Notes under the pieces: generated by a model
The model's input: only the letters and a program-made list of their open reading frames with translations
Database searches by the model: none
Told to the model about the DNA's origin: nothing
DNA from: an uncultured Kofleriaceae bacterium
Lineage (GTDB): Bacteria; Myxococcota_A; Polyangia; Haliangiales; Haliangiaceae
Reading direction: 5' to 3'
NCBI GenBank assembly: GCA_964410875.1
Contig: CAYPIX010000005.1
Span: 4,721 to 68,720, forward strand
DNA: 64,000 bases
In this document: piece after piece, positions 1 to 64,000 of the stretch
Layout of the letters: each line of letters begins with the position of its first letter
How positions within the stretch are numbered: the first letter of the stretch is position 1
Made by a program: the position numbers and the translations under genes

Positions 1-630
1 GATAAAATTCGCAGCCGGCGCCTAGCCAAAGCTGCGTTGTCTTCCAAGGCCGTGCAAACACTTCTCGCTACCGCGCCTTCGGCACGTGAAATGGGAATTC
101 TTTACCACCTACTTTCCGAGTTCCGAAAAGAGCGGAGAGGCGAGCCGGCATACGACCTCATCATCGTTGACATGCCTGCCACCGGGCACGCTTTGGGACT
201 GACAAGCCTTCCCAGCGTGCTGCTCAAACTTTTTGGCGACGGCCCTATTTACGACACTCTACGATCCGGCCAGGAGATTTTCTGTGACGCAACGTTAACC
301 CAAGCCATTGTGGTCAGTTTGCCTGAACCGTTAGCTGTTCAAGAAGCTCTCGAGCTGATTGCCGGATTAGATCGTGACAACGTTGCGGTCGGAGCCACTG
401 TGGTCAACCAAATGACGAGTGCACCGTTTTCACTGGCTGAAAAAACACTCCTTGAAGAGGCCACCTTAGGAAAGAACTATCTTGGTCGGCACACTCTTAG
501 TCGCTCTAGCCTGTCCAAGCAAGCCGTAGCCCGGCTACGCGCAAACACCTCCATACCGATGATCGAAGTTCCCCGTTTTGCGTTTGGTAACGTTGTAACA
601 GAGATTGCAAACAGTTTGGTCGCATCATGA
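1..630 (+). CDS. ArsA/GET3-family ATPase, 5'-truncated by the window edge
   Basis: Frame 1 is open from base 1, with no stop before the ORF-track start at 37. It carries the ArsA-type switch motif DMPATGHALGL. Its stop overlaps the next ArsA-like gene by 4 nt. Confidence 0.75.
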   Translation, partial: DKIRSRRLAKAALSSKAVQTLLATAPSAREMGILYHLLSEFRKERRGEPAYDLIIVDMPATGHALGLTSLPSVLLKLFGDGPIYDTLRSGQEIFCDATLTQAIVVSLPEPLAVQEALELIAGLDRDNVAVGATVVNQMTSAPFSLAEKTLLEEATLGKNYLGRHTLSRSSLSKQAVARLRANTSIPMIEVPRFAFGNVVTEIANSLVAS

Positions 631-1802
631 ACAGGCAACTTTTTGAAGCACTCATGCAAAAGCGCATTATCGTCTGCTGCGGCGCCGGCGGAGTGGGGAA
701 AACCACAGTATCGGCTAGTCTTGCCGTCGCCCTCGCACGACGCGGCAAGAAAGTCCTAATACTCACGATTGATCCGTCTCTTAGACTTGCGGAAGTTCTC
801 GGAGTCAACAACAGCCCCCCAGAACCCCTTCCCCTTCCCGACGACACCTTATTCGAACTAGGAATTGAGAAGCCTGGCATTCTCTATGCTTGGATGCTTG
901 ATTCAATGCGGGTTGCGGAATCCACAATTCGCGCGGTCATTGAGGACAAAGCGGAACTAAACCAGTTCCTCACCAACCCAATATATCGACAACTGAGCAC
1001 CATGACCGCAGGCATGCATGAATATGCGGCCATGAAAGCACTCCATACTTTCGTAGAAAGTGGAGAGTTCGACGTGGTGGTTGTAGACACCCCTCCTTCC
1101 CGCCACGCTCTCGATTTTCTCGACGCTCCAAAGCGCCTTCAGCGACTCTTCGATCTAAAAGTCATGAAATATTTGCGCCCAAGTACTAAGAGTAGATTGC
1201 GTAGGCTGTCGGCGAATGTGGCACTAGGAACAATCAGAGCCATCACGGGCAGCCGATTTGTTGATGACTTTGTCTTTTTCTTGACCCAATTTGAGCGTGT
1301 TTTCAATTCTCTCGAAGCAGGTGCATCATCGGTTAGGGCTCTGCTTTCCACAGACTCTGCCTCTTTTGTACTGGTAACATCCCCTCAAGAGACCTCCGTC
1401 AACGAGGCATTTCTTTTCCAGGATACCGCGAAGCGTCTACGGCTTCCGCTTGGTGGATTTGTGTTTAACAGGAGCTCGGCTTTCCTTAACCGTTGGAACT
1501 TTCCCCACGAGTCTTCGTTTTCCAAGGCTATACCAGCAAGAATAGTGGGTGCGTTCCAACAAATGGCCCGCGAAGAGCAACAGCTGGCAGCAAGAGATCT
1601 CGAAGTTCTTCGTCGGGTGCGTATGAGAGCTGGCGATGAAGCGTTCGTAATAGATCTTCCTCTTTTCGAAGCAGACCAAGCCGATCTACACCGCCTTTTT
1701 AGAGTCTCAGAATTACTTCTGAACGAGAGCGCCTCCCCCGGCCACGAGGTAGACATTCCTAAAAAGGGAGGCAACGATGCAAAACATCGAGTTCAAGCCT
1801 AA
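627..1802 (+). CDS. ArsA/GET3-family ATPase
   Basis: 391-aa ORF with deviant Walker A CCGAGGVGKTT, ILTIDPS, and DTPPSRHALDFL (ArsA DTAPTGH-type switch II). Confidence 0.85.
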   Translation: MNRQLFEALMQKRIIVCCGAGGVGKTTVSASLAVALARRGKKVLILTIDPSLRLAEVLGVNNSPPEPLPLPDDTLFELGIEKPGILYAWMLDSMRVAESTIRAVIEDKAELNQFLTNPIYRQLSTMTAGMHEYAAMKALHTFVESGEFDVVVVDTPPSRHALDFLDAPKRLQRLFDLKVMKYLRPSTKSRLRRLSANVALGTIRAITGSRFVDDFVFFLTQFERVFNSLEAGASSVRALLSTDSASFVLVTSPQETSVNEAFLFQDTAKRLRLPLGGFVFNRSSAFLNRWNFPHESSFSKAIPARIVGAFQQMAREEQQLAARDLEVLRRVRMRAGDEAFVIDLPLFEADQADLHRLFRVSELLLNESASPGHEVDIPKKGGNDAKHRVQA

Positions 1803-2634
1803 GCAAAAAACATCAACGTTTAGACGCTTTGCATTGGCCACTTGGAAGAGCCCCAATGACGCGACCATGTTTGGATCCCACGACGTCTGTGTCGAAAAAA
1901 CACTGGACTACATTGAAGCCTTCCGCCAACGAACCGGCAAGCATCTCACTTTCACCCATCTCGTTGCTCGAGGTATTGCGGCCGGCCTCCACAAATACCC
2001 AGAGACCAATGTACAGGTCAGGGCCGGAGCAATCCAACAACGTGCCAGTACCGGCGTTTCACTCATGGTGATGAAACCGAACGACAGAGGCACAACCGAC
2101 TTGTCTTACGCGACGCTCTTTGATCTCGAAAAGAAACCACTCGAGCAAATCGTTAGCGAAGCCGATCTAGAAGTCACCGCGGCGCGAACCAACCGAAGCG
2201 GCCGCGCGAATGCTCAAAACCGGTTCAGCAAGCTCCCTATCCCGGTTCTCCGTGCCTCTATCCGCTCTTTGATGTTCGTCACTCATACATTGAACATCGA
2301 CCTTTCGCGGTTTGGCGTTCCCAAAGACCTTTTTGGTTCTGTAATGGTTACCAATGTCGGTGCGTTTGGACTTCGTACCGCCTATGCGCCCTTGGTCGCG
2401 GAAACACGTATACCAATGGTGATCACAGTCGGCGACGTGCGAGAATCACCTTGGGTAGAAAACGGTAAAGTCGTCGTGAGAAAAGTCTTGCGGGTCAACG
2501 TCTCCATCGACCACCGAGTGATGGACGCAAGTCACGCCTCAAAACTTACTCACCTACTTGGCGAATGGTTGGAAGATCCAGCAAAAATGGAGGGTCAACC
2601 GCCCTACGTTGTCCGAGCAGCAAGCTCTAGCTAA
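1777..2634 (+). CDS. 2-oxoacid dehydrogenase E2-type acyltransferase, catalytic domain only
   Basis: 285-aa ORF with SD AAGGGAGG about 5 nt upstream of ATG 1777. FTHLVARGIAAGL and the catalytic motif SIDHRVMDA are typical of E2 catalytic domains. There is no lipoyl or subunit-binding domain. It overlaps the ArsA gene by 26 nt. Confidence 0.75.
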   Translation: MQNIEFKPKQKTSTFRRFALATWKSPNDATMFGSHDVCVEKTLDYIEAFRQRTGKHLTFTHLVARGIAAGLHKYPETNVQVRAGAIQQRASTGVSLMVMKPNDRGTTDLSYATLFDLEKKPLEQIVSEADLEVTAARTNRSGRANAQNRFSKLPIPVLRASIRSLMFVTHTLNIDLSRFGVPKDLFGSVMVTNVGAFGLRTAYAPLVAETRIPMVITVGDVRESPWVENGKVVVRKVLRVNVSIDHRVMDASHASKLTHLLGEWLEDPAKMEGQPPYVVRAASSS

Positions 2635-2646
2635 CAAAGGGCTGTT

Positions 2647-4227
2647 TTACTCTTTTTCGCGCGCGACAATGTCCTGAACAATCGCCTTGCGGTTGATTTT
2701 CCCACTGGATGTCTTGGGCAACTCGCTTAGGAAAAGGACCTCGTCGGGGACCATATAGTCTGGAATTATTTTCGCACAATGCTTTTTGACTTCCTCGTCG
2801 GTTAGCTTTGTGCCTTCTGTTAGGACAACCGCTGCCACGAGTTTATTTTCAAGCTGAGGGTCAGGTACCGCCACAGAAATAGACTCTTTTAGTTTGGCAC
2901 CCATAGCTGCCAACGCCAGGTCAATCTCGTTTAGCTCGATTCGATAACCGCGGCTTTTCACCAGGTCATCCATTCGACCTTGAAAGTGGAACGTGCCATC
3001 GCTGTCCTGACGTACTACGTCACCGGTGTGATAGACCAGTTCGCCCAAATGTGGAGCTAACGTGTAAGGTCGAAATGCAGCTTGCGTCTTTTCTGGGTTG
3101 TTAAAGTAACCCGCCGCAATGTGAGAGCCACGCAGCACCAACTCGCCAGACTCGCCAATGGCACTCTCGCCTCCGTCCTTTGAGACAACAAAGGCCTCGG
3201 TATTTTCAAATGGTATACCGATTGGGATGGGACTATCGGGGCGGAGAGTCGCTGGATCAACTCGGTGATACAAACAATAAATCGTAGCCTCAGTTGGCCC
3301 GTAGAGATTCCAGAGCTCAGCTTTAGGCAAATGCTCGTGGAGCTGCATCATCGTGGTCGGCTGACATAGCGCGGCACCACTTATGATTGTTTTTAGACTA
3401 CTAAGGTCATACCGACGAAAGACCGCGGGTCGCGAAGCGAACGCTCCTAGTAGAGTCGGGACCGCCGACATAAATGTGATTTTTTCTTTCTGGATTGCCG
3501 CTAAAACCGTATTGATCATTTTCTGATCGGCAACAACCGTTAAACACGCTCCGAAATGAAACGCGTTAAACATGTCGAGTCCCGCGATATCGAAGGTAAA
3601 CGGGGCGGTATTGATAATCCGGTCATCACTGTTGAGATCAAAAGCGCCTTCGCACCAATCCATAAACGTCATCAGATTGCGATGCGTAAGCATTACTCCC
3701 TTGGGTTTCCCGGTCGAACCAGAGGTATAAAGAATGTAAGCAAGGTCTTTGTCGGAAACTGATACCGAAACCCTCTTGTCGTTTCCTTGTTTGACCTTGC
3801 CCATCGCGGTCACGTCGAGACCACTTACATTGGTCTCATCTATACAAACCGCATGTTCTAAACCGGGTGGAACGCCGCCTTCCGTTAAAACCGAAAGCAC
3901 GGCTCCATCAGAAATCATCACGCGGATTTCACAATCCGCAATAATTTGCTCCATACGATGTTTTGGATAGCTTGCGTCGATTGGCACGTAGCAGGCGCCG
4001 GCTTTCATGATGCCAAAGAGCGAACAGACGTAGTCCGCGGATTTTTGCATAGCAATCGCAATTCGGTCACCTCGCGAAACCCCGACCGAACGCAGGTAGT
4101 TGGCAATCTGATTCGCTGTACGATCAAACTCTGCGTAGCTCCGACGATCCTCTCCACAAGTCAAAGCCGGAAGACTCCCCTGGTCAGCGGCTCGCCGCGC
4201 TATCGTCTCAAAGACGAACTCACTCAT
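2647..4227 (-). CDS. Stand-alone adenylation enzyme (ANL superfamily, DltA/NRPS A-domain-like)
   Basis: 526-aa ORF with core motifs LAYILYTSGSTGKPKGV, NLYGPTEAT, YHTGDV, GRMDDLVKSRGYRIEL and PKTSSGKINRK. No carrier or condensation domain is present. Confidence 0.85.
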   Translation of the reverse strand: MSEFVFETIARRAADQGSLPALTCGEDRRSYAEFDRTANQIANYLRSVGVSRGDRIAIAMQKSADYVCSLFGIMKAGACYVPIDASYPKHRMEQIIADCEIRVMISDGAVLSVLTEGGVPPGLEHAVCIDETNVSGLDVTAMGKVKQGNDKRVSVSVSDKDLAYILYTSGSTGKPKGVMLTHRNLMTFMDWCEGAFDLNSDDRIINTAPFTFDIAGLDMFNAFHFGACLTVVADQKMINTVLAAIQKEKITFMSAVPTLLGAFASRPAVFRRYDLSSLKTIISGAALCQPTTMMQLHEHLPKAELWNLYGPTEATIYCLYHRVDPATLRPDSPIPIGIPFENTEAFVVSKDGGESAIGESGELVLRGSHIAAGYFNNPEKTQAAFRPYTLAPHLGELVYHTGDVVRQDSDGTFHFQGRMDDLVKSRGYRIELNEIDLALAAMGAKLKESISVAVPDPQLENKLVAAVVLTEGTKLTDEEVKKHCAKIIPDYMVPDEVLFLSELPKTSSGKINRKAIVQDIVAREKE

Positions 4228-4694
4228 GCATTGGATTGTACACTTGCTTGAGCAAGGGATTGAATCCGCTTGACCATAGATTCGAGGCCATTGCGGCGCC
4301 CCACACTCAAATGTTCATCTAGTCCCAGCTGGGCAAAGACTTCGATTGCGTCTGTGGCGAGGATTTGCTTAGCAGATCGACCTGAATACATTTTTAATAA
4401 TACAGCGATTAACCCACGAACAATGTGAGCGTCGCTATCCGCCCTGAATGTAAGCCGGGACTCAGCATCGACCCCATCGCTCACCATCCAAACTTGGCTC
4501 ATGCAGCCAAGAACCTTATTTTTGTCCACCTTGTGCTCTTCTTCAAGAGGGGGTAGTGCTTTGGCCAAATCCAAAAGGTGACGATACTTATCAGTCCAAT
4601 CATCCAGAAACTCAAAGGTTTCGACAAGCTCGAGAATGTCGGGTGGGAGATCCTTCACTGCGTGGGCAGTGTCGCAAACTAACGGGAAACACAC
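4224..4694 (-). CDS. SufE/CsdE-family sulfur acceptor protein
   Basis: 156-aa ORF with a GTG start. It has the hallmark GCMSQVWM with the persulfide-acceptor Cys. Its stop overlaps the start of the adenylation gene by 4 nt. Confidence 0.75.
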   Translation of the reverse strand: MCFPLVCDTAHAVKDLPPDILELVETFEFLDDWTDKYRHLLDLAKALPPLEEEHKVDKNKVLGCMSQVWMVSDGVDAESRLTFRADSDAHIVRGLIAVLLKMYSGRSAKQILATDAIEVFAQLGLDEHLSVGRRNGLESMVKRIQSLAQASVQSNA

Positions 4695-4760
4695 GATCTA
4701 TTTCCATCGAGACGCTTTGAATATTGCAGAAAGGTAGGCAACCGCGCGACTCTCCCCGCC

Positions 4761-4985
4761 TTGCTCAATCTCGACGCCGTTCCCCTGGGCACCCAGGTCA
4801 CGATCTCACGAGTTTCTGGCGACCGTATGTTTAGACGCCGGCTTCTCGAAATGGGGTTATTGCCTGGCACGGTCGTCACTCCTACCAAGCGAGCACCTTT
4901 GGGTGATCCCATCGAAATAGAAGTCCGGGGTGGAAAGATCTCGATTCGACGACAAGAGGCCAACTCCATCGAGGTGACTCAGTGA
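4761..4985 (+). CDS. feoA: Ferrous iron transport protein A
   Basis: 74-aa ORF with a TTG start and an FeoA/SH3-like pattern (VTISRVSGD...RRLLEMGLLPGTVV...IEIEVRGGKISIR). It overlaps feoB by 4 nt. Confidence 0.85.
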   Translation: MLNLDAVPLGTQVTISRVSGDRMFRRRLLEMGLLPGTVVTPTKRAPLGDPIEIEVRGGKISIRRQEANSIEVTQ

Positions 4986-7111
4986 GCCAACCAACCCAGG
5001 TTGTACTTGTCGGAAACCCGAATACCGGCAAGACAACGCTTTTCAACAAACTCACTAAGAGTCGGGCAAAGGTTGGAAACTACCCTGGCGTGACCGTAGA
5101 GAAAATCACAGCCACGCTTTCCCTTCCCAGCCGAGGAGATGTGCAGCTCTTGGATATACCCGGGACCTACTCATTGGTTTCTCGGACCCAGGAGGAGCAA
5201 ATAGCGGTGCAATCGCTTCTTGGCTTGGATGACACGCCAGGCCCAGATGCTGCAATTGTATGTGTCGCGGCCTCGCAATGGCAGCGCGGTCTTTACTTGG
5301 CCCTTCAAGTTCAAGAGTTAGGCGTTCCAGTCGTCATTGCCCTCACCATGAGCGACGAAATTGAATCACTACCACCAAGCGCCGATCTTGCAGACGCTCT
5401 CGACTGCCCGGTGGTAACAATTTCCGCACGCACAAACCAAGGCATAGAAGAGCTTAAAAAAGCCGTTGACAGTTGTCTGTCCTCAGCCAAACCAAAACCT
5501 AAACTTCATTTCTCTCTTTCCGCGTCGCTGGATGCCGAAACAGACCGGATTGCCAAATCGTTCCCGGAGAACTGGCCGCAGAGCAAAGCCCTCTCTCTAT
5601 GGGCTCTTATGAGCATTGATGAAGATGATGAACTAGAAAACATACCGGCAAGTGTTCGGGAGGCCGTTCTCGCGACCGAGATCAAAGGGAACGAGATTGA
5701 CGACGAAATCGTTGCCGCGAGGTACCGGGTCCTCGACCAGGCGGCAACAAGCCTTCAACAGACCAAACTGCGCTCGAACTTTTCCGACAAACTTGACGCA
5801 ATTCTCCTAAACCGTGTTTTTGGTTTCGCAATTTTTCTCGCTGTCATGTTCGTGGTTTTTCAATCACTTTTTGCTTGGTCTGATCCAGCGATCGACCTAA
5901 TCGAACGATCTTTTTCCGGCCTCTCCGATCTTGTGCAAAGCACCCTACCCAAGGGGATACTCTCCGACTTTATCACTGACGGGATTATTGCCGGCGTGGG
6001 TTCCGTTGTCGTGTTCCTGCCGCAAATCTTGCTTTTGTTTTTATTCTTAGGCGTTCTCGAAGACAGCGGATATATGGCTCGGGTTGCCTATTTGATGGAC
6101 CGCATTATGCGAACCATGAACCTCCACGGACGCGCATTCGTGCCAATGCTTAGCGGTTTCGCATGCGCGATTCCAGCGATCCTAGCAACCCGAACACTCG
6201 AACGGCGCCGAGACAGACTTCTCACGATGATGGTAGTTCCCTTGATGACCTGCTCGGCAAGACTACCGGTTTACACTCTCGTCATAGCGTCGCTATTTCC
6301 CGCTGCTCATGTCTGGGGCATTTTCCCTGTCCAAGGGCTTCTTATGGTCGGAATGTACCTTTTTAGCGTAATTGTCGCCCTCGTGGCGGCTTGGGTTCTT
6401 TCAAAAACCATGAAACCCCTCAGGGCTAGACGGTTGCCCTTTGTTATCGAGCTTCCTCCATACCGAATGCCCCGACTTCTAGATGTACTGGCTATGATGT
6501 GGCGGCGAACTCGTTTTTTTCTGAAGGAAGCCGGGACAGTCATTCTTGTTTTTACAGTCATTCTTTGGGCGTTGCTGAGTTTCCCCAAAACCCTAGACAA
6601 TCCCACCCAGAACTACGACGTCGCTTTAGCTCAAGAAATGAGTTTAGAGGCTCGAACGACTCTAGAAAACCAACGCGACGGGGAGCTCTTACGGGAAAGT
6701 TACGGTGGGCGACTCGGCCAGGCTATCGAGCCCCTCATTGAGCCGCTCGGGTTTGACTGGAAAATCGGTGTCGGAATTATTGGCGCGTTTGCAGCTAGAG
6801 AGGTTTTCATCTCCACAATGGGAGTGGTGTACAGCTCTGGCGGAGATGTAGACGAAAACAGCGGGACCCTCCGACAGCAGATGCGGGCTGAGGTTCGCCG
6901 GGACGGCAGCCCGGTCTACACGCCATTAGTGGGTCTTTGCTTAATGATCTTTTTCGCCCTCGCCTGCCAATGCATGAGCACATTAGCGGTCGTACGCCGC
7001 GAGACTGGTGGATACCGGTGGCCAGTTTTCTTGTTTGCCTATATGACCGGACTTGCCTGGGTCGTCACCTTTTTGGTTTTCCAAATAGGCAAACTCTTGG
7101 GCTACGGTTGA
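4982..7111 (+). CDS. feoB: Ferrous iron transporter B (GTPase plus permease)
   Basis: 709-aa ORF with G1 GNPNTGKTTLFN and G3 DIPGTYSL, followed by a polytopic membrane domain. Confidence 0.95.
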   Translation: MSQPTQVVLVGNPNTGKTTLFNKLTKSRAKVGNYPGVTVEKITATLSLPSRGDVQLLDIPGTYSLVSRTQEEQIAVQSLLGLDDTPGPDAAIVCVAASQWQRGLYLALQVQELGVPVVIALTMSDEIESLPPSADLADALDCPVVTISARTNQGIEELKKAVDSCLSSAKPKPKLHFSLSASLDAETDRIAKSFPENWPQSKALSLWALMSIDEDDELENIPASVREAVLATEIKGNEIDDEIVAARYRVLDQAATSLQQTKLRSNFSDKLDAILLNRVFGFAIFLAVMFVVFQSLFAWSDPAIDLIERSFSGLSDLVQSTLPKGILSDFITDGIIAGVGSVVVFLPQILLLFLFLGVLEDSGYMARVAYLMDRIMRTMNLHGRAFVPMLSGFACAIPAILATRTLERRRDRLLTMMVVPLMTCSARLPVYTLVIASLFPAAHVWGIFPVQGLLMVGMYLFSVIVALVAAWVLSKTMKPLRARRLPFVIELPPYRMPRLLDVLAMMWRRTRFFLKEAGTVILVFTVILWALLSFPKTLDNPTQNYDVALAQEMSLEARTTLENQRDGELLRESYGGRLGQAIEPLIEPLGFDWKIGVGIIGAFAAREVFISTMGVVYSSGGDVDENSGTLRQQMRAEVRRDGSPVYTPLVGLCLMIFFALACQCMSTLAVVRRETGGYRWPVFLFAYMTGLAWVVTFLVFQIGKLLGYG

Positions 7112-7112
7112 A

Positions 7113-7562
7113 CTAGTCAGCTGGCAAAATTGGAGTGACTACCATCAACGTAGACATGCCTATGACTTCAGGTACGATGATTGTGTGATCGCTAGCATGG
7201 AGTCGTACGTATACGTCGTGTTCTCCGGGCAGTGAGTTCTCGGGCACAGTGATATCAAAAGCTCGTTCCGCTTTCATGGCAATCGGATTTTCGTCGAAGG
7301 AATCAAAGTATACGTGCACGTGTCCTCTGTTGGTTGACGCTTCCCCCAGGTTTTCTGGAGTGTGCCCAGCATGCTCGTGCTCGCCGGCAAGTTCAAAATG
7401 CGCTGCGTCGATTTCAACAGTTAGCGTATCGCCGGCCGCCGCGGTATTTGGCGTTATGGTAAAGCCCGCAATACTTGGATGAGGCGCCGCCCCTTCGCCG
7501 CAAGCGGAAAGAGAAAAAGCAGCCAAAACTAATAAGATTTTTTCGGTAGAACCACGGGCCAT
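7113..7562 (-). CDS. His-rich lipoprotein, unknown function
   Basis: 149-aa ORF with lipobox LSLSAC. It has His clusters GEHEHAGH, RGHVHVYFD and HASDH. It is convergent with feoB, with only 1 nt between the stops. Confidence 0.6.
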   Translation of the reverse strand: MARGSTEKILLVLAAFSLSACGEGAAPHPSIAGFTITPNTAAAGDTLTVEIDAAHFELAGEHEHAGHTPENLGEASTNRGHVHVYFDSFDENPIAMKAERAFDITVPENSLPGEHDVYVRLHASDHTIIVPEVIGMSTLMVVTPILPAD

Positions 7563-7711
7563 AGGAGAAAGCCTAGTCGAGTTTCAAACCTCGAAAAAGC
7601 CTTTTTAACTGGGAGGAAAAGAGGCAACTCTCCGTGCCGCCACTCGGTTTCGCTACACTTGCCTCTGCGCCCAGAGACCTAAGCCACTAAAAACATTGCC
7701 AAACAACCAGG

Positions 7712-9007
7712 GTGTGGAATTTGCTTATTAGTATAGGCGTGCGAGTAGCGAAACCAGTGATTCTAGGATGCACCCTGGCAACCCTTTTCTTTGTGGTTGG
7801 TGAAAACAAGGCGGCAGCCCAGGTGGAAGTTGCAGTCCTCAACACACTCCCTGTTGCCGACGTTGTCAATTCAGCGCAAGAGCTCGTGGCCCAGTTAAAC
7901 GACGATACTTTTTTTGACTTCAACGCAACAGCTGTTGACGCAGATCAAATTGACACCCTTGAGGAGCTCGCCGAATTTGACGTGGTTGTCTTTGGCAGTA
8001 ACGGCGAAATCGGCAGCCTTGATGATGTCAACCTCGTGGGCGCGATAGCGTTACGAGATTGGGTTCGTGCTGGCGGTGGCGTCGTGGCTGCGGGTTGGAT
8101 TGACTTCGAGATCGGTGACGCTTTTCCAAGCACGCCCCGTGATATCGCCCTCGACGACGTAATCCCCATTGACGCCTCTGCTTTTCCTAATTTCAATTGC
8201 GGACTCGGCACAACTCTTTCGGTGTCGCCAACTCACCCGGTCACTGATGGCATCACCGAGTTGCCTGGCGGCGCTAATTTTGTCGAGTGGAGCCCAATTG
8301 TTGATGACCCCCAAGCCACCAGCCTGGCCGTACTTTCGAATCCAAACTGTGACGTGCCCGATGCAGCGCACAGCATTGTCGTGGGCCCCAATGGTAACGG
8401 GCGCAATGTCTTCCTCGGCTTTCTTTACGCAGGTGATACCCAGCGTTACGACACAGAAGCTCTTCGCTTTGGCGACGCAGACCGCCTTCTCGAGCAAGCC
8501 GTATATTGGGCTGGAACATCCGGAATTTCCGATCTTGACCAAGATGGTGTTCTCGATGACGACGATAATTGTCCCGTTGATGCCAACCCTTCTCAAACCG
8601 ACAACGACAACGACGGGCTTGGCGATGCCTGTGATCCGCCAGACAACGACGGTGATGGTGTAATCGACAGAGATGATAACTGCCCAGAAGTTCCCAACCC
8701 CGATCAATTCGACGACGATCAAGATGGGGAAGGCAATGCTTGCGAGCCCGAAGATAACGATTTTGACGGTGTCCCTAACGAATTCGACAACTGTCCAGAT
8801 GACGAAAACACTGACCAGAACGATGAAGACCAAGATGGTGTTGGCGATGCCTGCCAATTGCCGGAAGAGAGCAACGGCGGCGACACCGCGCTCTCGGCGC
8901 CAGGCGGATGCTCTAGCGCACCGAGTTCACAGTTTTTGTTTCCTTTGTTTTTTCTCATTGGATTTGTTCTTAGGAAACGCCGCGGCGACTCAAACGGACC
9001 TCTCTAA
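7712..9007 (+). CDS. Exported protein with thrombospondin type-3 Ca-binding repeats and a MYXO-CTERM-like tail
   Basis: 431-aa ORF with an N-terminal hydrophobic signal. It has six DxDxDG-type motifs, including DQDGVLDDDDNCP, DNDGLGDACDP and DGDGVIDRDDNCP. The C-terminus is GGCSSAPSS-hydrophobic-RKRR. Confidence 0.8.
   Translation: MWNLLISIGVRVAKPVILGCTLATLFFVVGENKAAAQVEVAVLNTLPVADVVNSAQELVAQLNDDTFFDFNATAVDADQIDTLEELAEFDVVVFGSNGEIGSLDDVNLVGAIALRDWVRAGGGVVAAGWIDFEIGDAFPSTPRDIALDDVIPIDASAFPNFNCGLGTTLSVSPTHPVTDGITELPGGANFVEWSPIVDDPQATSLAVLSNPNCDVPDAAHSIVVGPNGNGRNVFLGFLYAGDTQRYDTEALRFGDADRLLEQAVYWAGTSGISDLDQDGVLDDDDNCPVDANPSQTDNDNDGLGDACDPPDNDGDGVIDRDDNCPEVPNPDQFDDDQDGEGNACEPEDNDFDGVPNEFDNCPDDENTDQNDEDQDGVGDACQLPEESNGGDTALSAPGGCSSAPSSQFLFPLFFLIGFVLRKRRGDSNGPL
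8531..8857 (+). repeat. Coding tandem repeat: three long-plus-short pairs of thrombospondin type-3 motifs
   Basis: The periodic Asp-rich unit D-x-D-x-D-G-x-x-D-x-x-D-N-C-P alternates with D-x-D-x-D-G-x-G-(D/N)-A-C-(D/E/Q) in the translated frame. Confidence 0.8.
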
Positions 9008-9166
9008 GTTGACATCTTTGAAAGAGGTTCTCGGAAGAATGAGTGCCACTTATCTTAAGAGCCGACACAAAGAAGTAGGAAATTCGACTTTTCCTGCCGT
9101 TTGACGAGTAGGTAGCAGCCATGTCATCTCGACACCGATCCCTATGTTTTCTTATGATTCCTCCTC

Positions 9167-11509
9167 GTGGGGGTAACGGGAAAACGGCAAAAGCGGTTTG
9201 GGAGAGCGGTACGTACCCTGCTCTTTCTCTGCGCTCTTTTTCAGGCTGACGCTCACGCAGAATCCGAAGCCGAAGAAGAACCGCCGCCGACAAGGTTCGT
9301 TATTGATGTTCAGGCTCAAGACCAAAGTGACGCTTGGTTCGCACGGGCGATGTCTGACCGCATAGCTAAAGAAATTTCTGGTTATCAGAGAATCGTAACG
9401 TTTCCGACAAAGTCCTTCGCCTGCTCCCCCTGCTCGCCAACCGATTACCAAGAAGCGGGTATTGAGGTGGTTTTCCTCGGTGTTCTTCGAGACGAAGATA
9501 TCAACTTCGAAATAGTCGAGTTGTGGACTCCTGCAACGGTGTCCAACGGCTCCTTTTCCGTCGACAACGGTATGAGTCAGAGCAGGCTAAAGCGCAACAT
9601 ACTCGGCGCTTTCCAACCGGTATTAACCAAGGGCGGCCTTCTCGACGAGAAAGCGTTTCTTACTGGCACGGCTCTTGGTCCAACAGTGCCCACGTTGGGT
9701 AGCTCACTCCGTAAACACCCCCGTGGTTGGTCCGCAATATTTGGAGCTAGCTTCCTGCTATTCGCTATCGCCGCCCTAGCTATTGTGGCCTCGATTTCAG
9801 ACCGACGCGGGCATAACCTCCGCGCTGTTCGCGGATGGGTTCCCTCGATCTTTATCACGATTACAAGCGCAGCACTCGCCATAGCGTGCCTCGCCTTCAC
9901 CCCCGACCCTCTTGGTCCTGACACTCCGCGCGCCGAATCGTGGGTCTGGCTATCCGAGCTCTTTGGAGGGGTCGCTTGGGCTTGGCTTTTGATTACAGCC
10001 CTTCCTAGTCTGGTTCCCAGCTTGCGGGGATTTAATCGAGTGGGCCATCGAGACGTAGTCCGGCTTGTCCAAGCATGGTTTGCAGTCGTCGCTGAACGCA
10101 TCATCATTCGCGGCATTCTTTACTCTCCGTTCATTGCCATACTTGTCGCAGCCACCTGGTCGATGGATTTGTCCAACCGTCTTGCGCTATTGGTAGTGAC
10201 ACCCTTTTGGTTGCTTTTGGCAAGGTTCTGGTTTCTTGTCATCATCGAAGCCCTTGCTCTCATATTGGATACCGAATGGGTGTCCGGACGAGCGACCCGA
10301 GCGAATGTCTGGCACGATCGTATCACTGAATATATACAGGTATTCGCTAGAAGAACCGGATATTCCCTTCCGCCAGGGTTATTCGACAACGTTCTATTTC
10401 TTCCTGGTCAACGACGAGGTATCCACTCCTACGGCGGCGGACTTGCCAAAACGCGCATTGTAGTCGGAACTGGCTTACTCGAATTCGCGATGCGCGGTCC
10501 CCTTGAGGAAGCCGAGAACGAACATGTCTTTTCTTGGGCCGATTGGCAGGCCGGTCAGATCCAACCGGTTCCTGATGACGACCCCATACAGAGGGCACAG
10601 GGGTTGGGTGCCGACCTTCGAGCCCAAGTAGAACGTTTTGCTGGCCAAGCAAAATCCGCCTTCGACTCTCTATCAGAGAAAAGAAAGCGGCGGCGGGTAG
10701 ATGTTCGAGCTCGCGGGGTGAAACAGGGAATCGGACAAATAGCGACATTGCTGGGACAAGTCATGCCCTCCTCCGATGCTCTTCTACCCTTAGTTGCCGA
10801 TACGCCACGTGATATGGCCGTAATTCGAGAATTGCTAGCTGAGCATTACGATTTCGCCCTACTCGATCCCAATTCGGAATATGACGACGGCGACCCCACA
10901 GATCGAGATTTCCTCTTCGGACCTCTCCTTGTGGAGATTGGCCGTATTGGTCGACGGGAAGACAGACTTCTTACCCTTGGCTCAGCCATTAGCACCATGA
11001 AGTCGGTACCAGGCAAGTGGTATCGGAGCGTGGAGATTTTCTACAAACGTTGGCTGAGTCGCTACTCCGCGATGCTCGCCGATGCGTATGCCGCTCTCAA
11101 CCACGGGCGACACCACTTGGTTCAGTATCTTTATTGTTTTTCTGAGCGAGACCAGTCGCTTCTCAGTGTCCGCGCGCCAAGAGCTGACCTGAAAGCAATA
11201 TCCCGTTATATAACCGATGCAGTAAGCGAGCAGCCTCCGCGAACCGAGGAAATGGGAGCCACCCTTCATGCTCGGTTAATATGGCTGTCTTATTTTTCAC
11301 GAAAACAGCTTCGTGAACAGCGCGCCTACGTCGTTCGCAATATTTTGTACGCTCTCTTCGCAGGTGTGGCTGTGGGTGGATTCCTTGCCGCTACTTTAAG
11401 AGCAATCGACTATCATCCAGCCTACGTTCAAACCCTAGACGAGGAGCGCGCGGCAATCGCCGAAGAAAACGCCTCCATTAAAGAGAAAGAACCCACTGTC
11501 AATGAGTAA
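9167..11509 (+). CDS. Large polytopic membrane protein with a degenerate M48-peptidase-like region
   Basis: 780-aa ORF with a GTG start, a signal-like N-terminus, at least 5 central hydrophobic helices and a C-terminal helix. GIHSYGGGLAKTRIVVGTGLLEF and SAMLADAYAAL resemble M48 blocks, but no HExxH is present. Confidence 0.65.
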   Translation: MGVTGKRQKRFGRAVRTLLFLCALFQADAHAESEAEEEPPPTRFVIDVQAQDQSDAWFARAMSDRIAKEISGYQRIVTFPTKSFACSPCSPTDYQEAGIEVVFLGVLRDEDINFEIVELWTPATVSNGSFSVDNGMSQSRLKRNILGAFQPVLTKGGLLDEKAFLTGTALGPTVPTLGSSLRKHPRGWSAIFGASFLLFAIAALAIVASISDRRGHNLRAVRGWVPSIFITITSAALAIACLAFTPDPLGPDTPRAESWVWLSELFGGVAWAWLLITALPSLVPSLRGFNRVGHRDVVRLVQAWFAVVAERIIIRGILYSPFIAILVAATWSMDLSNRLALLVVTPFWLLLARFWFLVIIEALALILDTEWVSGRATRANVWHDRITEYIQVFARRTGYSLPPGLFDNVLFLPGQRRGIHSYGGGLAKTRIVVGTGLLEFAMRGPLEEAENEHVFSWADWQAGQIQPVPDDDPIQRAQGLGADLRAQVERFAGQAKSAFDSLSEKRKRRRVDVRARGVKQGIGQIATLLGQVMPSSDALLPLVADTPRDMAVIRELLAEHYDFALLDPNSEYDDGDPTDRDFLFGPLLVEIGRIGRREDRLLTLGSAISTMKSVPGKWYRSVEIFYKRWLSRYSAMLADAYAALNHGRHHLVQYLYCFSERDQSLLSVRAPRADLKAISRYITDAVSEQPPRTEEMGATLHARLIWLSYFSRKQLREQRAYVVRNILYALFAGVAVGGFLAATLRAIDYHPAYVQTLDEERAAIAEENASIKEKEPTVNE

Positions 11510-12317
11510 ACCAAACAAGAGCGATTCATCGCTTTTTTTCGCGACTGTGAGCCCTTCGTCCCTCGCCATCGACAAAGCGGCGGCTGGCGCGGGCGTAGCG
11601 GGTCTAGTCGGTTTTGCTGCTCTCTTCGCAGTGGCAACGTTATTCTTCGTCACCGAAAACTACTTTATCGCGATGCTCTTAGTCTCATTTGCGCTGCTCG
11701 TATATGTAACCGGCGCCGGTGTGAAAAAGCTAGCAGGCGCAACAGTGACACTCTTGTTTTCAAGTCGCCATGTAATTGCAAACGCAGCTTACATCCAGGA
11801 GACCCTTGTTCCGCTCAAAGAATTCTTGCGGGTAAAGCACAACGAGCGAGGCGACCTTCTCGTTGGCCCTATCAAACAAGGCTCTGTAGTTGAGCTACCC
11901 GACAACCCGCTCGCTCGAGACGTACAGGCCATCTTAGCGCGGGAAAAAGGTCATGAGTACATTGAGTACACCGCCCACGATTACTATGTCGAATGCCATG
12001 AGCTTTACGACTACTCTTTAGCCCACCTCGAATTTGTCGCTAGTGCCATGCCACTATTTGGACTAATCGGAACCATTGTCGGCCTCATCGGGATGTTCGA
12101 TAGCCTTGGCGCCGACGTTAGCGTTGAGTTTCTAACCCCTCAACTCGCGCTTGCACTCAAGACAACTCTTTACGGTGCCGTTTTTGCATCTTTCTACAAT
12201 ATTGTCGCATCGCGCTTCGACCAAAGACTGAAAGCCCTTGACTACGACTTCGATACATTCTGTCGAGCCCTTGAAGTTCTTGTCGAAAACGACGTGCGGG
12301 CGGAGCTCACGGAGTGA
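11502..12317 (+). CDS. MotA/TolQ/ExbB-family proton channel protein
   Basis: 271-aa ORF with four hydrophobic segments. MPLFGLIGTIVGLIGMF and LALALKTTLYGAVFASFYNI match the TM3/TM4 signature of the family. It overlaps the upstream gene by 8 nt. Confidence 0.85.
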   Translation: MSKPNKSDSSLFFATVSPSSLAIDKAAAGAGVAGLVGFAALFAVATLFFVTENYFIAMLLVSFALLVYVTGAGVKKLAGATVTLLFSSRHVIANAAYIQETLVPLKEFLRVKHNERGDLLVGPIKQGSVVELPDNPLARDVQAILAREKGHEYIEYTAHDYYVECHELYDYSLAHLEFVASAMPLFGLIGTIVGLIGMFDSLGADVSVEFLTPQLALALKTTLYGAVFASFYNIVASRFDQRLKALDYDFDTFCRALEVLVENDVRAELTE

Positions 12318-12913
12318 AACACTTCAGCAAGATGGCGCGAAAACGCCGCAAATCTGATACCTGGCAGGTCATCTACATGGATCTCATGACCATCATCATG
12401 GTCTTTTTCGTAATCCTTTGGTCTTTAAATCAAGGAAAAGATGTAGGCATCAGCGAGACTGTAGGTGACCAAACCCTGCGAATGATCACACTGCCAGGGG
12501 ACGTACTTTTTAACTCCGGCAAGTCACAACTAAGTGCAGATGGCGGACAGGTTTTCCGCAAGTTGTTTGAGGCTGACGCCGATCAAATTCTCGATTTTGA
12601 GACAGGTGGACTAACCAACCGACTTTTGGTTATTCATGGACACACAGACGGCGTAGGAAAGAAAGACGAAAACTTCGGACTTGGTTACCGCCGAGCGTTC
12701 CAGGTCTATAAAGAAATTGAAAAATACGGAGCACAGGTCCCGGACCATGTGGTCCTCTGCAGTCACTCCGACAACTCGCAAGTACAGGCGGTCCCCACTT
12801 TTCAGGGCAACGTCACTCCGGCGCAAAAAGCTCTGGTTCGAGAAGCGAATGCAAAAAACCGCCGCATTACGATAGAAGACAAGATCGTTAACATTGGCGA
12901 AGAGGAGAACTAA
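12314..12913 (+). CDS. MotB-type stator subunit with an OmpA-like peptidoglycan-binding domain
   Basis: 199-aa ORF. YMDLMTIIMVFFVILW is a MotB TM helix with the conserved Asp. The C-terminal motifs are IHGHTDGVG, NFGLGYRRAFQV and NRRITIE. It overlaps the upstream gene by 4 nt. Confidence 0.85.
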   Translation: MKHFSKMARKRRKSDTWQVIYMDLMTIIMVFFVILWSLNQGKDVGISETVGDQTLRMITLPGDVLFNSGKSQLSADGGQVFRKLFEADADQILDFETGGLTNRLLVIHGHTDGVGKKDENFGLGYRRAFQVYKEIEKYGAQVPDHVVLCSHSDNSQVQAVPTFQGNVTPAQKALVREANAKNRRITIEDKIVNIGEEEN

Positions 12914-12916
12914 CAA

Positions 12917-14563
12917 GTGGTAGGAGCTCAATCGCTCTTGACCATCTCGGTCGCGACTCTAGCTCTGCTTACGACTTGGTGGGCCGGTCGCTTTGACCCA
13001 AGCTATCTGATGCGACTCGATCCAACGGTTACTTTCCTAGCCGGCCTTATTTCCACACTTGCTGGCGTGTTCTTTTTTCGGTTCTGGTCCGTAGCTCAAG
13101 GAAGCGACACCTATTTTCGGGTGACGGCAACCGAGGACCAAAAAACAGACGAGGTTCCCCTACTTTCTAGAAACGACAGGCACGTCGTTGTTGGGAATGT
13201 TTCGGACTACCCGCCATGGGAACTTCCTCCCCTGCTCCATCGACTCGCTTATGTAGGGGTCTTCCTCTGTCTTTCGCTATTGTCCTTCGACAACCGAACC
13301 GCGGACCTTTTGCACGCTGCACCAGATCGTCTAGACCCAGCAGTTACCCAGTACTGCGCCGACCCCAATGAGGAAGAACAAATCGTTCAGGATGATCCGG
13401 GATGTAAACTTATCCAACGCGCGTTCGAACTTGGGTACACCAAAGACCTCGGAGATTGCGCACCAAAGGTAAAGAAACAGGGTGCCAACGGCGTTTGTAC
13501 TTTGAGACGAAAAGACGAACCATACCTGCATTACACTTGGCGTTTGCTTCGTGGCAAAGACTTGATCGACGAGGAAGAAAACGAAGAAAACATCGTTTCC
13601 CGCCTGATGAGTCGTTTACGACTTCAGTGGGAATACGTTCCCACCCTCGCCTCTCTTCAATGGACGGCAGTCGCTGCCCGGCCCCGTTCGTCTCACCACA
13701 TTTGGACCAACCTTCCACCACCCGAACGGGGTTTCTTTTTCAAAGTCTCGCGCTTCTTTCATCCGCGTGGCTGTCTCGACGCTTCCTCTCAACCCCAAGA
13801 AACTCTCGGCGATCCGACATGGCGCGCAAACTCCAGTGAGCTTCTCGCCCACGCAATCGCGCAGCTTGTTTACACCCCACAGTACAAACCATCGGTGGGT
13901 TTTTGCCCCGAGTACCACGTGCATTGGGATACAGCGTCCAACTTTTGCACCAAGCTTCTTCGAGCTCCTGAGGACATGTTGTCCTCGTCTGACCTAGAGT
14001 TAATAGAAGGTGTTTTGGCGCGCCAGCAAAATGACACCGGCGTCTCCGAGCTAGGAAAGGCACTTAAAGACGCAAACGCTCTCCAGTCTCGGAGCGACAT
14101 TGCCAGAAGCCGAGAAAGCGAAGCACGTCCGGCATCTTCCAAGCAGAGCATCGTCAGTTTTCAGTGTTTTTTTGTTGTTGAGAACGGCAACAGTGAGGTT
14201 ACTACCCGTGACTTCACTCTGAACGGCACGACGTTCTCTGCACGAGAAGTCCGTATCCCAAGGACTGCGACACCGCCGGAAGTGTACAAAAACGTAGCGA
14301 CCCTACTAGCGCCCGGTTTCCGTTATGGCCAACTTTTAAGCGACGAAGCCGCGGAGGCCGACATGATAGATCAGCGACAACTTACTCAGTCCGACTATCC
14401 CCTTGCCCAACTGGAGGTTCTCCGCGACGCGGATGTCTTCGTTGGCAACGAGTGGCTCCAAGAACAAACGAATCTTCTATCGGTCTACCCCGCCCATCAA
14501 CACTTGGAAAACCTGGTGACACTATTTAGAAGGCAATATGCGGTCCAGCGGGGGCGTTTGTGA
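12917..14563 (+). CDS. Membrane-anchored Cys-containing protein, unknown family
   Basis: 548-aa ORF starting 3 nt after the motB-like stop. Three hydrophobic segments lie in the first ~130 aa, followed by a long soluble region. I recognised no motif. Confidence 0.6.
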   Translation: MVGAQSLLTISVATLALLTTWWAGRFDPSYLMRLDPTVTFLAGLISTLAGVFFFRFWSVAQGSDTYFRVTATEDQKTDEVPLLSRNDRHVVVGNVSDYPPWELPPLLHRLAYVGVFLCLSLLSFDNRTADLLHAAPDRLDPAVTQYCADPNEEEQIVQDDPGCKLIQRAFELGYTKDLGDCAPKVKKQGANGVCTLRRKDEPYLHYTWRLLRGKDLIDEEENEENIVSRLMSRLRLQWEYVPTLASLQWTAVAARPRSSHHIWTNLPPPERGFFFKVSRFFHPRGCLDASSQPQETLGDPTWRANSSELLAHAIAQLVYTPQYKPSVGFCPEYHVHWDTASNFCTKLLRAPEDMLSSSDLELIEGVLARQQNDTGVSELGKALKDANALQSRSDIARSRESEARPASSKQSIVSFQCFFVVENGNSEVTTRDFTLNGTTFSAREVRIPRTATPPEVYKNVATLLAPGFRYGQLLSDEAAEADMIDQRQLTQSDYPLAQLEVLRDADVFVGNEWLQEQTNLLSVYPAHQHLENLVTLFRRQYAVQRGRL

Positions 14564-15153
14564 AACATCTCCTTATGTTCACCGCCGCATTTTTCGTCGT
14601 CTACGTTGGCGCCGCCAATGCGCAAGACAGTACCGATTCGGAGTACACAGTTGAAAAACGCATAGACACCATTTCCAAAGGGTTAGCTGCTGTGAAGCAA
14701 CTCGACCCAAATACCCAGAACAATCTCATAAGCTACATCCACAACATGGCGAAGACCGCATGCCGCGGAAATTCAGCCAGTCTACAAGCGAACTGTCTTA
14801 TCGAAGCGGGACGTCGAAACTGCCGACAAATGAGAAAAACCTTAACCGACGGAGCATGTAACCTGGCAACCGATGTCATTATCGTCAACCGACTCAGCGA
14901 ATCGCAATTTCTATCTTCGCGTGAAAAGTATCGCGTCGCTCGGAAAGCGAAGAAGGCGAGAATCGCAATAGAAAACGCTATCCGTTTGCGTCACGCGACT
15001 CTTGTCACCGAATTCCGTCTTTCGCCGTTTTTCTCGTCCGGGGAGATAGCCGAGAAAATTGATAATTTTTGCCAAGATGGCGCGAAAAACCGTGGCATTT
15101 CGTGGCAACACTGCACGGCAGCACTTGTCTGGTTCATTGGAACATCATCATGA
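14560..15153 (+). CDS. Secreted protein, unknown family
   Basis: 197-aa ORF with signal peptide MKHLLMFTAAFFVVYVGAANAQ. It has 4-nt overlaps with both neighbours. Confidence 0.6.
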   Translation: MKHLLMFTAAFFVVYVGAANAQDSTDSEYTVEKRIDTISKGLAAVKQLDPNTQNNLISYIHNMAKTACRGNSASLQANCLIEAGRRNCRQMRKTLTDGACNLATDVIIVNRLSESQFLSSREKYRVARKAKKARIAIENAIRLRHATLVTEFRLSPFFSSGEIAEKIDNFCQDGAKNRGISWQHCTAALVWFIGTSS

Positions 15154-16334
15154 CTCACGCACTAATCGAACTTCTTTCCCGCGAATCTCGCAAACTCGAG
15201 CAGGCAGGCCTTAGCAAGAAAGAGCGCTTGGTAGAAACTGACTCCTGGCGAGATGGCGGATCTGAAATGGTCCACGTGATCGATTTTACCAGTGACGACT
15301 ACCTTGGGCTTCAGGGACTCAAGGCTATTCATGACTCCGCGTCTGCTGCTCTTGATCTCTATGGGCCCGGCGTTTTCTCAACCAGAATGCAATCGGGCAC
15401 GCGAAGCATTCACAGAGAGTTAGAAAAAGAAGTGGCCACTTTTCTAGGTATGCCAGCGGCATTGGTATACACGAGCCGCTACCAAGCCTGTCTGGGCCTT
15501 TTCGAACCGCTTTTTGACCAACGTGATTATATTTTTTGCGACGCAGTGGTTCACCCCAGCATCGCCGATGGGGCACGCCTCTCCGGCGCGCGCGTGCATT
15601 CGTTTGCAAACCACGACCTGGACGACCTTGAAGATAAACTGAAGCGATCGCGAGGCGCTCGTTTCCGAGCTATCGTGACGGACGGCGTCTCCCCTCTAGA
15701 CGGAGTCGTCGCGAATCTCCCTGGAATTTGCCGATTAGCCGAAACCTATGACGCCTTGACCATCGTCGATGATTCAATGGGGCTAGGCGTCTTGGGAACC
15801 ACCGGGCGCGGTACAGCCGAACACCATGGGGTCACAAATAGAGTGGATATTTTGATCGGGAGCTTTGAAGCGGCACTTGGTGGAAGCACGGGTGGTTTCA
15901 TTTCTGCCCATCACGATATCGTCGACTGGTTACGGCAAAAATCCATCCCCTATATTTTCTCTGGTGCAATGCCGCCGCCAGCAGCTGGTAGCGCGAAGGG
16001 AGTCCTGAAACTCCTCGAACGGGACCAACAGCCCTTGGAAGACCTTCGTAAAAGACAAATGCAACTCCGTTCCGCTCTCGCAAACCTCGGCTATAGAGTT
16101 TACGGCGGCGAACATCCTCTTCTAGCTGTGGATGTAATGGAATCCATCACCCTCCAAAAAATGATCAACCAACTCTTTGATCTGGGAATTTTTGCCTACG
16201 GTCTTTGCTATCCAGTTGTGCCCGAAGGGGAAGCACGGATCCGCTTCCAGGTTTCTGCCAACCACACAGAAGCCCAGCTTGAACAAACCATCACTGCTCT
16301 CGAATCTGTGGGCCGCGATCTATCCGTGATTTAG
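15150..16334 (+). CDS. Alpha-oxoamine synthase fold protein (KBL/AONS/CqsA-like) lacking the PLP lysine; probable pseudoenzyme
   Basis: ATG 15150 forms an ATGA overlap with the upstream stop. Family blocks are FTSDDYLGL, HPSIADGARL, TIVDDSMGLG and DILIGSFEAALGGSTGGF. The canonical DD(S/A)H His is Met, and the G(T/S)xxK Lys is Ala. Confidence 0.8.
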   Translation: MTHALIELLSRESRKLEQAGLSKKERLVETDSWRDGGSEMVHVIDFTSDDYLGLQGLKAIHDSASAALDLYGPGVFSTRMQSGTRSIHRELEKEVATFLGMPAALVYTSRYQACLGLFEPLFDQRDYIFCDAVVHPSIADGARLSGARVHSFANHDLDDLEDKLKRSRGARFRAIVTDGVSPLDGVVANLPGICRLAETYDALTIVDDSMGLGVLGTTGRGTAEHHGVTNRVDILIGSFEAALGGSTGGFISAHHDIVDWLRQKSIPYIFSGAMPPPAAGSAKGVLKLLERDQQPLEDLRKRQMQLRSALANLGYRVYGGEHPLLAVDVMESITLQKMINQLFDLGIFAYGLCYPVVPEGEARIRFQVSANHTEAQLEQTITALESVGRDLSVI

Positions 16335-16494
16335 GCCCAAACCTAAAGATGTAGAGATCAGGTTCTCTTGCGGTGGCTACTGCGTGCGCCGCGAACTTAG
16401 CTTCGTCTCACCATCCTAGGTTCGCAGTGTTCCTTATACTAAAGACCTTAGCAACGAAGTGTGCGAAGGCACTTTACTTGCACTGTGCGAGGCT

Positions 16495-18012
16495 ATGCGT
16501 TCCCTCTCGGTGCTTGTTTCAACGTTGTGTCTATTGTTCCAGATAAGCGGGTGTGTCCTCGACGACAACCCCGAGACTCCACTGGTAGATTACATCCAAG
16601 AAGGGTTCGATTCGCAGGTGGACGAGTACATACGTCTGCAGCAATTGGTGAACGAAACCGAGAAACATTGGGGAGATCTCCGATACAGAGACGCTGAGAC
16701 ACGCAATCTCTTTCTCGACGGGAACCGAAAAATACAAGAAACAGTACAAGCGATCCTTAACAACGATGAGCTCAGAGCCCAACTGCGAGAAGACGCGGAG
16801 TTGCGAAACATTATCAGCGCCGTTCTAAGGGTCCAAACGGAGAGGCTCGAGAACCTCTACAAGTCCTATGAAAGCGTCGCTTCCTTCCATGAAGCCGGCG
16901 GCAGTGTTAGCGATAAGTACATCGACGCGATGAATGACCTGTACACGAAGGGCAAGCCCGGAATGTCGATAGTCGACTTAGAGAAGAGAACCCTTCAAGC
17001 ACTACGAGCCAGCGACTCGCATTTTGACGACCTGATTAACCCAGAAGGCGAAATAGAACACATCCCCGCGAATGAATTCTCCTCGACAGGGCGCGCGTCA
17101 ATTGCACGTAAGGAATGGTTCATCGTGAAGATGCCGGAAGTGAAGGACCTCGACGTCTACAGCTTGAAGATCGATCTTCGCTTTAGACAAGATGCCCCTC
17201 TCGGGGAACGAATCTACACGCGCGCCTACTACCTCGGAGAGTTCGGGACGAAAGCGGAGGCCAAGTCCTTCCTCCAAGAACGTCTTCTTGCTGGTGAACG
17301 CCCTGGTACCTCGATCGTTCGCGGTCAGAGCAACTTCACCAGGCTGGAGACCAGTGAGGACCGCCAGACAATTCCACTTGTCCAAGGCATTGGACCCGGC
17401 TGTTACGTTGCAATCCAATTTTCGCACAAGACCGACGCTTCGATGTTCAGTGGGTCTTGGCGGAGCGCGAGACTCCGCGAAATTCGACACCCCAACAGCC
17501 GCGGCGCCGCCCTAACTCCCATGGCGGTTGCGCCTAAGCTCGGCGCGACTGATTTCGACGGGGGTAGTGTGTTTGATCTTCTCAGGCACGCACACCATGG
17601 AAACCTCAAAATAAACGGTCATGCCCGAAAGATCGTCCAGCAGTTTCAGTCCTACTTGATCCACCTCAACTACCGATACGTCGTCGACGAATTGATACCA
17701 CTTACCGCCACTGACGTCGCGTCCCTAAAAGCCCTTCGAAATTCAAGCGACAACCGGCTCGTTCAGGGTAGTAGACCTCCATTCTCTGGAAATGCGCGAC
17801 CGGGGACAGGAAGTTCGCCTGCGGGTCTTGAGGGCGTTCAACCCCAAAACTTGGCCGCTCCGCCAACCAATGCGAGCAGCGCCACACCATCACGCAAAAG
17901 AGTCGTCCCCGCTCCCGACGCTACCCGTTTCGGCGTTCCCGTAACTGGTAACGACCCATTCGACTTTTTCGGCATTCCCAACGACCACCCGGCGCGCAAC
18001 CGCGGAAACTAG
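16495..18012 (+). CDS. Lipoprotein, unknown family, with a Pro/Ser-rich C-terminal tail
   Basis: Internal start MRSLSVLVSTLCLLFQISGC (lipobox) within ORF 16459-18012. The mature protein is about 500 aa. Confidence 0.6.
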   Translation: MRSLSVLVSTLCLLFQISGCVLDDNPETPLVDYIQEGFDSQVDEYIRLQQLVNETEKHWGDLRYRDAETRNLFLDGNRKIQETVQAILNNDELRAQLREDAELRNIISAVLRVQTERLENLYKSYESVASFHEAGGSVSDKYIDAMNDLYTKGKPGMSIVDLEKRTLQALRASDSHFDDLINPEGEIEHIPANEFSSTGRASIARKEWFIVKMPEVKDLDVYSLKIDLRFRQDAPLGERIYTRAYYLGEFGTKAEAKSFLQERLLAGERPGTSIVRGQSNFTRLETSEDRQTIPLVQGIGPGCYVAIQFSHKTDASMFSGSWRSARLREIRHPNSRGAALTPMAVAPKLGATDFDGGSVFDLLRHAHHGNLKINGHARKIVQQFQSYLIHLNYRYVVDELIPLTATDVASLKALRNSSDNRLVQGSRPPFSGNARPGTGSSPAGLEGVQPQNLAAPPTNASSATPSRKRVVPAPDATRFGVPVTGNDPFDFFGIPNDHPARNRGN

Positions 18013-18033
18013 TCCTCACGTCTAGCTGAATTA

Positions 18034-18088
18034 CCTCCCCTCAGGGTTGCGCGGAAAATTTAGGGAGGGATCCACGCAACCCGAGAGG
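18034..18088. other. Long imperfect stem-loop in a convergent intergenic region
   Basis: GGGTTGCG (18044-18051) pairs perfectly with CGCAACCC (18075-18082). A further 6-bp extension pairs fully only in the minus-strand RNA, as a G-U wobble instead of an A-C mismatch. Confidence 0.4.
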
Positions 18089-18136
18089 ACGAAGCGAACC
18101 TGAGCCCGCTGACCGTTAGGCCGCACACATACACAG

Positions 18137-18161
18137 AACACGTTCAGGGGATGAACGTGTT
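18137..18161. other. Perfect 10-bp hairpin
   Basis: AACACGTTCA-GGGGA-TGAACGTGTT, with no adjacent T-run. Confidence 0.45.
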
Positions 18162-18184
18162 GGACAGAACACTCCCTACCCTTT

Positions 18185-18201
18185 TGCTACCTTTGTGCCA
18201 G
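18185..18201 (-). promoter_or_regulatory. Sigma-54 (-24/-12)-like promoter motif on the minus strand
   Basis: The minus strand reads CTGGCACAAAGGTAGCA. GG and GC have canonical spacing against TGGCAC-N5-TTGCA, with one mismatch in the -12 box. No CDS lies downstream, only the two hairpins. Confidence 0.25.
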
Positions 18202-18326
18202 TTCGAAACCCTTTGTTTTCAAGCTGTGAGAAATTACCCACATTGGAATCGCAACCTGACTAGCCTCCTGTTTGTGACACGATGACTCGCTTACCCGTGA
18301 TGGCAAACCGTTGGTTCCCAAACCGT

Positions 18327-19610
18327 TCAAAACGGGATTGAAACCGCACGACTTTCACCGGGGCGAAGGCTTCCCAATTCGATCTTTCCAACAGCGATGC
18401 GAATAAGTCGCAGAGTTGGATACCCCACCGCGGCAGTCATTCGCCTTACCTGCCGGTTTTTACCCTCGGAGATCGTCAAACGCAGCCAGGACGTCGGCGT
18501 TGATTTCCGGTACCGGATCGGTGGTTCTCGTTCAGGCATTCCTGGGTCAGGCATTATTTCGACCTCTGCCGGTTTACAAAGATATTCTCCAATAGACACA
18601 CCTTCGCGTAGTTTAGACAGCGAATCCTCCGTAGGACGCCCTTCTACCTGCACCCAATAGGTTTTTGCCTTCTCGAAGGTTGGGTGTGCCAACCGGTGCT
18701 GGACTTTTCCATCGTCGGTTAGAACCACGAGCCCTTCGGAGTCTTTATCAAGCCGACCTGCAGGGTAGACACCCTTGGGTAGGTCAAAGTCTCCAAGACA
18801 TCGTTCGTCTGCGCGAGGTTTCGTGAATGAACAAAGAACACCAAATGGTTTATGAAAGGCGATGAGACGGGTCTCTTTGTTTTGTCTGCTTGGTCCCTCT
18901 AAGGTTGGAACCCAAGGTGACGGAATCGGTGCAGAAAAAACCAATGGCTTCCCGGAAATTGAGTCGTCGAATGAAAAATGCTCTGCGTGAAGGCGCTGTC
19001 CTTCAAGACATCGATGTAGAGCCCTTTCGGTTTGGCCAAACGCTTCCTCGTCCGCGTAAAGTTTATCACCCAACACAGGGAAGCCGGCAATCGCTGCCTG
19101 TACACGGATTTGATGTCTTCGCCCGGTTATTAATTCAAAAGCCACAGAACTTAGACCGTCGAAAGTCTCGAGGACGGTGAATTTCGTAATCGCTTTTTTG
19201 CCGCCACTTCTGACCTTACGCATTAGATCTCTACCCCCCACTCTTTTCTTGGCGATAAAATCCTCAAGCTGCCCCGACGGCGAATCCGGTGTTCCCACAC
19301 AAACCGCTCGGTAGTGTTTTTGGCAAAGTCTCTCTTCGAAGACTCGCGAAAGCGTTTCTTTGCCCAATTCACTCCGCGAAAAAACCAGCACCCCAGATGT
19401 CCAGACATCCAAACGGTGATGCATGGTCAAGTGCCCAACTGAGCCATCCCGGTTTCCGAGAAAACTAGAAAGTGCGTCAAAGACATTTGCACGCGTTTTG
19501 TCGACGGTCCGATGGCTCGGGAACCCAGCGGGCTTGTTCAAAGCTAGGTAGTGTTCGTTCTCAAACAGGAGGCTCGTTTGAGAAAGGCGAATCGTTCGGC
19601 GGGTTTTCAA
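18327..19610 (-). CDS. Bifunctional-looking pseudouridine synthase: RluA-family domain fused to an RsuA/RluE-family domain
   Basis: Continuous 427-aa ORF. The N-terminal half has HRLDVWTSGVLVF and RHQIRVQ (RluA type). The C-terminal half has AGRLDKDSEGLVVLTDDG and NRQVRRM (RsuA/RluE type). There is no S4 domain. Confidence 0.8.
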   Translation of the reverse strand: MKTRRTIRLSQTSLLFENEHYLALNKPAGFPSHRTVDKTRANVFDALSSFLGNRDGSVGHLTMHHRLDVWTSGVLVFSRSELGKETLSRVFEERLCQKHYRAVCVGTPDSPSGQLEDFIAKKRVGGRDLMRKVRSGGKKAITKFTVLETFDGLSSVAFELITGRRHQIRVQAAIAGFPVLGDKLYADEEAFGQTERALHRCLEGQRLHAEHFSFDDSISGKPLVFSAPIPSPWVPTLEGPSRQNKETRLIAFHKPFGVLCSFTKPRADERCLGDFDLPKGVYPAGRLDKDSEGLVVLTDDGKVQHRLAHPTFEKAKTYWVQVEGRPTEDSLSKLREGVSIGEYLCKPAEVEIMPDPGMPEREPPIRYRKSTPTSWLRLTISEGKNRQVRRMTAAVGYPTLRLIRIAVGKIELGSLRPGESRAVSIPF

Positions 19611-19677
19611 TCCAGAGCCATGATACTCGCAATCTCATCCGCCCGGTGACCAAACTTCATGCGCTACTCTCATTGGA

Positions 19678-20400
19678 ATGGGACGGATCTTCGAAACCCG
19701 AAAAGCGACAATGTTTGCTCGGTGGAACCGTATGGCAAAGGCGTTCACTCGCGTTGCCAAGGAAATCACTATGGCCACCAAAGCTGGTGGTCCCGATCCA
19801 GACGGAAACCCCAGCCTACGCCGAGCGATTCAAAATGCACGGGCCGTCAACATGCCCAAGGACAAGATTGAAGGGGCAATCAAACGCGCCTCCAACAAGG
19901 ACACCGCGGACTACGAAGAACTGATTTACGAAGGCTACGCCCCACACGGGGTTGCAATCCTGGTAGTCGCAGCCACGGATAATCCAACTCGAACCGTTGC
20001 CAATGTTCGCATGCGTTTCAACAAAAACAACGGCAACATGGGCACAACCGGAAGCGTGGCGTTTGGTTTCAACCGCATGGGATGCTTTCGTCTCGAGCCC
20101 AAAGACATCGACCTTGAAGAGCTCGAACTTGATCTCATCGATCACGGTCTAGAAGAGATGGGTGAAAGTTCAGGAGAAAATGGTGAGCCCCAGGTCGTAG
20201 TCCGCTGCGCCTTGCAGAGTTTTGGTCCAATGCAATCCGCAATCGAAGCCAAAGGACTCACCACAATCGAATCCACATCAGAGTTCATTCCAACAACCAC
20301 AGTGGACTTGCCAGAAGACAAAGCCACAGAGGTGCTTAAACTTGTTGACGCGTTAGAGCAAGATGAGGATGTCCAGCAGGTCTTTCACAATTTGGCCTAA
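19678..20400 (+). CDS. YebC/PmpR-family transcriptional regulator
   Basis: 240-aa ORF whose N-terminus [25 protein letters not shown] and overall length are typical of the family. Confidence 0.85.
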
Positions 20401-21494
20401 GTGCCGCCTGTCACCGTGCTCCAAAGCCCGCACTCTCTCTTGAGTTCTTTGTAGTCATTGAAAAAGCTATTCTCTGCTTCGCCGTATGGGTGACCGCCAC
20501 GGCGTACACTTCGATTGGCTTTAATCCACTTCTCCATAAGCTGCTCACCGCGCTTGGTTAAACTCAGAACCGATGCTCTGTTGGTTGTTCCGCGGCCAAA
20601 GTACTTCGCAAATTTGTCAGGTGTGCGGAGCTCGAGGTTCCGAAGATAATTTGCCGTATAGAATAGGAACATTGGCAATAAATTTAAGCTGGTTCCAATT
20701 TGCTTCGTTTCAACCAAGCGGATGAGGCCTTCCGTGCTAAGGCCATACGCAGTGAGCTCATCGAGGATGTGCACGATGCTGGCGGCGCCCCCTACCGGAA
20801 GATATAGGTTTTGAAAATGCTCGACAGTCAATTGGGTCTGTCGGTTTGCAAATCGAATCTTCGAACGAGCGACAGCCGCTGGCGGCAAGGCAAGAGGATC
20901 TAACCTAAAGCAAATGCTTTTGTCTTTTGTTGGGTCCCATACACAGTCGGGACCGGTCAAACCGTGAACAAGTTCATGGGCCAAAGCGATGTAGCTATGC
21001 CGATAGCGCTCAGACGCTTTGTCACTACAATCGAGCCATTTTACGGGACCAATATCCGGATCTTCCCAACGCCATTGGTGCCGCTTTCTTGCCCGAGAAA
21101 CCACACTCCTATAGTTGGACAAACCAAGGCGTTCAATATCCCGGAGCGCTCCTGGCAAACAATCGCTTCCGTTCTTTTTCGATGAAACCACAGGAAGAAC
21201 AGTCCCTTCCAATTTCTCCGATTTAGCCCGAGGCTCTTTGTAGACGAGAAATAGAACCGGGCCCCTCTGGTAGCGCTCTATGAAACAGGTCTTTGAAACA
21301 ACCTCTGTCGGGGTGCCCTCCCCAACGCCCGAGGCCCGGTACATCCGAGCCAAAAATACATCCGCGGTGGCTCGATCGATACATGGGGTCGAAGCCGTAC
21401 TTCGGCCATTTGGCCGACCGCCACAGGCCCCCGTTGCAGTCAAAACCCCCAAGAAAAGGCCCAAAATTCCTCTCTGAGCAAAAAAATGCGTCAC
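20397..21494 (-). CDS. Exported HExxH protein (putative zinc metallopeptidase-like)
   Basis: 365-aa ORF with a signal-like N-terminus, the motif [10 protein letters not shown] and several Cys residues. Confidence 0.5.
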
Positions 21495-21553
21495 TTTGGT
21501 TCAAATGTACGATAGTTCTTCGACAGAGTCCTAAATGTGACTCACATTATAGG

Positions 21554-22207
21554 ATGGCAAACGTTTTTAAGGGCCGTCTAGCAGCGCTTTTCGTAGGCGC
21601 TCTTTTCGTATTGCCCGCCCCACGAGAAGCGTTAGCGGGCAGTGATTGGACAATCTTTGGCAACGTCGGTGGCAACGCCTCGTGGGCCTCTGTAGAGCCA
21701 AGAGGCCCTAGGGATGGCGGCCCACGCTTCGGCCTCGGATTTGGTGGTGGACTCGAAAGAAGGCTGTCACGTGAAATTTCCATCAGCGGTGGCGTTCGCT
21801 ACTCGCAAAAAGGCGTCAATACAGAACTTCTGTCTTTTGGCAGACTGAACGTTACCGGCCAACTCATTCTTGACTACATCGAAATCCCGTTGCACCTCCG
21901 TTGGCAATACCAGCGAAGAGGATGGGACCCCTTCGTTTTTGGCGGTATCTCCTACGGTATTTCTAAGAACCGTGAGCTTAGGGTAGACCAGTTTTCATTC
22001 ATAAACGTCGACGTAGACTCCCGCTTTGACTCCCCGGATATCGTTCTTGACGTTGGAGCAGGAGCAGAAACAAGGTTAGGTCCTGGTTTGTCTCTACGAG
22101 TATGGGTTCAGTACGGGCATGGACTTCAAGACCTTGATAGGAACATCCAAACGTCTTACCACTCTAGGACGCTTACGTTGGGGGTTGGCCTCGCTCACAG
22201 GCTCTGA
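21554..22207 (+). CDS. Small outer-membrane beta-barrel protein
   Basis: Internal start MANVFKGRLAALFVGALFVLPAPREALA (signal peptide) in ORF 21293-22207. It shows an alternating hydrophobic pattern and an aromatic/hydrophobic C-terminal strand. Confidence 0.65.
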   Translation: MANVFKGRLAALFVGALFVLPAPREALAGSDWTIFGNVGGNASWASVEPRGPRDGGPRFGLGFGGGLERRLSREISISGGVRYSQKGVNTELLSFGRLNVTGQLILDYIEIPLHLRWQYQRRGWDPFVFGGISYGISKNRELRVDQFSFINVDVDSRFDSPDIVLDVGAGAETRLGPGLSLRVWVQYGHGLQDLDRNIQTSYHSRTLTLGVGLAHRL

Positions 22208-22286
22208 GCAGCGGCAAATGGCATTTGGGGGGGCGCTGGGGAGCGAAGACTTGCTAATGGGGAATGTTTCAAGTCAAACGTTCAAT

Positions 22287-22321
22287 CGACCTGAGCGTGC
22301 TGCTCAGCGTCGCCCTTTTTT
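22287..22321 (+). terminator. Intrinsic terminator downstream of the barrel gene
   Basis: CGACCTGAGC-gtgct-GCTCAGcGTCG forms a 10-bp stem with one bulge, followed by CCC and a T6 run. Confidence 0.6.
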
Positions 22322-22355
22322 ATCTCAGTCGATTTATTAGACGGTAGTGGTGTAG

Positions 22356-24291
<1,936 letters not shown>

Positions 24292-24295
<4 letters not shown>

Positions 24296-24915
24296 TTTGC
24301 CCCCTGTCGAAGGCGGGCCAATATCAGGTCGAGTGCAATGGGATTTTTTCCGCCCTCCGGGATGATCACGTCGGCCCACCGTTTCGAGGGCTCAACATAT
24401 GCGAGGTGCATAGGTCTAACGGTTTCCTGATATTGCTCGTAGACCGACATAAACGACCTGCCCCGTTTGTTGATGTCGCGCTTGATGCGTCTAAGAACAC
24501 GAAGATCAGAATCGGTGTCTACAAACACTCGTATATCAAGTTGTTCGCGAATCGACCTCTCGGCGAGTACCATAATGCCTTCGACGATCACCACACCTAG
24601 TGGAGAAACCCGTTCGGTGGTTTTCTTTCGTGTATGAGTCACGTAGTCGTAGACTGGGATCTCGACTGAATGGCCAGCGCGAAGTTCAGCAAGGTGTTTG
24701 GCCAATAAATCACTTTCAAGTGCATCAGGGTGATCGTAATTGACGCTATCCCTTAGGTCCTCAGCCAAATGGCCCTGATCGCGGTAGTAGCTGTCGTGCA
24801 AAATCGTCACGCATGCGTCGGAGCCGAGCGACTCCGCCAGATTCTTTGCCAGCCGAGTTTTTCCCGAACCAGAACCACCGGCCACACCTACAACCAGTGG
24901 TCTTTTGATCTCCAT
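24292..24915 (-). CDS. udk: Uridine kinase
   Basis: 207-aa ORF with P-loop VAGGSGSGKTRLAKNL and an overall Udk-like pattern. Confidence 0.85.
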
Positions 24916-25093
24916 TCGGTTCGTTTACCCGCCTAGCCGCGCCTTGCCAACCGATATCCATGGCCTTGGCTAGCCCGCCCGCGCCAAAGGTAAAGGTGCG
25001 CAAAGGTCTGATTTGTCCCGATCTAATTACCATTCACTTTAGCAATCGGTAACAATCCGCACACACGTGGTGGCCGCTGGTTTTGGGGGTTCG

Positions 25094-27523
25094 ATGCTGC
25101 GTTTGTTGGAAATCGTGCGAATACAAACCACAATTTACGCAATCGTCGGCGCGCTCATCGCTACCCAAGGGTTACCTCTTGCCCTAGCACAAGATTCGAA
25201 TTTTTTCTTAACCACTCCGGGCCCATTATCTAGTGAGCACGCAAAGTGGGACAACGAAGCCGGCTGCGATTCCTGCCACAGTGGCAAGTCGACTTCGAAT
25301 GCGAAGTGCTTAGGCTGTCACGAACATAAAGACCTGAAAAAAAGAATCGACTCGGGCAAGGGCTACCATTCCATAGCCAAGGTCAAAAAGAAGAACTGCG
25401 CAGTGTGTCACAACGAACACAAAGGGCGTAAGTACAACATCATGGGTTGGGGGTCAGTTCCCGGGGGAGAGCAAGGGTTCAACCACAGCCTTGCAGGCTG
25501 GGATAAAAAGGGAAAACACACCGTTCTTGCATGCAACGCATGTCACAAGAAAACCAACAAAGCGGGTCGTCGAATTTATCTTGGCGCAGACAAGGTTTGC
25601 GGGAATTGTCACAAAGACGACCAGCGCCATGGTTTCCAGCGTGCTTCCATGATGGTTTGCGAAAAATGCCATAGCGAAATCGCGTGGAAGCCAAGCCGAA
25701 AGAAGCTCGACTTCAATCACAACTCCGCGGCTGACGCAGACTTTCCCCAAGAAGGCGCGCACCAAGATGTCTCCTGTGGGAAGTGTCACCCAAAAACCAA
25801 ATTCAATTTAGGCTTCAAAGACCCAAACGAATGTCGCAACTGTCACAAGAGCTCGCACCAAGATCATCTATTTGATACCAAGGCCTGTACGTGGTGCCAC
25901 TCACCGAAGTTGAGCTCTTTTAGAAAACACAATTTCAAACACGAGGAGAAAACTCGCTTTGGCCTGAACGGTAAGCACGCAACTGCCCAATGTTACGACT
26001 GTCACACTTCTCGCTTGAAGAGCAAAAAACCAAGCAGGAGTTGTGCAAGTTGCCACGCGAATGACAATCCACACAGGGACCGTTTCAAGCAATTTGGAGA
26101 ACCGCCCAAGTGCCGCGTTTGCCACACGACCTCCAGTTTCTCCCCCAATCAATTTAGGGGCAACCATGGAGCTTCCACCGGTTTCCAACTCGAGGGTAAA
26201 CATAGAAAAATTACTTGTCGAAGCTGTCACCGCGGACGGAAGCCTTATGAATTTGAACCGCTCGAAGTGACAAAGAAAGGTACGTTGTGCATGAGCTGCC
26301 ATGCGCATAAGAACGTCCATAGCGGTGAGTTCACAGATGTTTCGGACATCGCTCTACGGCCCAAAACGCCCGAAGGACAAGCGAAACGATACTGCCTTGA
26401 ATGCCATAAAAACCCGGGGGCTCTCGATGTTCCGATTAGTGAAATCCCCCAGCACCAAGCCACTGGCAGCTTCCCCCTGGTTGGAGAGCACGCCAAAGTC
26501 GCATGCGATGGGTGTCACACCAATAGTGAGTTTAGAGGTACACCCAAGGAATGTGGAACAAGATGCCACCAGGACACGTTGCATAAAGGCAGCCTGGGTA
26601 AAGAGTGCTCTCGTTGCCATTCCCCAGGTGTCGCCAAATTCGCGAGCGACAGATTCGATCACAACGAAGACACAAAATTTCCTTTGCGAGGCGCGCACCA
26701 AGAGCTGCCCAAGTGTGTAGATTGCCACCCGAACCGGAAGTACGCAGAGACGCCATCAAATTGTTCGGCGGGGCAGTGTCATGCAAAGGACGATGCCCAC
26801 CAGGGTGCGTTAGGTACAACCTGCGAGAACTGTCACTCGGAGACCGAAGAGATTGTCTTTGACCACAACAAACAATCGGAGTTTGAGCTCGATGGAGCCC
26901 ATAGAACCACTGAATGCAGCAAGTGCCACTCCAGTATTACCTTTAAACCCACTCCCAAGACTTGCTATGGCGGTGGAGCTTGTCACCCAGAGCCCGACGC
27001 ACATAAAGGAGAGTATGGCGTTCTCTGCGAGGACTGTCACAACACAACATCCTTCACCCAAATAGAACCGCTACACAACGTGGGTGCTTTCTCTTTGACC
27101 GGCTCACACGATCGCATTTCCTGCGTAAGCTGTCACAAGAACAACCGCCTCTTAAAAGGAAGCGGCAACATGTGCATCAATTGTCATCGCCAAGACGACG
27201 TGCACTCGAACTCACTATCTCCGCAATGTGGTGATTGCCACAATCAATGGAGTTTTGCGCCAGCTAGATTTACTCACCTAACCGTGGGCTGCAACTTGGA
27301 AGGCCTGCACCGCACCCTACCCTGCCGAGACTGCCATAAGGGAGGAAACTTCGGCGCGCTTTCGCCTACGTGTTTCGGTTGCCACGCGGATACAGCGTTG
27401 CGAAAGGGAGTTAGCGGTACCGATCACACTGGGTTCATGACTTGTGCTGAGTGCCATAGTACAAATACCTGGCTACCAGGAATAGTTGGCGTTGGCTTTG
27501 GTAGGGAGTCCATATGCCGATGA
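25094..27523 (+). CDS. Periplasmic multihaem c-type cytochrome, ten triplets of haem-binding motifs
   Basis: ATG 25094 follows a GGGGG SD inside ORF 25067-27523. The signal peptide ends in ALAQD. I count 27 CXXCH plus CGTRCH, CSAGQCH and CYGGGACH. The recurring module is F-x-H...G-x-H...CXXCH. Confidence 0.9.
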   Translation: MLRLLEIVRIQTTIYAIVGALIATQGLPLALAQDSNFFLTTPGPLSSEHAKWDNEAGCDSCHSGKSTSNAKCLGCHEHKDLKKRIDSGKGYHSIAKVKKKNCAVCHNEHKGRKYNIMGWGSVPGGEQGFNHSLAGWDKKGKHTVLACNACHKKTNKAGRRIYLGADKVCGNCHKDDQRHGFQRASMMVCEKCHSEIAWKPSRKKLDFNHNSAADADFPQEGAHQDVSCGKCHPKTKFNLGFKDPNECRNCHKSSHQDHLFDTKACTWCHSPKLSSFRKHNFKHEEKTRFGLNGKHATAQCYDCHTSRLKSKKPSRSCASCHANDNPHRDRFKQFGEPPKCRVCHTTSSFSPNQFRGNHGASTGFQLEGKHRKITCRSCHRGRKPYEFEPLEVTKKGTLCMSCHAHKNVHSGEFTDVSDIALRPKTPEGQAKRYCLECHKNPGALDVPISEIPQHQATGSFPLVGEHAKVACDGCHTNSEFRGTPKECGTRCHQDTLHKGSLGKECSRCHSPGVAKFASDRFDHNEDTKFPLRGAHQELPKCVDCHPNRKYAETPSNCSAGQCHAKDDAHQGALGTTCENCHSETEEIVFDHNKQSEFELDGAHRTTECSKCHSSITFKPTPKTCYGGGACHPEPDAHKGEYGVLCEDCHNTTSFTQIEPLHNVGAFSLTGSHDRISCVSCHKNNRLLKGSGNMCINCHRQDDVHSNSLSPQCGDCHNQWSFAPARFTHLTVGCNLEGLHRTLPCRDCHKGGNFGALSPTCFGCHADTALRKGVSGTDHTGFMTCAECHSTNTWLPGIVGVGFGRESICR

Positions 27524-29178
27524 CCGCACTACGCATATCGGCAGTGGCATTCTGCTTATGTTCCTCTGTGCTTTCCCACGCCGAAGAAAAACGTTCACAG
27601 CGCAATTCGCGATTCTTTTTTGACGAACCCGAGGCCGATGAAGTCTTAACCCAAACAGGCTTTGACGGCAGCCTCGTTTTGACGACCTTATATTTCTCTG
27701 AGTCCTCTCAACCTTTCGATCTGGGAGGAGGGACGCCTGGGCAAAATGCAAGTGGCGTCACACGGTTCTTCACTGACTTAAGAGCCCGCCTGGATGTCGA
27801 GCACATAAAGGGAGGCCGCTGGCATCTGCGGACTGACATTCGAGGTCGGTTAACCCCCGGGGCTTGTCGTACGCAAAGCCGTAGTTCACTCGATGCTTGC
27901 ACGCGGTTTCAGTCGGGTTCTCTATCGGGGAATGAGATCGACTTTAACCAATTCTATTTCACACGCTCCAACGCTGGTTCAACGTGGAGTATTGGCCGTC
28001 AATTTGTGAGCGAGCTCACCTACACAAAGGTCGACGGAATCCGGTATGACCACAAGCTTACAGACAAATGGAAAGCTATCGGTTTCGCGGGTCTATACCC
28101 CGCACTCATTTCCCGGGATATCCGCTCCGATTACCCAGTACTCAACGATGCGTCCACCAGAACCCGCAGACGATCCTTGCCCGTCACGGGTGGCGGTGGT
28201 GTCGCGTACGAGTATGGCAACTACTTCGGCTCGTTTGGCGGAACGGTTATAGCTCCATTGACGAAAGAATTGGGACAGCTTGGCAACGGCGCAGGCGGCA
28301 CTGGCAGAATCGAAAAATTTCGCGTTTTCGCCAACGCTCAAGGGCACGCCAAATTACTTTCAAATTTAGATGTTCATCACTCCGCAATATTTGATGTCCG
28401 AGGCCCAAGTGGCCCCGGATTTACTAACCTCGGTCTCGGTCTTCACTTTCGCCCCTTTAGCGGTTTCCGAACCTACCTACAAGCCACCAGAGTGAGTACT
28501 GACATTCTAAATGTCAATGCGCAGTCTCAGCTCGAGACCCCAGGTAACCAGACCAACGTGGTGCAAAACAATGTAGCAGTACGACGGATTTCTCAAGAGT
28601 CAGCGCGTCTTGGGGCAACGGTTTCCGCGTTTGAGAACCGCTTTGAGCTCTCATCCATAGTCACAGCTCGAAGACGGCCCCGTATCACTCTCATATCTAA
28701 CGCTGGGAACCCTATTGAATTTGGAGCAGCCAAGGCAGTTGAAGTCACCGTTCATGCGGTAGACAAATACTCCTTCGCGGGACTGCGAATTGGGGGTTAC
28801 CTGACTCACTCCCTAGGTATAGGCAAGAACAATCTGAACCGAGGTAGTTACACCTCCGTAGGTGTAGACGCTCGCCGCTCCTTCCTACACGGGAAGGCTG
28901 AGTTTGACGGTTCAGTAACGTACCTTATCTCCACGGACGAAACGCGTTCTCAGTTATGCGACCCACAGAATATTGAAACTTGTTACGGCTCCGCCGCAAC
29001 GTCCTTGCTAGGGCTGACAGCAAATGGCTTCTATCGGTTTTCCGACAGTTGGTTTGTTCTGGGCGGCCTAAACCTGGCAACGCAGGCCAGCAATTCAATC
29101 AATATAGAAGGACAGCGTCGGCGCGCGCCTTCTATATTGATGACAACGTTCTTTAGCCGTCTCGCCTACCGGTTCTAG
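27514..29178 (+). CDS. Outer-membrane beta-barrel protein (porin-like), coupled to the cytochrome gene
   Basis: 554-aa ORF with a signal peptide ending SHAEE and many alternating strands. The C-terminus RLAYRF is a typical OMP terminal Phe. Its start overlaps the cytochrome stop. Confidence 0.7.
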   Translation: MPMTALRISAVAFCLCSSVLSHAEEKRSQRNSRFFFDEPEADEVLTQTGFDGSLVLTTLYFSESSQPFDLGGGTPGQNASGVTRFFTDLRARLDVEHIKGGRWHLRTDIRGRLTPGACRTQSRSSLDACTRFQSGSLSGNEIDFNQFYFTRSNAGSTWSIGRQFVSELTYTKVDGIRYDHKLTDKWKAIGFAGLYPALISRDIRSDYPVLNDASTRTRRRSLPVTGGGGVAYEYGNYFGSFGGTVIAPLTKELGQLGNGAGGTGRIEKFRVFANAQGHAKLLSNLDVHHSAIFDVRGPSGPGFTNLGLGLHFRPFSGFRTYLQATRVSTDILNVNAQSQLETPGNQTNVVQNNVAVRRISQESARLGATVSAFENRFELSSIVTARRRPRITLISNAGNPIEFGAAKAVEVTVHAVDKYSFAGLRIGGYLTHSLGIGKNNLNRGSYTSVGVDARRSFLHGKAEFDGSVTYLISTDETRSQLCDPQNIETCYGSAATSLLGLTANGFYRFSDSWFVLGGLNLATQASNSINIEGQRRRAPSILMTTFFSRLAYRF

Positions 29179-29473
29179 CGCGCATTAAGCAACAACCTAC
29201 CTCTGTGTCATCATGCGACACGCAGAGCATACTGAGAATTTTCCAAGTGTCTGCTCGCCTGAGACAAAGACATACCTATCGCGCTTCATCGCATAAAGGA
29301 ATACTGTGCGCCGGGTGTGAGCCTCCCAATGTCTACAAAAGACCTCAGGTCCTTTGTCCTCTTATTTCGTATTGAATCTTACCTATGTTACCGAGTAAAC
29401 TAGTAGGTCTAGAGTTTGCTTTGTAGAGTTGCCAGCGTTCGCTTTTGAACGCATCTTTTTGGGGGGGAAGACT

Positions 29474-30274
29474 GTGCGGAAATATATTTTTGCGTTGGTG
29501 GTATTAGCTGGGTGTGTCGGGGGAGACGAAGGCGACACAATTTCTTTTGATAGGCCGTCGATTTCTGAAGGGGCAATCGCACTGTACGATTTTGCGCCGC
29601 TTGACGGAGATATTCAGAATCGCATTGTCCCCGACCTAACCGAGAACGGAAACGATTTGTTCTTTGGAGGCGAATTTGACGTGGACGCCGAATGGGTTTT
29701 GGATGAAGAGGACCCGCTTGACAACGGAATTGCTTTTCTCGACAGGACCAGACTTCGAAGCGTAAGAAATATGACCAACATGACAGAAGCTTGCAACGAC
29801 ACAAGCTCTGTTACTATCGACGTAGTCGCGACCTCAGTTGGCGACCTGTCTGCTGGTACATTTGTTGAGTTTGCCAACCAGGAAGGCCGCGGTTTCAGGG
29901 TTAGGCACAATGGAACTCTTATTGAGGCCCTGGTTTCACATGGCGATGAAATAAATGGAAGCCCGCAATTTGCCTCCAATTCAGACATCTATGGTCTAGT
30001 ACGCAACCATATAGTAGTCCGCTCTGCACTGGGAGGAGCTGACGTTCACGTCGACCTCGATCGTGGCGAAACGCCTCGGCCAGGAAGCGATGGCCCTATG
30101 AATTGGGACAACGAGTTCGAACTCTACGTAGGCAACACCTTTAGCAACAATGACTCACTCGACCTTGGTACCACACTCCATCGGCTAGCGATTTATTGCG
30201 GCGAGCTTACAGACGAACAGCTCAGAGCAAATGCCGCTTCTGCGGGATTAGAAATCCCCGCAGAAGAAGAGTAA
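29474..30274 (+). CDS. Lipoprotein with a LamG/concanavalin-like C-terminal signature
   Basis: GTG 29474 follows a GGGGGGGAAG SD. The lipobox is VVLAGC. The C-terminal LHRLAIYCGELTDEQL resembles the LamG-domain end motif. Confidence 0.55.
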   Translation: MRKYIFALVVLAGCVGGDEGDTISFDRPSISEGAIALYDFAPLDGDIQNRIVPDLTENGNDLFFGGEFDVDAEWVLDEEDPLDNGIAFLDRTRLRSVRNMTNMTEACNDTSSVTIDVVATSVGDLSAGTFVEFANQEGRGFRVRHNGTLIEALVSHGDEINGSPQFASNSDIYGLVRNHIVVRSALGGADVHVDLDRGETPRPGSDGPMNWDNEFELYVGNTFSNNDSLDLGTTLHRLAIYCGELTDEQLRANAASAGLEIPAEEE

Positions 30275-30311
30275 TCAAAAGGTATTTTTTCCAATAACAA
30301 GAGGTCGAATT

Positions 30312-32144
30312 TTGAAAACAATCTTAGTAATAGCCGTAATTTCTGGCTCGGTGTTTCTCCCGAGCCTCGCGACTGCACAAACACGAACCGTTACATACAC
30401 CCAGCTTCGCAATGGTGATTACGCTGGAGAAGTTCAACGACTAGAGCCTCTGTCTTCTGGGCGAGTGCAAGCACAGGAACAGGTAGGGGCCGGTGGAGAA
30501 CATGCATCGACCGCCGTTTCCGGTCCTTTTGTTACGACCGCCGTTATTTCTTCCTACATGCGCGATGAAGACGGAGATGGCACTCCTGAAGTGCCAATGC
30601 CGGACATTATTCAGCTGGAAGGTTTTTTCGGTAGACTGTCAGCGACAGGAAGCATTGAACCCATTGAGGAATGCCCTCAGGGTCTAAAAGGCTTGGTTCT
30701 CACAAACAACTCGGGCGATCGATATCGAAACGGCCATGCTCCCAGAGTACTCACTCTAGGCGTCGCCGATGGCAAAGATGCCTCTGATCCTAGGCAACAT
30801 CTCTTTCGTATCAAGTACAACTATGCACCTGCGGATGAGGACGAAGAATCCAATGCACGCGCACGTTCGTATTCGAAGATTGTGAACGCCTGTGGTGAAG
30901 TGTTGTCCGTTGAACAAGAAGACGGACAGCTAGCAAGTCTCATCATCGCTAAAGAAAACGATGACTGCTCTGAGCACGACATGAAGCCCGAATTTCTCCA
31001 CAAAGACTACATCGACGGTGAATCTGGCGAGCGAGTACTAAACGTATTTGGTGTCTATGGCTGCAATGGCAATGGAAGAGACGACGGTTGGGCCAGCTAT
31101 GATGAAACTCGCTGCACATTTAGCGAAGAAGGAATTCCGAGTTCTTGTACAGGTGGGCAGCTCAGTGATGTTTCAATTATTACGCAAGAGCAACGCTCCC
31201 GAATGCTTGTAGAAGAGACCTCTGATCCCAACTTGATGGTCTATGTAGGGGTGGAGGGAAACACAAATCCACCCAATCAAGGTGTTGAGGTTGGCCTCGT
31301 ACGCATTGGTGAGGGAGGCGTTCTTGAGCAGGTATTTGAAGCGTATTACGCACGTTCGAGCCCTGGCAACGATCTCTATGAAACTGAGCCGCGCGGCTAT
31401 GGTTTAGTGGATGAGAACGGCGTCCCTACTGGCGTAATTCACATTACCAACACTCAAATCCACCGCGTCGATAACCGTACTAAAGGCGAAGCGAGGATGC
31501 TCGCTGGGCGAGTGCAAGTCGACGTTGAAGAGCAGACTATTTCCATTCTCAATCAACGGCAGTCGGTACATGATGTCATGCCCGGGCTTGAAGCCACCCA
31601 TGTCGGCGAGTGCGCCGTAGACAATGCTGGTCTCATCCTCAGCAGTTCCCATTCAGGTAATCACGAGAACCCGATGGTTGGCTTCTTGTATAACTGGACG
31701 CTGAACGACGATGTTCAACAGGCGAACCTAACGAACCTTGGTCAAACAAACCTAGTGGCGGCCCATGATAACCGATACATATCGAACATATTGGGCAACA
31801 ACCCGCGGAACCAAGGGAAGAACTTCCTTGGTTGCAAGGAAGTACCTAATCCATATTTCAATGTCGATGACGCGGATAACAAATGCGCAAAGACGTTAGT
31901 CGTGATGGGTGTTAACCCTCGTGAGGTTCGCGAGGGGACAAATATTCCATTCGACAAGCTAAGCACTGGGATTGTTGTTACTTCAGGTGTAATCGACGGC
32001 GATTGTGCTGGTACGGCCGGTGGAAACACGGGCGGAAGCGGCTCCGGTGGAGGTTGCTCAACCGGCCAAAACAGCTCAGCGGTTGGCCTATTGGCCTTCC
32101 TTGGGCTGATTGCTTGGCGTAGACGTCGGAATGAAGCAGTTTAG
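30312..32144 (+). CDS. Large exported protein with a MYXO-CTERM-like tail, unknown family
   Basis: 610-aa ORF with a TTG start after AAGAGG. The signal peptide ends in ATAQ. The C-terminus is GGGCSTGQNSSAVGLLAFLGLIAWRRRR. Confidence 0.7.
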   Translation: MKTILVIAVISGSVFLPSLATAQTRTVTYTQLRNGDYAGEVQRLEPLSSGRVQAQEQVGAGGEHASTAVSGPFVTTAVISSYMRDEDGDGTPEVPMPDIIQLEGFFGRLSATGSIEPIEECPQGLKGLVLTNNSGDRYRNGHAPRVLTLGVADGKDASDPRQHLFRIKYNYAPADEDEESNARARSYSKIVNACGEVLSVEQEDGQLASLIIAKENDDCSEHDMKPEFLHKDYIDGESGERVLNVFGVYGCNGNGRDDGWASYDETRCTFSEEGIPSSCTGGQLSDVSIITQEQRSRMLVEETSDPNLMVYVGVEGNTNPPNQGVEVGLVRIGEGGVLEQVFEAYYARSSPGNDLYETEPRGYGLVDENGVPTGVIHITNTQIHRVDNRTKGEARMLAGRVQVDVEEQTISILNQRQSVHDVMPGLEATHVGECAVDNAGLILSSSHSGNHENPMVGFLYNWTLNDDVQQANLTNLGQTNLVAAHDNRYISNILGNNPRNQGKNFLGCKEVPNPYFNVDDADNKCAKTLVVMGVNPREVREGTNIPFDKLSTGIVVTSGVIDGDCAGTAGGNTGGSGSGGGCSTGQNSSAVGLLAFLGLIAWRRRRNEAV

Positions 32145-32157
32145 ACAGGGGAACTAC

Positions 32158-32964
32158 ATGAAAAAGCCGAGATGGTTATTAGTTTGTATTACCGCTTTGC
32201 TTGCGCCTCTTGGGTGCGAGAGCGGCGGACCGCAAACAATCAGCGGAAACAATGCACAGCCCGTTTATGAATCTACTGTGAGCCCTCTTTTGGCTCGATG
32301 CGAAGGCGGGCCCTGCCATTCTGGGGCCGCGGATGAAGCGCCGACCAAATTTTGCGGTGACGGAGGAGGCTGCAGTTACGCTTCTGTCATTTCATTTCCA
32401 GTCATAGATAACTTCGGCAGAAATCCAAGTTTGATCTCAAGGGTTTCCTCCGAGCACTTTGGGACTTCTTTTAATGAAGAGGAGAAACAGAAAATATTGG
32501 CTTGGCTTTCAGCCGAGAGGGAAGCTAGAGGTGGCGTAGTCGATGTCCCCACTATAGCCAGCCCTGCATTCCAGCGTTTTTTCGACTGCATGACAATGGA
32601 GGAGTGGGATTTACATGACATGGGTGACTGGTCTGCCAAAGACACCAATAGCAACAATGGTGACGACACCTGCGCCACTTGTCACTCAGACTTTCAGTTT
32701 GGGTTTCACACTCCAAGGATCAATCAGGAGATGTTTGATGACCACAAAGACAACATCAACCTCGCTGGCTATTCCTTCATCATAGAAGATGTAAACCCAC
32801 TTAGTGGGACATCCACGATTCGCCCTGCCCACGCCAAGCTTATGCGCATGGCAACTGGTGCGCACCCACGATTTTCTTACGATGTTGCGGACGCAAACCG
32901 TATTGATCTAGACAACTGGGTTGAGGCGGTCAACAGGCGTATAGAGGAGGACGATTGTCCATGA
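32158..32964 (+). CDS. Lipoprotein with CXXCH and C-x4-CH motifs (putative haem c protein), paralog A
   Basis: Internal start MKKPRWLLVCITALLAPLGC. It has CEGGPCHSG in the N-terminal part and CATCH in the C-terminal domain shared with the next gene. Confidence 0.6.
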   Translation: MKKPRWLLVCITALLAPLGCESGGPQTISGNNAQPVYESTVSPLLARCEGGPCHSGAADEAPTKFCGDGGGCSYASVISFPVIDNFGRNPSLISRVSSEHFGTSFNEEEKQKILAWLSAEREARGGVVDVPTIASPAFQRFFDCMTMEEWDLHDMGDWSAKDTNSNNGDDTCATCHSDFQFGFHTPRINQEMFDDHKDNINLAGYSFIIEDVNPLSGTSTIRPAHAKLMRMATGAHPRFSYDVADANRIDLDNWVEAVNRRIEEDDCP

Positions 32965-33500
32965 GGGGAACTTGTATGCAGAAATCATATGCAACAATTG
33001 GTTTGGCAATCTTCTTTGCTGTGGGATGCACAGGCGAATTTGAGGATGTTGGACCTCAGACCATCTCAAATGTTGACCCATTGGCAGTGTGGTCTTCCTG
33101 TATGAATTTTGATGATTGGGAAGAGTCTGGAATGGGCTCATGGGCCACAAAGCCGGCATTTGGCGGTGTCGTCTGCGCATCTTGTCACCTCTATGGTCAA
33201 GGCGGGTTCCGCACAGATGAAGAAAGCTTGCACATGTTTGAATTCAACCGATTCAGCACAATGATCGGTGGTTTCTTTGTGGCAATGGACGGAAGAGTCG
33301 AAGGTGCTGTGCAGCAACTCCAATCAGTAGGGATGGGAGCTGGCCTTCACCCCACTTACCCAACAGGTGGAGTCAACGGCGTGGGAGATCCCCATTTTGA
33401 CAGCCTAAACGAATTTGTTCGCTTGACCCAGCAACGAGTTGATCAAGGGGATTGCAGCGGTGGTGGCTATCCTAGCGAATTGCCCGTCTTCGAGGAATGA
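32961..33500 (+). CDS. Lipoprotein with a CXXCH motif, paralog B
   Basis: The ATG forms an ATGA overlap with the upstream stop. The lipobox is FFAVGC and the haem motif is CASCH. It is colinear with the C-terminal domain of paralog A (CM..(D/E)W...MG.W..K...C..CH...GF.T...MF...HP...DC). Confidence 0.6.
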   Translation: MRGTCMQKSYATIGLAIFFAVGCTGEFEDVGPQTISNVDPLAVWSSCMNFDDWEESGMGSWATKPAFGGVVCASCHLYGQGGFRTDEESLHMFEFNRFSTMIGGFFVAMDGRVEGAVQQLQSVGMGAGLHPTYPTGGVNGVGDPHFDSLNEFVRLTQQRVDQGDCSGGGYPSELPVFEE

Positions 33501-33504
33501 CCTG

Positions 33505-34488
33505 TCAATCAGCCCTGAGCGGCCTGGTTCTCTCAGGCTGCGGTGTTGAATAAAGTGCAAGAGCGTGTGCGGGGACCTTATCGTCCCCAATTAGAACTTC
33601 GCCTTTTGTTTGTGGTGTCACCGAAAACACCAGGGAACGTAGTCGCTCTCCCGAATACCTTCTCCCCCGTCGTTCGTTGTGCAGGATTTCAACCAAGACG
33701 ACCTCGTCGGAAGAAATGCCGCGCAGCTTGAGGGTCTTGAGTAGGTTCCAATAAGGTACCCCTTCCTTGTAATTCATGACTTGCGCGTTGGTTTCGTTGA
33801 AATCCCGACGTTTAAGAATGGTTACAATGCGGTCATCCAGATAGACTCGGATCCCGCCCCGAATCGGTTCCTTCTGATATGGAATTCCCACGAATGTTTT
33901 TCCGTCCATTATCATGACATCCCTGTCATTGATTACTGGGGGCTTCTTGTCCACATAGGCCATCAAACTACTCACCTTGTCAAAGGTTGTGTTCGCGGAA
34001 TAGGTGGGAGGAGCAACCAAAAGGGGTTTGCCCTCGGTTTCGCGGGCGAATCGAAAGCCCAATAGCCCCTTGTACTCGCGAAGCTCGCGCCCAGTAATCC
34101 GTAGAATGAACCCCGCGCCTCCCATCACATGGAGCTCTTTGACTTTGCCAAGAGGTACCCCAACCGATCGCAAATAATCTGCAAATCGGTACCGTCGCGC
34201 TTTTTGCTGGCTGCCGTCTGTATACGTCTCCGACTTCCAGTGTGGCTTAAGTGTCGGTGGAATCTCAGAGAACCATAATGCGCCTATGGGTTTGCCATCC
34301 ACATACACCATTGGGTCCTTGAACCTGGCCCTGCCATGCTGATGTTCGTTTGGAATGTGCGCGTCTGTTTTTTTCTCAGATGGAACCGTTTGTTTAACGT
34401 TCGAAGAAGAGTCGCCCTGCCCTTCGCTTTTCGGCTTCCCGCATGACACCGAGCAAAGAATTGCGATGACTATGCTCCAAACTTTCAT
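33505..34488 (-). CDS. Exported protein or lipoprotein, unknown family
   Basis: 327-aa ORF with N-terminus MKVWSIVIAILCSVSCG. I recognised no motif. Confidence 0.55.
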   Translation of the reverse strand: MKVWSIVIAILCSVSCGKPKSEGQGDSSSNVKQTVPSEKKTDAHIPNEHQHGRARFKDPMVYVDGKPIGALWFSEIPPTLKPHWKSETYTDGSQQKARRYRFADYLRSVGVPLGKVKELHVMGGAGFILRITGRELREYKGLLGFRFARETEGKPLLVAPPTYSANTTFDKVSSLMAYVDKKPPVINDRDVMIMDGKTFVGIPYQKEPIRGGIRVYLDDRIVTILKRRDFNETNAQVMNYKEGVPYWNLLKTLKLRGISSDEVVLVEILHNERRGRRYSGERLRSLVFSVTPQTKGEVLIGDDKVPAHALALYSTPQPERTRPLRAD

Positions 34489-34655
34489 GGACTGATTATG
34501 CCAGGCCGAGCTCTATCGAAATAGCTCTGGTGCTAGCAAAGTCGATAGGTAAACACCTTTACTTGTTGGGAACAGAGGGCAAGCGTTCATGCGCTTATTC
34601 AGTTTAATAACGCGGAAAATTTGACCTTGTTGCGACACCATCCGAACCTAGGAGT

Positions 34656-35357
34656 ATGAATATAGGCAGACGCACCATGGCCGAGTTGTTTGGAACTTTT
34701 TGGCTCGTTTTTGGGGGCTGTGGTAGCGCTCTTTTCGCGGCGGGCTTCCCCGAAGTTGGCATTGGCTTCGTCGGCGTCTCTCTCGCATTTGGTTTGACTG
34801 TACTGACCATGGCCTACGCAATAGGCCACGTGTCGGGTTGCCACCTTAATCCTGCCGTCACTTTGGGCTTGGTTGCTGGGCGACGTTTTCCCGCCAAAGA
34901 CGCCCTACCTTACATCGTTGCGCAGCTTATCGGCGCTACCGCCGCGGCAGGTGCCCTATATACAATTGCGAATGGAGCAGTTGGTTTCAGCCTTGATGGT
35001 GGATTTGCTGCCAATGGTTTTGCGGACCACTCTCCCGGTAATTACTCAATGATGGCAGCGTTTTTAGCAGAGGCAATCCTGACCGCTTTCTTCTTGTTCG
35101 TTATTCTGGGGGCCACTGATTCTCGAGCACCCGCAGGCTTCGCGCCCATTGCGATTGGACTCTGCCTGACCCTTATCCACCTCATTTCTATCCCCATCAC
35201 CAACACGTCTGTGAACCCCGCAAGATCGACGAGCCAAGCACTGTTCGTTGGCGACTGGGCCGTCTCGCAACTGTGGCTGTTTTGGGTTGCACCAATAGTC
35301 GGCGCGATCGCTGCCGGAATTCTCTACCCGCTTATTTGCGGGAACAACAAAAACTAG
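34656..35357 (+). CDS. aqpZ: Aquaporin Z
   Basis: 233-aa ORF with two NPA boxes ([10 protein letters not shown] and NTSVNPARS) and six hydrophobic helices. Confidence 0.95.
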
Positions 35358-35636
35358 CCTTACGCTAGCTAGACCTCATCCGACTGTAGGTGACATCTTT
35401 TGTATTTTTTCTGGCTCCCACACCAGCACGGTTCATTGCGCCCCGGTCGAGCTACACGCCTAGCAGGTTCCTTGGGCTTGCCATGATTACACCCCGGGCC
35501 ATGCACATGGGGAGTGCCAAAACCTTCTTCGCTCATTAGGTCAACCTACTTCGACACGCTTTCCGTTCGCAACCAATACCTTTTTCTCATCATTTGACTG
35601 CGAATAGAGCTAGTTACCAAAGCCTGTCGTGATGCC

Positions 35637-36383
35637 ATGGTACAACTTTGTATGGGATGGATGAGACGAATCACGATTTTAGGCTGCCTTGCAGCCCTAC
35701 CAGTTACAGCTTCCGCAGCACCGAGCAACGATGCGAAGGCGCTTGAAAAAGCACTCAACAGCTTGACGACAGTCGCGTTAAACGCGGCCGATGACGCAGC
35801 AAAACAAGGCGCAAATTTGGCGACCGTACGCCGAGACAACGTGGCCGACGAAGCTTCGATTTTGAGGTTTGCTGTGCACCGACAGGTATTTCGCGCCATC
35901 GTCCTTGGTTACTCAAACCTTCAAGTTAATCAACAGCTGCAGTCTTTGCAAAATGACTTGATGGATCTAGACAATGCGGTTTCCGCTAAAGGGACGGGTC
36001 TCGCCATATTCAACGCCTATAAAGATGTGCTCACGGCGTGGGACAAACTTGAAAACTCTCTCGCTGGTGTGGGTACTAATTCTTTTGTCGGATCGTGTGT
36101 CGGTAAGTTTGGCGGCAATTTTTTCAACAAGAAAACCCATGTCGAGTGTTCTGCCAAAGGTTTGGGCGCATTTGCGTATCGTGTGGAATTTCAAAACCAA
36201 GTCTCCGGACAAACGGTATCAGCAACGGTCAAAGGCTTGTTAAGCCCATTGAAGTTCCACCAGACTTTCTCATCACAGTCTGTATCAGTGGGGAACTACG
36301 CCCAATTCAGAGTCTACGTCGTAGACAAGTCAAACACGAGCCACCTGGTCGCCACAGGCCAAGCATCAGGAAACCCCTTCTAA
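35637..36383 (+). CDS. Secreted protein, unknown family
   Basis: 248-aa ORF with signal peptide ...ILGCLAALPVTASA. Confidence 0.5.
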   Translation: MVQLCMGWMRRITILGCLAALPVTASAAPSNDAKALEKALNSLTTVALNAADDAAKQGANLATVRRDNVADEASILRFAVHRQVFRAIVLGYSNLQVNQQLQSLQNDLMDLDNAVSAKGTGLAIFNAYKDVLTAWDKLENSLAGVGTNSFVGSCVGKFGGNFFNKKTHVECSAKGLGAFAYRVEFQNQVSGQTVSATVKGLLSPLKFHQTFSSQSVSVGNYAQFRVYVVDKSNTSHLVATGQASGNPF

Positions 36384-36387
36384 TATC

Positions 36388-36403
36388 AGCCCCGATCGGG
36401 GCT
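36388..36403. terminator. Palindromic hairpin between convergent genes
   Basis: Perfect palindrome AGCCCCGATCGGGGCT lying 5 nt after the stop at 36383. There is no T-run. Confidence 0.35.
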
Positions 36404-36453
36404 AGGGCTTCCGGACCGAAACGTGAGGGGCACATGGGAGACCAAGTTTGGCT

Positions 36454-36960
36454 TTAGAGCACAGTCAGCGAGAATGTCGCTTGCTCGAGAAGAACACCCT
36501 CACGACCGTCGGGTGTTCTCCGACGAATTTCGTAGCTAAACTGATTCGCGCCTTCGACGACCTCGAGCCCACCGAGTGAGTATTCCCCGACAAAGAGGAC
36601 GAATTCGGGGTCGCCCACGTAAAACTCTTCAAGCTCTACATCCCCGGTAGTTTGGTTCTCGATCCGCACTAAGAGGTCTTCGTCGCCATAGGTAGGCCAT
36701 CCCACTGAGAGCACCCGGTAGTTTCCTTCCTCAGAAGCAACTAGCGAGACCGACTCGCAACCATCGGGCCCGATGTAGACTCCAGTATCGACTAAAGCAC
36801 GCCCGGTGGGCGCACATAAGACCTCGCGGTTGTCCGCATTGGGGTCCAGGCCACTTGACCGGTCCGCACCGAGGCCACAAGCGCTAACTAGAAACACGCC
36901 GGCAAGAAGAAGGCTTTGAGAAGTACGCATAGCTCGTGGTAATCGCAACATTCGCGCCAA
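36454..36960 (-). CDS. Lipoprotein, unknown family
   Basis: 168-aa ORF with lipobox FLVSAC. Confidence 0.55.
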   Translation of the reverse strand: MARMLRLPRAMRTSQSLLLAGVFLVSACGLGADRSSGLDPNADNREVLCAPTGRALVDTGVYIGPDGCESVSLVASEEGNYRVLSVGWPTYGDEDLLVRIENQTTGDVELEEFYVGDPEFVLFVGEYSLGGLEVVEGANQFSYEIRRRTPDGREGVLLEQATFSLTVL

Positions 36961-37181
36961 CGCTCTGAACGTTGCATTTCAAGGTCTTATCGCCGCCTCT
37001 GTGAACAAACCAACTGGGCTACCAAAGTCGCCACCTTGCCTATCTAGACGGATCGACAAAGTCGTCGATGGTTCCAAAGTCGATTTGCCCCAAGTAAGCC
37101 CACAGCTTCTTTTTTGTCTGCCGGATCAACCTGAAACCACACTTCCATTCCCAAAACCACAAGCTGTGATAGGACGTCCCG

Positions 37182-37940
37182 GTGTTAAGGGTATCTTCAT
37201 GGCTCTTCTTCGTTACTCTATCGGCGTTCGGTCTGGGCTGCCAGGGAGAAACCAACCCCTCCGGCGAAGACCGAAACGGTGGCTGGCCGCAAACCACAAA
37301 TCAGTATGCAGATACAGTGGTCGATGCCCCCGGGAACACGGGCGAGGGTTTTCTAGACGCCCACCGAGCCGTCAATGGCGTGTTTGGAGAAGGAGACGAA
37401 AACGGCAGCACCGACGTCTTTTCGCTTGGCTTCCAGAACGATGTTAACAACTACGTCGTGCTGTCATGGGGCGGCCGCGAAGTAAAAAACGGACCGGGCG
37501 TCGACTTCAAGGTATTCGAGAATCCATTTAAATACCCAGGGGGGACCTTTATGGACCAAACGGTTGTCGAACTCTCGCGCGATGGCATTCTTTGGGTCAC
37601 CTACCCTCACGACTACCTTGGTACCGACGAGACCCTCTACCTTGAACGACCTGAGCTTTGGGAAGGCTTCGCCGGGTGTAAAACGTTTTGGTATAATGAA
37701 GAAAGTAGCGCCGGCGGCCCGTTCGCATCTGGTTCCGGCGGTGACGAATTCGACCTCGACAAACTGGACCCAAGAGCCCCCGGAGCCGCCCAGATCATCC
37801 TAGATGGCTTCCTGTTTATCCGATTGGTAAGCGCTGGAACCGTTGTGAATCCAGACACCAACTTGCCATTTGCTGTTGACCCCCTATCTGATGGACCAGA
37901 CATCGACGGAGTCTACGGGCGCTACGTCACCGAGAAATAG
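37182..37940 (+). CDS. Lipoprotein, unknown family
   Basis: 252-aa ORF with N-terminus MLRVSSWLFFVTLSAFGLGC. Confidence 0.55.
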   Translation: MLRVSSWLFFVTLSAFGLGCQGETNPSGEDRNGGWPQTTNQYADTVVDAPGNTGEGFLDAHRAVNGVFGEGDENGSTDVFSLGFQNDVNNYVVLSWGGREVKNGPGVDFKVFENPFKYPGGTFMDQTVVELSRDGILWVTYPHDYLGTDETLYLERPELWEGFAGCKTFWYNEESSAGGPFASGSGGDEFDLDKLDPRAPGAAQIILDGFLFIRLVSAGTVVNPDTNLPFAVDPLSDGPDIDGVYGRYVTEK

Positions 37941-37953
37941 CACTCAATAGGCC

Positions 37954-38445
37954 CTACGAAAGAGCAGCCAACGCAGACGCGTAATCAGGCTCTTGAGCGA
38001 TTTCAGGAACCAACTCTGTGTAAACCACCTTATTGTCGCCGTTAAGCACCACAATGGCCCGGGCAAAGAGACCGGCAAGAGGCCCGTCTTTCATTCGAAC
38101 TCCGTACTTGTCACCAAACTCGGGATCACGATAACTGGAAAGCGCTTCCACGTTTTCGAGTCCTTCCGCTCCGCAAAAACGCTTGAAAGCAAAAGGTAGG
38201 TCAGCCGATATATTGATCACCGTTGCCGACTCCGCTCCCTTTTTGTTGAATTCTTTGACCGAGGCTGCACACACAGGCGTGTCGATGCTTGGAAAAAGAC
38301 TGAGAATTTTCGACCCAGAAAAAGTTGCCAGAGTCGCTTCAGACAAATCTTGCCGCACAAGGCGAAAGTCAGGAGCAGTGCTGCCCGTACTCGGAAGAGT
38401 ACCAACGGTTTGTATGGGGTTTCCCTTAAGCGTTATCGAAGCCAT
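37954..38445 (-). CDS. tpx: Thiol peroxidase (Tpx-type peroxiredoxin)
   Basis: Start at MASITLKGNP within ORF 37954-38505. It has FPSIDTPVC with the peroxidatic Cys and the FCGAEG region. Confidence 0.9.
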   Translation of the reverse strand: MASITLKGNPIQTVGTLPSTGSTAPDFRLVRQDLSEATLATFSGSKILSLFPSIDTPVCAASVKEFNKKGAESATVINISADLPFAFKRFCGAEGLENVEALSSYRDPEFGDKYGVRMKDGPLAGLFARAIVVLNGDNKVVYTELVPEIAQEPDYASALAALS

Positions 38446-38534
38446 GGCCACCGAACGTGCCATGACATCCAGCGCAATGCGAGCGCCAAGAGAGCGCAGG
38501 CGCACTTTTGTTTTTTGTTAACCTCTTTTGAACA

Positions 38535-39416
38535 ATGAAAAAGCTGCGAAGACTCAACGAGCTGTGGAGCTTCTTACCTGCATTCCGCGCGGCTGCAGAG
38601 ACTGAGCACTTACCAAGTGCCGCGGAAGGACTTGGCATCACAGCTCCAGCTGTCTCACGCAGCATCAAGCTTCTCGAAGAACAAATGGGATGCGCTCTCT
38701 TTGAACGCCGGGGTCGTCGCATCGTCTTATCAGACGCAGGGGCAACTTTTCTATCCCATCTTCGTGACGCCATGAGATTGCTAGACGATGCCATCGAACG
38801 AATTTCCGGTTCTATGCAGGAGGGCAACATCCGCGTTGCAGCGAACGGGGCTCTCGCTGAATTAATTTTGCTACCAGCTATGCAAGCACTCACCGCTAAA
38901 CATCCAAAGCTGGCGCCAGCAGTTTCCGAACAAGATAACAAGGAAACTTATACGGAGCTTTTGACGGGTCGTTTAGACGTTCTGGTTTCCTGCCAACCGA
39001 AACCACACGAAGATCTTAATGTAGAGCGGCTCACCGATCTCTACTACAGCATCTATTGTCCGGAGGGCCATCCACTCCAAGACAAGAAAAACCTGTCAAT
39101 GGAAGAAGTGGTTGCTCACCCATTCGTTTCCACTTCGAAAAACTCGGACGACGGATGGCCTCCAGAAATTGACAGAAAAACTGCACTCGAAGTATGGGCC
39201 AACGATGTCCTTCCTCACGTTTGCTCGACCGGGAACTACCTCGTTATGTTGCCAGAGAAGCGCGCCGAACGTACCAATCTTTGCAAAGTAGACGCTCCCA
39301 TCAGACCTATGCAGACGGTATACTCAATTTTCCGGAAGCCTTTGGGACCAGAGAACCGTACAGGACTTGCTGTGGCTGCAATCAAGCAAGTCGGAGAAGC
39401 CTTGTCTATAAATTGA
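38535..39416 (+). CDS. LysR-family transcriptional regulator
   Basis: 293-aa ORF with N-terminal HTH FRAAAETEHLPSAAEGLGITAPAVSRSIKLLEEQMG. It is divergent from tpx. Confidence 0.9.
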   Translation: MKKLRRLNELWSFLPAFRAAAETEHLPSAAEGLGITAPAVSRSIKLLEEQMGCALFERRGRRIVLSDAGATFLSHLRDAMRLLDDAIERISGSMQEGNIRVAANGALAELILLPAMQALTAKHPKLAPAVSEQDNKETYTELLTGRLDVLVSCQPKPHEDLNVERLTDLYYSIYCPEGHPLQDKKNLSMEEVVAHPFVSTSKNSDDGWPPEIDRKTALEVWANDVLPHVCSTGNYLVMLPEKRAERTNLCKVDAPIRPMQTVYSIFRKPLGPENRTGLAVAAIKQVGEALSIN

Positions 39417-39429
39417 CTCTGTTCAAGAC

Positions 39430-41307
39430 TCACACGCTGAGGTTTTGGCCACTTCCCTCTAGCCAAAGTCCTAGTTGAAGCAGTTTGTAGAGCATAAAAC
39501 CGTTGTCGGCTCGCCCAGACTCGTGTTCTGAGATGCATTCGGTCAGAGCATCTGAATCAAGTAACCTAGTCTTCCGTATAGATTCATCGAAAAGCACTTC
39601 CTTAAGAAAGGGAGCCAGCGGCCCGCGCAACCACTCACTTACAGGCACGCCGAAACCAGCCTTAGGGGCGTCTAGGATCTCATCGTTGACGGTTCCCCTT
39701 AACGCCTTCTTTAGGAGGGACTTTTTCTCGCTTCCCCTCACCTTTAAATCCCCTGGCAACCTCATAACGAAGTCTGCAAGCTCCACGTCAAGGAATGGAA
39801 CCCTTACTTCTATACTATTGGCCATAGAAGCCCTATCGACCTTGGGCAAGAAGGTACTTGGCAGCAAGATCTGCATATCCGTATGGAGCATGTGTTGCAC
39901 ATCGCCCAGGGTTTTCAGTTCCAGAGCGGCCTCTTTATACCGAGCGAAGGAATCCCCCTCCTTCAACCTCCGTTGAGCTTGCGAAGAAAACAAACGAAAC
40001 GGCGACCTGCGATGGGACTCAACAGTCAAAAGCATCGCTGAACGCATGGCGCGGTTGGGTTGCAGTAGTGCATCGGCGAATCGAGCAAACCGCTTGCCAG
40101 TGGAGCCCACGTGAAGCCGCGCTGGAAGGAGAGAAGTGACTCTCGCGGCTGCCTTCCAACGTGCCAGCTGACTTAGGACAGCATAACGGCGATATCCACC
40201 GAAGAGTTCATCTCCACCGTCACCCTGAAGAAGAACCTTGACGCTACCGCGAACCGCTTCTGTTGCCAACAACAGGGGAAGGTTGGCTGCGTCGGCAAAT
40301 GGTTGGTCGTGGGCACGCACAAGATCGCCAATAAGACCCGGCAGATTGTCTGCCGACACGCGAACCTCGCTATGATCAGTATTAAATCGTTCAGCGATAG
40401 ATCTTGCCCGTTCGAGTTCCTCCGGCACTCGCTGAAAATCAAACCCGATAGAATACGTTTTTAGCCGGCTTACACGTTCTGCTGCCAAAGCCGTAATCGC
40501 CGAAGAGTCGATTCCGCCACTAAGGAGAATCCCAAGTGGTACGTCACTTACTAAATGGCGATGGACGGCACTCCGCAGATGCCGTGCGACCTCCTCCCCT
40601 GCCTCGACTTCCGTCAAGGGGGCGAAACTTGTTGGAGGAGACCGATAATATCGCTCCTCTTTGAACCCCTCTGAGGAGAAGCGCAATATTCTACCAGGTC
40701 GTAGCGAAAAGATTCCTTTGTAAAAAGACTCGTCCCCAATTTCATTTCCGTAGAAGGAATACTCGCGCATGGCCTGCCAGTTCAGGTCGCGAGACCTGTC
40801 ATCACAGGCAAGCAGGCTCTTGATCTCTGAGCCGAAACGAATCCCTCCTTCAGTTTCTTCGTAATAGAGAGGTTTAATTCCAAAGCGGTCTCTTGCAAGT
40901 AAGAGTTCTTGCTTTTCCACGTCCCAAAGTCCAAAAGCGAACATACCGTTGAAACGCGCGATTGCTTGACTACCCCATTGCATCAAAGATGCGAGCACCA
41001 CCTCGGTATCGGAGTTTGTACGAAAGAGACAACCTAAAGAAATAAGTTCGTCTCGCAGTTCGACAAAATTATATAGTTCCCCATTGTAGGTTAAATGGAA
41101 CCGCCCATTTTCACTTTCCATTGGTTGATGAGCGTGTTCGCTCACATCAATGATGCTCAAGCGGGTATGTCCTAGACATGCGTTTTTGAGCATGGAAGTC
41201 GACGAATTATCTGGACCACGGTGCGTCAGAGAACGCACCATTTTTTCAATAGCCTGTTCCGGTAGCTTCTCGCTACGGTAGTTCACTATGCCGGCAATAC
41301 CGCACAC
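39430..41307 (-). CDS. asnB: Asparagine synthase (glutamine-hydrolysing)
   Basis: 625-aa ORF with N-terminal nucleophile MCGIAG and the PP-loop LLSGGIDSS. Confidence 0.9.
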   Translation of the reverse strand: MCGIAGIVNYRSEKLPEQAIEKMVRSLTHRGPDNSSTSMLKNACLGHTRLSIIDVSEHAHQPMESENGRFHLTYNGELYNFVELRDELISLGCLFRTNSDTEVVLASLMQWGSQAIARFNGMFAFGLWDVEKQELLLARDRFGIKPLYYEETEGGIRFGSEIKSLLACDDRSRDLNWQAMREYSFYGNEIGDESFYKGIFSLRPGRILRFSSEGFKEERYYRSPPTSFAPLTEVEAGEEVARHLRSAVHRHLVSDVPLGILLSGGIDSSAITALAAERVSRLKTYSIGFDFQRVPEELERARSIAERFNTDHSEVRVSADNLPGLIGDLVRAHDQPFADAANLPLLLATEAVRGSVKVLLQGDGGDELFGGYRRYAVLSQLARWKAAARVTSLLPARLHVGSTGKRFARFADALLQPNRAMRSAMLLTVESHRRSPFRLFSSQAQRRLKEGDSFARYKEAALELKTLGDVQHMLHTDMQILLPSTFLPKVDRASMANSIEVRVPFLDVELADFVMRLPGDLKVRGSEKKSLLKKALRGTVNDEILDAPKAGFGVPVSEWLRGPLAPFLKEVLFDESIRKTRLLDSDALTECISEHESGRADNGFMLYKLLQLGLWLEGSGQNLSV

Positions 41308-41329
41308 ACGATGAGGCTAGCACTCGAGA

Positions 41330-41803
41330 TTGCGATGGGGTAGCTTGCGCTCCATGTCGAAAAGCTCTGTCTCCAAGATCTGCGTTGTCGTTGCTAGTTT
41401 GTTCTTCATATCCTGCGGCAGTAGTTCTTCCACTTCGAACCTGCCGGCACCCAGCGACGTGGCGGCGCCACCCGCGGACGCGGAAACCACAGCCAGTGGC
41501 CTTGCTTACAAAGTTCTCAAAACCGGCACCGGCGAGAGCCCTACTCAGGACGACAGAGTAAAAGTTCACTACACAGGTTGGACCACCGATGGGGCCATGT
41601 TCGACAGTTCAGTAGTCCGCGGAGAACCTTCCACGTTTCCGCTAAGCGGCGTGATTGCTGGATGGACCGAAGGGCTTCAACTCATGCAACCAGGTGCCGA
41701 GTTTAGGTTTTGGATACCTGAAGCTCTTGCGTACCAAGGACAAGCTGGCCGACCAGCCGGCACCTTAGTGTTTGACGTGGAGCTCTTAGAAGTCGTCCAA
41801 TAG
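41330..41803 (+). CDS. FKBP-type peptidyl-prolyl cis-trans isomerase (exported)
   Basis: 157-aa ORF with VKVHYTGWTTDGAMFDSS and LVFDVELLEV. Confidence 0.9.
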   Translation: MRWGSLRSMSKSSVSKICVVVASLFFISCGSSSSTSNLPAPSDVAAPPADAETTASGLAYKVLKTGTGESPTQDDRVKVHYTGWTTDGAMFDSSVVRGEPSTFPLSGVIAGWTEGLQLMQPGAEFRFWIPEALAYQGQAGRPAGTLVFDVELLEVVQ

Positions 41804-41808
41804 TTTGC

Positions 41809-41994
41809 GTGCTTCAAACTGAGTCTCAGAACGTGCAGTGCCCCTACTGCTTCGAGTTCGTCGAGTTCGTTATTGACCCAGACACCTCAGGTCAGTTGAT
41901 TGAAGACTGCGAAGTTTGTTGTCAACCATGGGCCGTTGTTGTCAACCGGGACGAGTTCGGAACACTCTCGCTACGAGTCGACCGCGCTCAATAA
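41809..41994 (+). CDS. CPXCG-motif cysteine-rich small protein
   Basis: 61-aa ORF with VQCPYCFE and DCEVCCQPW. Confidence 0.7.
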   Translation: MLQTESQNVQCPYCFEFVEFVIDPDTSGQLIEDCEVCCQPWAVVVNRDEFGTLSLRVDRAQ

Positions 41995-42678
41995 CTACTC
42001 TTCGCTTTTTCCTGAAGATTTAGGGGGCAGCGGTAGTGCAGACGGCGCGCCAAGGCGGCCTAAAACTGGTTGACGCGGTAACGACGTTGTTGTGGTTGTC
42101 GTGCTGGCAACTAGTTCTCTGCGTCGTTTTTCGTTTGTATGATTGGCCGCCGTCGCTGCCCAAATTGCGCAAACCGGCGCCAGGAGTAGAGCCGAACCAG
42201 GAAGGACAGCGGTAGCCATGAGAGCAATCAAAAACATTGTCAAGGCTCCCTGCCCGGTCGAATAAAGCATCCCCAACGGGCCGAATAGAAATCCCAAGGT
42301 AGCGGCTAACCCAACGCTCTTCTCTGGTTTCAATGCCGGCAGATGGTTAGTCACCTGGATTTGGACAGGCGCTTTAAAATCTGAACCGGGAACATCTTGA
42401 GAGCCCTGCCCCTGCTGCCACGATAGCGGTTCTCCACTGGGCGAAGGCCTACCGTTTAAGTCATAGAAAAGCGTTCCGTTCTCATCGACTTCAATAGTCA
42501 AAATCCCCGCGGTGGCCATTCGGTCGAGAAACTCTGTTGCCTCCGATACGCTGCAGCCAATTCGATATGCAGAATAAGTCGGCGTGAGCTGCGCGTCAGT
42601 CTTGTAGAGAAGCTCAAGGCTTCTCGATTCAAATAACTTGTAATCTATCTCGGCCAAATTACGGGTTCCGGGAAGCAA
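41995..42678 (-). CDS. Membrane protein, unknown family
   Basis: 227-aa ORF with a TTG start, a soluble N-terminal ~80 aa and two hydrophobic helices near the C-terminus. Confidence 0.5.
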   Translation of the reverse strand: MLPGTRNLAEIDYKLFESRSLELLYKTDAQLTPTYSAYRIGCSVSEATEFLDRMATAGILTIEVDENGTLFYDLNGRPSPSGEPLSWQQGQGSQDVPGSDFKAPVQIQVTNHLPALKPEKSVGLAATLGFLFGPLGMLYSTGQGALTMFLIALMATAVLPGSALLLAPVCAIWAATAANHTNEKRRRELVASTTTTTTSLPRQPVLGRLGAPSALPLPPKSSGKSEE

Positions 42679-42788
42679 GACACGCCAGCATCATACTTTA
42701 TTCCCGTAAGCCTACGGCATCCCCGTCGACGCCTCAATGAAGGAATGGGTACACCGGAAATTAATTTCCATGAATCCGGAGAGTCGAC

Positions 42789-44186
42789 TTAGCGGCGAGC
42801 AACTACACGTACTTTGATGAGTGAATCCGTGACTGAAACCTCGATTCGACCATTGTAAATGCCAGTGCTTGTCGCGGTGGTTCCGGCGTCCATCATCATC
42901 ATGCCCAGCAGTCTATCTCGGGCGGAATTCGTCTTTGGCGTCTTTGCAACCAACACAAATGGTGACGCTAGGTTTTCAGATTTAGCCTTAAAAACTCGGT
43001 AGTCGCCTTTACCTTTCGCCGAGATTTCCCGGTAATTTCGACGATTGACCTCGGCGTACCTCTTAACCTTCGGTCGACCTTTCGCATGTAAGTGGAGGAC
43101 CGGCATGCTGATACGATTTGGCAAGTTGACCCAAAGGGCTATATCGGCAAAGCCACCCTTGTCCTTGTGAATGGACTGAAGCGTGCCGCTAAGCCGCCTT
43201 GCCATCCTGCCGAGAAACCGCGGGTCTTTTACTTGATGAAGCCAAACGGGTTGATCGCCCTCACCGCTAGGAACCGCGAGTAAATGATCTTTCTGCCAAG
43301 GTGCCGACTCTGCTTTTCGATCACGAATAATCGCGAAGCCAGTATCCTTGCCACCAGCTATTCGGGGCATTTTCAAGAGCGTCTTGGAAAGAAACCGAGC
43401 CCGACCAGAGCTAGGAACAGCCTCAGCGGCAGCGCGCAAGTTTTGCAGTTGGTAGGCCCAGTCTGCCCCGCCCGCTCTTATCGGCATACCCGGCTTGGTT
43501 TTCGCCCCACGCAGAAGCGTTTCAGCAAAGACCCGCGCGACCGCGGGAATCCGAAACAGAGGCGTACCTCCCACTTGCATATCTGCCCGGGCCATCACTT
43601 CTTTCACACCGAGGGCGAGTTCTCTTTTGTCCCTTGCCCTAAGTGTTGCTTCCGTCTCGTTGGCGAACCGCTGCCGTTTTAGCATTCGGCTAAAGCGCTC
43701 ACCTTGTGAAACTTCCAACGAAACAACGGTGACATCGAAGTGTTCGCGAAGGCGCTCGACATTGTGTTGCTCGCGAGCACCATCAACCAACGTCCATTCC
43801 GCCCCCATTTGCTTGATTTTTCGGACTACTCTGTCGGTTAGTAGTCGGGGGTTTTTGGCAAAGTGCTGAGACGCTTTGGCGTCGTTCGCTTGATTCTTTA
43901 CCCAGCCCTTCTCGCTTACGTAACTTCGAACCTGATCGCCAAACGAAGTCCTCCCAGCCTTTGGAATCACCCTCTGGACTGCCTTGGCGAGAGTTGACTT
44001 TCCAGAACCGGGAAGCCCAGCAAACACAACGACCCGTTGCCGCCTCTCACTTTTGCTCACCCGCGGCTGTTTGGTACGGACCCTCGAGCGCTTAATTCCA
44101 CCCGCATATGCGACGGGCGTCGTTAGCAAAGCCCCCCCTAAGGTGAGGGTTATGAGCAGCACTTTTCTTCTTCCCAGACAGAGCAT
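42789..44186 (-). CDS. Signal-anchored P-loop kinase-like domain fused to a HIT-like domain
   Basis: 465-aa ORF with a hydrophobic N-terminus and Walker A FAGLPGSGKSTLAKAV. The C-terminal half has HLLAVP and PVLHLHAKG, resembling a histidine-triad fold with the first His lost. Confidence 0.5.
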   Translation of the reverse strand: MLCLGRRKVLLITLTLGGALLTTPVAYAGGIKRSRVRTKQPRVSKSERRQRVVVFAGLPGSGKSTLAKAVQRVIPKAGRTSFGDQVRSYVSEKGWVKNQANDAKASQHFAKNPRLLTDRVVRKIKQMGAEWTLVDGAREQHNVERLREHFDVTVVSLEVSQGERFSRMLKRQRFANETEATLRARDKRELALGVKEVMARADMQVGGTPLFRIPAVARVFAETLLRGAKTKPGMPIRAGGADWAYQLQNLRAAAEAVPSSGRARFLSKTLLKMPRIAGGKDTGFAIIRDRKAESAPWQKDHLLAVPSGEGDQPVWLHQVKDPRFLGRMARRLSGTLQSIHKDKGGFADIALWVNLPNRISMPVLHLHAKGRPKVKRYAEVNRRNYREISAKGKGDYRVFKAKSENLASPFVLVAKTPKTNSARDRLLGMMMMDAGTTATSTGIYNGRIEVSVTDSLIKVRVVARR

Positions 44187-44439
44187 ACGAAAGAACCAAG
44201 CAAGCCCTATTCCCGACTGAAGACACCTGAACTTCGGGGTTCACCGCTTGTTGCAGCTACCATTAGTCAGAGGGCTACTCCGGTAGCCTGTGACAGAAAA
44301 GGACTATCCTTGGTTGGAGATCTCTCCTGTCGCTACCTTGCAGGACCAAGGGGAAATGAACGTGGGAGTGGTCACATCAAAGCGTTGTTTCCTGGAGGAG
44401 AGGTAGCGTTTTTGTCTTTTCGCATGGGACACTTTACCC

Positions 44440-45249
44440 ATGCGAAACCGTTCAATCAGACAGGTTTATCTCGTACTAGCGGCGGCTCTTTCTTCCGGCT
44501 GCATAACATCTGGTAACTACCACTCGGCAAAAGTCTTGGAGCCTGGAGAGTCTTCCTTTGGCGTAACGGCCTCTGTATTCTCAGTTGGGACGCCCGACGG
44601 TGGTCGCATAGCTCTCCCCAATCTAATTCCAGAAATTACCTATCACGTGGGCGTAGCCGACAATCTCGAGATTGGTGGCCGTGTCGCGCTGGGCTCTCTC
44701 GCCCTTGGCCTAGACGCGAAGTACCGTTTTTACCAAAGCGATTCACTCCATCTTGCGGTGGCACCCGGTCTGGACTACCAGGCCGCTTTCGTTGTGCAGG
44801 GCATAACGGCAAAACTGCCGGTGGTAGCGACCTTCGACTTAAGTCCTAATTTCGGCGTAAACATAGCACCAATCGGTACCTTCACCCGATACAGCGAAAC
44901 CGACGCAGATTTTGGCGATCTCGGTGGCAGTCTTTTTGGAATCGGCGGAGCGCTGAGCTTCGACATTCGCGGAGAAACATTTGTGCTGCGCCCCGGTGTG
45001 GAATACACGCGCTACACCGCTCGAATTGACTCCGACAGTATCGATGATTTCGACGCCGTTGACGTCTTCAGCTTTTTCATTCACGGCTCCTTTATCCGCG
45101 GCCGCGAAAAACAACAGCTAAACCGTATCGAAAACAAGCTCGACCGCGTATTGGACGAGCGGCAACCGCGAGACCCCAACTACGCACCGTATCCACCGCC
45201 TGCGCAGAATCCGCCCCCTCCACCACCACGACAGAACCCATACCTGTAA
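44440..45249 (+). CDS. Lipoprotein with a beta-rich body and a Pro-rich tail
   Basis: 269-aa ORF with lipobox LSSGC and C-terminus YPPPAQNPPPPPPRQNPY. Confidence 0.55.
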   Translation: MRNRSIRQVYLVLAAALSSGCITSGNYHSAKVLEPGESSFGVTASVFSVGTPDGGRIALPNLIPEITYHVGVADNLEIGGRVALGSLALGLDAKYRFYQSDSLHLAVAPGLDYQAAFVVQGITAKLPVVATFDLSPNFGVNIAPIGTFTRYSETDADFGDLGGSLFGIGGALSFDIRGETFVLRPGVEYTRYTARIDSDSIDDFDAVDVFSFFIHGSFIRGREKQQLNRIENKLDRVLDERQPRDPNYAPYPPPAQNPPPPPPRQNPYL

Positions 45250-45317
45250 TTTCAGGGACATAAGACTGTCATCGAAAATGACTTTCTATTTCAAAAACAG
45301 TCCTGCAGACTCTCGAA

Positions 45318-46478
45318 ATGGAAAGAACTCTCTCTCTCTGGGGCGTGGCTATTTTGGCCGCGTCTTGCGGCGGTGAAACCAGCACACCCTTACCCCCCAA
45401 CACCGGCGACGCACTTGCGACCTACGCCAGTATTGCAGCGGCAAACTACGAGGATTCCGTCACCGCAGCAAGGACCCTCGATCAAGCGGTTAACGCATTT
45501 ATCGCCACGCCTTCCTCGCTATCCCAGCAGGTAGCTCAAAGTGCATGGCTAGATTCCCGAGAGCCCTACCTAGAGACTGAAGTCTTCCGCTTCTATGACG
45601 GACCTATAGACAACCCGGCCAACGGTCCAGAAGGACTTATCAACGCATGGCCTCTTGATGAAGCATATATTGACTACGTCGCCGGAAACAACGGAGCCGG
45701 GATTATCAATGATGGGACGACGTCCATCGATATTGATACGTTGGTCAATCTAAATGAAAATGGCGGCGAAGAAAATATCGCGACCGGTTTTCACGCAATT
45801 GAATTTCTTCTTTGGGGGCAAGATCAAAATACTGCCGGTCCTGGTCAGAGACCAGCAACAGACTATAGTGTCGTAGGAGGGACCGCATCAAACCAAGCCA
45901 GACGAGCCCAATACCTAGCAACGGTATCAACTCTTCTTGTGGCAAACCTTCAATCGGTATCCGAGGAATGGTCAAATAACGGCGCCTACCGAGCGACATG
46001 GAGCACTATAGGCGATGAGGAAGGACTCCGACGCGTCCTGACGGGCATGATCATTCTCTCCGGTTTTGAAACTGGTGGCGAAAGACTGCAAACCGCTCTG
46101 GATTCAGGAGATCAAGAAGACGAGCATTCTTGCTTCAGTGACAATACCCACCGCGACATGATCCAAGATATTCAGGGCGTTCTCAATGTTTGGGACGGAA
46201 ACTACCTGCGTCTCGACGGCTCTCCAATAGCCGGTACCGGCATCGGTGATGTGGTTCGCGCAGCCGACCCAGCGCTAGCAGACACTCTCGACGCTCAAAT
46301 AGCTGTAAGCCTTGCCGCAGCTAACGCCTTAGTACCTCCATTCGATAACGAGATTGCTCCGGGCAATACGGAGGGCCGAGCACGGGTTCAATCTTTGATT
46401 GACGCTCTTCGTGCTCAAGAGCGTTCGCTTCAAGAGGTCTTTCGTCTCTTCGACCTTTCGATCCCTTCGCCGGAATAA
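45318..46478 (+). CDS. Imelysin-family lipoprotein (IrpA/peptidase M75-like)
   Basis: 386-aa ORF with lipobox LAASC and the imelysin signature GFHAIEFLLWGQD. Confidence 0.8.
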   Translation: MERTLSLWGVAILAASCGGETSTPLPPNTGDALATYASIAAANYEDSVTAARTLDQAVNAFIATPSSLSQQVAQSAWLDSREPYLETEVFRFYDGPIDNPANGPEGLINAWPLDEAYIDYVAGNNGAGIINDGTTSIDIDTLVNLNENGGEENIATGFHAIEFLLWGQDQNTAGPGQRPATDYSVVGGTASNQARRAQYLATVSTLLVANLQSVSEEWSNNGAYRATWSTIGDEEGLRRVLTGMIILSGFETGGERLQTALDSGDQEDEHSCFSDNTHRDMIQDIQGVLNVWDGNYLRLDGSPIAGTGIGDVVRAADPALADTLDAQIAVSLAAANALVPPFDNEIAPGNTEGRARVQSLIDALRAQERSLQEVFRLFDLSIPSPE

Positions 46479-46480
46479 GT

Positions 46481-47887
46481 TTGCTTCGAAAAAGAGTAAA
46501 GACCACCCTGTTTTGGGTTCCAATCGCCATTTTGGTTTTGGGTAGCTGTGAAAGTAGCAGTCAATTTTCGTCTTATCAGAATGGTGAAGAGTTACCCGGC
46601 GGCTCAACTACCAATACACTTTTGTTTGGCAGCAATGCCTTCACGCTTCCGGTGGAAAACATATCCGTTGAGAACGAACCGCTGTTTTTCTCGGGCAATG
46701 GTTTTTTTAATCAGCCTTGGGTGGAGGCGCCGGCAAGTACGGAATCGCGTGACGGGCTTGGCCCCCTATTCAATGCTCGTTCGTGTGCCGCCTGCCACTT
46801 CAAGGATGGCCGGGGAGCCCCACCGCTCACGCCAGAAGAGAGTTTTGTCGCGCTGCTTCTGCGGCTAAGTGTACCGGGCACCGATGAGCACGGAGGGCCC
46901 TTACCCGACCCATCTTACGGTGGACAGCTACAACCGTTTTCTAACCCCGGGGTTCCAACCGAAGGTACTCCTTTGTTGCGAACGTCCGTGGTCACAGGTC
47001 AGTTTTCCGACGGAACATCGTACGATCTGTTAGAGCCCAGCTACTCCGTAGCCGAGTTAGCCTACGGTCCTTTATCGGACGACATTCTGACCTCACCTCG
47101 TGTCGCGCCAGCAATGGTTGGTCTTGGACTCTTAGAGGCCATACCAGCGAGTGCTTTGGAATCCCTTGCCGATCCAAACGATAATGATGGAGATGGAATT
47201 TCCGGGCGAGTCAATCGAGTTTGGGATGTGGAGCGCCAGACAAGGGTGGTGGGCAGATTCGGTTGGAAAGCGGAACAACCGACCATCAAGCAACAATCCG
47301 CTGGAGCTTTCCTCGGCGATATTGGAATCACGACATCGCTCTTCCAAAGCCAAAGCTGCACCTCGGCCCAAGTAGATTGCAACTCCGCTATTAGTGGAGG
47401 CGCTCCTGAGCTTTCGAACGAACTATTGCAAAGAGTTGACGTTTACAGCCGCCTCCTCGCTGTTCCCGCCCGCGATCGTTTCAAAGGCGAAGACGTTCTT
47501 CGCGGCAAGGCACTCTTCTACGAAATAGGTTGCGCCGCGTGCCATACACCAAACCATGAAACGGGCGAGTCAGACCTTATAGAGCTAGAAAACCAGTCTA
47601 TTTGGCCATACACGGATCTCCTGCTCCATGACATGGGCCCAGAACTCGCTGACAACCGCCCCGTCTTTGATGCGTCGGGTTCGGAGTGGCGTACACCGCC
47701 TCTTTGGGGACTGCGTTTCTACACCACAGTCAATGGACACAACAGACTTCTTCACGATGGTCGGGCTCGAGGCGTTACTGAAGCGATTCTATGGCACGGT
47801 GGAGAGGCAAGCCAGTCAAAGACCGTATTCAAAGAGCTCGAAAAGTCCGACCGTAACTCCTTAGTCCATTTTGTGGAGTCTTTATGA
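46481..47887 (+). CDS. Di-haem oxidoreductase (DUF1111, putative peroxidase)
   Basis: 468-aa ORF with lipobox VLGSC, two CAACH motifs and WRTPPLWGL. Confidence 0.8.
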   Translation: MLRKRVKTTLFWVPIAILVLGSCESSSQFSSYQNGEELPGGSTTNTLLFGSNAFTLPVENISVENEPLFFSGNGFFNQPWVEAPASTESRDGLGPLFNARSCAACHFKDGRGAPPLTPEESFVALLLRLSVPGTDEHGGPLPDPSYGGQLQPFSNPGVPTEGTPLLRTSVVTGQFSDGTSYDLLEPSYSVAELAYGPLSDDILTSPRVAPAMVGLGLLEAIPASALESLADPNDNDGDGISGRVNRVWDVERQTRVVGRFGWKAEQPTIKQQSAGAFLGDIGITTSLFQSQSCTSAQVDCNSAISGGAPELSNELLQRVDVYSRLLAVPARDRFKGEDVLRGKALFYEIGCAACHTPNHETGESDLIELENQSIWPYTDLLLHDMGPELADNRPVFDASGSEWRTPPLWGLRFYTTVNGHNRLLHDGRARGVTEAILWHGGEASQSKTVFKELEKSDRNSLVHFVESL

Positions 47888-48897
47888 AACCCATAACTCT
47901 TTCGTTTTTGCTCTACACCCTTGGCTGTACCAGCAGTGCACCTACGACACAAACTGAACTGTTAAGTTCCTGGGGCCAAGAAGTGATCTTGCCGACTTAT
48001 TCTCTTTTCAAAGAACGGACCGACGAGCTCTCAACAACGACCTCTAGATTATGCGAGGGCCCCGACGACCAAAGGCTACAAGAGGCTCGAAACGCTTGGC
48101 TTCGAGCGCGAGCACCCTGGAAGCAAATGGAAGTATTCGCTTTCGGCCCTTACGAGGAAGCTCCACTTAGACTTGGGCCCAAAATCGACTTTTGGCCAGT
48201 ACGAGAAAGTTCTATCGTCTCTGTTCTGGCAGGAGTAAACACGATCGAGCCAAAAGCACTCGGAGCGCCAGCAAAGGGCCTTCCCGTAATTGAGTATTTA
48301 CTCTTCCGTGAAGGCGCCCTCGAAGAACTCATTGGTACTCCAAGATCTTGCCAATACCTTCAAGTTCTTACCGTAGACCTCAACGAAAACGCGTCTTCGA
48401 TGATAGACGCGTGGTCTCCATCGAAGGGCAACTACTTAGGCGAACTAAAAGACGCAGATGGAGGTATTTTTGATGACACACATGCGGCGCTCAGCGAGGT
48501 CGTTAACCGTATGGCTTTCACTGTGGAAAATATTCGTTCCGATAAACTCAGCGTCTCGGCTGAGGACGTAGAATCGAGATACAGTGGGCGCTCGATCGAC
48601 GATATACGGGACAATATCACTGGAATTGAAAGGCTCTACTTTTCTACAGGCGCTTCCCTGAGTAGCTATGCAAAAGAACGAAGCCACAATTTTGATGATC
48701 TAATGCGAGCTAACCTGGAGACCGTGCGGTTGGCCCTCGATCGTATTCCGGAACCGCTGACCTCCACCATGGCCAGTGATCCGGAAGCTATCGCACCAAG
48801 TTTGGATGCGCTTACATCTCTCCAGCGATTAGTGCAAGTCGACATCATTGGTGCTCTGTCCTTAGCGCCCGCCTTCAACGACAACGATGGTGATTGA
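47884..48897 (+). CDS. Imelysin-family lipoprotein (second copy)
   Basis: 337-aa ORF with lipobox YTLGC and the block GLPVIEYLLF. It overlaps the upstream gene by 4 nt. Confidence 0.7.
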   Translation: MKPITLSFLLYTLGCTSSAPTTQTELLSSWGQEVILPTYSLFKERTDELSTTTSRLCEGPDDQRLQEARNAWLRARAPWKQMEVFAFGPYEEAPLRLGPKIDFWPVRESSIVSVLAGVNTIEPKALGAPAKGLPVIEYLLFREGALEELIGTPRSCQYLQVLTVDLNENASSMIDAWSPSKGNYLGELKDADGGIFDDTHAALSEVVNRMAFTVENIRSDKLSVSAEDVESRYSGRSIDDIRDNITGIERLYFSTGASLSSYAKERSHNFDDLMRANLETVRLALDRIPEPLTSTMASDPEAIAPSLDALTSLQRLVQVDIIGALSLAPAFNDNDGD

Positions 48898-50185
48898 TGC
48901 ACACGCTTTCCGCACCTACTTAGAACGCCAAGTCGATGCAAGAGGGCTAGCTGCCTTTCGCCTTCTTTTTGGCCTTTTAATGTGCTTCGCTGTGGTGCGT
49001 TTCTGGAGCAAAGGGTGGATACATGAACTCTACATCAGCCCCTCCTACCATTTTTCATATTGGGGCCAAGACTGGATAAAACCGTGGCCAGGCATCGGGA
49101 TGTACATCCACTTTTCGGTGATGGGCCTGGCATCTCTTGCGCTTGCAGCAGGTCTTCGTCCACGTCTGTCAGCTGCTATTTTATTTTTTGCTTTCACATA
49201 CGTCGAACTAATAGACAAAGCGACGTACCTAAACCATTACTATCTAGTCAGCCTCCTTTCCCTCCTGCTCTGTTTTTTGCCGACAGGAAACGTTTGGGCC
49301 ATGACCTCCCCCCATCAGGGTAAATCGGGAACCGTACCGTTCTGGTGCTATCTCTTACTGCGAGCGCAGGTTGCCTTAGTGTATTTCTTTGCGGGCTTAG
49401 CAAAAGTCGGCCACGACTGGATATTGAACGCAGAGCCTCTCCAAACCTGGCTACAAGCCTATCTTGAGATACCTTTCATCGGCCAGTTGCTAACTCAGCG
49501 TTGGGTCGCCTATGCAATGAGTTGCTTCGGACTTTTTTTCGATCTTACGATTTTTATTTGGCTGCTTATTCCCAAGACCCGCCGTGTCGCTTACTTGGTA
49601 TGCGTGGTCTTTCACATATCCATCTGGTTACTTTTTCCCGTAGGGATTTTCTCGTGGGTCATGCTGATTTCCGCGACGCTATTTTTCGCGCCTGATTGGC
49701 CCAGATACCCGCACAACCAAGAAACTTACTCCGAACCTGTATCAGACAAAAAGTTTCCCTGGCCCGCCATCGCGGCTTCCGTCATTTTCCTCGCCCTTCA
49801 GATTGCTTTACCCCTTAGACACTATTTTTATCCCGGGACAACCAACTGGACCGAGAGAGGGTACCGTTTTGCCTGGCGCGTCATGCTCATTGAAAAAACC
49901 GGTCTCGTCGACTTCACTGTTCGCACCGAGAAAACTTCTTTTACTCACTACCCTAGACAGTCCCTCACGCCTTTGCAGGTCAAAATGATGGCAACCCAAC
50001 CCGACATGATTCAGCAGTACGCCCAACACCTTGCAGCTGAGTACCGTCTATTGGGCCATAGCAACGTGGTGGTTTACGCAAACTCCTGGGCGTCCCTCAA
50101 CGGTCGCCCTTCCCAAAAGCTTCTTCGGGATGACGCGGACCTGGTTACGGTACCGCTCTCAGAAGCACTGGTTCCTTTACGCTAA
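48887..50185 (+). CDS. HTTM-domain (vitamin K carboxylase-like) membrane protein
   Basis: 432-aa polytopic ORF whose N-terminus GLAAFRLLFGLLMCFAVVRFW...GWIHELY is typical of HTTM domains. Confidence 0.75.
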   Translation: MVIDAHAFRTYLERQVDARGLAAFRLLFGLLMCFAVVRFWSKGWIHELYISPSYHFSYWGQDWIKPWPGIGMYIHFSVMGLASLALAAGLRPRLSAAILFFAFTYVELIDKATYLNHYYLVSLLSLLLCFLPTGNVWAMTSPHQGKSGTVPFWCYLLLRAQVALVYFFAGLAKVGHDWILNAEPLQTWLQAYLEIPFIGQLLTQRWVAYAMSCFGLFFDLTIFIWLLIPKTRRVAYLVCVVFHISIWLLFPVGIFSWVMLISATLFFAPDWPRYPHNQETYSEPVSDKKFPWPAIAASVIFLALQIALPLRHYFYPGTTNWTERGYRFAWRVMLIEKTGLVDFTVRTEKTSFTHYPRQSLTPLQVKMMATQPDMIQQYAQHLAAEYRLLGHSNVVVYANSWASLNGRPSQKLLRDDADLVTVPLSEALVPLR

Positions 50186-50529
50186 TTTTCTCTTTGCGCT
50201 TGGCAACTTACGCATAAGCGAGACTCGGGCCGAGCCAGCAGCCGCCGGTGGTCAATAGCTTCTTCACAGTCACTGCAAAGACCAAAGTCCTCATCGTCAA
50301 TTCGTAGAAGGGTCTTTTCCACTTGAGCCAAACGATGCTGTTGCCCTTCCCGTCCCGCTTCAATCATCTTTTGTTGTTGGATCGCATCAATTCGAGAAAC
50401 TCGCCCCATAGCAGCTTGATCCAGCTCTACAGGCGCGGCGGAGGTGCTTGATATCGCCAGTGCAGCCCGCAGCTCCTCGCGTAGCTCTATCAGGCGCTGT
50501 TTGATCTCTTTTCTTCCGTTCTCTTCCAA
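50182..50529 (-). CDS. TraR/DksA-family C4 zinc-finger protein
   Basis: 115-aa ORF with a coiled-coil N-terminus and CSDCEEAIDHRRLLARPESRLCVSCQ. Confidence 0.85.
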   Translation of the reverse strand: MEENGRKEIKQRLIELREELRAALAISSTSAAPVELDQAAMGRVSRIDAIQQQKMIEAGREGQQHRLAQVEKTLLRIDDEDFGLCSDCEEAIDHRRLLARPESRLCVSCQAQREN

Positions 50530-50555
50530 AAAACGACCATACCACGCTCATTTAG

Positions 50556-53390
50556 TTAGCTCGCTCGCTCAAGAATCTCAGTATCCAGCGAAAGGTGCAG
50601 CGCCTTAAGTAAGTGTAAACGGCTCATGGGCTTCGGCAGAAAAACATCCGCACCGAGCTCCGCCGCAGCTCGGAAATGTTCTGAATCGATGGAGTTGCTA
50701 TGGACCACGATTGCCGAATTTGGATTGGTAGTCCGAAGTCTACGAACAACCGACAGACCCGACTCTTGTTCGCCTAGCTCTATATCGACGATGAACAAGT
50801 CAGCCACGAAGAGGCCTAAATCCTTAGCGCCAAAGAATCCGTGAACATCCACGAAATCTGCGAGTTTAGAGCTCGCAACCTGTTGAGCTAAGTATTTCTG
50901 ATAGATGGCCTCATCATCAATAACGGCGAGTCTTAACCCCTCTCCGTGCCCCTTCAATTTTGCCAACAAGAGATTCTCGGTATGTATTAGATCATCTTGT
51001 CTTTCAGGGGCTTTCAACACTCGACCCATAAAAGGCAGGTGACGGGAAACGACCTCTCGACACGACGACGGCAACCTCGTTGCAAGCTCGGTATCTTTTT
51101 GGCCCGCGGGCAACTGAAGCCAAAATTCTGCTCCCGTAGCCTTGCTCCGTGCCCCAATTTTTCCGCCGTGCGCTTCTACGATTTTTCTCGCTATTGCTAA
51201 CCCGAGCCCCGTTCCCTGACTTTTTCCTTTTGTAAAAAGCGGATCGAATACTAGTTCCAAGTCCCCGGGTTCGATGCCATGACCGGTATCGGAAACCACC
51301 ACTTCGACGAATTGCTTGTCACCCATCGTTCTATCCGACGTTTTTAATGAGACAGTTCCTCTATCTTTCATAGCCTCTATGGCATTGGTAACTAAATTAC
51401 TGATAACTCGGAGTAGCCGAACCTCATCCGCGAGAACTTCGTGCGTGTGGTCAAATTGGTAGGAAAAGTCCACATCACTATCGGCTTTAACCCGTGCAAC
51501 CTGGTGAACGGCAGCGTTGAGAACACTCGATAGAGGAATACTTGTAGAGATCACCTTTTCCTTTCGATCCATCTCCAAAACGTCTTCAATCAAGGCCTCC
51601 ACAGACGTTACCGACCGCTCTAGTTCTCCCTGAAACTCAGAAGCCAGTTCTTTAAACTCTGCTGGATTTTCGATTTGTCCAAGCGACTCGACTAATACTT
51701 TCAGGATCGAAAACGGTTGGCGGACATCATGCGCAAACATCCGGGTTAATCGCCCAATGGCCGCAGCACGCTGCTCGGCAGCATATCGCTGGCGCGAAAT
51801 TCGAATGGATTTAGCCGTAACAAAATGCGTTAACAGCATTCGCAATGCGGTCTGATGAAGAGCTTCAGTCGCTAAGTCCACGTCGCGCAATAGAATCCCC
51901 ACCGCAATTGGCTGTTCGACCTCGTCCGTGGTCGGACCTGTGCACCCAATAAACAATGCGCCATCGTCTCCAACGAGTCGAACATCGCCGTCTGTTGCAC
52001 TCGGCATAGAAAGGCTTTCACCTCCCAATTTCCTGAGCGCTGTAGCTCTAAGTTCTTCGGCACTACCAGAAACCAAAACACAATCGCTTGCAAACGTCCT
52101 CCCTAACGCAGAGATAAGGCGTTCTTCCGTAAATGGCAGTTCCAGGCTAAAACCAAAGCTAGAAGACAGAGCGCTGCTAAGTCGGTGACCGAGGCGGTAA
52201 AAAGTCGCTTCTTGAGGCGCCGATGTTGGTCTATCACAAGAAATAGCATAGCGGTGCGCGTTCTCGAACAACCATGACAGGTATCGTGTTCCCATTCCGC
52301 TACATGGCTGACAAAGGGCGGCGTCCACATTGTCCAAGCTTTTGACGTAGTAGGCTGGATTTCCATATTCGGCGCAATACCTTCGACCTTCCAAGACAGA
52401 TTCCGAGGCAGCCACACGATCTCCCAAAAGTAATTGCGTAAGAGCCACCAGACGAAAGTGAATCGTCCAATCCAGTGGGTCCTCGGTTTGGAGTGCGGCT
52501 TTACGAGACTGGCTAATTGCTGTGTTGGCCTCTTCTTCGCGACCTTCCGCGGCATGAAGAACGCTGAGCCAACCATAGATTTGTATGTGGTGCCGACTGG
52601 CGACTAAACCAAAACTCTGTGCAAAACAACGATCGATCAGCCGTCGCAGTGCCGCAAAATCGCCGTTTTCAAAAGCAACATTTTGAAGCGTAGTAAGAGC
52701 GAGCAAACGATAGAATGCGTTCTCCCCCGCGTAACGGGCGAGAAACAAGCGATGATAGTGATGGGATCTTGATGGGTTTCCGTTCATCGAGTACGCGATT
52801 GCTAGCAACGGGTAGTTCTGTGCCAAACATTCCGTGTCGTTTCGCTTATGAAGTACCGCAAGAGCCCTCCGAAGCAAAGGAATCCCAATCCAACCGCCAC
52901 CCCCGTATGCGTGCGAATACCCTAACCAAGACAGTGCCCTCGCTGTTTCAGTTTCATTTTCTGCACAGCAAAGCAAAAACAACGCATGGCTCCTGCATGT
53001 ACGAATATCTTTCCAGAAGTGCGCAAACTCAACAGCTCTTACATGAGTAAAATTTGCAAACGGACGTAGCCGCCAACGCAAACAAAATGCCATAAGGCCT
53101 ACACATATCCGGAAAGCTCTTCCACCCTTGGTAACGAACAAAAAGAGCGACCAAAGCCAAACAGAAACAACCGACAAATCTGGCAGGCCAATATGAATGG
53201 CAAGCTTGTCGGCCCACCGAATCGCATCGCCATGTTTCGAAACGATAGCGTACTCCGAGATGATTCGAGCCAATACGGTCGCCTGATCTCGAGCGTTCTT
53301 AGTATTGGTAGACAGTTCTTTATATTGCCTGATCCGCACCGCCGAGTCCGACTCGGACTCGACTTGTGTAAGCCGCGACTCGAAACTCAC
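50556..53390 (-). CDS. Hybrid sensor histidine kinase with a C-terminal receiver domain
   Basis: 944-aa ORF with H box FAHDVRQPFS, N box NLVTNAIEAM, G1 VSDTGHGI and G2 GTGLGLAIARKIVEAHGG. A receiver follows (VIDDE...IVDIELGE...FLPKP). The large N-terminal helical region is unrecognised. Confidence 0.9.
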   Translation of the reverse strand: MSFESRLTQVESESDSAVRIRQYKELSTNTKNARDQATVLARIISEYAIVSKHGDAIRWADKLAIHIGLPDLSVVSVWLWSLFLFVTKGGRAFRICVGLMAFCLRWRLRPFANFTHVRAVEFAHFWKDIRTCRSHALFLLCCAENETETARALSWLGYSHAYGGGGWIGIPLLRRALAVLHKRNDTECLAQNYPLLAIAYSMNGNPSRSHHYHRLFLARYAGENAFYRLLALTTLQNVAFENGDFAALRRLIDRCFAQSFGLVASRHHIQIYGWLSVLHAAEGREEEANTAISQSRKAALQTEDPLDWTIHFRLVALTQLLLGDRVAASESVLEGRRYCAEYGNPAYYVKSLDNVDAALCQPCSGMGTRYLSWLFENAHRYAISCDRPTSAPQEATFYRLGHRLSSALSSSFGFSLELPFTEERLISALGRTFASDCVLVSGSAEELRATALRKLGGESLSMPSATDGDVRLVGDDGALFIGCTGPTTDEVEQPIAVGILLRDVDLATEALHQTALRMLLTHFVTAKSIRISRQRYAAEQRAAAIGRLTRMFAHDVRQPFSILKVLVESLGQIENPAEFKELASEFQGELERSVTSVEALIEDVLEMDRKEKVISTSIPLSSVLNAAVHQVARVKADSDVDFSYQFDHTHEVLADEVRLLRVISNLVTNAIEAMKDRGTVSLKTSDRTMGDKQFVEVVVSDTGHGIEPGDLELVFDPLFTKGKSQGTGLGLAIARKIVEAHGGKIGARSKATGAEFWLQLPAGQKDTELATRLPSSCREVVSRHLPFMGRVLKAPERQDDLIHTENLLLAKLKGHGEGLRLAVIDDEAIYQKYLAQQVASSKLADFVDVHGFFGAKDLGLFVADLFIVDIELGEQESGLSVVRRLRTTNPNSAIVVHSNSIDSEHFRAAAELGADVFLPKPMSRLHLLKALHLSLDTEILERAS

Positions 53391-54160
53391 TTATCCGCCC
53401 AAATTTGCACGTATTGTAGTTCTCCCTGCTTTGCGAGCTTTGCCATGCGCCCAAACGCAAGTCGAAACTGCCTGAGAACCGCTGCGTTACCTTCATACGA
53501 CGGTAGAGAAATGGTCCGAAGGTAATCGCTAAACCCGTCGAAAACCTGGGAAGACAGATCTTGGATTTCGACATTCTTGTACCCACACGTTGTTAGCTCA
53601 CTATTGTAGGTGTCCAAAGACCAAGCGTGACCAAGAGCGGGACGCAAAAGAGGGTTGTTTCGCACATTGTCTTCGTTTGTCACGCAGATTTCCAAAAGCA
53701 ACATGCTCTTTGCCCGTTTAGCCACGTTACGATAAAGGTTTCGTTTATTTTCAAAATGAAAAGCTGCTTCTACAGACATAAACAGGTCCGCTTTCCAATC
53801 CTCTTTGGCGTGCTCCTCAACCGAACCATATTGATACTCCGTGTTTCCGACACCCTGGTTTAAAGCACGGGCGGCATCAATTTGTTTTTGGGATACGTTC
53901 ACCCCTGTGTAGTGAGCATTTGGAAACACCTCCGCAACCAATTGCCGGCTTCCGCCCCACCCACTACCTGCATCTACGACTACTTGAATCGTATGATTGG
54001 AGGCACGGACTCTATTAAGGCCATTGAGTACCAGCGTTTCTTGCGCACTCCGCAATGTCTGAGACGGCCACAGCCCCATATTCATATGCCCAGAGAGAGA
54101 AGGACAAAGGGTCCGGTACGAATGCTCTGTTCCTTCATAGTAAGCGGCGGCTTGATTCAT
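53387..54160 (-). CDS. Class I SAM-dependent methyltransferase
   Basis: Start at MNQAAAYYEG forms an ATGA overlap with the upstream stop. It has MNMGLW and the SAM motif VVDAGSGWGGS. Confidence 0.8.
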   Translation of the reverse strand: MNQAAAYYEGTEHSYRTLCPSLSGHMNMGLWPSQTLRSAQETLVLNGLNRVRASNHTIQVVVDAGSGWGGSRQLVAEVFPNAHYTGVNVSQKQIDAARALNQGVGNTEYQYGSVEEHAKEDWKADLFMSVEAAFHFENKRNLYRNVAKRAKSMLLLEICVTNEDNVRNNPLLRPALGHAWSLDTYNSELTTCGYKNVEIQDLSSQVFDGFSDYLRTISLPSYEGNAAVLRQFRLAFGRMAKLAKQGELQYVQIWADK

Positions 54161-54957
54161 GCTGCGGCCCTCCAATTGGTTCGTTCTCGTAATTTTCTCA
54201 ACGCGTGGACAAGACACCGTTGGGTTACTTTCTTTTGCCTGGCAACGACACCTTGGCTAGAAAACAAACTCACTTCTTTATGCCCACCGTCAATCCCAAA
54301 CTGTTGCAGAAGCGGCGCAGGAGAAAGCAAGCGCCCTAAATTCTTCGTCGCCACTCGCGTAGCGTCCATGACCTCATCACATGTCATGCGCCCATCAAAA
54401 ACCAGGTCCGTCAAGATCTGAAGGCCATTGTCCTGGTGTCTTGATTCTTCGAAGAGTATCTGCCGATCGAGCGATGCAGTTGAAGTGCCAGAAAAGGCTG
54501 ATGCTCTAGCGGAGAACATGCCCATCGCTAGGCTTTCCAATACTATAAAAGCAGTAACTGCGTTTTCTTCTACCGAACCCGAGGCAACAAATGCCTGATG
54601 AAGGTCCTCTGGTTTCTTGTTCGAAAAAGAGACTGGCAAACGGTCCAGCAGGCGTTTGTATGCAGCCACGTGCCGTGCCTCGTCGATCGACTGTTCTGCC
54701 AAAGCGGGAATCGCGTCATATGATCCCAAGCGCGACGTCATCTCTCCGAGCAGCTGCAACCCGACTAGTTCAAAGAGATAGGTCTCGTTGATAAAGAATG
54801 TGTATTCGGCAACGGCAACCTCTTCTGGATCGGCGAACTTCTTTCGAGTCGAGAACGAATGAAGCAACGTAGAATTCTCTACGAGGTCTTTCATTGGTGG
54901 CACCTCAATCGAATCAACTAATCCAGAGTATGGATTCTCTGCGGCTAAGAACTCCAT
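54157..54957 (-). CDS. Ferritin-like di-iron carboxylate protein (putative oxygenase)
   Basis: 266-aa ORF with two E...EXXH pairs: FELVG...DEARH and LESLA...EESRH. Confidence 0.65.
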   Translation of the reverse strand: MEFLAAENPYSGLVDSIEVPPMKDLVENSTLLHSFSTRKKFADPEEVAVAEYTFFINETYLFELVGLQLLGEMTSRLGSYDAIPALAEQSIDEARHVAAYKRLLDRLPVSFSNKKPEDLHQAFVASGSVEENAVTAFIVLESLAMGMFSARASAFSGTSTASLDRQILFEESRHQDNGLQILTDLVFDGRMTCDEVMDATRVATKNLGRLLSPAPLLQQFGIDGGHKEVSLFSSQGVVARQKKVTQRCLVHALRKLRERTNWRAAA

Positions 54958-54960
54958 CGG

Positions 54961-55368
54961 CTACTCCTCCCAAAAAAGAGGTCGTACCCAATCCGGGCAG
55001 GCGATGGGTTTGCCCGTGGCGGTGGATACAACAGCGAAGCGAAGAGTGCCGGCGCTCACAGTCTTCCCTTCTCTAGTCATTTCGAACGGAACACTAAGAA
55101 CAGAACCTTCGAGACTTTCCACCCAAGATTTACAGTCCACGTCGCCAACACCTATCAGAGGCCTTTTGAAATGCATGTCTGCATGGGACAGATAAAAACC
55201 AACTCCTTTTTTTGCTATCGAAGCAAAGTCCACATCTAGAACTTCTTTCGCGAAGAGAAAACGCGAGGAGATGATGTAGTCCAGGTAGAGCGACGAGTTT
55301 ACGTGCCCGTACGGATCAAGATCTGCGAAACGGACCCCGATATTCTTTTGATATATAATTGGTTTCAT
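54961..55368 (-). CDS. Hotdog-fold acyl-CoA/acyl-ACP thioesterase (YbgC/4HBT-like)
   Basis: 135-aa ORF with VRFADLDPYGHVNSSLYLDYI. Confidence 0.8.
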   Translation of the reverse strand: MKPIIYQKNIGVRFADLDPYGHVNSSLYLDYIISSRFLFAKEVLDVDFASIAKKGVGFYLSHADMHFKRPLIGVGDVDCKSWVESLEGSVLSVPFEMTREGKTVSAGTLRFAVVSTATGKPIACPDWVRPLFWEE

Positions 55369-55790
55369 ACAGCCTCCCTAGATGCAGTGCATCGTCCCAA
55401 TAAAACATCCATTGGAACGGGTCCTTTTCCAACGACCAAATCGAACGCCTCGAGCTCGTGGGGGAAAAAATGCCCATTCGAGCTAAGAACTAATCGGGTA
55501 CTAGGAGATACACTACGAAGCTGTCGAGCAAGACCGATGCCAGTCTGTTTCTGGTCACGGAAACGGTTGTCGATAACCACGGCATCTAGCCTCAGCAGGA
55601 AGTTCCTGTCGCCTGTAGCCCGCTCCCAAAAATCCGATGGGGAATCGAAACAATGCAATACGGCCTTACCTCGCATACGCAAGAGCCAAGCTATCTGGAA
55701 CGCACGCGAGTCCTCGACTAGCGCGAGTTCTAGGTCCTCTCCATCCCGGAACATAGAAAACGGGTAACATGCAGTGTTGGGGTACTCCAC
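55365..55790 (-). CDS. Single-domain CheY-like receiver protein
   Basis: 141-aa ORF with LALVED, AVVIDNRF (phospho-acceptor Asp position), VLSSNG and VVGKGP matching receiver landmarks. Confidence 0.6.
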   Translation of the reverse strand: MEYPNTACYPFSMFRDGEDLELALVEDSRAFQIAWLLRMRGKAVLHCFDSPSDFWERATGDRNFLLRLDAVVIDNRFRDQKQTGIGLARQLRSVSPSTRLVLSSNGHFFPHELEAFDLVVGKGPVPMDVLLGRCTASREAV

Positions 55791-55916
55791 TAACAGGGAC
55801 TTCCGTGAACCAACGCTTTGGTTCTAGGCTGGACGTATTCGTCCACCGCGCCTGGACCATTCTGACCACGTATTTTTTTGGCTACAAATGCAAAGCAGTC
55901 CGTTACTTTCTAGTGG

Positions 55917-56822
55917 ATGGGACTCAAACGGTACGACGCATCTAGTGAACCTGGAGCAATGAGCTCAGCTCTAGAACAAGACGGCGCAGTCGTCATACGT
56001 GATCTACCTCATACGAAATCAGTCGCACCAGCAGGAGACGAACTAGCGAAGTGGTTGTCTCAACCTTATGACCAAAGCCCGATGGGCAATAACCCTTTTA
56101 CCGGTATGCAGACCCTTCGAACCTCGGGGCTCATCGCCAAATCTCCTGGATGTCGTTTACTTGCCACAGACCCAACTGTTCTAAAAGTAGTGGACCAAAC
56201 TCTCGGGTCACTATGCTCTCGATTTCAACTGAGTTTCACCCAGGCCATCAAAATTGGCCCCGGCCAACCTGCACAACCTCTTCACCGTGACACGACAATG
56301 TATCCGCTAAAAAGACCTGGGCCCGAGGTTTTCGTCAATGTGATCTGGGCCCATAGCGACTTCACAGAAGAAAACGGTGCCACGCGCTTTATACTCGGCA
56401 GCCATTTGTGGGACGACAGCCGACGCCCCGGAAAAGAAGACGCTATCGTACAGGCGACCATGAACAAAGGAGACGCTGTGGTGTATTACGGCTCGGTTCT
56501 CCACGGCGGCGGGGCAAACACCAGTACGGATGCAATACGCCTAGGACTTGCTTTCGGATACACCCTTGGTTGGCTTAGACAGGAGGAAAACCAATACTTG
56601 GCCGTTCCCCCAGAGCTTGCAAAAACGTTTCCCGCTTCACTGCAGAGGCTGCTTGGCTACGCGGAACACTTCCCATTTATCGGTTGGCATGAAGGCCAAG
56701 ACCACGATGTGTTCCGCGGTGGTGAATTCAAAAAGAAATATGATGCAGGAACAATCCGGGGTGGCGAGTCAAAGTCCTTGACGGAGATTCTCACCGCGGG
56801 GGTTCCAGAGGACGGAAAATAA
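55917..56822 (+). CDS. PhyH-family Fe(II)/2-oxoglutarate dioxygenase
   Basis: 301-aa ORF with the facial triad PLHRDT ... SVLHGGGAN. It is divergent from the receiver/thioesterase operon. Confidence 0.8.
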   Translation: MGLKRYDASSEPGAMSSALEQDGAVVIRDLPHTKSVAPAGDELAKWLSQPYDQSPMGNNPFTGMQTLRTSGLIAKSPGCRLLATDPTVLKVVDQTLGSLCSRFQLSFTQAIKIGPGQPAQPLHRDTTMYPLKRPGPEVFVNVIWAHSDFTEENGATRFILGSHLWDDSRRPGKEDAIVQATMNKGDAVVYYGSVLHGGGANTSTDAIRLGLAFGYTLGWLRQEENQYLAVPPELAKTFPASLQRLLGYAEHFPFIGWHEGQDHDVFRGGEFKKKYDAGTIRGGESKSLTEILTAGVPEDGK

Positions 56823-56972
56823 CCAGAGTTTTGCCTCGCCGCGTCAATCCCAACAATACCAACTGCATGAAAAAAGCCATTACGAGTTAGTGCGAGCTGT
56901 CACGTAAAAACTGGGTGTCCATGCTACTACGTCCGCCACTAGGGCCCGACCTAAGGGAAGGTTTGGTTCCGA

Positions 56973-57584
56973 ATGGAGGAAAATATGAGGATGTACGAAC
57001 AAGGCGCCGCGCTTGCGCTTGCAACATGCGCGGAAGAAATTGCCCACGAGCTGGCAAACCCTGTAGCTGCGCTAGGAGTGCTCTTAGACGAAATCTCTGA
57101 GAAGAGCGTCGTTGACCAAGAGCTACACGACTTAGCGCGCGTAGAGTTCAACCGTCTGCGGGCACTCGTCGGAGACATGCGGTCGGTCGTGTCCCCTCCC
57201 CTCGCCGTCGAACTAGTTCCACTTGCGCACTTCATCTCTGAACTGGGATGCGATGTGAAGATTGGGGAACTTTGTCAATCCAACCCGGTGACTCATCCAA
57301 AAGGTTGGAGGGAACAAATTGCGAGACCAATCGCTGATTTATTGAATCGAAGCCGATTAGACTGGAAGCCGACTCTTTCTGTCGGCACGAAAACAACTCT
57401 AGACGTGGGCGCGGACGTAAGCAAACTGAAAGACAAGTTCGATGCTCTGCCTTGGCAGCAAGGCGCCCTCCGGTTAAGCGTCGCCCGTAGAATGCTTCGC
57501 GCTCACGGACACCAAGTCCGCATTGAAACGTCAGATGCTTTCTGCGGGATAAGGCTTCAGTTCAAAACGGAGAAGCAGTCATGA
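56973..57584 (+). CDS. Truncated histidine-kinase-like protein (DHp with H box, degenerate ATP-binding domain)
   Basis: 203-aa ORF with H box IAHELANPVAAL. I could not find G1/G2 boxes. It overlaps the NtrC-type gene by 4 nt. Confidence 0.55.
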   Translation: MEENMRMYEQGAALALATCAEEIAHELANPVAALGVLLDEISEKSVVDQELHDLARVEFNRLRALVGDMRSVVSPPLAVELVPLAHFISELGCDVKIGELCQSNPVTHPKGWREQIARPIADLLNRSRLDWKPTLSVGTKTTLDVGADVSKLKDKFDALPWQQGALRLSVARRMLRAHGHQVRIETSDAFCGIRLQFKTEKQS

Positions 57585-58942
57585 AAGTTCTAGTAGTAGA
57601 CGATAGCAACACCGCTCGAGCACTCTTGACTAGAGTGATCGCCCCATTGGGAGGCGTAGAGGTGCATGAAGCAGCCGGGTTAGCGTGCGGACAAGCGGCC
57701 ATTGAGACCACAGATTTCGATGCAGCATTTATCGACCTGCGTTTGCAACGTGACCCGGAAAACAGAGATGGTCTTAATCTCGTCCAAGTTGCTTTGCGCG
57801 CAGGGGTTACTCCGATCATTGTATCTGGGTTTAGTGACATGTCGGAGATACGCGCGGCCATGCGTTCTGGCGCCTACGACTACCTCCTAAAAGAAGAGCT
57901 TTGTCCGGATATGGTGTGGCCTCTTTTGGAGACTCTTCGTTCCCGACGCGCACTTGAGGCCGAAGTTCGGACGCTGCGAAGTCAAACTCGAGAAATGCCG
58001 ATCATACCAGAGTTAATCGGCTCATCGCGCCATATGCAGGTGCTTTCTCAGAGGATTGAACGTGTAGCACTGTCTGATCGCCCTGTACTCGTTACTGGTC
58101 CTACCGGTTCCGGCAAGGAGCTAGTTGTCCGCGCTATCCATGCACTTGGCCGCAACCCACAAGATCCTGTCATTGACCTAAACTGTGGAGCTCTGCCTGC
58201 AGCGCTCATAGAGTCTCAGCTTTTTGGTCACGAAAAAGGCGCTTTCACTGGTGCGGATAAAAAACACGACGGCTTTTTTACCACCGTCGGTACAGGAACC
58301 CTCTTTCTCGATGAAATTGGAGAACTCCCGTTAGAGTTGCAAGCAAAGCTCCTCAGGGTATTGGAATCTCGTACCTTCAGACCGGTTGGCGGAAACCACA
58401 ATCTAGAGTTCAGAGGCCGCGTTGTCGCGGCTACTCATGTCGATTTGCCTAAGAGAGTGCAAGCAGGAGAATTCCGCGAGGACCTATATTACCGATTGAA
58501 TGTTCTTGAGCTCGCAGTGCCAAGCCTCGCGAAAAGAGCAGAGGATATTCCCGAGTTGGTTTCCCATTTTTCGGAAGCACTTGAACGCCCCCTAACTTTC
58601 ACGGAAGACGCCATATCGTTACTTCAAAATTCCGAGTGGCCCGGAAACGTTCGGCAGTTGAGAAACACCATAGATCGAATATCTGTTTTTGCTCCGGCGG
58701 GACCAGTTAATGCCGAAGTCATGAAAGAAATAATAAATCTTGAAGATTCTAAAGACCCAACCGATAGCATCAAGCTACTAGCGCGTCGAGTTTTGAACCG
58801 AGAAGGTGACGACAAGCTGAAACTCATGGAGGGTGCACTGGTTGAAGAAGCTCTAGAACTAGCGGAAGGCAACAAATCCGCTGCCGCTCGAATTCTCGGA
58901 GTGCACCGCAAGGTCGTGGAACGCCGTTCGTTCGCGAGTTAA
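57581..58942 (+). CDS. Sigma-54-dependent response regulator (NtrC family)
   Basis: 453-aa ORF with a receiver (VVDDS...FIDLRL), AAA+ motifs GPTGSGKELV, GAFTGA and ESRTFRPVGG, and a C-terminal HTH AAARILGVHRKVV. Confidence 0.95.
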   Translation: MKVLVVDDSNTARALLTRVIAPLGGVEVHEAAGLACGQAAIETTDFDAAFIDLRLQRDPENRDGLNLVQVALRAGVTPIIVSGFSDMSEIRAAMRSGAYDYLLKEELCPDMVWPLLETLRSRRALEAEVRTLRSQTREMPIIPELIGSSRHMQVLSQRIERVALSDRPVLVTGPTGSGKELVVRAIHALGRNPQDPVIDLNCGALPAALIESQLFGHEKGAFTGADKKHDGFFTTVGTGTLFLDEIGELPLELQAKLLRVLESRTFRPVGGNHNLEFRGRVVAATHVDLPKRVQAGEFREDLYYRLNVLELAVPSLAKRAEDIPELVSHFSEALERPLTFTEDAISLLQNSEWPGNVRQLRNTIDRISVFAPAGPVNAEVMKEIINLEDSKDPTDSIKLLARRVLNREGDDKLKLMEGALVEEALELAEGNKSAAARILGVHRKVVERRSFAS

Positions 58943-59607
58943 CCAATCTTTTTAGGGCGAGTGTTCGCTGGAGCGGTTTTTCGGCGAGGTCTACGCGGCC
59001 TGCTTTTGGCGGCACGAGAAAACACCTGATCAAAGGTCGAGATCGCAGACTCGTCCTCTATGGAAAACCGTAGGGATGGGTTTTGAGGCCGAAGCTCCGG
59101 TCTCTTCGACGTGTCTAATGTAACCACAAACTTTTGCGTTCCCTCTCGCGATACGGGGATATGAGCAACACCGTGTGTATCTGTGGTCCCGAGCCTGACA
59201 CCATCTATCAGTATGGGTATGTTCGCAATTCTCGTCCGAACGACTAGTGCCACGGTACGTTGGTTGCGGCGACACAAGAACCGTACCTTGAGAGGCAACT
59301 CGTGACCGGACTCCAACGCTCGCTGCCGCCGCAATCTCACTTCCAAATTTTCGCTGTCCTGAGAAAAACCAGACGGACATTCCACCGAAGCCAGCAGTTT
59401 TTCTCCCACTTTTCCGGTAACGGCCACTTCCCAAGCCCCGTCTGAACCTGTTTGTCCAACCTTCTCGCCAAGGCGAACACCTGCGCTTCCTACTGCTTTT
59501 CCTCGTTTATCTTGCACTAGAACTGAGACATGAAACTCGTCCGCGGATTTATCGCTGCCCGGCGCACATGCAGCCAACAAAAGTAAAAAGCCTATAGAAC
59601 GCGACAT
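58939..59607 (-). CDS. Lipoprotein with a PEGA-like segment
   Basis: 222-aa ORF with lipobox LLAAC. IPILIDGVRLGTTDTHG resembles a PEGA motif. The tail is basic. Confidence 0.5.
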   Translation of the reverse strand: MSRSIGFLLLLAACAPGSDKSADEFHVSVLVQDKRGKAVGSAGVRLGEKVGQTGSDGAWEVAVTGKVGEKLLASVECPSGFSQDSENLEVRLRRQRALESGHELPLKVRFLCRRNQRTVALVVRTRIANIPILIDGVRLGTTDTHGVAHIPVSREGTQKFVVTLDTSKRPELRPQNPSLRFSIEDESAISTFDQVFSRAAKSRPRRPRRKTAPANTRPKKIG

Positions 59608-60104
59608 ACATCCTCATTTCGTGCTTGGCAGTTACGCTTCTTCTTCGTTATTTCCTGCAGTACCGTCTCGATCGCTGGATTCGAGTCTCTTGCATGAAGT
59701 TCGCTATAATACCTGATTGCGTCGTCGGACCGGCCGGATAGTAATGCATCAACAGCTTTCGCTTCCAAAGCTGCATCTGTGCCCGATGCGGGCGTTTTGA
59801 GCTCCTCTACTTTGATGTCTCGTTGAAGCCCCGAGCCTTTCACTGGAATACCTTCGACAGGATGTACTTTTGTAGCTCCTTCCAAGGTCCCTTGTTCTCC
59901 TAATTTGACCTTCCGCATTTCGGCAACTGCTCCTGTCATATGAAAAGAAAACAGCGCGCTGAAAACAACAAGTCCGAAAGATAAGAGCCAGCGCGGGTAA
60001 TTTCTTGCGTGCCGCGGGGGGTGTTTCGCTGCTACCACGACCGTCTTCTCGTCATCTCCAACTTCTTCAGTCCCTAAAAACGTAGGCGGATTGGGGAAAT
60101 TCAT
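59592..60104 (-). CDS. Single-pass membrane protein, unknown family
   Basis: 170-aa ORF with one hydrophobic helix (WLLSFGLVVFSALFSF). It overlaps both neighbours. Confidence 0.5.
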   Translation of the reverse strand: MNFPNPPTFLGTEEVGDDEKTVVVAAKHPPRHARNYPRWLLSFGLVVFSALFSFHMTGAVAEMRKVKLGEQGTLEGATKVHPVEGIPVKGSGLQRDIKVEELKTPASGTDAALEAKAVDALLSGRSDDAIRYYSELHARDSNPAIETVLQEITKKKRNCQARNEDVCRVL

Positions 60105-61120
60105 GCCTTGCCCTTCCCGCCTTGTCGTTTGCAGACTAGGTCACCTTCGTATCTCGAGAAAACATCTTCCATCGTGTACCCCTTACCCAATTGATACTCA
60201 TCAACCCGTGTAATGTGAGTGACACATCGAGTTCCGTCATCGAACCTCGCGACCAAAACGATCAGATCCACGGCAGATCCTATTTGGCTACGAAGGGCGT
60301 CTAAAGGCAGTTCTACATCACTCATCAGCGCCATGGTTTCGAGTCGACTCAAAACATCTCTTGGATACGTTGCGTGGAGAGTGGAAAGGCAGCCACCGTG
60401 GCCTGATGTCATCGCTTGCAATAAATCCAGGGCTTCTCCGCCCCGAATTTCGCCAACTACGACTCGGTCTGGTCTCATTCTAAGGCTCGCCCTGAACAAA
60501 TCTCTAACAGAGATAGGGTTGCCGTTGGTCGCAGTGCAAGGCCTTGCTTCCAAAGCTACAACGTGATCATGCTGTAAATTCAATTCTCTCGCGTCCTCGA
60601 TAGTCACGATTCGTGCCCCCTCAGGAATAAAACCAGACAACGCATTCAAAAATGAGGTTTTCCCCGATCCAGTACCACCAGCAACGATGACATTCTTTTT
60701 CCCCGCTACAGCTCTTCGTAGAAAGTCTGCAGCTTCCTTGGTCAAGGTACTTTTTTCGACAAGAGAACTCATAGAGAGCACGCTTTTCGAAAAACGGCGA
60801 ATTGAAACCTGCGGCCCATCTGGGGCCACTGGTGGGATCAGAGCTTCCACTCGCGAACCGTCGGGCAGTCGACCCTCGAGGATAGGGGACGAAGCATCGA
60901 GCTTCCTTCCAGTGTATTGAGCAAGGTTTCGCAACGCGGCTTCCAACGTAAAATCGCTCTCGAAAGCAGCCTCTGTTTTCTCAATCCGCCCACACTTTTC
61001 TATTCGTATGTCTTTTGATCCATTGATCATCACCTCACTAACGGATTGGTCCTCTAACAACGATTTGATCGGAGCAAAGAACTCCATTAGCGTCCGTTCG
61101 AAAATAACGTCGGGAATCAT
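60101..61120 (-). CDS. cpaF: CpaF/TadA-family pilus assembly ATPase (short form)
   Basis: 339-aa ORF with Walker A AGGTGSGKTSF, TIEDARE and RMRPDRVVVGEIRGGEA. Confidence 0.9.
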   Translation of the reverse strand: MIPDVIFERTLMEFFAPIKSLLEDQSVSEVMINGSKDIRIEKCGRIEKTEAAFESDFTLEAALRNLAQYTGRKLDASSPILEGRLPDGSRVEALIPPVAPDGPQVSIRRFSKSVLSMSSLVEKSTLTKEAADFLRRAVAGKKNVIVAGGTGSGKTSFLNALSGFIPEGARIVTIEDARELNLQHDHVVALEARPCTATNGNPISVRDLFRASLRMRPDRVVVGEIRGGEALDLLQAMTSGHGGCLSTLHATYPRDVLSRLETMALMSDVELPLDALRSQIGSAVDLIVLVARFDDGTRCVTHITRVDEYQLGKGYTMEDVFSRYEGDLVCKRQGGKGKA

Positions 61121-61689
61121 CGTGAAACTCTCCTCGGCTTTTTATCCGAACCTAGTTGGGCCCGAGCGAAGGGGGCGCCTTCCCCGTTCGGTTGTTTCTG
61201 CAAATAGGCGGCAAATTGCCGTCTAGCTCGTTTTTTCGCTCCAATGGCAAGTTCGGCACGCCCTAAAAGAAATGCTGCTTCGGCCATATCCGGATCCGAT
61301 TCCCGTATCAACAGCAAATGTCCACGCGCGGCGCCATAATTCTCCGTCTCCAGATATATGGAAGCCAAGAGCAGGCGCATAGGCATGGCTGAGGGAAACT
61401 TCGAAATGTAGCCCTCTCCATGGACGACTGCCGATTCCAGTCGGTTCGAAAGGACACAACTCTGCATGATTTTCGGGATCACTTTATGCTCGGACATCCC
61501 TTTTGCAATCGCAGCGATGAAATACTGCTCCGCCCTCACAAAGTTCTGTCTTGCACTATAAGCAAGACCTGTCCGGTAGAGTTCGTTCGCCGAGACTTCC
61601 GCTAGTGGCTCGCTGGGCATTTCACCCCGTTTCACACTGGCGCCACAAGCAGACGTAACGACCACTATGGTTAATAACATCCACCTCAT
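61117..61689 (-). CDS. TPR-repeat lipoprotein (TadD-like)
   Basis: 190-aa ORF with lipobox VTSAC and TPR-like helices. Confidence 0.6.
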   Translation of the reverse strand: MRWMLLTIVVVTSACGASVKRGEMPSEPLAEVSANELYRTGLAYSARQNFVRAEQYFIAAIAKGMSEHKVIPKIMQSCVLSNRLESAVVHGEGYISKFPSAMPMRLLLASIYLETENYGAARGHLLLIRESDPDMAEAAFLLGRAELAIGAKKRARRQFAAYLQKQPNGEGAPFARAQLGSDKKPRRVSR

Positions 61690-62552
61690 GATTCATTCCC
61701 TTCCATTTCCATCAGTCGTCTTTGAAGTTCGCGTTCGATGGACTGCAATTTTTTCGAATACGGCGTTACACCTAGATGGTTTGTATACTTAAGCAAAGAC
61801 CGTACCGAATCCAACGCCACGGTTTGTTCGTCAGCACGCAGTGCGCGTCTAAGCCTTACCTGTTCGACCGCAAAATCGGACTCGACTGTGGTTTGCAACC
61901 GTTTGGACGCACGTTCCGCATCCTTCGCACGGTCGTTTTCGTCCACTACTTGTAAACAAGTGGACGCCGTTCGATAGGACAGAGTAGCCGATACCCCTTC
62001 ACGCTGGTCATATGGATATCTCTCAGCTCGCGCATATGCATCTCGCAAAATCTTTTCTGCGAACAATTTCGGACTCACCTGTTGCGGACAAGAAGCCGTT
62101 CCAGCAAACAAAGAAGGGACATCACTATCGATCGGTGCAGAAACAGCCGTGTCTCTACCAGAAAACCCTAAAAACGAAACGAGGCCCATCATAACGACCG
62201 CGGCGGCGGCAATGATATTCCTCCGCTTCATGATTCCCGCACTGGCCACTGTACTCGCAGCAATAAAGTGGAGTTCGAGCGACCCCAATTCCAAAACACC
62301 GCCCCAGGGGACAATTCCTTTTTCGAATAACGCACCTTCCAGCGTCGTCATGACTGGTAGGTCTTCTCCATGTGCAACCCAGCATCCATTAGGGCCTTGC
62401 GGAACCAGAAGAAGGTGTTCCTTTGAGAGGTGGGATGCGCCCTCAATGGCGATATCCCCTCCTGTACCCAACGTCATTCGGCCATTGATCGGATACCTCT
62501 GACTCGTTCCATCACTATTTCTCACCAATAAAGAGTTTTTGCTCATGATCAA
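61686..62552 (-). CDS. FHA-domain membrane protein
   Basis: 288-aa ORF. RMTLGTGGDIAIEGASHLSKEHLLLV fits an FHA core. One TM helix and a C-terminal periplasmic part follow. Confidence 0.6.
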   Translation of the reverse strand: MIMSKNSLLVRNSDGTSQRYPINGRMTLGTGGDIAIEGASHLSKEHLLLVPQGPNGCWVAHGEDLPVMTTLEGALFEKGIVPWGGVLELGSLELHFIAASTVASAGIMKRRNIIAAAAVVMMGLVSFLGFSGRDTAVSAPIDSDVPSLFAGTASCPQQVSPKLFAEKILRDAYARAERYPYDQREGVSATLSYRTASTCLQVVDENDRAKDAERASKRLQTTVESDFAVEQVRLRRALRADEQTVALDSVRSLLKYTNHLGVTPYSKKLQSIERELQRRLMEMEGNES

Positions 62553-63442
62553 AATCCACTTTCCAACATATTTACGATAAATGGCCCCAGTAAGAGCAAG
62601 AACACACAGCCAAAAATCATCAGGAGAGGCAGCATCATCAATACACTAGCCCTAGCAGCTGCTTCTTCTGCCATTACACTGCGACGCATTCTCAATACTT
62701 TTCCTTGTATCCGAAGGACTTCTTTCAGCGGTGTTCCTTTTTGTTCTGCCTGCACCACCGCTGCTACAAAATCGACAACTGCTGGAGTCTCAGCACGGAC
62801 TGCAAATGACTCAAGTGCGCGCTTCCTCGTATGGCCCAGAGACAACTCACGACGGATCTGCAAGAATTCCTTTTTCAATTCGTCTTTATCTTCTAACTGC
62901 TCAGACGAATGGCGAAGCGCCGACGGGAAGTCCAACCCCGCCCCCACACAGAGCGCTGCAAGATCAATCGCACCAGGTAACCCGCGATTTATTGAGAGAT
63001 GCCTTTTTGCTCGTGACGCTTCCATTTCCAAATTCGGAAGCAATACGCCAAGGAAACCAGCCGGGGCAGAGAGCCAAAGGCCTTGACCTGTCAACGTCCC
63101 CAGCAAGCCCCCTGTGCCTGCAGCAAGGAGACAGGACAAGATAGAAAAGGCGATAAATTCATCAGCACTTAACCCCAACCAAGTACCTGACAGCTTGATT
63201 TTTTGGTCCAGTCTATTTCGGAATTCACCAATGGGCAATTGAGCCAACCTGAAAGAAAGGAACCGTATGCTGGGCTCCACGGTTCTAAAGAACCATCCTT
63301 GTTCTAAGGCGTTTTTCCTGGCATCGCCACGGTTTCCCAAACCCGGCCGACTCGAGTTTGGTCCTTCGGCAAACCGGTAGCACCAAAAAGCCACCGGAAC
63401 CATAAAAAGAAAGACAGCAAGGTTAAAAAACAACGAATCCAT
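62549..63442 (-). CDS. tadC: Type II secretion system F-family protein (TadC-like)
   Basis: Start at MDSLFF lies 1 nt after the upstream stop. It has the T2SSF block GLPGAIDLAALCVGAGLDFPSAL and terminal TM helices. Confidence 0.8.
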   Translation of the reverse strand: MDSLFFNLAVFLFMVPVAFWCYRFAEGPNSSRPGLGNRGDARKNALEQGWFFRTVEPSIRFLSFRLAQLPIGEFRNRLDQKIKLSGTWLGLSADEFIAFSILSCLLAAGTGGLLGTLTGQGLWLSAPAGFLGVLLPNLEMEASRAKRHLSINRGLPGAIDLAALCVGAGLDFPSALRHSSEQLEDKDELKKEFLQIRRELSLGHTRKRALESFAVRAETPAVVDFVAAVVQAEQKGTPLKEVLRIQGKVLRMRRSVMAEEAAARASVLMMLPLLMIFGCVFLLLLGPFIVNMLESGF

Positions 63443-63443
63443 T

Positions 63444-64000
63444 CTACATATCCACAGAAAGCACTTTTCGCGCAACAAGTACCGCACCAATCCATAGGGC
63501 ACCCGACACCACCATGATGAGGTAACCGACAGGAGACCGGGTCAACTGGCCCAACCAAGTCGGGTCGATCCAATGAAGCGCACCGCAGAGAGCAAAGGGT
63601 AAAGCACCCATCAAATACCCTTGCGATTTACCCTCCGCCGTTTTGGTACGAAGTACACCGTCAAGGCGCTCCATTTCGCGCAAAGCACCAGCGGTGTCTT
63701 CAAGAACCTCGGGTAAATCGCCACCTGTATCTCGCGCTACCAACAAGGTTGCGATCGCTGTGTCCATACTGCGACATTTCACGCGCGCTTTCATCCCCCG
63801 GAGGGCGGAGTCCATATTGGCGCCAAGCCGCACAGCCTTTATAAGTAGATCCAGTTCCTCAGACAATGGCGCGGGTACCAACCTCGCACTCTCTTCAACT
63901 CCGTCTCCAAGTGCCGCAGAGGTACGAAGAGAGTTGGCCAACGCATTTAACCAAAGAGGTAGTTGCTCGCCTACAAGCTCGCGCTTTTTCGTTACTTTAC
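63444..64000 (-). CDS. tadB: Type II secretion system F-family protein (TadB-like), 5'-truncated by the window edge
   Basis: The minus-strand frame stays open to base 64000. It has a T2SSF-type helical region and C-terminal TM helices. Confidence 0.75.
   Translation of the reverse strand, partial: KVTKKRELVGEQLPLWLNALANSLRTSAALGDGVEESARLVPAPLSEELDLLIKAVRLGANMDSALRGMKARVKCRSMDTAIATLLVARDTGGDLPEVLEDTAGALREMERLDGVLRTKTAEGKSQGYLMGALPFALCGALHWIDPTWLGQLTRSPVGYLIMVVSGALWIGAVLVARKVLSVDM

Follow-up and report, generated by a model that had tools for sequence, protein, structure and literature searches.

A six-gene operon around a MotA/MotB-type stator probably encodes an undescribed membrane machine

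Several described systems come close to the locus analysed here. The flagellar A subunit MotA of E. coli contacts FliG via the R90/E98 pair, and TonB and TolA bind their own motors through an SHLS/His motif. Tol-Pal (ybgC-tolQ-tolR-tolA-tolB-pal-cpoB) combines a 5:2-type A/B pair with an inner-membrane-anchored protein that has a large periplasmic part, a secreted periplasmic protein, the peptidoglycan-binding OmpA-like domain of Pal and a cytoplasmic protein of acyl-CoA-enzyme fold, YbgC. Zorya (ZorAB with ZorC/D/E/F/G) joins a non-flagellar MotAB-like unit, whose B subunit binds peptidoglycan, to dedicated non-motor partners. The flagellar stators MotAB and PomAB make up the 'FIT' group (PMC12505986), and vWA 'force transducers', which are TM-anchored periplasmic proteins with an SHLS motif or a trans-pore helix, have recently been recognised beside TolQ-like motors (Williams-Jones et al. 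2025, PMC12204202). An operon at positions 9167-16334 of a 64,000-nucleotide stretch from an uncultured Kofleriaceae bacterium (the window) shares features with each of these systems and differs from each.

The operon consists of six ORFs on the plus strand, g1 to g6, with junctions of -8, -4, +3, -4 and -4 nt, the last an ATGA overlap, as an earlier note on this DNA had laid them out. The tightness of this operon is kept across loci, where the median junction gaps are -15.5, -4, +1, -4 and -4 nt. Just upstream of g1, on the same strand, lies a sigma-70-like promoter (9129-9158; TCGACA-18-TATGAT, a 10/12 match) that is a candidate only, because such sites are no commoner in the region than in shuffles. 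All six genes recur in identical order and strand in 29 further loci from Myxococcota, Bdellovibrionota and Gammaproteobacteria, with Teredinibacter sp. ISS155 and Pleionea sediminis (both Gammaproteobacteria) among the cultured carriers. One Nitrospirota locus has g1-g5, and the cassette order is also seen at locus L043. Since identity between loci is only 22-36% for g1, g4 and g5, this arrangement is not a product of chance. The gene order proposed earlier therefore reaches well beyond close relatives, but the full set of six is not universal: g6 is absent at 4 loci, so the core is g1-g5. These five genes, usually with g6, are inherited as a unit in four phyla, and the surrounding sequence is not: conservation stops short of the window neighbours g0 and g7, and the flanks, made up of heterogeneous housekeeping genes, are unrelated between loci. 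The cassette is carried by only 36 of 185,579 species genomes, with two divergent clades inside Kofleriaceae. We found it in none of the viral contigs and plasmids searched, nor was any published description of it found in the literature searched.

The two stator genes share several features with the flagellar motors. The A subunit g2 (271 aa; 11502-12317, plus strand) matches PF01618 MotA_ExbB (E=9e-17), and its best PDB relative is MotA 8gqy (1.1e-08), followed by TolQ and PomA. Like MotA, and unlike the three-helix TolQ, it has four TM helices, with a TM2-TM3 cytoplasmic loop of about 100 aa, and the TM3/TM4 signature noted previously holds up in the family, Pro184 of TM3 and T222-L-Y-G225 of TM4 (the TxYG motif) being conserved at 90% or more. 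In contrast to MotAB/PomAB, the loop carries conserved hydrophobic motifs (LPDNPL and AHxYYxxCxELY). The B subunit g3 (199 aa; 12314-12913, plus strand) combines, as in MotB, a channel Asp with an OmpA-type peptidoglycan-binding domain. Asp23, in the YMDLMT motif singled out by the earlier note, is invariant in 39 orthologues, and the OmpA-like anchor keeps its motif HGHTD..G.K..N..LG..RA. Judged by these residues, the stator retains what proton-coupled rotation and peptidoglycan anchoring would require. Nevertheless, g3 lacks the long plug and linker of MotB: its MotB_plug match (6.5e-08) mostly spans the TM helix, only some 18 residues separate that helix from the OmpA domain (OmpA match 1.6e-06), and its PDB matches are OmpA C-domains. 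Moreover, the stator scores far under the MotA, PomA, TolQ, ExbB and ZorA cut-offs. NCBIfam gives 17-36 bits for MotA, PomA and MotP against cut-offs of 304-394, 32 against 221 for TolQ and 22 against 135 for ExbB, and the TolR equivalog threshold is likewise missed, so the pair does not fall inside canonical TolQR/ExbBD.

The remaining membrane and periplasmic partners, which the earlier note could not assign, belong to no known partner family: searches of Pfam, NCBIfam, PADLOC and PDB profiles and with Foldseek returned no TonB, TolA, Pal or Zor match. Hydropathy and the AF2 model (pLDDT 80, pTM 0.68) give the first of them, g1 (780 aa; 9167-11509, plus strand), six TM helices behind a signal peptide. 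Its N-terminal periplasmic part, an alpha/beta domain at aa ~40-165 (nt ~9284-9661) that has two conserved Cys, is followed by five TM helices (aa 190-367) and a cytoplasmic domain of about 350 aa with invariant D368, R396, R430, D581 and D639 and an acidic motif (DDxDPTDxDFLFG). After the sixth TM helix comes a helix in the periplasm with a conserved YHPxY. No Pfam, NCBIfam or PADLOC family covers g1, of which 279 representatives occur among 1.84 billion. Its sole resemblance to known families is in the N-terminal periplasmic domain, which is predicted to have a TolB-N/PelC/LpoB-like fold (Foldseek against the PDB, this domain only: TolB 2.2e-04, PelC 2.4e-03, LpoB 1.4e-02); Pfam TolB_N matches are weak and appear in 2 of 18 family members. 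A distant g1 relative has a ParE/HTH pair nearby.

The membrane-anchored protein g4 (548 aa; 12917-14563, plus strand) begins with three TM helices, the second and third separated by a small beta module, and continues into a periplasmic domain of about 420 aa that holds eight invariant Cys, an invariant C-terminal RGRL and an invariant His/Glu cluster (DEPYLHY, PRSSHHIWTN and CxEYxIHW). Public gene callers start this gene 31 codons later, giving 517 aa, but the 548-aa start is supported by conservation of TM1 in homologues (alignment A1). No family in Pfam, NCBIfam or PADLOC and no PDB sequence or fold matches g4, and its AF2 model (pLDDT 68) is confident for the membrane module and partly of low confidence in the periplasmic domain. 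The secreted protein g5 (197 aa; 14560-15153, plus strand) carries six invariant Cys behind a signal peptide; neither Pfam nor the PDB matches it consistently, and hhalign shows no relation to g4. The invariant Cys of both proteins would fit periplasmic disulfides, and the g4 domain is probably metal-binding. The succession of A subunit, B subunit, anchored protein and periplasmic protein parallels tolQ-tolR-tolA-tolB (textbook; PMC12204202). Other likenesses to Tol-Pal are the TolB N-domain-like fold, here in g1, and the presence of an OmpA-like domain, which in the cassette is fused to the B subunit, whereas in Tol-Pal it sits on an outer-membrane lipoprotein. The cassette also lacks a TolA/TonB C-terminal domain, an SHLS motif, a beta-propeller, Pal and CpoB, and the sequences of g1, g4 and g5 show no relationship to Tol proteins.

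The last gene, g6 (394 aa; 15150-16334, plus strand), corresponds to YbgC in being a cytoplasmic protein with the fold of an acyl-CoA enzyme. It matches Aminotran_1_2 (9e-38) and reaches 385.6 bits in the NCBIfam glycine C-acetyltransferase model, under the cut-off of 460; it descends from glycine C-acetyltransferase (KBL). In the window, the Schiff-base Lys K244 of E. coli KBL is replaced by Ala and His213 by Met, as expected of the pseudoenzyme described earlier. Across the family that label fits less simply, because 14 of 32 orthologues retain the Lys without His213; none of the 32 has both catalytic residues, while the phosphate-binding Ser/Thr and Asp210 are mostly retained. Eukaryotic LCB1/SPTLC1 is a comparable case, a non-catalytic alpha-oxoamine-synthase subunit that serves as a structural partner. 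Like it, g6 keeps the KBL/AONS/SPT fold without the PLP-binding Lys and/or the catalytic His, but g6 is nearest to KBL rather than SPT, has no active paralogue beside it, and would have a motor complex as its partner. At 13 loci the cassette comes with cytoplasmic proteins of VWA or ABC1-kinase type, which have an L7/L12-CTD-like domain in common. The VWA proteins recall the force transducers, also an uncharacterised partner set of a 5:2 motor, but they are optional and have neither TM helix nor signal peptide.

We consider it somewhat better than an even bet that the six genes encode one dedicated inner-membrane/periplasm machine around a proton-driven, MotA5:MotB2-type 5:2 motor. Hydropathy and the models place its parts in cytoplasm, inner membrane and periplasm. 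In such a machine, the OmpA-like domain would fix g3 dimers to peptidoglycan, and protons passing Asp23 would turn the g2 pentamer around them. The proteins g4, with three TM helices, and/or g1, with six, might attach to the rim of the g2 ring in the way that TonB and TolA engage ExbB and TolQ, so that rotation would perform mechanical work on the Cys-rich domain of g4 with secreted g5 and on the g1 periplasmic domain. In the cytoplasm, the g2 loop could use its conserved hydrophobic patch to hold the g1 cytoplasmic domain and a non-catalytic KBL-like dimer. These two would act as regulator, gate or ligand sensor, and at about one third of loci they may also recruit VWA or ABC1-kinase proteins via the L7/L12-CTD-like domain that those accessories have in common. 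We count in favour of this machine that the g1 N-domain fold is used by the envelope machines TolB, PelC and LpoB, and that every g6 orthologue combines a decayed active site with a retained fold. Counted against it are the lack of an SHLS/His motif in g4 (alignment A1), the short g3 linker, which casts doubt on whether the OmpA-like domain can reach peptidoglycan without help, the absence of any outer-membrane component encoded in the cassette, and the low-confidence model of the g4 periplasmic part.

Alternatively, though this is unlikely, the stator-like unit could be a gated ion channel or mechanosensor within a sensory or regulatory device, not a force generator. The cytoplasmic pseudoenzyme and the kinase and VWA proteins would read its state, and the periplasmic domain of g1 would make that protein a receptor. 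In keeping with this, the architecture of g1, with its periplasmic domain, TM bundle and large cytoplasmic domain, is receptor-like, g6 keeps ligand-pocket residues but not the catalytic ones, 13 loci bear the accessories, and several have GGDEF/EAL or Ser/Thr kinase genes nearby. However, nothing in the cassette is recognisable as an output domain (HTH, histidine kinase or GGDEF), the accessories are missing from most loci, the window included, and the full conservation of proton-path and peptidoglycan-anchor residues fits a working motor.

Still less probable is a Zorya-like anti-phage or conflict system, with the peptidoglycan-anchored MotAB-like unit as a sensor of envelope perturbation whose signal would go to the cytoplasmic domain of g1, the KBL-like protein and the VWA or ABC1-kinase accessories. 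A rare and patchy spread, as in Zorya, the two Kofleriaceae clades, an integrase or transposase close to some loci, the ParE/HTH pair mentioned above, and VWA and kinase accessories, which are frequent in conflict systems, would all be in keeping with this. The PADLOC ZorB models also match g3 (1e-14), but only in the generic OmpA-like domain, and PADLOC shows no ZorA, ZorC, ZorD, ZorE or other match. Furthermore, g2 has nothing like the long tail of ZorA, the cassette lacks a nuclease or NTPase effector, and most of its partners belong to the membrane or periplasm and are not cytoplasmic DNA-targeting effectors. Two Cys-rich periplasmic proteins are unusual for defence, and both the housekeeping flanks, which are not defence islands, and the lack of the cassette on the viral contigs and plasmids searched speak against it. 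Finally, a spare flagellar, Tol or Ton stator beside unrelated genes by accident is highly improbable despite the MotA/ExbB and MotB/OmpA superfamily membership of g2 and g3 and a flagellar MotA as the best PDB relative of g2, given synteny across four phyla at low identity, scores far under every equivalog cut-off, and the absence of flagellar, Ton and Tol genes (TonB and TolA/Pal partners included, as the earlier note had remarked) from the subset of window ORFs scanned and from the examined loci and flanks.

The proposal that the locus is a further undescribed member of the 5:2-motor class is thus supported. Because a motor and unfamiliar partners recur in order across four phyla, the cassette is probably an undescribed membrane machine, and our guess is that it most likely acts to remodel or maintain the cell envelope, at the peptidoglycan or the outer membrane.

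The cassette at 9167–16334 is a co-inherited, tightly packed operon of six genes on the + strand, here termed g1 to g6. The 780-aa g1 (9167–11509) overlaps the 271-aa g2 (11502–12317) by 8 nt, which in turn overlaps the 199-aa g3 (12314–12913) by 4 nt; a 3-nt gap then precedes the 548-aa g4 (12917–14563), which shares 4 nt with the 197-aa g5 (14560–15153), and an ATGA overlap joins g5 to the last gene, the 394-aa g6 (15150–16334). All five junctions match exactly those of the earlier note, which had described six coupled ORFs. Public gene calls give g4 as a 517-aa ORF (starting at 13010 rather than 12917) and g5 as 192 aa. Because a conserved TM1 lies upstream in the homologue alignment, we favor the GTG start giving 548 aa, which is likely the true one and restores the 3-nt junction. 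A candidate sigma-70-like site is present at 9129–9158 (+ strand), of a kind no commoner here than in shuffled sequences. An Rfam scan of the whole window yielded zero matches, so there is apparently no riboswitch leader.

Other genes in the window lie outside this unit. Upstream, and not part of the conserved cassette, g0 (7712–9007) codes for a protein with thrombospondin type-3 repeats; its matches to NCBIfam MYXO-CTERM-anchored models (MtsC-like) are weak, far below cut-off, and hint at a host of Myxococcota type. An 818-aa multihaem cytochrome with c7/c3 and MtrC/MtrF-like domains (25067–27523) is followed by several ORFs that match no Pfam family (27514–32144), and the genes at 25067–32144 may constitute an extracellular electron-transfer cluster. 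At 45318–48897 lies a trio of imelysin, di-haem oxidoreductase (DHOR) and imelysin genes, an arrangement typical of periplasmic iron-uptake clusters.

The stator is formed by g2, a MotA-type A subunit, and g3, a MotB-type B subunit. The former belongs to the MotA/ExbB family (PF01618, E=9e-17) and has a MotA-like topology, with two N-terminal TM helices, a cytoplasmic loop of ~100 aa carrying the conserved hydrophobic motifs LPDNPL and AHxYYxxCxELY, and then TM3 and TM4. Its nearest solved relative is MotA (8gqy, 1.1e-08), followed by TolQ and PomA. In g3, domain searches identify a MotB-type TM helix and an OmpA-like domain. The channel aspartate of g3 (D23) is invariant in the 36–39 orthologues compared, and the TM3 proline (Pro184) and TM4 TLYG (T222–G225) of g2, as well as the g3 peptidoglycan-binding signature HGHTD..G.K..N..LG..RA, are at least 90% conserved among orthologues. 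Since all of these features persist, the stator looks functional in every lineage, as it had seemed to be when first read in the window alone. The channel Asp, TM3 Pro and TM4 TxYG are also those of flagellar MotA/MotB. However, flagellar (FIT) B subunits feature a plug helix and a long linker (PMC12505986), and g3 has neither: its MotB_plug match spans only profile positions 13–41, which correspond to the TM helix, and a mere ~18 residues separate this helix from the OmpA domain. This short linker is a weak point of the motor model, as are the missing SHLS/His motor-docking motif in g4 and the lack of a cassette gene for an outer-membrane partner.

Searches with g1 found no family in Pfam, NCBIfam or PADLOC and no PDB sequence-profile match. 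Word-index searches with the single sequence or with an 18-sequence profile recovered one relative, whereas an exhaustive HMMER search found the family, which accounts for 279 of 1.84 billion cluster representatives. An AlphaFold2 model built from a 47-sequence alignment (pLDDT 80, pTM 0.68) predicts a signal peptide, a periplasmic alpha/beta domain (aa ~40–165), five TM helices, a cytoplasmic domain of ~350 aa, and a long C-terminal helix (aa 721–774) that crosses the membrane into the periplasm and includes a conserved YHPxY. Foldseek pairs the N-domain with PelC, LpoB and the N-terminal domain of TolB (E 2e-04 to 1e-02, probability 1.0), and weak TolB_N Pfam matches occur in two of 18 g1-family members; nothing in PDB or BFVD resembles the rest of the model. 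The earlier view that g1 is unassignable therefore stands for families and for most of the model, but not for the N-domain, which has a TolB-N/PelC/LpoB-like fold. On the cytoplasmic side of g1, the stretch 'FLPG..YGGG..RIVI ... DFLFGALLHELG' had also suggested a degenerate M48/M56 (HtpX/BlaR1) protease, a reading dropped because PDB profiles gave nothing and Foldseek matched the N-domain only. Nine long homologues (861–1489 aa) were used as a 'Rosetta stone' test, and their extensions contain no Pfam domain. One of the loci in other genomes (L042:1956–6425) encodes a 1489-aa distant relative of the TM/cytoplasmic module that has no adjacent MotA/MotB and adjoins a ParE/HTH toxin-antitoxin pair and an SBP_bac_3 gene. 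Thus, this module of g1 is not confined to the cassette.

Three N-terminal TM helices in g4 are followed by a domain of ~420 aa in which eight Cys are invariant in the alignment, as are His and Glu residues within DEPYLHY, PRSSHHIWTN and CxEYxIHW and a C-terminal RGRL. The invariant His and Glu include E201, H205, H260, H261, E332 and H336. A periplasmic domain held together by disulfides, perhaps containing a metal site, would fit this pattern. Searches of Pfam, NCBIfam, PADLOC and PDB with g4 gave neither a family nor a sequence or fold match, and its structure model is mediocre (pLDDT 68). The last residues, aa 537–548 (F-R-x-x-Y-x-x-x-x-(G)-R-L-stop), are invariant in 18 homologues whose overall identity is ~30%, which suggests that the extreme C-terminus may be a docking peptide for a partner. 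The product of g5 is a secreted protein of ~175 aa with six invariant Cys; Pfam scans and PDB sequence profiles revealed no relative of known function, and hhalign finds it unrelated to g4. Moreover, Pfam searches at E up to 5 with every member of the g1, g4 and g5 alignments gave no consistent family.

Homology of g6 to glycine C-acetyltransferase (KBL) extends over its full length (3tqx, 1.2e-90; 1fc4, 5.6e-89), with 385.6 bits against the equivalog cut-off of 460. In the window, the positions of the E. coli Schiff-base lysine (K244) and catalytic histidine (H213) are occupied by Ala and Met, which agrees with its initial description as a KBL-fold pseudoenzyme. Among 32 orthologues, the lysine position is K (14), Y (9), H, N, D, A or M, the His213 position is Leu in 23, and none retains both residues; Asp210 and the phosphate-binding Ser/Thr are mostly kept. 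Because the Lys and His are never kept together, the g6 family is, judged from these alignments, one of non-catalytic or at best crippled PLP-fold proteins derived from KBL.

Homologues of g4 are present in 36 of 185,579 species-representative genomes, from Myxococcota (Kofleriaceae, Haliangiales, Polyangiales), Bdellovibrionota (Oligoflexus, Bdellovibrionaceae), Gammaproteobacteria (the cultured Teredinibacter sp. ISS155 and Pleionea sediminis, as well as Pseudohongiella and Ectothiorhodospiraceae) and one Nitrospirota MAG, and were absent from IMG/VR viral contigs and PLSDB plasmids. The order and strand of g1 through g6 are kept in 29 loci by tblastn with the window proteins, with which independent gene calls agree; the other loci either run off a contig or are missing g6 alone. 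Gene order is thus conserved in several phyla, well beyond close relatives, which answers a check that the earlier note had proposed. Median junction gaps are −15.5, −4, +1, −4 and −4 nt, and are tight in all lineages. No g6 lies within 10 kb at L018, L025 or L026, or in the 447 nt between g5 and the contig end at L011, so the obligatory core is g1–g5. The flanking genes g0 and g7 are not conserved, and neighbors elsewhere include a TadA-like deaminase, KatG, TetR, GGDEF, GNAT, FecR, MepA, subtilase and others. In a neighbor-joining tree of g2, g3 and g4, the gammaproteobacterial sequences form one monophyletic clade inside 'delta'-type lineages, and the Kofleriaceae split into two very divergent clades (L032/L036/L039/L040 versus L008/L014/L034), a split that hints that the cassette as a whole was duplicated in ancient times or moved within the phylum. 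This topology suggests that Myxococcota and Bdellovibrionota are long-standing hosts of the cassette, with a degree of transfer or paralogy.

Thirteen loci, the window not among them, encode one or two cytoplasmic accessory proteins beside the cassette; these contain a VWA or an ABC1 atypical-kinase domain, each with a C-terminal ribosomal L7/L12-CTD-like domain. Examples are L012:3572–6417, L008:3516–6316, L001:6768–9590 and L016:7274–8821, all on the − strand, and L022:13397–14974, L021:4557–6473 and L038:13743–15392. Some loci carry both types, and some accessory genes are translationally coupled to g1 or g6. That two accessory types have one small domain in common suggests that both dock at the same site of the machine, on its cytoplasmic side. 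The pairing of a VWA or kinase domain with an L7/L12-CTD-like domain, and its association with a MotAB cassette, appear to be undescribed; the vWA transducers of PMC12204202 are different and TM-anchored.

We read the cassette as a putative 5:2 proton motor whose partners form a conserved and novel set. Its partners span the cytoplasm, inner membrane and periplasm, and have no recognizable homology to the known partner sets searched (Pfam, NCBIfam, PADLOC, PDB). In these scans, which covered general domain models rather than Agl-Glt references, no Glt-like domain was seen. By homology to solved 5:2 complexes, we infer an A5:B2 stoichiometry in which five g2 and two g3 subunits would rotate under proton flow. 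Either or both of g4 and g1 would ride on the g2 ring and pass work to periplasmic domains and g5, while the g2 loop motifs would stably contact the g1 cytoplasmic domain, a g6 dimer or both, which would regulate the motor. The fuller proposal is tentative, and we hold it at not quite even confidence: a further undescribed family of PMF-powered 5:2 motors, with a stator of MotAB rather than ExbBD/TolQR type, g4 with g5 as a novel type of periplasmic force transducer, and cytoplasmic gating by the large novel g1 domain and the KBL-derived pseudoenzyme. In this proposal the family would be an old one in Myxococcota and Bdellovibrionota that, to judge from the tree topology, passed to marine Gammaproteobacteria and Nitrospirota. 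As far as sequence analysis reaches, the initial suspicion of such a machine is supported. Known machines of this kind are the flagellar stator, Ton, Tol, Agl-Glt, GldLM/PorLM and Zorya. Recent surveys emphasize that MotAB relatives outside flagella and further partner sets for 5:2 motors still await discovery (PMC12505986; PMC12204202), and we found no description of the cassette in the open-access literature searched.

It is also possible, but unlikely, that the cassette is a sensory or regulatory device, a reading that overlaps with the motor model. The main alternative named, a defence role like that of Zorya, is more doubtful still. It would accommodate the rare and patchy distribution, the VWA and kinase accessories, and the resemblance of the g3 peptidoglycan-binding domain to ZorB, although the PADLOC match to ZorB (1e-14) is confined to the OmpA-like domain. 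However, the other five cassette proteins have no PADLOC match, g2 thus having none to ZorA, and the NCBIfam ZorA2 score is 13 bits against a cut-off of 700. Zorya systems have a long C-terminal ZorA tail and ZorC/D, E or F/G effectors, whereas g2 has only 271 aa, and the cassette shows no defence-family match, no effector nuclease, housekeeping flanks and no mobile-element carriage.

The stator falls outside every curated stator family scored (MotP, PomA, MotA, TolQ, ExbB, ZorA2). Against flagellar NCBIfam equivalogs, g2 reaches 36.3 bits for MotP (cut-off 394), 30.6 for PomA (341) and 17.1 for MotA1 (303.8), and in line with the earlier note it is not a canonical TolQR or ExbBD component, at 32.2 bits versus 221 (TIGR02796) and 27.2 versus 403 for TolQ, and 21.9 versus 135.35 for ExbB. 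In the cassette, NCBIfam TolR models find no match, nor do Pfam and NCBIfam searches for ExbD, TonB, the TonB/TolA C-terminal domain, the TolB beta-propeller or the Pal lipoprotein, and in the alignment the g4 TM helices have no conserved His of the SHLS/His motor-docking motif. Conserved neighbors of the stator pair are non-flagellar, and the search for flagellar genes came up empty both in those window ORFs that were scanned and in the flanks of a subset of loci. A spare flagellar, Tol or Ton stator is essentially excluded by these equivalog scores and by synteny.

Resemblance of the motor cassette to Tol-Pal in TolB itself is limited to the N-domain-like fold in g1. Nevertheless, g2–g5 follow the order of tolQRAB, with motor subunits A and B first, then an anchored periplasmic protein and a secreted one. 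Based upon this order and the TolB-N-like fold, our best guess is a role in envelope maintenance or remodelling; no outer-membrane partner is encoded in the cassette.

For 5:2 proton motors, all the partner sets known so far (flagellar rotor, TonB, TolA-Pal, Glt, GldM/PorM and ZorCD) have opened new envelope biology. The cassette joins a flagellar-type, peptidoglycan-anchored stator to four families of unknown fold or function and to a repurposed PLP-enzyme fold, and g6 would be a clean case of recruitment, in which the fold of a metabolic enzyme came to serve a machine without catalysis. Its presence in cultured Pleionea sediminis and Teredinibacter sp. ISS155 makes the question of other MotAB-powered tasks directly testable.

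Follow-up and report, generated by a model that had tools for sequence, protein, structure and literature searches.

A probable pseudoenzyme derived from 2-amino-3-ketobutyrate CoA ligase in a six-gene operon with MotAB-like genes of an uncultured Kofleriaceae bacterium

Catalysis is not the only use that has been made of the alpha-oxoamine synthase (AOS) fold. LCB1 (SPTLC1) has this fold and no Schiff-base lysine, and serves as a non-catalytic subunit of the membrane-associated serine palmitoyltransferase (SPT) complex, in which it pairs with its live paralogue LCB2 and is held by a transmembrane (TM) anchor of its own. In bacteria, pseudoenzymes recruited as machine subunits are rarely documented. 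Among envelope machines, the MotAB, TolQRA-Pal, ExbBD-TonB, AglRQS-Glt and ZorAB-ZorCD systems feature a MotA_ExbB channel, a plug, a TM Asp and an OmpA-like anchor, as do the products of g2 and g3, two genes of the locus described here. The window, i.e., the whole stretch of 64,000 nucleotides that was analysed, carries these genes in a module of six, in the following order:

9167..11509, + strand: g1, 780-aa membrane protein, conserved first gene of the module (open reading frame and topology)
11502..12317, + strand: g2, MotA/TolQ/ExbB-type channel subunit of 271 aa (Pfam MotA_ExbB, 9e-17)
12314..12913, + strand: g3, MotB-type, OmpA-like subunit (Pfam MotB_plug, 6.5e-8; OmpA, 1.6e-6)
12917..14563, + strand: g4, Cys-rich membrane protein of 548 aa (three TM helices at the N-terminus and a large domain in which eight Cys are invariant)
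14560..15153, + strand: g5, Cys-rich exported protein of 197 aa with six conserved Cys, of no known family
15150..16334, + strand: g6, protein of 394 aa with the fold of 2-amino-3-ketobutyrate CoA ligase (KBL), devoid of the Schiff-base Lys and of both O3' contacts, His and Ser

The first protein, g1 (720–815 aa across modules), begins with a signal peptide and a periplasmic N-domain (about 40–170), and its predicted topology continues with five TM helices (187–371), a cytoplasmic domain (372–717), a sixth TM helix and a periplasmic tail. The N-domain gave weak Foldseek matches to TolB-N/PelC/LpoB (E about 1e-3; model pLDDT 70) and one g1 orthologue matches TolB_N at E 0.14, while a Foldseek search with the cytoplasmic domain found nothing. 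The channel subunit g2 comprises four TM helices, with a loop of about 100 aa (76–175) on the cytoplasmic side; its nearest PDB entries are MotA (8gqy, 1e-8) and TolQ, and its Pro184, Thr191 and Gly residues are conserved in 50/50 modules. As for g3, it combines a plug, an OmpA-like domain for peptidoglycan binding and a TM helix whose Asp23 is retained in 53 of 54 modules. The channel domain, TM Asp, plug and peptidoglycan-binding domain together predict that g2 and g3 form a 5:2 motor of the MotAB/TolQR/ExbBD type. The large Cys domain of g4 is predicted to be periplasmic; this protein matched nothing in Pfam, NCBIfam or PADLOC, profile searches of g1, g4 and g5 against Pfam, NCBIfam and the PDB returned nothing significant, and no fusion of g4 to an aminotransferase was found among the long g4 homologues.

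The same gene order is found in five other contigs (L001, L002, L015, L016 and L017). Moreover, when metagenomic loci were collected through g4, a marker of the module that is independent of g6, and kept if they had room after g5, g6 directly followed g5 in 35 of 37, with its position and translational coupling preserved. In the window, the ATG of g6 overlaps the TGA of the preceding frame (14560–15153) as ATGA, so that its initial annotation as the last gene of a MotAB-like operon is confirmed and extended to a conserved sixth gene. With 259 representatives of the g4 family in 1.84 billion proteins, which would correspond to roughly 150–250 modules, the module appears to be rare, and it is apparently undescribed: literature searches on the module itself, on KBL pseudoenzymes and on MotAB neighbourhoods with aminotransferases found nothing relevant. 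A kinship with the Zorya defence system was considered and rejected. PADLOC matched ZorB models for g3 only and nothing for the other five proteins, hence no ZorA, ZorC or ZorD; g2 has 271 aa vs. the long cytoplasmic tail of ZorA; and the genes around the module are not consistently defence genes.

The frame of g6 spans 394 codons (15150–16334, + strand) without internal stop, and no hydrophobic segment or TM helix was found in its product. It matches Aminotran_1_2 of Pfam (PF00155, E = 9e-38), its best solved relatives in a PDB search are KBLs (3tqx, 1.2e-90; E. coli 1fc4, 5.6e-89; 7v58), and its AF2 model (pLDDT 90.1) superimposes on KBL structures with a Foldseek TM of 0.93–0.94. Both the fold and the AOS-type sequence blocks of the AOS enzymes are thus present in g6. 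The blocks HPSIADG, TIVDDS.G.G and WLRQKSIPYIFS, from which kinship to KBL, AONS and CqsA had first been proposed, all occur in it (as VHPSIADG, TIVDDSMGLG and WLRQKSIPYIFS), but the kinship is specifically to KBL and that to CqsA did not hold. Even so, g6 falls below the NCBIfam equivalog cut-offs for glycine C-acetyltransferase (NF005394/TIGR01822: 385.6 vs. 460 and 349.3 vs. 493 bits), and a kbl proper, intact at all catalytic positions, lies elsewhere in the genome (C89:2626-3816), which also has bioF. Four codons of g6 are of particular interest:

15693..15695, + strand: codon 182, Pro in place of KBL Ser185 (by alignment; VSPLDG in g6 vs. VFSMDG in KBL)
15777..15779, + strand: codon 210, Met in place of KBL His213 (almost every family member has Leu)
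15870..15872, + strand: codon 241, Ala in place of KBL Lys244 (no gap in the alignment to 1fc4, 3tqx, 7v58 and the family)
16206..16208, + strand: codon 353, Cys, invariant in 65/65 family members compared (Phe or Ser in canonical KBLs)

The segment GSFEAALGG of g6 aligns on GTLGKALGG of the three KBLs without any gap, so that Ala241 stands for Lys244; likewise, VDDSM aligns ungapped on VDDSH, so that Met210 stands for His213. The loss of the Schiff-base Lys and that of the DDSH His, both reported in the initial annotation, are therefore borne out by ungapped KBL alignments. No Lys is present in any of the canonical active-site segments of g6 aligned to KBL, and its nearest conserved Lys, K264, occupies a position held by Arg in canonical KBLs. 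Further departures (in KBL numbering) are Ser185 to Pro, Asn50 to Asp, Asn116 to Cys and Cys112 to Arg, among which Ser185 makes the second contact to PLP O3' in the E. coli KBL structure. On the other hand, His136, Asp210, Thr241 (as Ser), Ser274 and Arg368 are kept. In g6 itself, the stacking His, the Asp of the pyridine N1 and the Arg of the substrate carboxylate are His135, Asp207 and Arg365, the last of which lies 12 residues behind Cys353.

In trees rooted on a single canonical KBL as the sole outgroup, the g6 family is monophyletic against the genome's own KBL (SH-aLRT: 99%). Its signature (D50, Y111, P136, G211, C353, E359) is complete in the window protein, and at 71 positions of the family alignment conservation reaches at least 88%. 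KBL His213 is replaced by Leu and KBL Ser185 by Pro, each in 118/121 aligned family sequences; judged by these alignments, the loss of the His is not peculiar to the g6 of the window. Whether orthologues in the same operon context share the two substitutions, a question raised in the initial annotation, has a different answer for each residue: the His is lost in nearly all of the family, the Lys is kept in most sampled relatives. Lys is retained in 107 of the 120 closest homologues examined, and in these 107 sequences His136, Asp210, Thr241, Ser274 and Arg368 are strictly conserved, so that PLP binding and some form of catalysis may have been present in the ancestor of the family and persist in many of its members; the g6 of the window might itself bind PLP non-covalently, since most pocket residues are kept.

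In the metagenomic sample anchored on g4, Lys is missing from 16 of 38 modules and none of the 38 has the complete catalytic set. On the family tree, well-supported branches force at least four losses of Lys, about eight being most parsimonious, and the residues standing in for it are as diverse as A, G, T, M, N, Y, H, R, P, C, D and Q. All five members of the window's clade are without Lys. Erosion goes further in Lys-less lineages, with Arg368 turned into Leu or Gln (it is lost in P0003, the closest g6 orthologue) and Asn116 into Cys, Gly or Ala, while the stacking His is gone in the clade where Lys became Tyr. Such repeated loss argues more strongly than one dead copy alone for a role that does not depend on Lys. 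Nevertheless, g6 is under purifying selection: between two Lys-less orthologues that are 73% identical and lie in the same operon context, dN is 0.23 and dS exceeds 2.7 (saturated), for a dN/dS well below 1. The proposal that a dead enzyme was kept as a machine component is thereby supported, g6 being conserved and under selection within a MotAB-type operon; the evidence fits a structural and a ligand-sensing subunit, the two roles first proposed, equally well.

To identify a partner for g6, we turned to co-variation across modules. The partial Mantel correlation between g6 and g1 reaches r = 0.67 (0/2000 permutations as high), compared with 0.52 for the known MotA-MotB pair g2 and g3, taken as a positive control, and 0.55 for g4 and g5; these values come from simple distances among 18 modules that are not phylogenetically independent, and since no other gene of the module evolves as fast as g1 and g6, the residual correlation of these two could be inflated. 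After rank transformation and clade removal, the signal is still 0.44–0.56 (p ≤ 0.007). In p-distances, it sits in residues 372–717 of g1 (0.75) vs. −0.61 for the periplasmic domain. In addition, one variant module (L067), the single contig to show this joint absence, has a first gene of 249 aa without the TM and cytoplasmic parts and has no g6. Co-variation thus points to the predicted cytoplasmic domain of g1 as the partner of g6.

In our view, the best explanation (probability of about 0.6) is that g6 is a pseudoenzyme descended from KBL which partners g1 on the cytoplasmic side, within a six-gene envelope module driven by the proton-motive force. It would keep the dimeric fold-type-I PLP-enzyme fold without the Schiff-base Lys or either O3' contact, losses that should leave it unable to run AOS chemistry, and it would have been retained because it is a subunit of that module. 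Family membership and conserved ion-path residues suggest that the MotA-like g2 would form a pentamer turning around a peptidoglycan-anchored dimer of the MotB-like g3. Across the membrane, g1 would link a TolB-N-like periplasmic domain to a cytoplasmic domain some 345 aa long, the Cys-rich g4 and g5 would be periplasmic parts, and g6, as the only soluble cytoplasmic protein of the module, would dock on the cytoplasmic domain of g1, as indicated by the co-variation and by the one variant module lacking both, to act there as a scaffold or regulator. More speculatively, what remains of its pocket (stacking His, Asp, Ser/Thr, Arg, Cys353) could bind a small ligand and report metabolic state.

At face value, a protein that retains so much of its pocket might instead be an enzyme with altered chemistry, holding PLP non-covalently or as an external aldimine with a substrate, or using another nucleophile, e.g., Cys353. 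The stacking His, Asp210, Ser/Thr241, Ser274 and Arg368 kept in the window protein and in most relatives, the invariant Cys353 adjoining the substrate loop, the Lys of most near relatives and the strong purifying selection are all compatible with this idea. Yet hydrophobic residues replace both O3' contacts family-wide, the stacking His is also lost in one clade and Arg368 in the closest orthologue, and the replacement of Lys by so many unrelated residues argues against any single substitute chemistry. We therefore regard a still-catalytic g6 as unlikely, and with it the production or alteration by g6 of a small molecule (e.g., an amino-ketone or acylated product) for use or export by the module.

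Less probable still is a g6 serving, as LCB1 does with LCB2, as the dead half of a heterodimer with a live AOS paralogue, to whose one active site it would lend interface residues and which it would tether to the membrane module. AOS active sites do lie at the dimer interface, with the trans-acting Ser274 invariant in the g6 family, and a fused dead-plus-live AOS pair encoded in the same genome (C66) indicates that such pairing occurs in this organism. However, no live protein of the module family is encoded in the genome, and the sole candidate partner, the live KBL, is only 39% identical to g6 and unlinked; the module is the same where g6 has retained its Lys; in the five contigs, no candidate partner gene recurs beside the module; and co-variation points to g1. 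Finally, a decaying relic, or substitutions due to assembly errors, would leave g6 with no function of its own, in line with the lost catalytic residues and with one metagenomic copy (L101) that appears frameshifted. This reading, already disfavoured, is hardly credible against an open full-length frame, the low dN/dS relative to a Lys-less orthologue of the same operon, the shared loss throughout the window's clade, the many conserved family positions and the place and coupling kept in nearly all loci.

The pseudoenzyme reading may be carried one step further, with more caution. Three collinear motif blocks in the cytoplasmic domain of g1 resemble M48 metallopeptidases in degenerate form. As an actual M48 enzyme, g1 was rejected: the second His of HExxH and the downstream Glu ligand are absent in 23/23 sequences, hhalign against the genome's own M48 proteins was collinear with the motifs at non-significant E-values (0.07–0.6), Pfam gave no match and no M48 structure is among the listed Foldseek matches. 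Homology to M48 is thus a lead only. If it held, the module could tentatively be seen as a new class of 5:2-motor machine whose cytoplasmic face consists of two co-evolving dead enzymes, a KBL-fold dimer (g6) and an M48-like domain (g1), with a metabolite in the former PLP/acyl-CoA pocket gating or directing motor work on g4 and g5, which would tie amino-acid/acyl-CoA status to an envelope process in Myxococcota and relatives.

The g6 family has given up its catalytic Lys again and again, yet selection has continued to act on the protein, its sequence and its position in the operon, and the coexistence of Lys-keeping and Lys-less members within one system offers a natural experiment on the AOS fold after catalysis. 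An orphan MotAB-type motor with three proteins of no known domain also gains a concrete candidate for its cytoplasmic partner. Publicly, g6-family proteins are annotated as glycine C-acetyltransferase or 2-amino-3-ketobutyrate CoA ligase, very probably an error, and one that would overstate the threonine catabolism predicted for genomes carrying the module.

Compared with KBL (E. coli 1FC4, Coxiella 3TQX), g6 has the same fold and length (37–39% identity, TM 0.93–0.94) and shares the stacking His136, Asp210, Ser274, Arg368 and the YPVVP.G.ARIR loop, but it is devoid of Lys244, His213, Ser185 and Asn50, and it is a motor-operon gene without linkage to tdh. With LCB1/SPTLC1 (PDB relatives matched: 7k0i, 6m4n, 7yjk), it has in common an AOS fold without Schiff-base Lys; unlike LCB1, it has no TM helix and no live family paralogue in the genome, and it belongs to the KBL branch rather than to the SPT branch. 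None of the known partner families of 5:2 motors (FliG, TolA/TolB/Pal, TonB, Glt, ZorC/D) is present in the module, and literature searches found no 5:2 system with a PLP-fold protein. The general architecture nonetheless has parallels: in the six-gene module, as in Tol-Pal, whose operon includes the gene of the cytoplasmic thioesterase YbgC, and as in Zorya, a motor is coupled to proteins other than motor subunits on either membrane side.

The last gene of the module, g6, encodes a protein of the alpha-oxoamine synthase (AOS) fold, placed in the window as follows (residues numbered as in E. coli 2-amino-3-ketobutyrate CoA ligase, KBL, except for Ala241, Met210 and the seven signature residues of the family, which are g6's own):

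15150-16334, + strand: g6 open reading frame, 394 residues
15777-15779, + strand: codon of Met210, at the position of His213 (VDDSM over VDDSH, ungapped)
15870-15872, + strand: codon of Ala241, at the position of the Schiff-base lysine, Lys244 (GSFEAALGG over GTLGKALGG, ungapped)

The protein matches Pfam Aminotran_1_2 (9e-38), and the solved structures nearest to it are KBLs (3tqx, 1.2e-90; E. coli 1fc4, 5.6e-89; 7v58, 5.5e-88), with the matches to SPT, AONS, ALAS and CqsA structures well behind in the PDB comparison. The initial annotation aligned it with KBL, AONS and CqsA-type enzymes; its relationship is specifically to KBL and not to CqsA. An AlphaFold2 model computed from 120 family sequences (pLDDT 90.1) superposes on KBL structures with a TM of 0.93-0.94. 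Both substitutions read earlier from the sequence, i.e., the Schiff-base lysine to Ala and the DDSH histidine to Met, reappear in the alignment with the KBL structures, against which the residue numbering was checked. In addition, Ser185 is replaced by Pro (VSPLDG over VFSMDG, ungapped) and Asn50, Cys112 and Asn116 are altered; the stacking His136, Asp210, Thr241 (as Ser), Ser274 and Arg368 are retained, with functional roles that we take to be those of the E. coli KBL structure. Nor does g6 represent the KBL of the cell: against the NCBIfam glycine C-acetyltransferase model it scores 385.6 bits, under the cut-off of 460, and a separate canonical kbl is encoded elsewhere in the genome.

The start ATG of g6 overlaps the stop of the preceding open reading frame (14560-15153) as ATGA, which bears out the junction described earlier for a MotAB-type operon, g6 being its sixth gene. 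An identical order was found in every context read (L001, L002, L015, L016 and the truncated L017), with mostly overlapping junctions (lengths are ranges across contexts; + strand in the window):

g1: membrane protein, 720-815 aa
g2: MotA_ExbB protein, 268-275 aa
g3: MotB_plug/OmpA protein, 198-207 aa
g4: protein of 535-575 aa
g5: protein of 196-215 aa
g6: KBL-like protein, last gene of the module

Because g4 is unrelated to KBL, metagenomes could be searched with it without circularity. This query returned 80 loci, in which the gene order was unchanged wherever the contig had room, and g6 was present behind g5 in 35 of the 37 that extend 1250 bp or more beyond g5, a strict linkage. The g4 family counts just 259 representatives in 1.84 billion proteins and was found in 2 of the 301 genomes sampled from the phylum of the window, and the best 120 g6 homologues (48-73% identity) come from metagenomes and from MAGs labelled Myxococcales or Kofleriaceae. 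One 'Myxococcales bacterium' MAG (G301), of the same phylum as the window's genome (the samplings around both shared a genome), carries two diverged whole modules, L022 (G301:C335:4000-20000) and L018 (G301:C331), whose g6 proteins share 54% and 48% identity with that of the window. A sigma-70-like promoter match (10/12; window 9129-9158) ends 9 nt upstream of the annotated GTG of g1 at 9167; either the g1 mRNA has almost no leader, or translation in fact begins at a later codon. Between g6 and the next gene, at 16459, there is no terminator-like site.

Among the other products, g2 is nearest to MotA (8gqy, 1e-8) and TolQ, and g3 has a MotB-type transmembrane (TM) helix and plug with an OmpA-like domain. 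The motor residues are intact, the MotB-type Asp being retained in 53 of 54 modules and the MotA-type Pro, Thr and Gly in 50 of 50, and the ion path looks functional. Both g4 (eight invariant Cys, three TM helices) and g5 (six conserved Cys, predicted to be exported) are presumably periplasmic. The predicted layout of g1 comprises a signal peptide, a periplasmic domain, five TM helices, a cytoplasmic domain of ~345 aa and, after one more (sixth) TM helix, a short tail, and its loop charges agree with the positive-inside rule. Devoid of any hydrophobic segment, g6 would be the only soluble cytoplasmic product of the module. The periplasmic N-domain of g1 (window 9285-9680, residues ~40-170) shows a weak Foldseek likeness to TolB-N, PelC and LpoB (E ~1e-3), and one g1 orthologue has a Pfam TolB_N match (E 0.14), which lends the module a Tol-Pal flavour. 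In a variant module (L067:5896-10099), the first gene (249 aa) weakly matches the periplasmic domain of g1 alone by hhalign; g2-g5 are present, and in place of a KBL-like gene they are followed by two small OMP beta-barrel genes.

On the evidence, g6 is best read as a pseudoenzyme kept as a cytoplasmic subunit of this MotAB-type envelope module, where it would work with the cytoplasmic domain of g1. This partner is suggested by covariation among 18 complete modules, a small and phylogenetically structured sample, for which pairwise distances were computed from per-gene alignments and the matrices correlated. Raw correlations among module genes are uniformly high (0.61-0.93), as shared descent predicts. 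With the other four genes controlled, g6 and g1 retain a partial correlation of 0.67, reached in 0 of 2000 permutations, while g6 versus g2, g3, g4 or g5, given g1, yields zero or negative values. The associations g2-g3 (0.52), which is the known MotA-MotB pair, and g4-g5 (0.55), both recovered from the same matrix, serve as internal controls. The g6-g1 signal holds after rank transformation, and when the divergent Lys-to-Tyr clade is removed or the set is limited to the crown group (0.44-0.56, p<=0.007), and it is carried by the predicted cytoplasmic domain of g1 (residues 372-717; raw r 0.95, partial r 0.75, p<=0.001) versus partial r of 0.38 for the TM region, 0.12 for the C-terminus and -0.61 for the periplasmic domain. 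Independently of covariation, L067, a single case, has neither the long g1 form nor g6. The remnant pocket of g6 might, speculatively, act as a ligand sensor, and any particular output of the machine is likewise speculation.

The predicted cytoplasmic domain of g1 (window 10280-11320, residues ~372-717) has three blocks collinear with an M48 protein of the same genome (C77):

Block 1: g1 family SYGGG..RIVVG.GLLE; C77 NAFSYGAHGGRVVVGFTSALLEGF
Block 2: g1 family DFLFGALV(H/R)ELGxI; C77 DELAFVMGHELGHYL
Block 3: g1 family SRYxAxxADxYAAL; C77 RYAEISADRAGL

The blocks resemble the M48 strand, HExxH helix and ExxAD helix, and are parted by a poorly predicted insertion of ~130 aa; the second His and the Glu ligand of M48 are absent in 23 of 23 g1 orthologues. 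HMMER returned no M48 match for g1, no M48 structure occurs among its listed Foldseek matches, and the hhalign E-values (0.07-0.6) are not significant. A second dead enzyme, M48-like, is a lead that these motifs suggest.

That g6 could be an enzyme with altered catalysis is unlikely in our view, and the family as a whole bears on the matter from both sides. In the g4-anchored sample (38 g6 sequences spanning the Lys position, aligned there ungapped and unambiguously), Lys is kept in 22, the other 16 have Tyr (7), His (2), Arg (2) or Ala, Thr, Pro, Cys and Gln (1 each), and none of the 38 has the complete canonical set: the few His213-keepers all lack Lys, and one Lys-keeper lacks Asp210 and His213. 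A further copy, L101:1763-2965, left out of the sample, is out of register near the DDS(H/L) and Lys region, as if frameshifted or misassembled. In the separate set of the nearest 120 homologues, the 107 that keep Lys also have His136, Asp210, Thr/Ser241, Ser274 and Arg368 near-perfectly conserved, so that cofactor binding may persist in that part of the family. Across 121 aligned family sequences, His213 is Leu in 118, Ser185 is Pro in 118 and Asn51 is Asp in 120; the sharing of both substitutions by orthologues in the same operon, raised in the initial annotation, is nearly general for the loss of His and partial for that of Lys. In maximum-likelihood trees, the family is a single clade against the KBL of the window's genome (99% SH-aLRT), with ~8 changes of Lys state required and at least 4 forced by supported branches alone, and the window's g6 falls in a supported clade of five that all lack Lys (Ala, Gly, Thr, Met, Met). 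Judging from the alignments, erosion in Lys-less lineages extends beyond Lys: Arg368 has given way to Leu in P0003, the closest orthologue, and to Gln in P0029, Asn116 varies and the stacking His is gone throughout the Lys-to-Tyr clade. The public names of P0004, P0007, P0017 and other members ('glycine C-acetyltransferase' or '2-amino-3-ketobutyrate coenzyme ligase') are probably wrong, since His and Ser are missing everywhere and Lys in many.

A relic or an assembly error, for which the lost residues might speak, is barely credible: between the window's g6 and the Lys-less L002 orthologue (73% identity), dN is 0.23 with dS saturated (>2.7), conservation reaches 88% or more at 71 positions across the whole family, and seven signature residues (D50, Y111, P136, S167, G211, C353, E359) separate the family from canonical KBLs, Cys353, which adjoins the YPVVP loop, being invariant in 65 of 65. 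These figures indicate a protein under selection, in which Lys was lost repeatedly under purifying selection. Quite improbable, too, is that g6 pairs, as LCB1 does, with a live AOS in a heterodimer. Intact AOS folds are available in the window's genome (4.1 Mb, 245 contigs), whose five AOS-fold genes are g6 and:

C89:2626-3816: canonical kbl, all catalytic residues present
C3: bioF
C98:8627-13270, minus strand, outside the window: 1548-aa polyketide-synthase-like protein with carrier, ketoreductase-like and dehydratase-like regions, then a terminal intact AOS domain ('VDEAHS', 'GTLSKSLAS')
C66:18430-20964 (G000, the window's genome), minus strand, outside the window: 845-aa tandem protein with two AOS-fold halves

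This genome contains no second g6-family member. In the N-terminal half of the C66 protein, both the DxxH His ('VDESGA') and the Schiff-base Lys ('MNQNLGADSG') are missing; its C-terminal half ('IDDAHG', 'GTLSKTFG') is intact, which makes it a putative fused dead-plus-live pair reminiscent of LCB1/LCB2.

Our search of the open-access literature and preprints found no paper on the module or on a KBL-type pseudoenzyme, and the only features that PADLOC recognised were ZorB-like ones in g3. Among Lys-less subunits of AOS fold, the closest precedent is the eukaryotic LCB1/SPTLC1, which has a live paralogue as partner and a membrane anchor; unlike it, g6 belongs to the KBL branch and has neither an anchor nor a live family paralogue in its genome. 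For the motor, the nearest precedents are Tol-Pal, Ton, Agl-Glt and Zorya, whose partner proteins are all absent from the module. In this comparison g6 would combine two known kinds, the pseudoenzyme subunit and the accessory of a 5:2 motor, and the module taken as a whole has a real chance of being a machine of a new kind.

Follow-up and report, generated by a model that had tools for sequence, protein, structure and literature searches.

A 30-haem cytochrome and its outer-membrane barrel in Haliangiales, a candidate trans-envelope electron conduit

The Cytochrome and Barrel Genes

The window, that is the whole 64,000-nucleotide stretch of DNA from an uncultured Kofleriaceae bacterium analysed here, contains a gene encoding a c-type cytochrome with 30 haem-binding sites and, directly downstream and on the same strand, a gene encoding an outer-membrane β-barrel. 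The following features were found at the two genes:

25094..27523, plus strand: gene of the 30-haem c-type cytochrome, ATG start, 809 amino acids; when read from the alternative GTG at 25067, the product has 818 amino acids
25094..25189, plus strand: Sec-type signal peptide, read from the sequence as MLRLLEIVRIQTTIYAIVGALIATQGLPLALA/QDS; across the family A41 never varies and A39 hardly does
27467..27520, plus strand: conserved C-terminal tail of the cytochrome, ending in GRESICR, with C817 invariant
27503..27508, plus strand: AGGGAG ribosome-binding site of the barrel gene, inside the 3' end of the cytochrome gene, read from the sequence
27514..29178, plus strand: outer-membrane β-barrel gene, 554 amino acids, signal peptide, about 22-24 strands, plug-less, C-terminus ending in LAYRF

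The 809-residue form (P0001) is the one chosen by gene callers, while residue numbers given here refer to the 818-residue frame. A recount using regular expressions gave 27 CXXCH motifs plus CGTRCH (C496), CSAGQCH (C566), and CYGGGACH (C633), and the total of 30 sites, with one CX3CH, one CX4CH, and one CX5CH in a reading frame of 809-818 residues, is the same as that arrived at when only the letters had been read. In 5000 shuffles of the protein, CXXCH occurred on average 0.39 times and at most four times. The haem motifs account for 60 of the 62 cysteine residues, the other two being C742 and C817, both of which are invariant; the protein has 64 histidine residues altogether. Inspection of the signal peptide revealed no lipobox cysteine. 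Scans for promoters and terminators between 24700 and 29600 gave matches no better than those in shuffled sequence.

Ten Trihaem Modules

The haem sites are distributed over ten consecutive modules of 67-94 residues with three sites each, and the distance from one position-1 site to the next is 67-96 residues (mean 76):

25196..25432, plus strand: module 1, a divergent trihaem module, residues 44-122; sites at C67, C81, and C111; invariant non-motif H58, H87, H101, and H118
25433..26416, plus strand: modules 2-5, four trihaem repeats, residues 123-450; every site is CXXCH in the window's cytochrome
26417..27049, plus strand: modules 6-8, carrying the expanded middle sites, residues 451-661
27050..27466, plus strand: modules 9-10, residues 662-800; the invariant extra cysteine C742 is in module 10

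The sequence-only reading had proposed ten regular triplets. Comparing the profiles of the ten module sub-alignments with one another confirms a periodic trihaem unit, as every pair among modules 2-10 was recognized as homologous by HHalign at 93-99.5% probability, while module 1 is more divergent (55-95% against the others). The layout of a module is F-x-H ... G-x-H-x(4-5)-CXXCH-x(11-19)-CX(2-5)CH-x(2-4)-H-...-CXXCH, with three residues ahead of the histidine that follows site 2 in most modules. An F-(D/N)-H ... G-x-H spacer had been described ahead of most triplets, and this is largely what is seen: modules 2-10 all have G-x-H ahead of site 1, and F-x-H is found in modules 2, 3, 4, 7, 8, and 10. 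Among the ten modules, 6, 7, and 8 are the most closely related to one another (HHalign scores 71-110). Because modules 5 and 10 are both expanded at position 3, an origin by duplication of a five-module half was also considered. It was rejected, since the closest relative of module i is not module i+5 and modules 6, 7, and 8 group with one another. An AlphaFold prediction of the whole cytochrome made without haems was poor (pLDDT 56.6), and a Foldseek search with this model gave nothing at E < 1.

Exactly 30 haem sites are found in 198 of 202 family members, and all 30 are conserved in the 46 aligned homologs, which are 47-69% identical. This alignment also contains 31 invariant histidine residues outside the motifs, and each module has three conserved distal histidines. 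No methionine column reaches 90% conservation; the best are M126 (87%) and M409 (78%), the latter lying inside a CXXCH motif. With at least 30 conserved distal histidines for 30 haems, one conserved histidine would thus be available as sixth ligand for each haem. The same bookkeeping leads to rejection of a catalytic role, in which the protein would be a multihaem reductase or oxidase of the Nrf, Hao, or Otr kind. Apart from the general point that some multihaem cytochromes are enzymes, nothing speaks for such an enzyme, and the architecture is purely repetitive with neither a CXXCK or other open-coordination site nor any non-cytochrome domain; this explanation is regarded as extremely improbable.

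A ten-module cytochrome was at first considered notable for a Myxococcota-like genome. It is not rare: the gene is near-core within one order of Myxococcota, and the protein database has around 3000 clusters; the homolog in Haliangium ochraceum is P0066. A distant relative from another family of the class (G279) has 792 residues, 30 motifs, a tail ending in ESVCR, and a barrel gene directly downstream. A literature search combining Haliangium or Kofleriaceae with multihaem cytochromes found no paper on this family.

The Expanded Haem Sites

The three sites that deviate from CXXCH all occupy the second position of their modules, as had been noted from the letters:

26552..26569, plus strand: CGTRCH (CX3CH), module 6, site 17; in the family CX3CH in 149, CX5CH in 46, CX4CH in one, and CX2CH in two of 198 members
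26762..26782, plus strand: CSAGQCH (CX4CH), module 7, site 20; CX4CH in 197 of 198 family members
26963..26986, plus strand: CYGGGACH (CX5CH), module 8, site 23; in the family CX2CH in 170 and CX5CH in 28 of 198 members

The middle sites of modules 6 and 7 are almost never canonical in the family, while the CX5CH of module 8 arose just once on the tree, in the clade to which the window's copy belongs. Homologs often have CX4CH at the middle sites of modules 2, 3, and 4. The variant sites are kept as Cys...Cys-His in the homologs, which was one of the points on which the sequence-only reading could have failed. The expanded middle sites are an inherited trait of the closely related modules 6-8 that is tolerated in the middle haem pocket, and they do not point to decay. 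CX4CH sites occur in c3-type cytochromes; a literature search found no paper mentioning CX5CH. The conserved CX3CH, CX4CH, and CX5CH sites offer a natural series on which to test how far haem attachment by the Ccm system can be stretched.

The Barrel and the Operon

The barrel ATG at 27514 gives an overlap of 10 nucleotides with the cytochrome gene, and AGGGAG stands five nucleotides ahead of the barrel start; a second ATG at 27520 gives an ATGA overlap of four nucleotides. AlphaFold predicts an all-β protein with about 22 long strands (pLDDT 79, pTM 0.75), and the best 50 PDB matches listed by Foldseek are all outer-membrane barrels (E 1e-9 to 2e-7). The usher translocation pores FimD and PapC are among these listed matches (E around 8e-9), while MtrB is absent from the top 50. 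No Pfam or NCBIfam family matched the barrel at E 0.01 or better, and no kinship to MtrB/PioB (PF11854) or to OmbB is detectable by sequence.

A barrel homolog is found directly downstream and on the same strand in 74 of 82 cytochrome copies, and five of the eight exceptions have less than 350 nucleotides of sequence left downstream. The pairing was also found in four of four metagenome contexts. Related loci were gathered using the cytochrome alignment, the barrel alignment having no conserved stretch of 7-10 columns. The barrel is encoded by 136 of the 147 genomes of the order Haliangiales (77 of the 79 high-quality ones), but by only eight of 301 genomes sampled evenly over the phylum, and only one of these eight is from outside the order.

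Directly upstream of the cytochrome gene, 65 of the 82 copies have a gene encoding an Fe-S/membrane protein. Sixteen cysteine residues in four cluster motifs are invariant in this protein, as are His538/His552 and His706/His720 in its membrane region; these two H-x13-H pairs of the membrane domain are taken to be those of a dihaem cytochrome b. Another reading frame with at least three CXXCH motifs is present in 11 of 80 loci. A giant cytochrome with 23-24 haems follows the barrel in one clade only, and the main operon type has no conserved extracellular cytochrome.

The usher matches allow for the barrel being a dedicated export pore, by which the cytochrome would be secreted or displayed on the surface as an extracellular wire or shuttle. 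The conserved RES(I/V)CR tail and the invariant pair C742/C817 could in that case be an element for recognition or anchoring. The barrel does, however, lack the plug and the periplasmic domains of an usher, and a folded, haem-loaded mature protein of 777 residues would be a demanding substrate. The inner-membrane redox protein of the canonical operon further speaks for a chain that stays in place over a product that is released, and an export pore is thus considered decidedly unlikely.

Comparison with Known Multihaem Cytochromes

Geobacter sulfurreducens has polymers of c7-type domains, GSU1996 and GSU0592 with 12 haems and GSU2210 with 27, and the sequence-only reading had compared the window's cytochrome to such proteins. 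In PpcA the third axial ligand is His47, situated between haem sites 1 and 2. When the full-length profile or the single sequence was compared to the PDB sequences, only marginal or spurious matches were obtained. A pooled profile of the modules had its best matches among HmcA-type 16-haem cytochromes (1Z1N, E 2.7e-11; also 2E84, 1H29, and 19HC). It matched GSU1996 (3OV0) at E 6.9e-10, while c7 itself (3SJ1) was matched at E 0.002 only; MtrA (6R2Q chain A, E 5.4e-8) and MtrF were also found. The Pfam family Cytochrome_C7 (PF14522) scores 110 bits over 12 stretches of the whole protein, but of the modules scanned one at a time only 3 (25.9 bits) and 5 (24.9 bits) pass the cut-off of 24.8 bits, module 2 being just short of it at 24.1. 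Judged by these profile matches, the cytochrome is a tandem polymer of trihaem modules belonging to the class III (c3/c7) superfamily. Unlike HmcA and the nine-haem cytochromes it has a trihaem repeat, and a build from tetrahaem c3-like domains is ruled out by the three sites per repeat.

The likeness to the c7 polymers holds for the tandem of trihaem units, the superfamily, and the match to 3OV0, but not for the domain layout found in Geobacter, given the lack of a conserved methionine, the third distal histidine being placed after site 2, and HmcA being the best match. GSU1996 has one haem with His-Met ligation in each domain (PMC10138318). The 3OV0 sequence contains a conserved M-x-KGKSC at the third-ligand position between sites 1 and 2, and such ligation of one haem per domain does not seem to be shared by the window's cytochrome. 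Its modules have no conserved histidine between sites 1 and 2; a conserved one is instead found 2-4 residues past the histidine of site 2, mostly as CH-x3-H. Both kinds of protein are single, Sec-exported polypeptides made of tandem trihaem modules of about 70-80 residues, with approximately one haem per 26 residues. Unlike GSU1996, the window's protein has ten modules, 30 haems, a conserved histidine apparently within reach of every one of them, and CX3-5CH middle sites; its gene is nearly always paired with a barrel gene and usually with that of an inner-membrane Fe-S/b-type protein, and it belongs to Haliangiales (Myxococcota) and not to Desulfuromonadia.

The gene order, with that of an exported multihaem cytochrome adjoining a co-oriented gene for a large plug-less barrel, is the one known from MtrAB(C) of Shewanella, PioAB/MtoAB, and OmaB-OmbB-OmcB of Geobacter. 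As in these porin-cytochrome conduits, the cytochrome is exported and has no catalytic site among its 30 haem sites, and the 23-24-haem cytochrome following the barrel in one clade resembles their outer-surface partner. The barrel differs in having no detectable kinship by sequence to MtrB, PioB, and OmbB, and most operons lack an extracellular cytochrome. While the cytochromes of the known conduits have 8-10 haems, 30 would be enough for both the periplasm and the membrane span.

In the Hmc and Tmc complexes of sulfate reducers a periplasmic high-molecular-weight class III cytochrome is combined with cytochrome b in the membrane and an Fe-S module on the cytoplasmic side. The canonical operon probably encodes a similar coupling, except that a single fused protein contains both the Fe-S and the membrane part and that an outer-membrane barrel is included in the unit.

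A Putative Trans-Envelope Conduit

The conserved pairing with the barrel makes it probable that the cytochrome is a molecular wire across the cell envelope. The explanation that accounts best for the observations is that cytochrome and barrel, together with the Fe-S/b protein where it is present, form a trans-envelope electron conduit, to which we assign a probability of roughly 0.55. The cytochrome would be exported by Sec and its 30 haems covalently attached by the Ccm system (System I), homologs of CcmE, CcmF, and CcmC being found in the genome. All 30 haems are probably low-spin with bis-His ligation, and the protein would then be purely a wire for electron transfer, in which ten trihaem modules follow one another. 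The haem chain may dock with one end in the plug-less barrel or thread through it, in the manner of MtrA in MtrB, leaving the rest to span the periplasm. In the canonical operon the upstream fused protein, with four predicted [4Fe-4S] clusters in its cytoplasmic domain and with its membrane domain, would serve the inner-membrane end, and the three products would link redox carriers in the cytoplasm or membrane to the cell exterior. We thus infer a function in extracellular electron transfer. Descriptions of the order's cultured members present them as aerobes, and this was counted against such a function.

The sequence-only reading had pointed to electron storage or a nanowire-like role, and a storage role has been assigned to periplasmic haem "nanowires" (PMC10138318). 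Transferred to the window's protein, this would give a capacitor of the GSU1996 kind, with the cytochrome free in the periplasm buffering electrons and the barrel being a co-expressed porin, for instance for entry of a soluble redox substrate. The tandem trihaem modules of the superfamily to which GSU1996 belongs agree with this, as does the main operon type being devoid of a conserved extracellular cytochrome. On the other hand, an unrelated porin would not be expected to show the overlap of start and stop codons or a near-obligate pairing that is kept over more than 50% divergence and is present even in the distant relative. The haem count of strictly 30 suggests in addition a constraint on length and not on capacity only. 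The translationally coupled barrel and the inner-membrane protein with its Fe-S and dihaem-b-like domains, which had been overlooked when storage was proposed, point to a trans-envelope conduit over a free periplasmic capacitor, and the latter is considered unlikely.

A bolder version of the conduit is that it represents an as yet undescribed three-part system, near-core in Haliangiales and consisting of a ferredoxin-cytochrome b fusion, a 30-haem ruler spanning the periplasm, and a new barrel family, with CX5CH as a new motif handled by Ccm. This is put forward tentatively and may well turn out not to hold. Extracellular electron transfer is known mainly from Shewanella and Geobacter. The pair described here is kept by nearly all genomes of an order that is abundant in soil, sediment, and wastewater but not counted among the electroactive bacteria. 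It seems to be a different solution, with one very long cytochrome in place of a relay of small ones and a barrel family that has no detectable sequence kinship to MtrB. If the conduit is real, supposedly aerobic predators would as a matter of routine pass electrons to or from their surroundings, and the ecology of Haliangiales would have to be reread with respect to, for instance, survival under oxygen limitation and the redox cycling of metals and humics. The fixed number of haems leads to the testable idea that the length of the wire is matched to the width of the periplasm.

The Copy Found in the Window

The pair in the window has neither a Fer4 gene nor an outer-surface multihaem cytochrome partner adjoining it. 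The genome also contains a canonical copy, on contigs C160 and C7, and a second barrel copy, 61% identical, is found at the end of C7. The window's cytochrome is the sister of this Fer4-linked copy (support 100). The window's pair is thus a lineage-specific duplicate of cytochrome and barrel without its own Fe-S/b gene. Its longer branch (0.39, against 0.19 for the Fer4-linked copy) and the missing Fer4 neighbour could indicate a redundant paralog drifting toward loss, the actual function being left to the C160/C7 copy. Such a fate is very unlikely, as none of the 30 haem sites or distal histidines has been lost, and signal peptide, C-terminal tail, and coupled barrel are likewise intact. Duplicated pairs moreover recur elsewhere; other genomes have 2-5 copies of the barrel, and tandem copies of the cytochrome are found in loci L020 and L077.

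Cytochrome gene and haem sites

The cytochrome and its downstream partner are encoded by two overlapping ORFs:
25094-27523, + strand: 30-haem cytochrome, ATG 25094 (or GTG 25067) to stop 27521-27523, 809 or 818 aa
27514-29178: putative outer-membrane barrel, 554 aa, starting 10 nt before the cytochrome stop

The 809-aa form (P0001) is the choice of gene callers; residues are numbered here in the 818-aa frame. A Sec signal peptide can be read from M10, with cleavage between ALA and QDS and without a lipobox, and the signal-peptide residues A39 and A41 are conserved in the family. A programmatic count gives 27 CXXCH motifs plus CGTRCH (C496), CSAGQCH (C566) and CYGGGACH (C633), in agreement with the sequence-only reading, which had listed 27 canonical sites and three variants of the CX3CH, CX4CH and CX5CH types. 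The 30 motifs take up 60 of the 62 cysteines of the protein, which has 64 histidines in all. In 5000 shuffles of the sequence CXXCH occurred 0.39 times on average and at most four times, against 27 observed.

The only cysteines outside the haem motifs, C742 (27290-27292) and C817 (27515-27517), are kept in every one of 46 homologs; the tail that closes the protein, RES(I/V)CR (window 27500-27520), is conserved too. A disulfide may tie the C-terminal end down to module 10, or the barrel may recognise this region.

Repeat architecture and conservation

Cutting at the F-x-H elements divides the cytochrome into ten modules of 67-94 aa, whose alignment gives the pattern F-x-H ... G-x-H-x(4-5)-CXXCH-x(11-19)-CX(2-5)CH-x(2-4)-H-...-CXXCH, with x3 before the lone histidine in most modules. 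When the ten module sub-alignments of a 46-member family alignment are compared profile to profile, every pair among modules 2-10 matches with 93-99.5% probability, while module 1 is a divergent copy (55-95%). The periodic trihaem unit suggested earlier is thus present, and BLASTP of the cytochrome against a paralog also displays off-diagonal repeats (26% identity, E 2e-24). Modules 6, 7 and 8 are mutual closest relatives (HHalign scores 71-110), and no i to i+5 pattern is found in these scores. As the modules with expanded middle sites in this protein are the most recently related trio, the variants are consecutive.

With a cut-off of E 0.001, a family search returned about 3000 clusters. The 120 best of these are all 763-876 aa long and 47-69% identical to the cytochrome, and their named sources are Haliangium ochraceum, Kofleriaceae or 'Myxococcales' MAGs. 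The alignment of 46 members shows no variation at 29 of the 30 Cys...Cys-His sites; the first cysteine of site 4 (C156) is present in 45 members, and 31 histidines outside the motifs are invariant. Exactly 30 haem sites are found in 198 of 202 family members. In these 198, position-1 sites are CX2CH throughout, save for two members at site 7. The middle site is CX4CH in 42 members for module 2, 95 for module 3, 30 for module 4 and 197 for module 7; in module 6 it is CX3CH in 149, CX5CH in 46 and CX2CH in only two, and in module 8 CX5CH in 28. Expanded spacings also occur in the third site of modules 5 and 10. The CX5CH at module 8 has a single origin on a tree of 87 copies, in the clade holding the window's cytochrome. 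The variant sites first noticed in one protein are therefore kept as Cys...Cys-His across the family.

At least one histidine lies between sites 29 and 30 in every member, and the family alignment has no methionine column conserved at 90% or more, so that bis-His ligation of all haems is the parsimonious prediction. We infer the haem loading, ligation, localisation and function of the cytochrome alike, and a catalytic enzyme is an unlikely rival to the assignment as an electron wire.

Relation to other multihaem cytochromes

Pfam Cytochrome_C7 matches the whole cytochrome with 110 bits in 12 stretches, ahead of c3 families and MtrC/F domains; modules scanned singly score at the borderline. The pooled module profile (A2) best matches HmcA-type 16-haem cytochromes (1Z1N, 2.7e-11; 2E84, 3.2e-10). 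It also matches GSU1996 (3OV0, 6.9e-10), nine-haem cytochromes, MtrF, MtrA (6R2Q chain A) and c3 cytochromes, while c7 (3SJ1) is reached at no better than 0.002, and scores for individual domains are weak in all cases. These matches place the modules in the class III superfamily, and not specifically among c7-polymer domains. The likeness to GSU1996, a 12-haem Geobacter c7-domain polymer, proposed from sequence thus holds at the superfamily level and fails at the predicted ligands. In the c7 cytochrome PpcA the third axial ligand sits between sites 1 and 2, as it does in the 3OV0 sequence. In the present family, by contrast, this segment is short and without a conserved histidine, and a conserved histidine follows site 2 instead. 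The lack of a conserved methionine is a further sequence-level difference, as each domain of GSU1996 has one haem with His-Met ligation (PMC10138318).

Geobacter GSU2210 is a 27-haem 'nanowire' polypeptide (PMC10138318), and a survey of Desulfuromonadia describes 27-haem clusters (PMC11492766), so the size of the cytochrome alone is not new. Tandem trihaem polymers, CX3CH and CX4CH sites and the porin-cytochrome principle are likewise already known. In the literature searched, where coverage is partial and absence is not proof, no description was found of the Haliangiales cytochrome family, the barrel family or a three-gene unit with a single 30-haem cytochrome, and no mention of a CX5CH haem site.

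The barrel partner

The barrel ORF starts with a signal peptide and ends in ...LAYRF. Its first ATG is preceded by an AGGGAG site at a distance of 5 nt, and the second ATG forms an ATGA overlap with the cytochrome stop. No Pfam or NCBIfam match was found for it. An AlphaFold model from a 39-member alignment (pLDDT 79, pTM 0.75) is all-beta, with about 22 long strands and without a plug. All 50 PDB matches listed by Foldseek are outer-membrane barrels (porins, AlgE, ushers and TonB-dependent receptor barrels); MtrB is absent among these 50, and the top query-normalised TM-scores, about 0.47, belong to 22-strand barrels.

The synteny set consists of 82 cytochrome copies at 80 loci of species representatives, with no source other than Haliangiales, Kofleriaceae or 'Myxococcales' MAGs. 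A barrel homolog follows directly on the same strand in 74 copies, and five of the eight exceptions have less than 350 nt of sequence remaining downstream. The pair is also found in four of four metagenome contexts, with overlaps of 4-10 nt. The partner at locus L001 is 29% identical to the window barrel (E 1e-57). In G279, a distant relative from another family of the class, a barrel (E 1e-40) is directly preceded by a 792-aa ORF that encodes 30 motifs and the tail ...ESVCR. A less likely account of the pairing than joint work in electron transfer is that the barrel exports the cytochrome.

Directly 3' of the barrel (29429-33500) lie four genes for exported proteins without Pfam matches, including two paralogs with one CXXCH each and a 610-aa protein whose C-terminus carries a hydrophobic anchor; inspection of other loci by eye did not show this cluster as a conserved neighbour.

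The barrel profile matches 136 of the 147 genomes of the order, including 77 of the 79 of high quality, and covers 22 of its 25 genera; a genome often has 2-5 copies. Of 301 genomes sampled evenly across the phylum, 8 match, only one of them outside the order.

The canonical operon and a proposed conduit

In 65 of the 82 copies, the gene directly upstream on the same strand encodes a protein of roughly 730 aa, which has Fer4 domains and a DUF4405 match that is weak and below threshold. The window's own genome has it on another contig:
C160, within L005:1447-5117: Fer4 protein, 741 aa

This protein lacks a signal peptide and contains four Cys clusters of the kind typical for [4Fe-4S] centres, along with four or more hydrophobic helices. 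In 63 homologs 16 of 16 cysteines are invariant, and the same holds for His 538/552 and 706/720. A transmembrane dihaem cytochrome b is classically recognised by two H-x13-H pairs in its membrane helices, and the membrane part is predicted to be such a cytochrome.

Taken together, we consider it somewhat better than an even chance (roughly 0.55) that the haem wire and the barrel form a conduit spanning the periplasm and the outer membrane. The 30-haem wire would work together with the barrel, and in the canonical operon the Fe-S/cytochrome-b fusion in the inner membrane would feed or drain it. GSU1996 is described as holding 12 haems over an extended 12 nm in the title of reference 15 in PMC10138318; extrapolated from that title, 30 haems could extend over some 30 nm, close to the combined width of periplasm and outer membrane. 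A length constraint would agree with the near-invariant count of 30. A free periplasmic capacitor is a less likely alternative to such a spanning wire. CcmE and CcmF/CcmC homologs are present in the window's genome.

The N-terminal 220 or so residues of the Fer4 protein (L005:1447-2100), ahead of the Fe-S clusters, match no family and by eye resemble a ligand-binding regulatory domain (…LRQMPLFDGIP…). If that domain is real, a cytoplasmic signal could gate the conduit.

Duplicate copies and clade variants

On C160 the Fer4 gene overlaps by 4 nt with a cytochrome gene downstream of it, a second copy of the 30-haem type that shares 65% identity with the window's cytochrome and is truncated at the contig end. 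A further barrel gene (61% identity) is cut by the end of contig C7 (L095:5882-7099); these are probably parts of one operon, the genome's canonical copy of the system, broken by assembly. The window cytochrome is sister to the C160 copy (support 100), with the longer branch, so the window pair is a lineage-specific duplicate of cytochrome and barrel without a Fer4 gene of its own. An unlikely rival to a working conduit is that this duplicate is drifting. In other genomes two cytochrome copies occur on one locus, at L020 (near 6031 and 10259) and at L077 (near 675 and 3841); with the multiple barrel copies in many genomes, these show that duplication of the pair is recurrent in the order.

A separate clade (support 100) without the Fer4 gene has a cytochrome of 1160-1377 aa after the barrel, with 23-24 CXXCH and GSu_C4xC__C2xCH domains:
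L001:12066-15548 (also L079, L080, L082, L085 and L090): giant cytochrome

This layout is similar to that of classical porin-cytochrome clusters, and the giant cytochrome is a candidate outer-surface partner.

The window's genome is 4.1 Mb with about 52% GC; as most genomes of the order in the sample are 6-12 Mb, it is reduced, yet two copies of the system are kept.

Follow-up and report, generated by a model that had tools for sequence, protein, structure and literature searches.

The window analyzed here comprises 64,000 nt from an uncultured Kofleriaceae bacterium (Haliangiales; assembly GCA_964410875.1, contig CAYPIX010000005.1). Two overlapping plus-strand genes, one encoding a cytochrome (25094-27523) and the other an outer-membrane barrel (27514-29178), lie between udk upstream and an unrelated operon for exported proteins downstream; the genome also encodes the cytochrome c maturation genes. 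The features of the pair are as follows, with the basis of each in parentheses:

25094-27523, plus strand: exported soluble multihaem cytochrome c (ORF, Pfam, haem-motif count, and orthologue alignment)
25094-25189, plus strand: cytochrome Sec signal peptide, MLRLL...LPLALA/QD (sequence reading; aligns with the signals of orthologues)
27503-27508, plus strand: AGGGAG, a Shine-Dalgarno-like site for the barrel gene (sequence)
27514-27523, plus strand: start/stop overlap, with the barrel ATG at 27514 (10-nt overlap) or 27520 (ATGA, 4-nt overlap) (sequence)
27514-29178, plus strand: 554-aa protein of an unannotated outer-membrane beta-barrel family (ORF, AF2, and strand pattern)
27514-27582, plus strand: barrel signal peptide, MPMTALRISAVAFCLCSSVLSHA followed by EE (sequence reading)

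An earlier note on this DNA had described a multihaem cytochrome and a 554-aa barrel with a signal peptide and a C-terminal RLAYRF, the barrel start (two candidate ATGs) overlapping the cytochrome stop, and our analysis bears out each part of that description.

Read from the ATG at 25094 (a GTG at 25067 is a possible alternative), the cytochrome is 809 aa in length, or 777 aa when mature, with a pI of 8.7 and, by sequence reading, no lipobox in its signal peptide. It contains 30 haem sites (27 CXXCH plus CGTRCH, CSAGQCH, and CYGGGACH), which are of the bis-His type and are grouped in ten c7-like triplets at ~26 aa per haem; there are 64 histidines in all, and 32 of those outside the haem motifs are invariant among relatives. 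Seven stretches match Pfam PF14522 (Cytochrome_C7; 110.7 bits against a cut-off of 24.8), PF14537 scores 78.1 bits, and this repetition of Cytochrome_C7 modules, every one with three haem sites, is that of a tandem trihaem cytochrome of the c7/c3 type. Orthologues adjoin every related barrel and share 43 to 56% identity with the window protein. A profile search of PDB sequences (E ≤ 0.001) returned no match to the cytochrome, and its AF2 model, built from a 10-sequence alignment, was unusable (pLDDT 35, pTM 0.21); as such, an extended shape for the protein rests on analogy.

The junction between the two genes reads ...GGT AGG GAG TCC ATA TGC CGA TGA, with the cytochrome stop TGA at 27521-27523 and the AGGGAG site falling within the last cytochrome codons (G-R-E), 5 nt upstream of the ATG at 27514. 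Most related loci have a G(A/C)G(G/A)GAG-TC context at this junction, and the overlap recurs in 56 of 58, with a barrel-frame start at -10 and/or -4; the two genes are, by their sequence, translationally coupled. Related loci were retrieved with a cytochrome alignment (a single barrel sequence as the query recovered no relative), and wherever there is enough flank, the barrel lies directly 3′ of the cytochrome. Of 41 relatives, both genes occur in 31 and neither in 9; the remaining one has a barrel truncated by a contig edge, and the cytochrome never occurs alone (Fisher p = 2.9e-8): the adjacency is far from chance, and the co-occurrence and synteny that the earlier note had put forward as a check prove strict across the order. 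Open frames of 1058 to 2019 aa that resemble cytochrome-barrel fusions were rejected as such, the two genes being in different frames; these long frames are artefacts of the high GC content.

In Haliangiales, the canonical locus is ordered inner-membrane protein (IMP)/cytochrome/barrel and is represented in the same genome by a second copy (copy B, on contig C160). A gene for an FeS/IMP protein lies directly upstream of the cytochrome in most related loci and is missing from the window, whose pair has no inner-membrane gene in cis. On contig C160, where the FeS/IMP frame adjoins the paralogous cytochrome on its upstream side, this frame runs to 742 aa, for an FeS fusion protein of ~720 aa, and the IMP domain is its C-terminal part. 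This five-helix domain bears the motif signature shared by PCC3 and PCC4 IMPs, namely WX3HX13H twice and SGXXG once (W535, W703, and SG575 in the C160 protein), and is predicted to be a di-haem b, ferric-reductase-like module. Ahead of it in the same polypeptide is a cytoplasmic region of ~440 aa, made up of an uncharacterised N-domain and a HydN/DmsB-type polyferredoxin. No Pfam domain matches the N-terminal ~215 aa even at E ≤ 10, and the protein showed no flavin or NAD(P)H domain either. In an older paralogous lineage (type 2), the barrel is directly followed by a 23-haem cytochrome of ~1150 aa that carries a lipobox (..AC/DLG), and these loci have the classical three-part porin-cytochrome layout.

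Between the window pair and copy B, dS is saturated, dN is 0.24 for the cytochrome and 0.36 for the barrel, and all 30 haem sites of the cytochrome are retained. The window pair is an old, lineage-specific duplicate, a partial copy maintained by purifying selection; lacking an inner-membrane gene in cis, it probably draws on the FeS/haem-b protein of the other copy or on another donor. That it lacks this gene and sits among unrelated genes could also reflect incidental adjacency to an ordinary, unrelated porin, or the decay of a duplicate. This explanation is very improbable: co-occurrence and synteny are essentially perfect, the start/stop overlap is conserved, and neither window gene is disrupted, dN lying well under the saturated dS and every haem site being kept.

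There is no third cytochrome within the 64-kb window, so that the remark in the earlier note that no third, extracellular one could be seen holds throughout. The CXXCH motifs that had been observed in exported proteins of the next operon belong to two downstream lipoproteins, each with a single CXXCH. Homologues of this operon (29474-33500) are absent at all ~100 related loci, for which reason it was rejected as the missing extracellular partner and left out of the system; it is not a conserved partner of the cytochrome-barrel pair.

The barrel matches no family in Pfam (E ≤ 0.01) or NCBIfam and, by profile search, no PDB sequence (E ≤ 1); its own family, counted in 1.84 billion representatives, amounts to 282 clusters at the 50% identity level and is largely restricted to Haliangiales. 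General features of outer-membrane beta-barrels are all present: a signal peptide ending ...VLSHA/EE, an even number of amphipathic strands that alternate between a hydrophobic lipid face and a polar lumen face, and a C-terminal aromatic beta-signal (RLAYRF, with R549 and R553 invariant in 35 homologues). The strand number, which the earlier note had proposed to predict with AlphaFold, is that of a large barrel: the AF2 model (pLDDT 82, pTM 0.76) has 22 strands, short periplasmic turns, and no plug domain, and its long loops (114-140, 195-223, 248-269, and 329-359) could constrict the lumen.

Foldseek searches with this model recovered only generic large barrels (porins, TonB-dependent receptors, and ushers) at TM < 0.5, the top matches being the 24-strand pilus ushers FimD and PapC (TM 0.24 to 0.35). 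Together with the additional cytochrome paralogues that occur without a barrel of their own at some related loci, these matches would suit a barrel that acts not as a static sheath but as an export or assembly device, placing or polymerising the cytochrome on the surface or in the matrix. We give this little credence: the usher-type plug, the N- and C-terminal domains, and a chaperone gene are all absent, the TM-scores are no better than for any large barrel, and the haem-b partner in the inner membrane implies that the cytochrome stays linked to that membrane.

The same generic fold matches would also be expected if the cytochrome stored or relayed electrons purely within the periplasm (as a “capacitor” or reductase partner) and the barrel, rather than sheathing it, were a channel for a soluble redox substrate, such as a chelated metal, a humic or quinone-like compound, or an oxyanion. 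Consistent with such a channel, of the 41 conserved residues within strands, 31 point into the lumen, whose lining is conserved and charged in the manner of substrate-specific channels; moreover, an extracellular cytochrome is missing from most loci, the window included, and the weak NCBIfam matches of the cytochrome (far below cut-off) include cytochromes of a selenite/tellurite reduction operon. However, a plug-less barrel of 22 strands is unusually wide for a solute channel, strict one-to-one translational coupling over deep divergence suggests stoichiometric assembly, and the placement of a lipoprotein multihaem cytochrome after the barrel in type-2 loci makes sense only with electrons crossing the outer membrane through protein. 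On balance, a store or relay seems unlikely.

Porin-cytochrome conduits are the route by which electrons move between Gram-negative bacteria and minerals, electrodes, or partner cells; to our knowledge, they are structurally understood only for the Mtr type. The earlier note had likened the window pair to MtrAB and to the Geobacter Pcc clusters: the shared logic stands, whereas membership does not, for MtrAB on the basis of scores and for Geobacter Pcc on the basis of gene content. As in MtrAB, MtoAB, and PioAB, a periplasmic multihaem cytochrome is encoded beside a large outer-membrane barrel, in which it is presumably inserted, and, as in MtoAB and PioAB, the pair has no extracellular cytochrome. 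But the cytochrome has 30 haems, as opposed to 10 in MtrA, and scores 21.8 bits against the DmsE/MtrA decahaem family (TIGR03508; cut-off, 192.2), placing it outside that family. The barrel, for its part, has no match to the MtrB/PioB family (Pfam MtrB_PioB) at E ≤ 0.01 and is modelled with 22 strands, versus 26 in MtrB (PDB 6R2Q), chain B of which ranks 29th among its Foldseek matches (TMq 0.34).

The type-2 Haliangiales loci resemble Geobacter OmaB-OmbB-OmcB/Ext in combining a periplasmic cytochrome, a porin-like protein, and a lipoprotein cytochrome. The window pair, in contrast, is set apart by its gene content, having no lipoprotein cytochrome and 30 haems, compared with 8 in the periplasmic and 12 in the lipoprotein cytochrome of Geobacter. 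In its tandem trihaem c7-like modules, the window cytochrome is built like the polymeric c7-type cytochromes of Geobacter sulfurreducens (GSU1996 and GSU0592, with 12 haems, and GSU2210, with 27), of which GSU1996 is an extended 12-nm “nanowire” of such modules; we know of no pairing of these proteins with a barrel.

The nearest described system is the hypothetical PCC3 porin-cytochrome cluster, a genome prediction from 2017 (He et al., PMC5566968; also Hoover et al. 2023, PMC9900912). Its hallmark is an IMP of ~300 aa with five TM helices, two WX3HX13H motifs, and an SGXXG; its periplasmic multihaem cytochrome (MHC) has about 21 to 27 haems and its extracellular MHC has 10 to 63, and Methylotenera is among its carriers (PMC5566968). 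In Methylotenera and Methylophilus (Methylophilaceae), we find clusters ordered IMP/27-haem MHC/giant MHC/~735-aa barrel. The window cytochrome shows homology to these 27-haem proteins from end to end (collinear tblastn matches at 32 to 34% identity, residues ~14 to 807), and it is through them, rather than through the Sideroxydans ES-1 reference, that its homology to the PCC3 periplasmic MHC is established; the very low ratio of residues to haems (26) is a further likeness.

Also as in PCC3, the canonical IMP has five helices and both motifs, in the order seen in Methylophilus and Methylotenera, whose PCC3-type IMPs are stand-alone proteins, and the barrel belongs to the same operon. Haliangiales differ from PCC3 in the order IMP/cytochrome/barrel with no giant extracellular cytochrome between, in the ~440-aa cytoplasmic fusion of the IMP, in the host (Myxococcota), and, for the window copy, in having no IMP in cis. 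An extracellular MHC occurs neither in the window nor in the canonical Haliangiales triad, an extracellular-type lipoprotein cytochrome being found only in the type-2 lineage. Another difference is the barrel (~550 aa and 22 strands, versus ~735 aa), whose homology to the PCC3 porins is doubtful: hhalign yields E 0.0084 (probability 4.8%) in direct comparison and E 7.4e-4 (probability 25.7%, 82 columns) with intermediate barrels, always on a GRQ..DG..G.AG.P..RS motif, which is only suggestive. PCC4 subgroup II, compared by its description, likewise has a barrel in the cluster, no extracellular cytochrome, and an Fe-S (ferredoxin-type) gene directly before an HX13H IMP, the two being annotated as one gene in one genome (PMC5566968). 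PCC4 differs in its three small periplasmic cytochromes (4, 5, and 10 haems) where there is one 30-haem protein here, and its IMP family was reported to have no sequence similarity to PCC3 IMPs (PMC5566968). In the literature on Myxococcota, Haliangiales, or Kofleriaceae with PCC3 or multihaem conduits, we found no description of the present system; one preprint mentions many novel multihaem clusters in Myxococcota.

We consider it probable that the gene pair supplies the periplasmic and outer-membrane half of a PCC3-like porin-cytochrome electron conduit. The trans-envelope conduit suggested in the earlier note draws support from the plug-less 22-strand barrel, the synteny, and the co-occurrence, and the layers missing from the window are supplied by the type-2 lineage (the lipoprotein cytochrome) and the canonical locus (the FeS/di-haem-b IMP). 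In this conduit, electrons would cross the inner membrane by way of the two b haems, which would exchange them with the FeS clusters in the cytoplasm, and then travel along the 30-haem chain of the cytochrome, which, by analogy with the 12-nm dodecahaem GSU1996, would be ~25 to 30 nm long, enough for the periplasm. They would exit or enter the cell via terminal haem modules sheathed by the barrel, like MtrA in MtrB; we infer both this insertion and the electron transfer. On the comparison with GSU1996, one cytochrome would probably reach from one membrane to the other. With cytoplasmic FeS as the entry point, electrons would more naturally be exported to an acceptor outside the cell.

The system is near-universal and vertically inherited in Haliangiales and absent from the rest of the phylum. 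Cultured Haliangiales are aerobic gliding predators; near-universality in such an order is unusual for mineral respiration and may indicate a different role. More speculatively, and with rather low confidence, the triad may be a core, vertically inherited, organelle-like wire of Haliangiales that serves some purpose besides mineral respiration: electrons would be drawn directly from cytoplasmic FeS, bypassing the quinone pool, and conducted by one 30-haem polypeptide that crosses the periplasm and threads a 22-strand barrel. If so, it could reduce O2 or iron at the surface (NOX/FRE-like chemistry), for instance to kill prey, acquire iron, or balance its redox state, and the window pair would be a second outlet on the same inner-membrane module. 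For porin-cytochrome conduits in general, the locus would be a compact two- or three-gene version with an unannotated barrel family, small enough to be attractive for structural work and heterologous reconstruction, and the fusion of its IMP to cytoplasmic FeS clusters bears on where PCC3-type systems obtain or deliver electrons. For the Haliangiales themselves, seen until now as aerobic predators, the distribution would mean that extracellular electron transfer occurs in this group too.

The cytochrome and barrel genes lie on the same strand and are followed by an operon for exported proteins:

25094-27523, same strand as the barrel: cytochrome ORF (809 aa)
27514-29178, same strand as the cytochrome: barrel ORF (554 aa)
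29474-33500: downstream operon (four exported proteins)

The earlier note had proposed that the barrel start overlaps the cytochrome stop, with two candidate ATGs, and both can be read at the 3′ end of the cytochrome gene (...GGT AGG GAG TCC ATA TGC CGA TGA): ATG 27514, which gives a 10-nt overlap and lies 5 nt downstream of an AGGGAG site (27503-27508), and ATG 27520, which gives an ATGA overlap. A start codon in the barrel frame occurs at -10 and/or -4 from the cytochrome stop in 56 of 58 loci, so the overlap is an ancient, conserved feature. Within 27500-27523, the invariant cytochrome C terminus, G-R-E-S-[IV]-C-R, is encoded by the same nucleotides as the ribosome-binding site and both barrel starts. 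Because its last residues ([IV]-C-R) share their codons with the barrel start, their protein-level conservation may reflect the gene overlap rather than a role of the terminal Cys. Upstream, the window also encodes a small outer-membrane beta-barrel (21293-22207; Pfam OMP_b-brl_2, E 8e-14) that is unrelated to the 554-aa barrel.

The cytochrome contains 30 haem sites in ten triplets (27 CXXCH plus CGTRCH, CSAGQCH, and CYGGGACH), carries a Sec signal (LPLALA|QD) and no lipobox, and its mature form, with a pI of 8.7, averages about 26 residues per haem. Repeated c7/c3 modules are recognized by Pfam (PF14522, 110.7 bits, 7 stretches), and its score against the MtrA/DmsE decahaem family is far under the cut-off (21.8 versus 192.2 bits). 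Two features are lineage specific and common to both paralogues of this genome: a 16-residue insert between haems 14 and 15 (residues ~417-432, window about 26342-26389), and the middle motif of module 8 (residues 624-631, window 26963-26986), which reads C[FY]GGGACH (CX5CH, a putative haem site) here and CFGCH in all other relatives.

The barrel carries both the signal peptide (VLSHA|EE) and the C-terminal RLAYRF that had been described for the 554-aa sequence, and it matches no Pfam or NCBIfam model. The conduit reading of the earlier note called for a large barrel rather than a small or plugged porin, and an AlphaFold2 model built from a 35-sequence alignment (confident, with a mean pLDDT of 82 and a pTM of 0.76) agrees: it predicts 22 long strands, connected by turns of 2 to 6 residues at one end and by long loops at the opposite end, and only ~25 residues of N-terminal extension past the signal peptide, hence no plug domain. 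Modeled strands alternate hydrophobic and polar faces, and 31 of the 41 conserved in-strand residues are on the polar (lumen) face, among them an Arg/Asp/Glu cluster on strands 2-4, 10-11, 15, and 22. Residues R84, R90, D108, R110, R112, E141, R270, D294, E378, R388, R549, and R553 are conserved and assigned to the lumen. Barrels of 22 strands accommodate a plug of ~150 residues in TonB-dependent receptors; a trihaem module of ~75 residues would therefore fit sterically, provided the long loops leave the lumen open. Foldseek searches against the PDB returned only generic large barrels, all with TM < 0.5 (24-strand ushers, 22-strand TonB-dependent receptors, 18-strand porins, with MtrB at rank 29), and a sequence profile found no relative in the PDB.

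Synteny and co-occurrence of the two genes, anticipated in the earlier note, hold across genomes. In the 20 loci of related genomes, as in the 80 retrieved by the cytochrome profile, the gene immediately after the cytochrome is the barrel whenever enough contig remains to show it. Of the 41 nearest genomes, both genes are present in 31 and absent from nine; in one the contig edge cuts the barrel short, and none has the cytochrome alone (Fisher p = 2.9e-8). This obligatory association excludes incidental adjacency of cytochrome and barrel. Apparent cytochrome-barrel fusions do not exist; the long open frames are high-GC artefacts. Metagenomic contigs with distant barrel homologues (31 to 39% identity) all share one gene order: a ~723-aa Fer4-containing membrane protein, a ~785- to 800-aa multihaem cytochrome, and the overlapping barrel. 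The neighborhood of this canonical triad is conserved (loci L001, L004, L005, and L109, and contig C7 of this genome), with fmt, rsmB, rpe, and an HTH-domain response regulator on one side and, on the other, a MoxR/DUF58/BatA-like/VWA cluster resembling the Bacteroides aerotolerance operon, which may be plain vertical synteny or a hint of an oxygen-stress link.

The inner-membrane protein (IMP) of the triad is made up of a ~215-aa N-terminal stretch lacking any recognizable domain, a HydN/DmsB-type polyferredoxin region (two canonical CX2CX2CX3C motifs and further Cys clusters), and a C-terminal domain of five hydrophobic helices with WX3HX13H twice and SGXXG once. These last motifs are the hallmark of conserved IMPs in the predicted porin-cytochrome clusters PCC3 and PCC4, interpreted as a ferric-reductase-like di-haem b domain by He et al. 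(PMC5566968), who list Methylotenera among PCC3 carriers. In Methylotenera and Methylophilus, stand-alone proteins of ~300 aa with the same motifs in the same order precede 27-haem cytochromes, followed by a 32- to 60-haem cytochrome and a ~735-aa barrel ending in ...YRWDF; the window cytochrome is 32 to 34% identical to the 27-haem proteins over its whole length. From the IMP motifs and this full-length match, two of the four PCC3 components, the cytochrome and the IMP, are common to the Haliangiales system by homology. In contrast with PCC3, the Haliangiales IMP carries a fused polyferredoxin, an extracellular cytochrome is missing from the canonical form, and the barrel is of a different or very remote family from PCC3 porins. 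Comparison of the barrel with those porins by hhalign gave weak matches (E 0.0084 at 5% probability, or E 7e-4 at 26% probability with intermediate barrels added), always on the same GRQ..DG..G.AG.P..RS motif, and is only suggestive of homology. PCC4 subgroup II resembles the Haliangiales system in two respects: an Fe-S protein precedes the IMP, and an extracellular cytochrome is lacking. The system falls outside MtrAB: tested against both defining families, it belongs to neither. It is best described as a PCC3-like variant of the predicted cluster type; in the literature on Myxococcota, we found no paper describing it.

The genome, an uncultured MAG in 245 contigs, also contains a second, canonical locus outside the window, split by contig ends. 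One part (C160:2449-6122) has the IMP gene and then a cytochrome cut by the contig edge; the other (C7:65881-67098) has the C-terminal 406 aa of the barrel, followed by a 150-aa gene and VWA/BatA/DUF58/MoxR genes, which flank the canonical locus elsewhere. This second copy is intact on two near-identical metagenome contigs (L110 and L111). In a tree of barrels, the second copy and one close relative together form the sister group of the window copy, well within the canonical clade, so the window copy is a lineage-specific duplicate. Identity between the copies is 68% for the cytochrome and 55% for the barrel; synonymous sites are saturated, dN is 0.24 and 0.36, respectively, and all 30 haem sites are kept, indicating that both copies are maintained by selection. 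No inner-membrane gene adjoins the window copy, whose upstream neighbor is udk, on the opposite strand.

The earlier note had also drawn attention to the downstream operon. It does encode exported proteins with CXXCH motifs (one lipoprotein, a 610-aa protein that weakly matches MYXO-CTERM, and a paralogous pair of lipoproteins with a single CXXCH each, the four having no Pfam domain), but it is not a conserved partner, since no homologue lies beside related cytochrome-barrel loci. Paralogues of its fourth protein and of a 327-aa minus-strand neighbor occur elsewhere in the genome (C122 and C188). Possible alternative partners of the window pair are further multihaem proteins with 7 to 14 CXXCH each (C33:1-9412, C28:10253-11557, C59:1514-6550, and C43:3276-5222), including a four-gene cluster on C33 and, on C59, a 1212-aa protein with 7 CXXCH whose gene comes after that of a weak paralogue of the FeS/haem-b membrane protein. 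Cytochrome c maturation proteins are encoded in the genome.

An older barrel clade, which we call type 2, comprises at least seven loci (L046, L047, L049, L053, L060, L064, and L067) and probably L057, L069, and L081. Its IMP gene is divergently oriented, and in the seven loci the gene after the barrel encodes a ~1150-aa cytochrome that has 22 to 24 CXXCH and a lipoprotein signal (..AC|DLG); this cytochrome was not found within the fetched flank of the other three. At still other loci, a second copy of the 27- to 30-haem cytochrome follows the barrel. The type-2 arrangement is the classical layout of MtrCAB and Geobacter Pcc (periplasmic cytochrome, barrel, surface lipoprotein cytochrome); the likeness to Geobacter Pcc is one of gene layout, no direct comparison having been made with its proteins. 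This layout is the strongest indirect argument that the barrel family passes electrons rather than solutes, and it counts against the main rival reading, in which the cytochrome stores electrons in the periplasm and the barrel is its substrate channel; we regard that reading as unlikely. That the barrel serves in export or assembly seems more improbable still.

The barrel family is small, clade restricted, and unannotated. An exhaustive search of 1.84 billion representative proteins yielded only 282 clusters; the barrel occurs in every one of the 24 other genomes sampled from the window's family and in most of its order. In an even sample of 401 genomes from the whole phylum, only 10 have it, and nearly all of these belong to the same order. 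Related loci come from MAGs labeled Kofleriaceae, Haliangiales, "Haliangium sp.," and Myxococcales. In Bdellovibrio, a weak barrel relative (E ~1e-9) lies upstream of a homologous ~30-haem cytochrome, and a few other deltaproteobacterial MAGs also have weak barrel relatives next to such cytochromes. Homologous 32- to 42-haem cytochromes without a barrel match occur in Anaerolineaceae/Chloroflexi MAGs (L094, L100, L102, and L103) and Nitrospira (L098). In three Chloroflexi loci (L094, L100, and L102), the cytochrome adjoins a short HX13H-type membrane protein, so the IMP/long-cytochrome module extends beyond classical diderm porin-cytochrome systems.

What is established is the set of components with their export signals and motifs, and the obligatory association of cytochrome and barrel; the route of electrons is a proposal. 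Across the inner membrane, electrons would be exchanged between FeS clusters on the cytoplasmic side and two b haems; the path would then follow the 30 c haems of the cytochrome, pictured as a rod. The dodecahaem GSU1996 is 12 nm long. By analogy with it, and with the periplasm-crossing length argued for 21- to 27-haem PCC3 cytochromes (PMC9900912), the rod could span the periplasm. Passage of electrons through the outer membrane, in one direction or the other, would be by haem modules that the 22-strand barrel encloses. We consider it probable that the window pair forms part of a predicted trans-envelope electron conduit, linking FeS clusters and b haems through c haems to the barrel.
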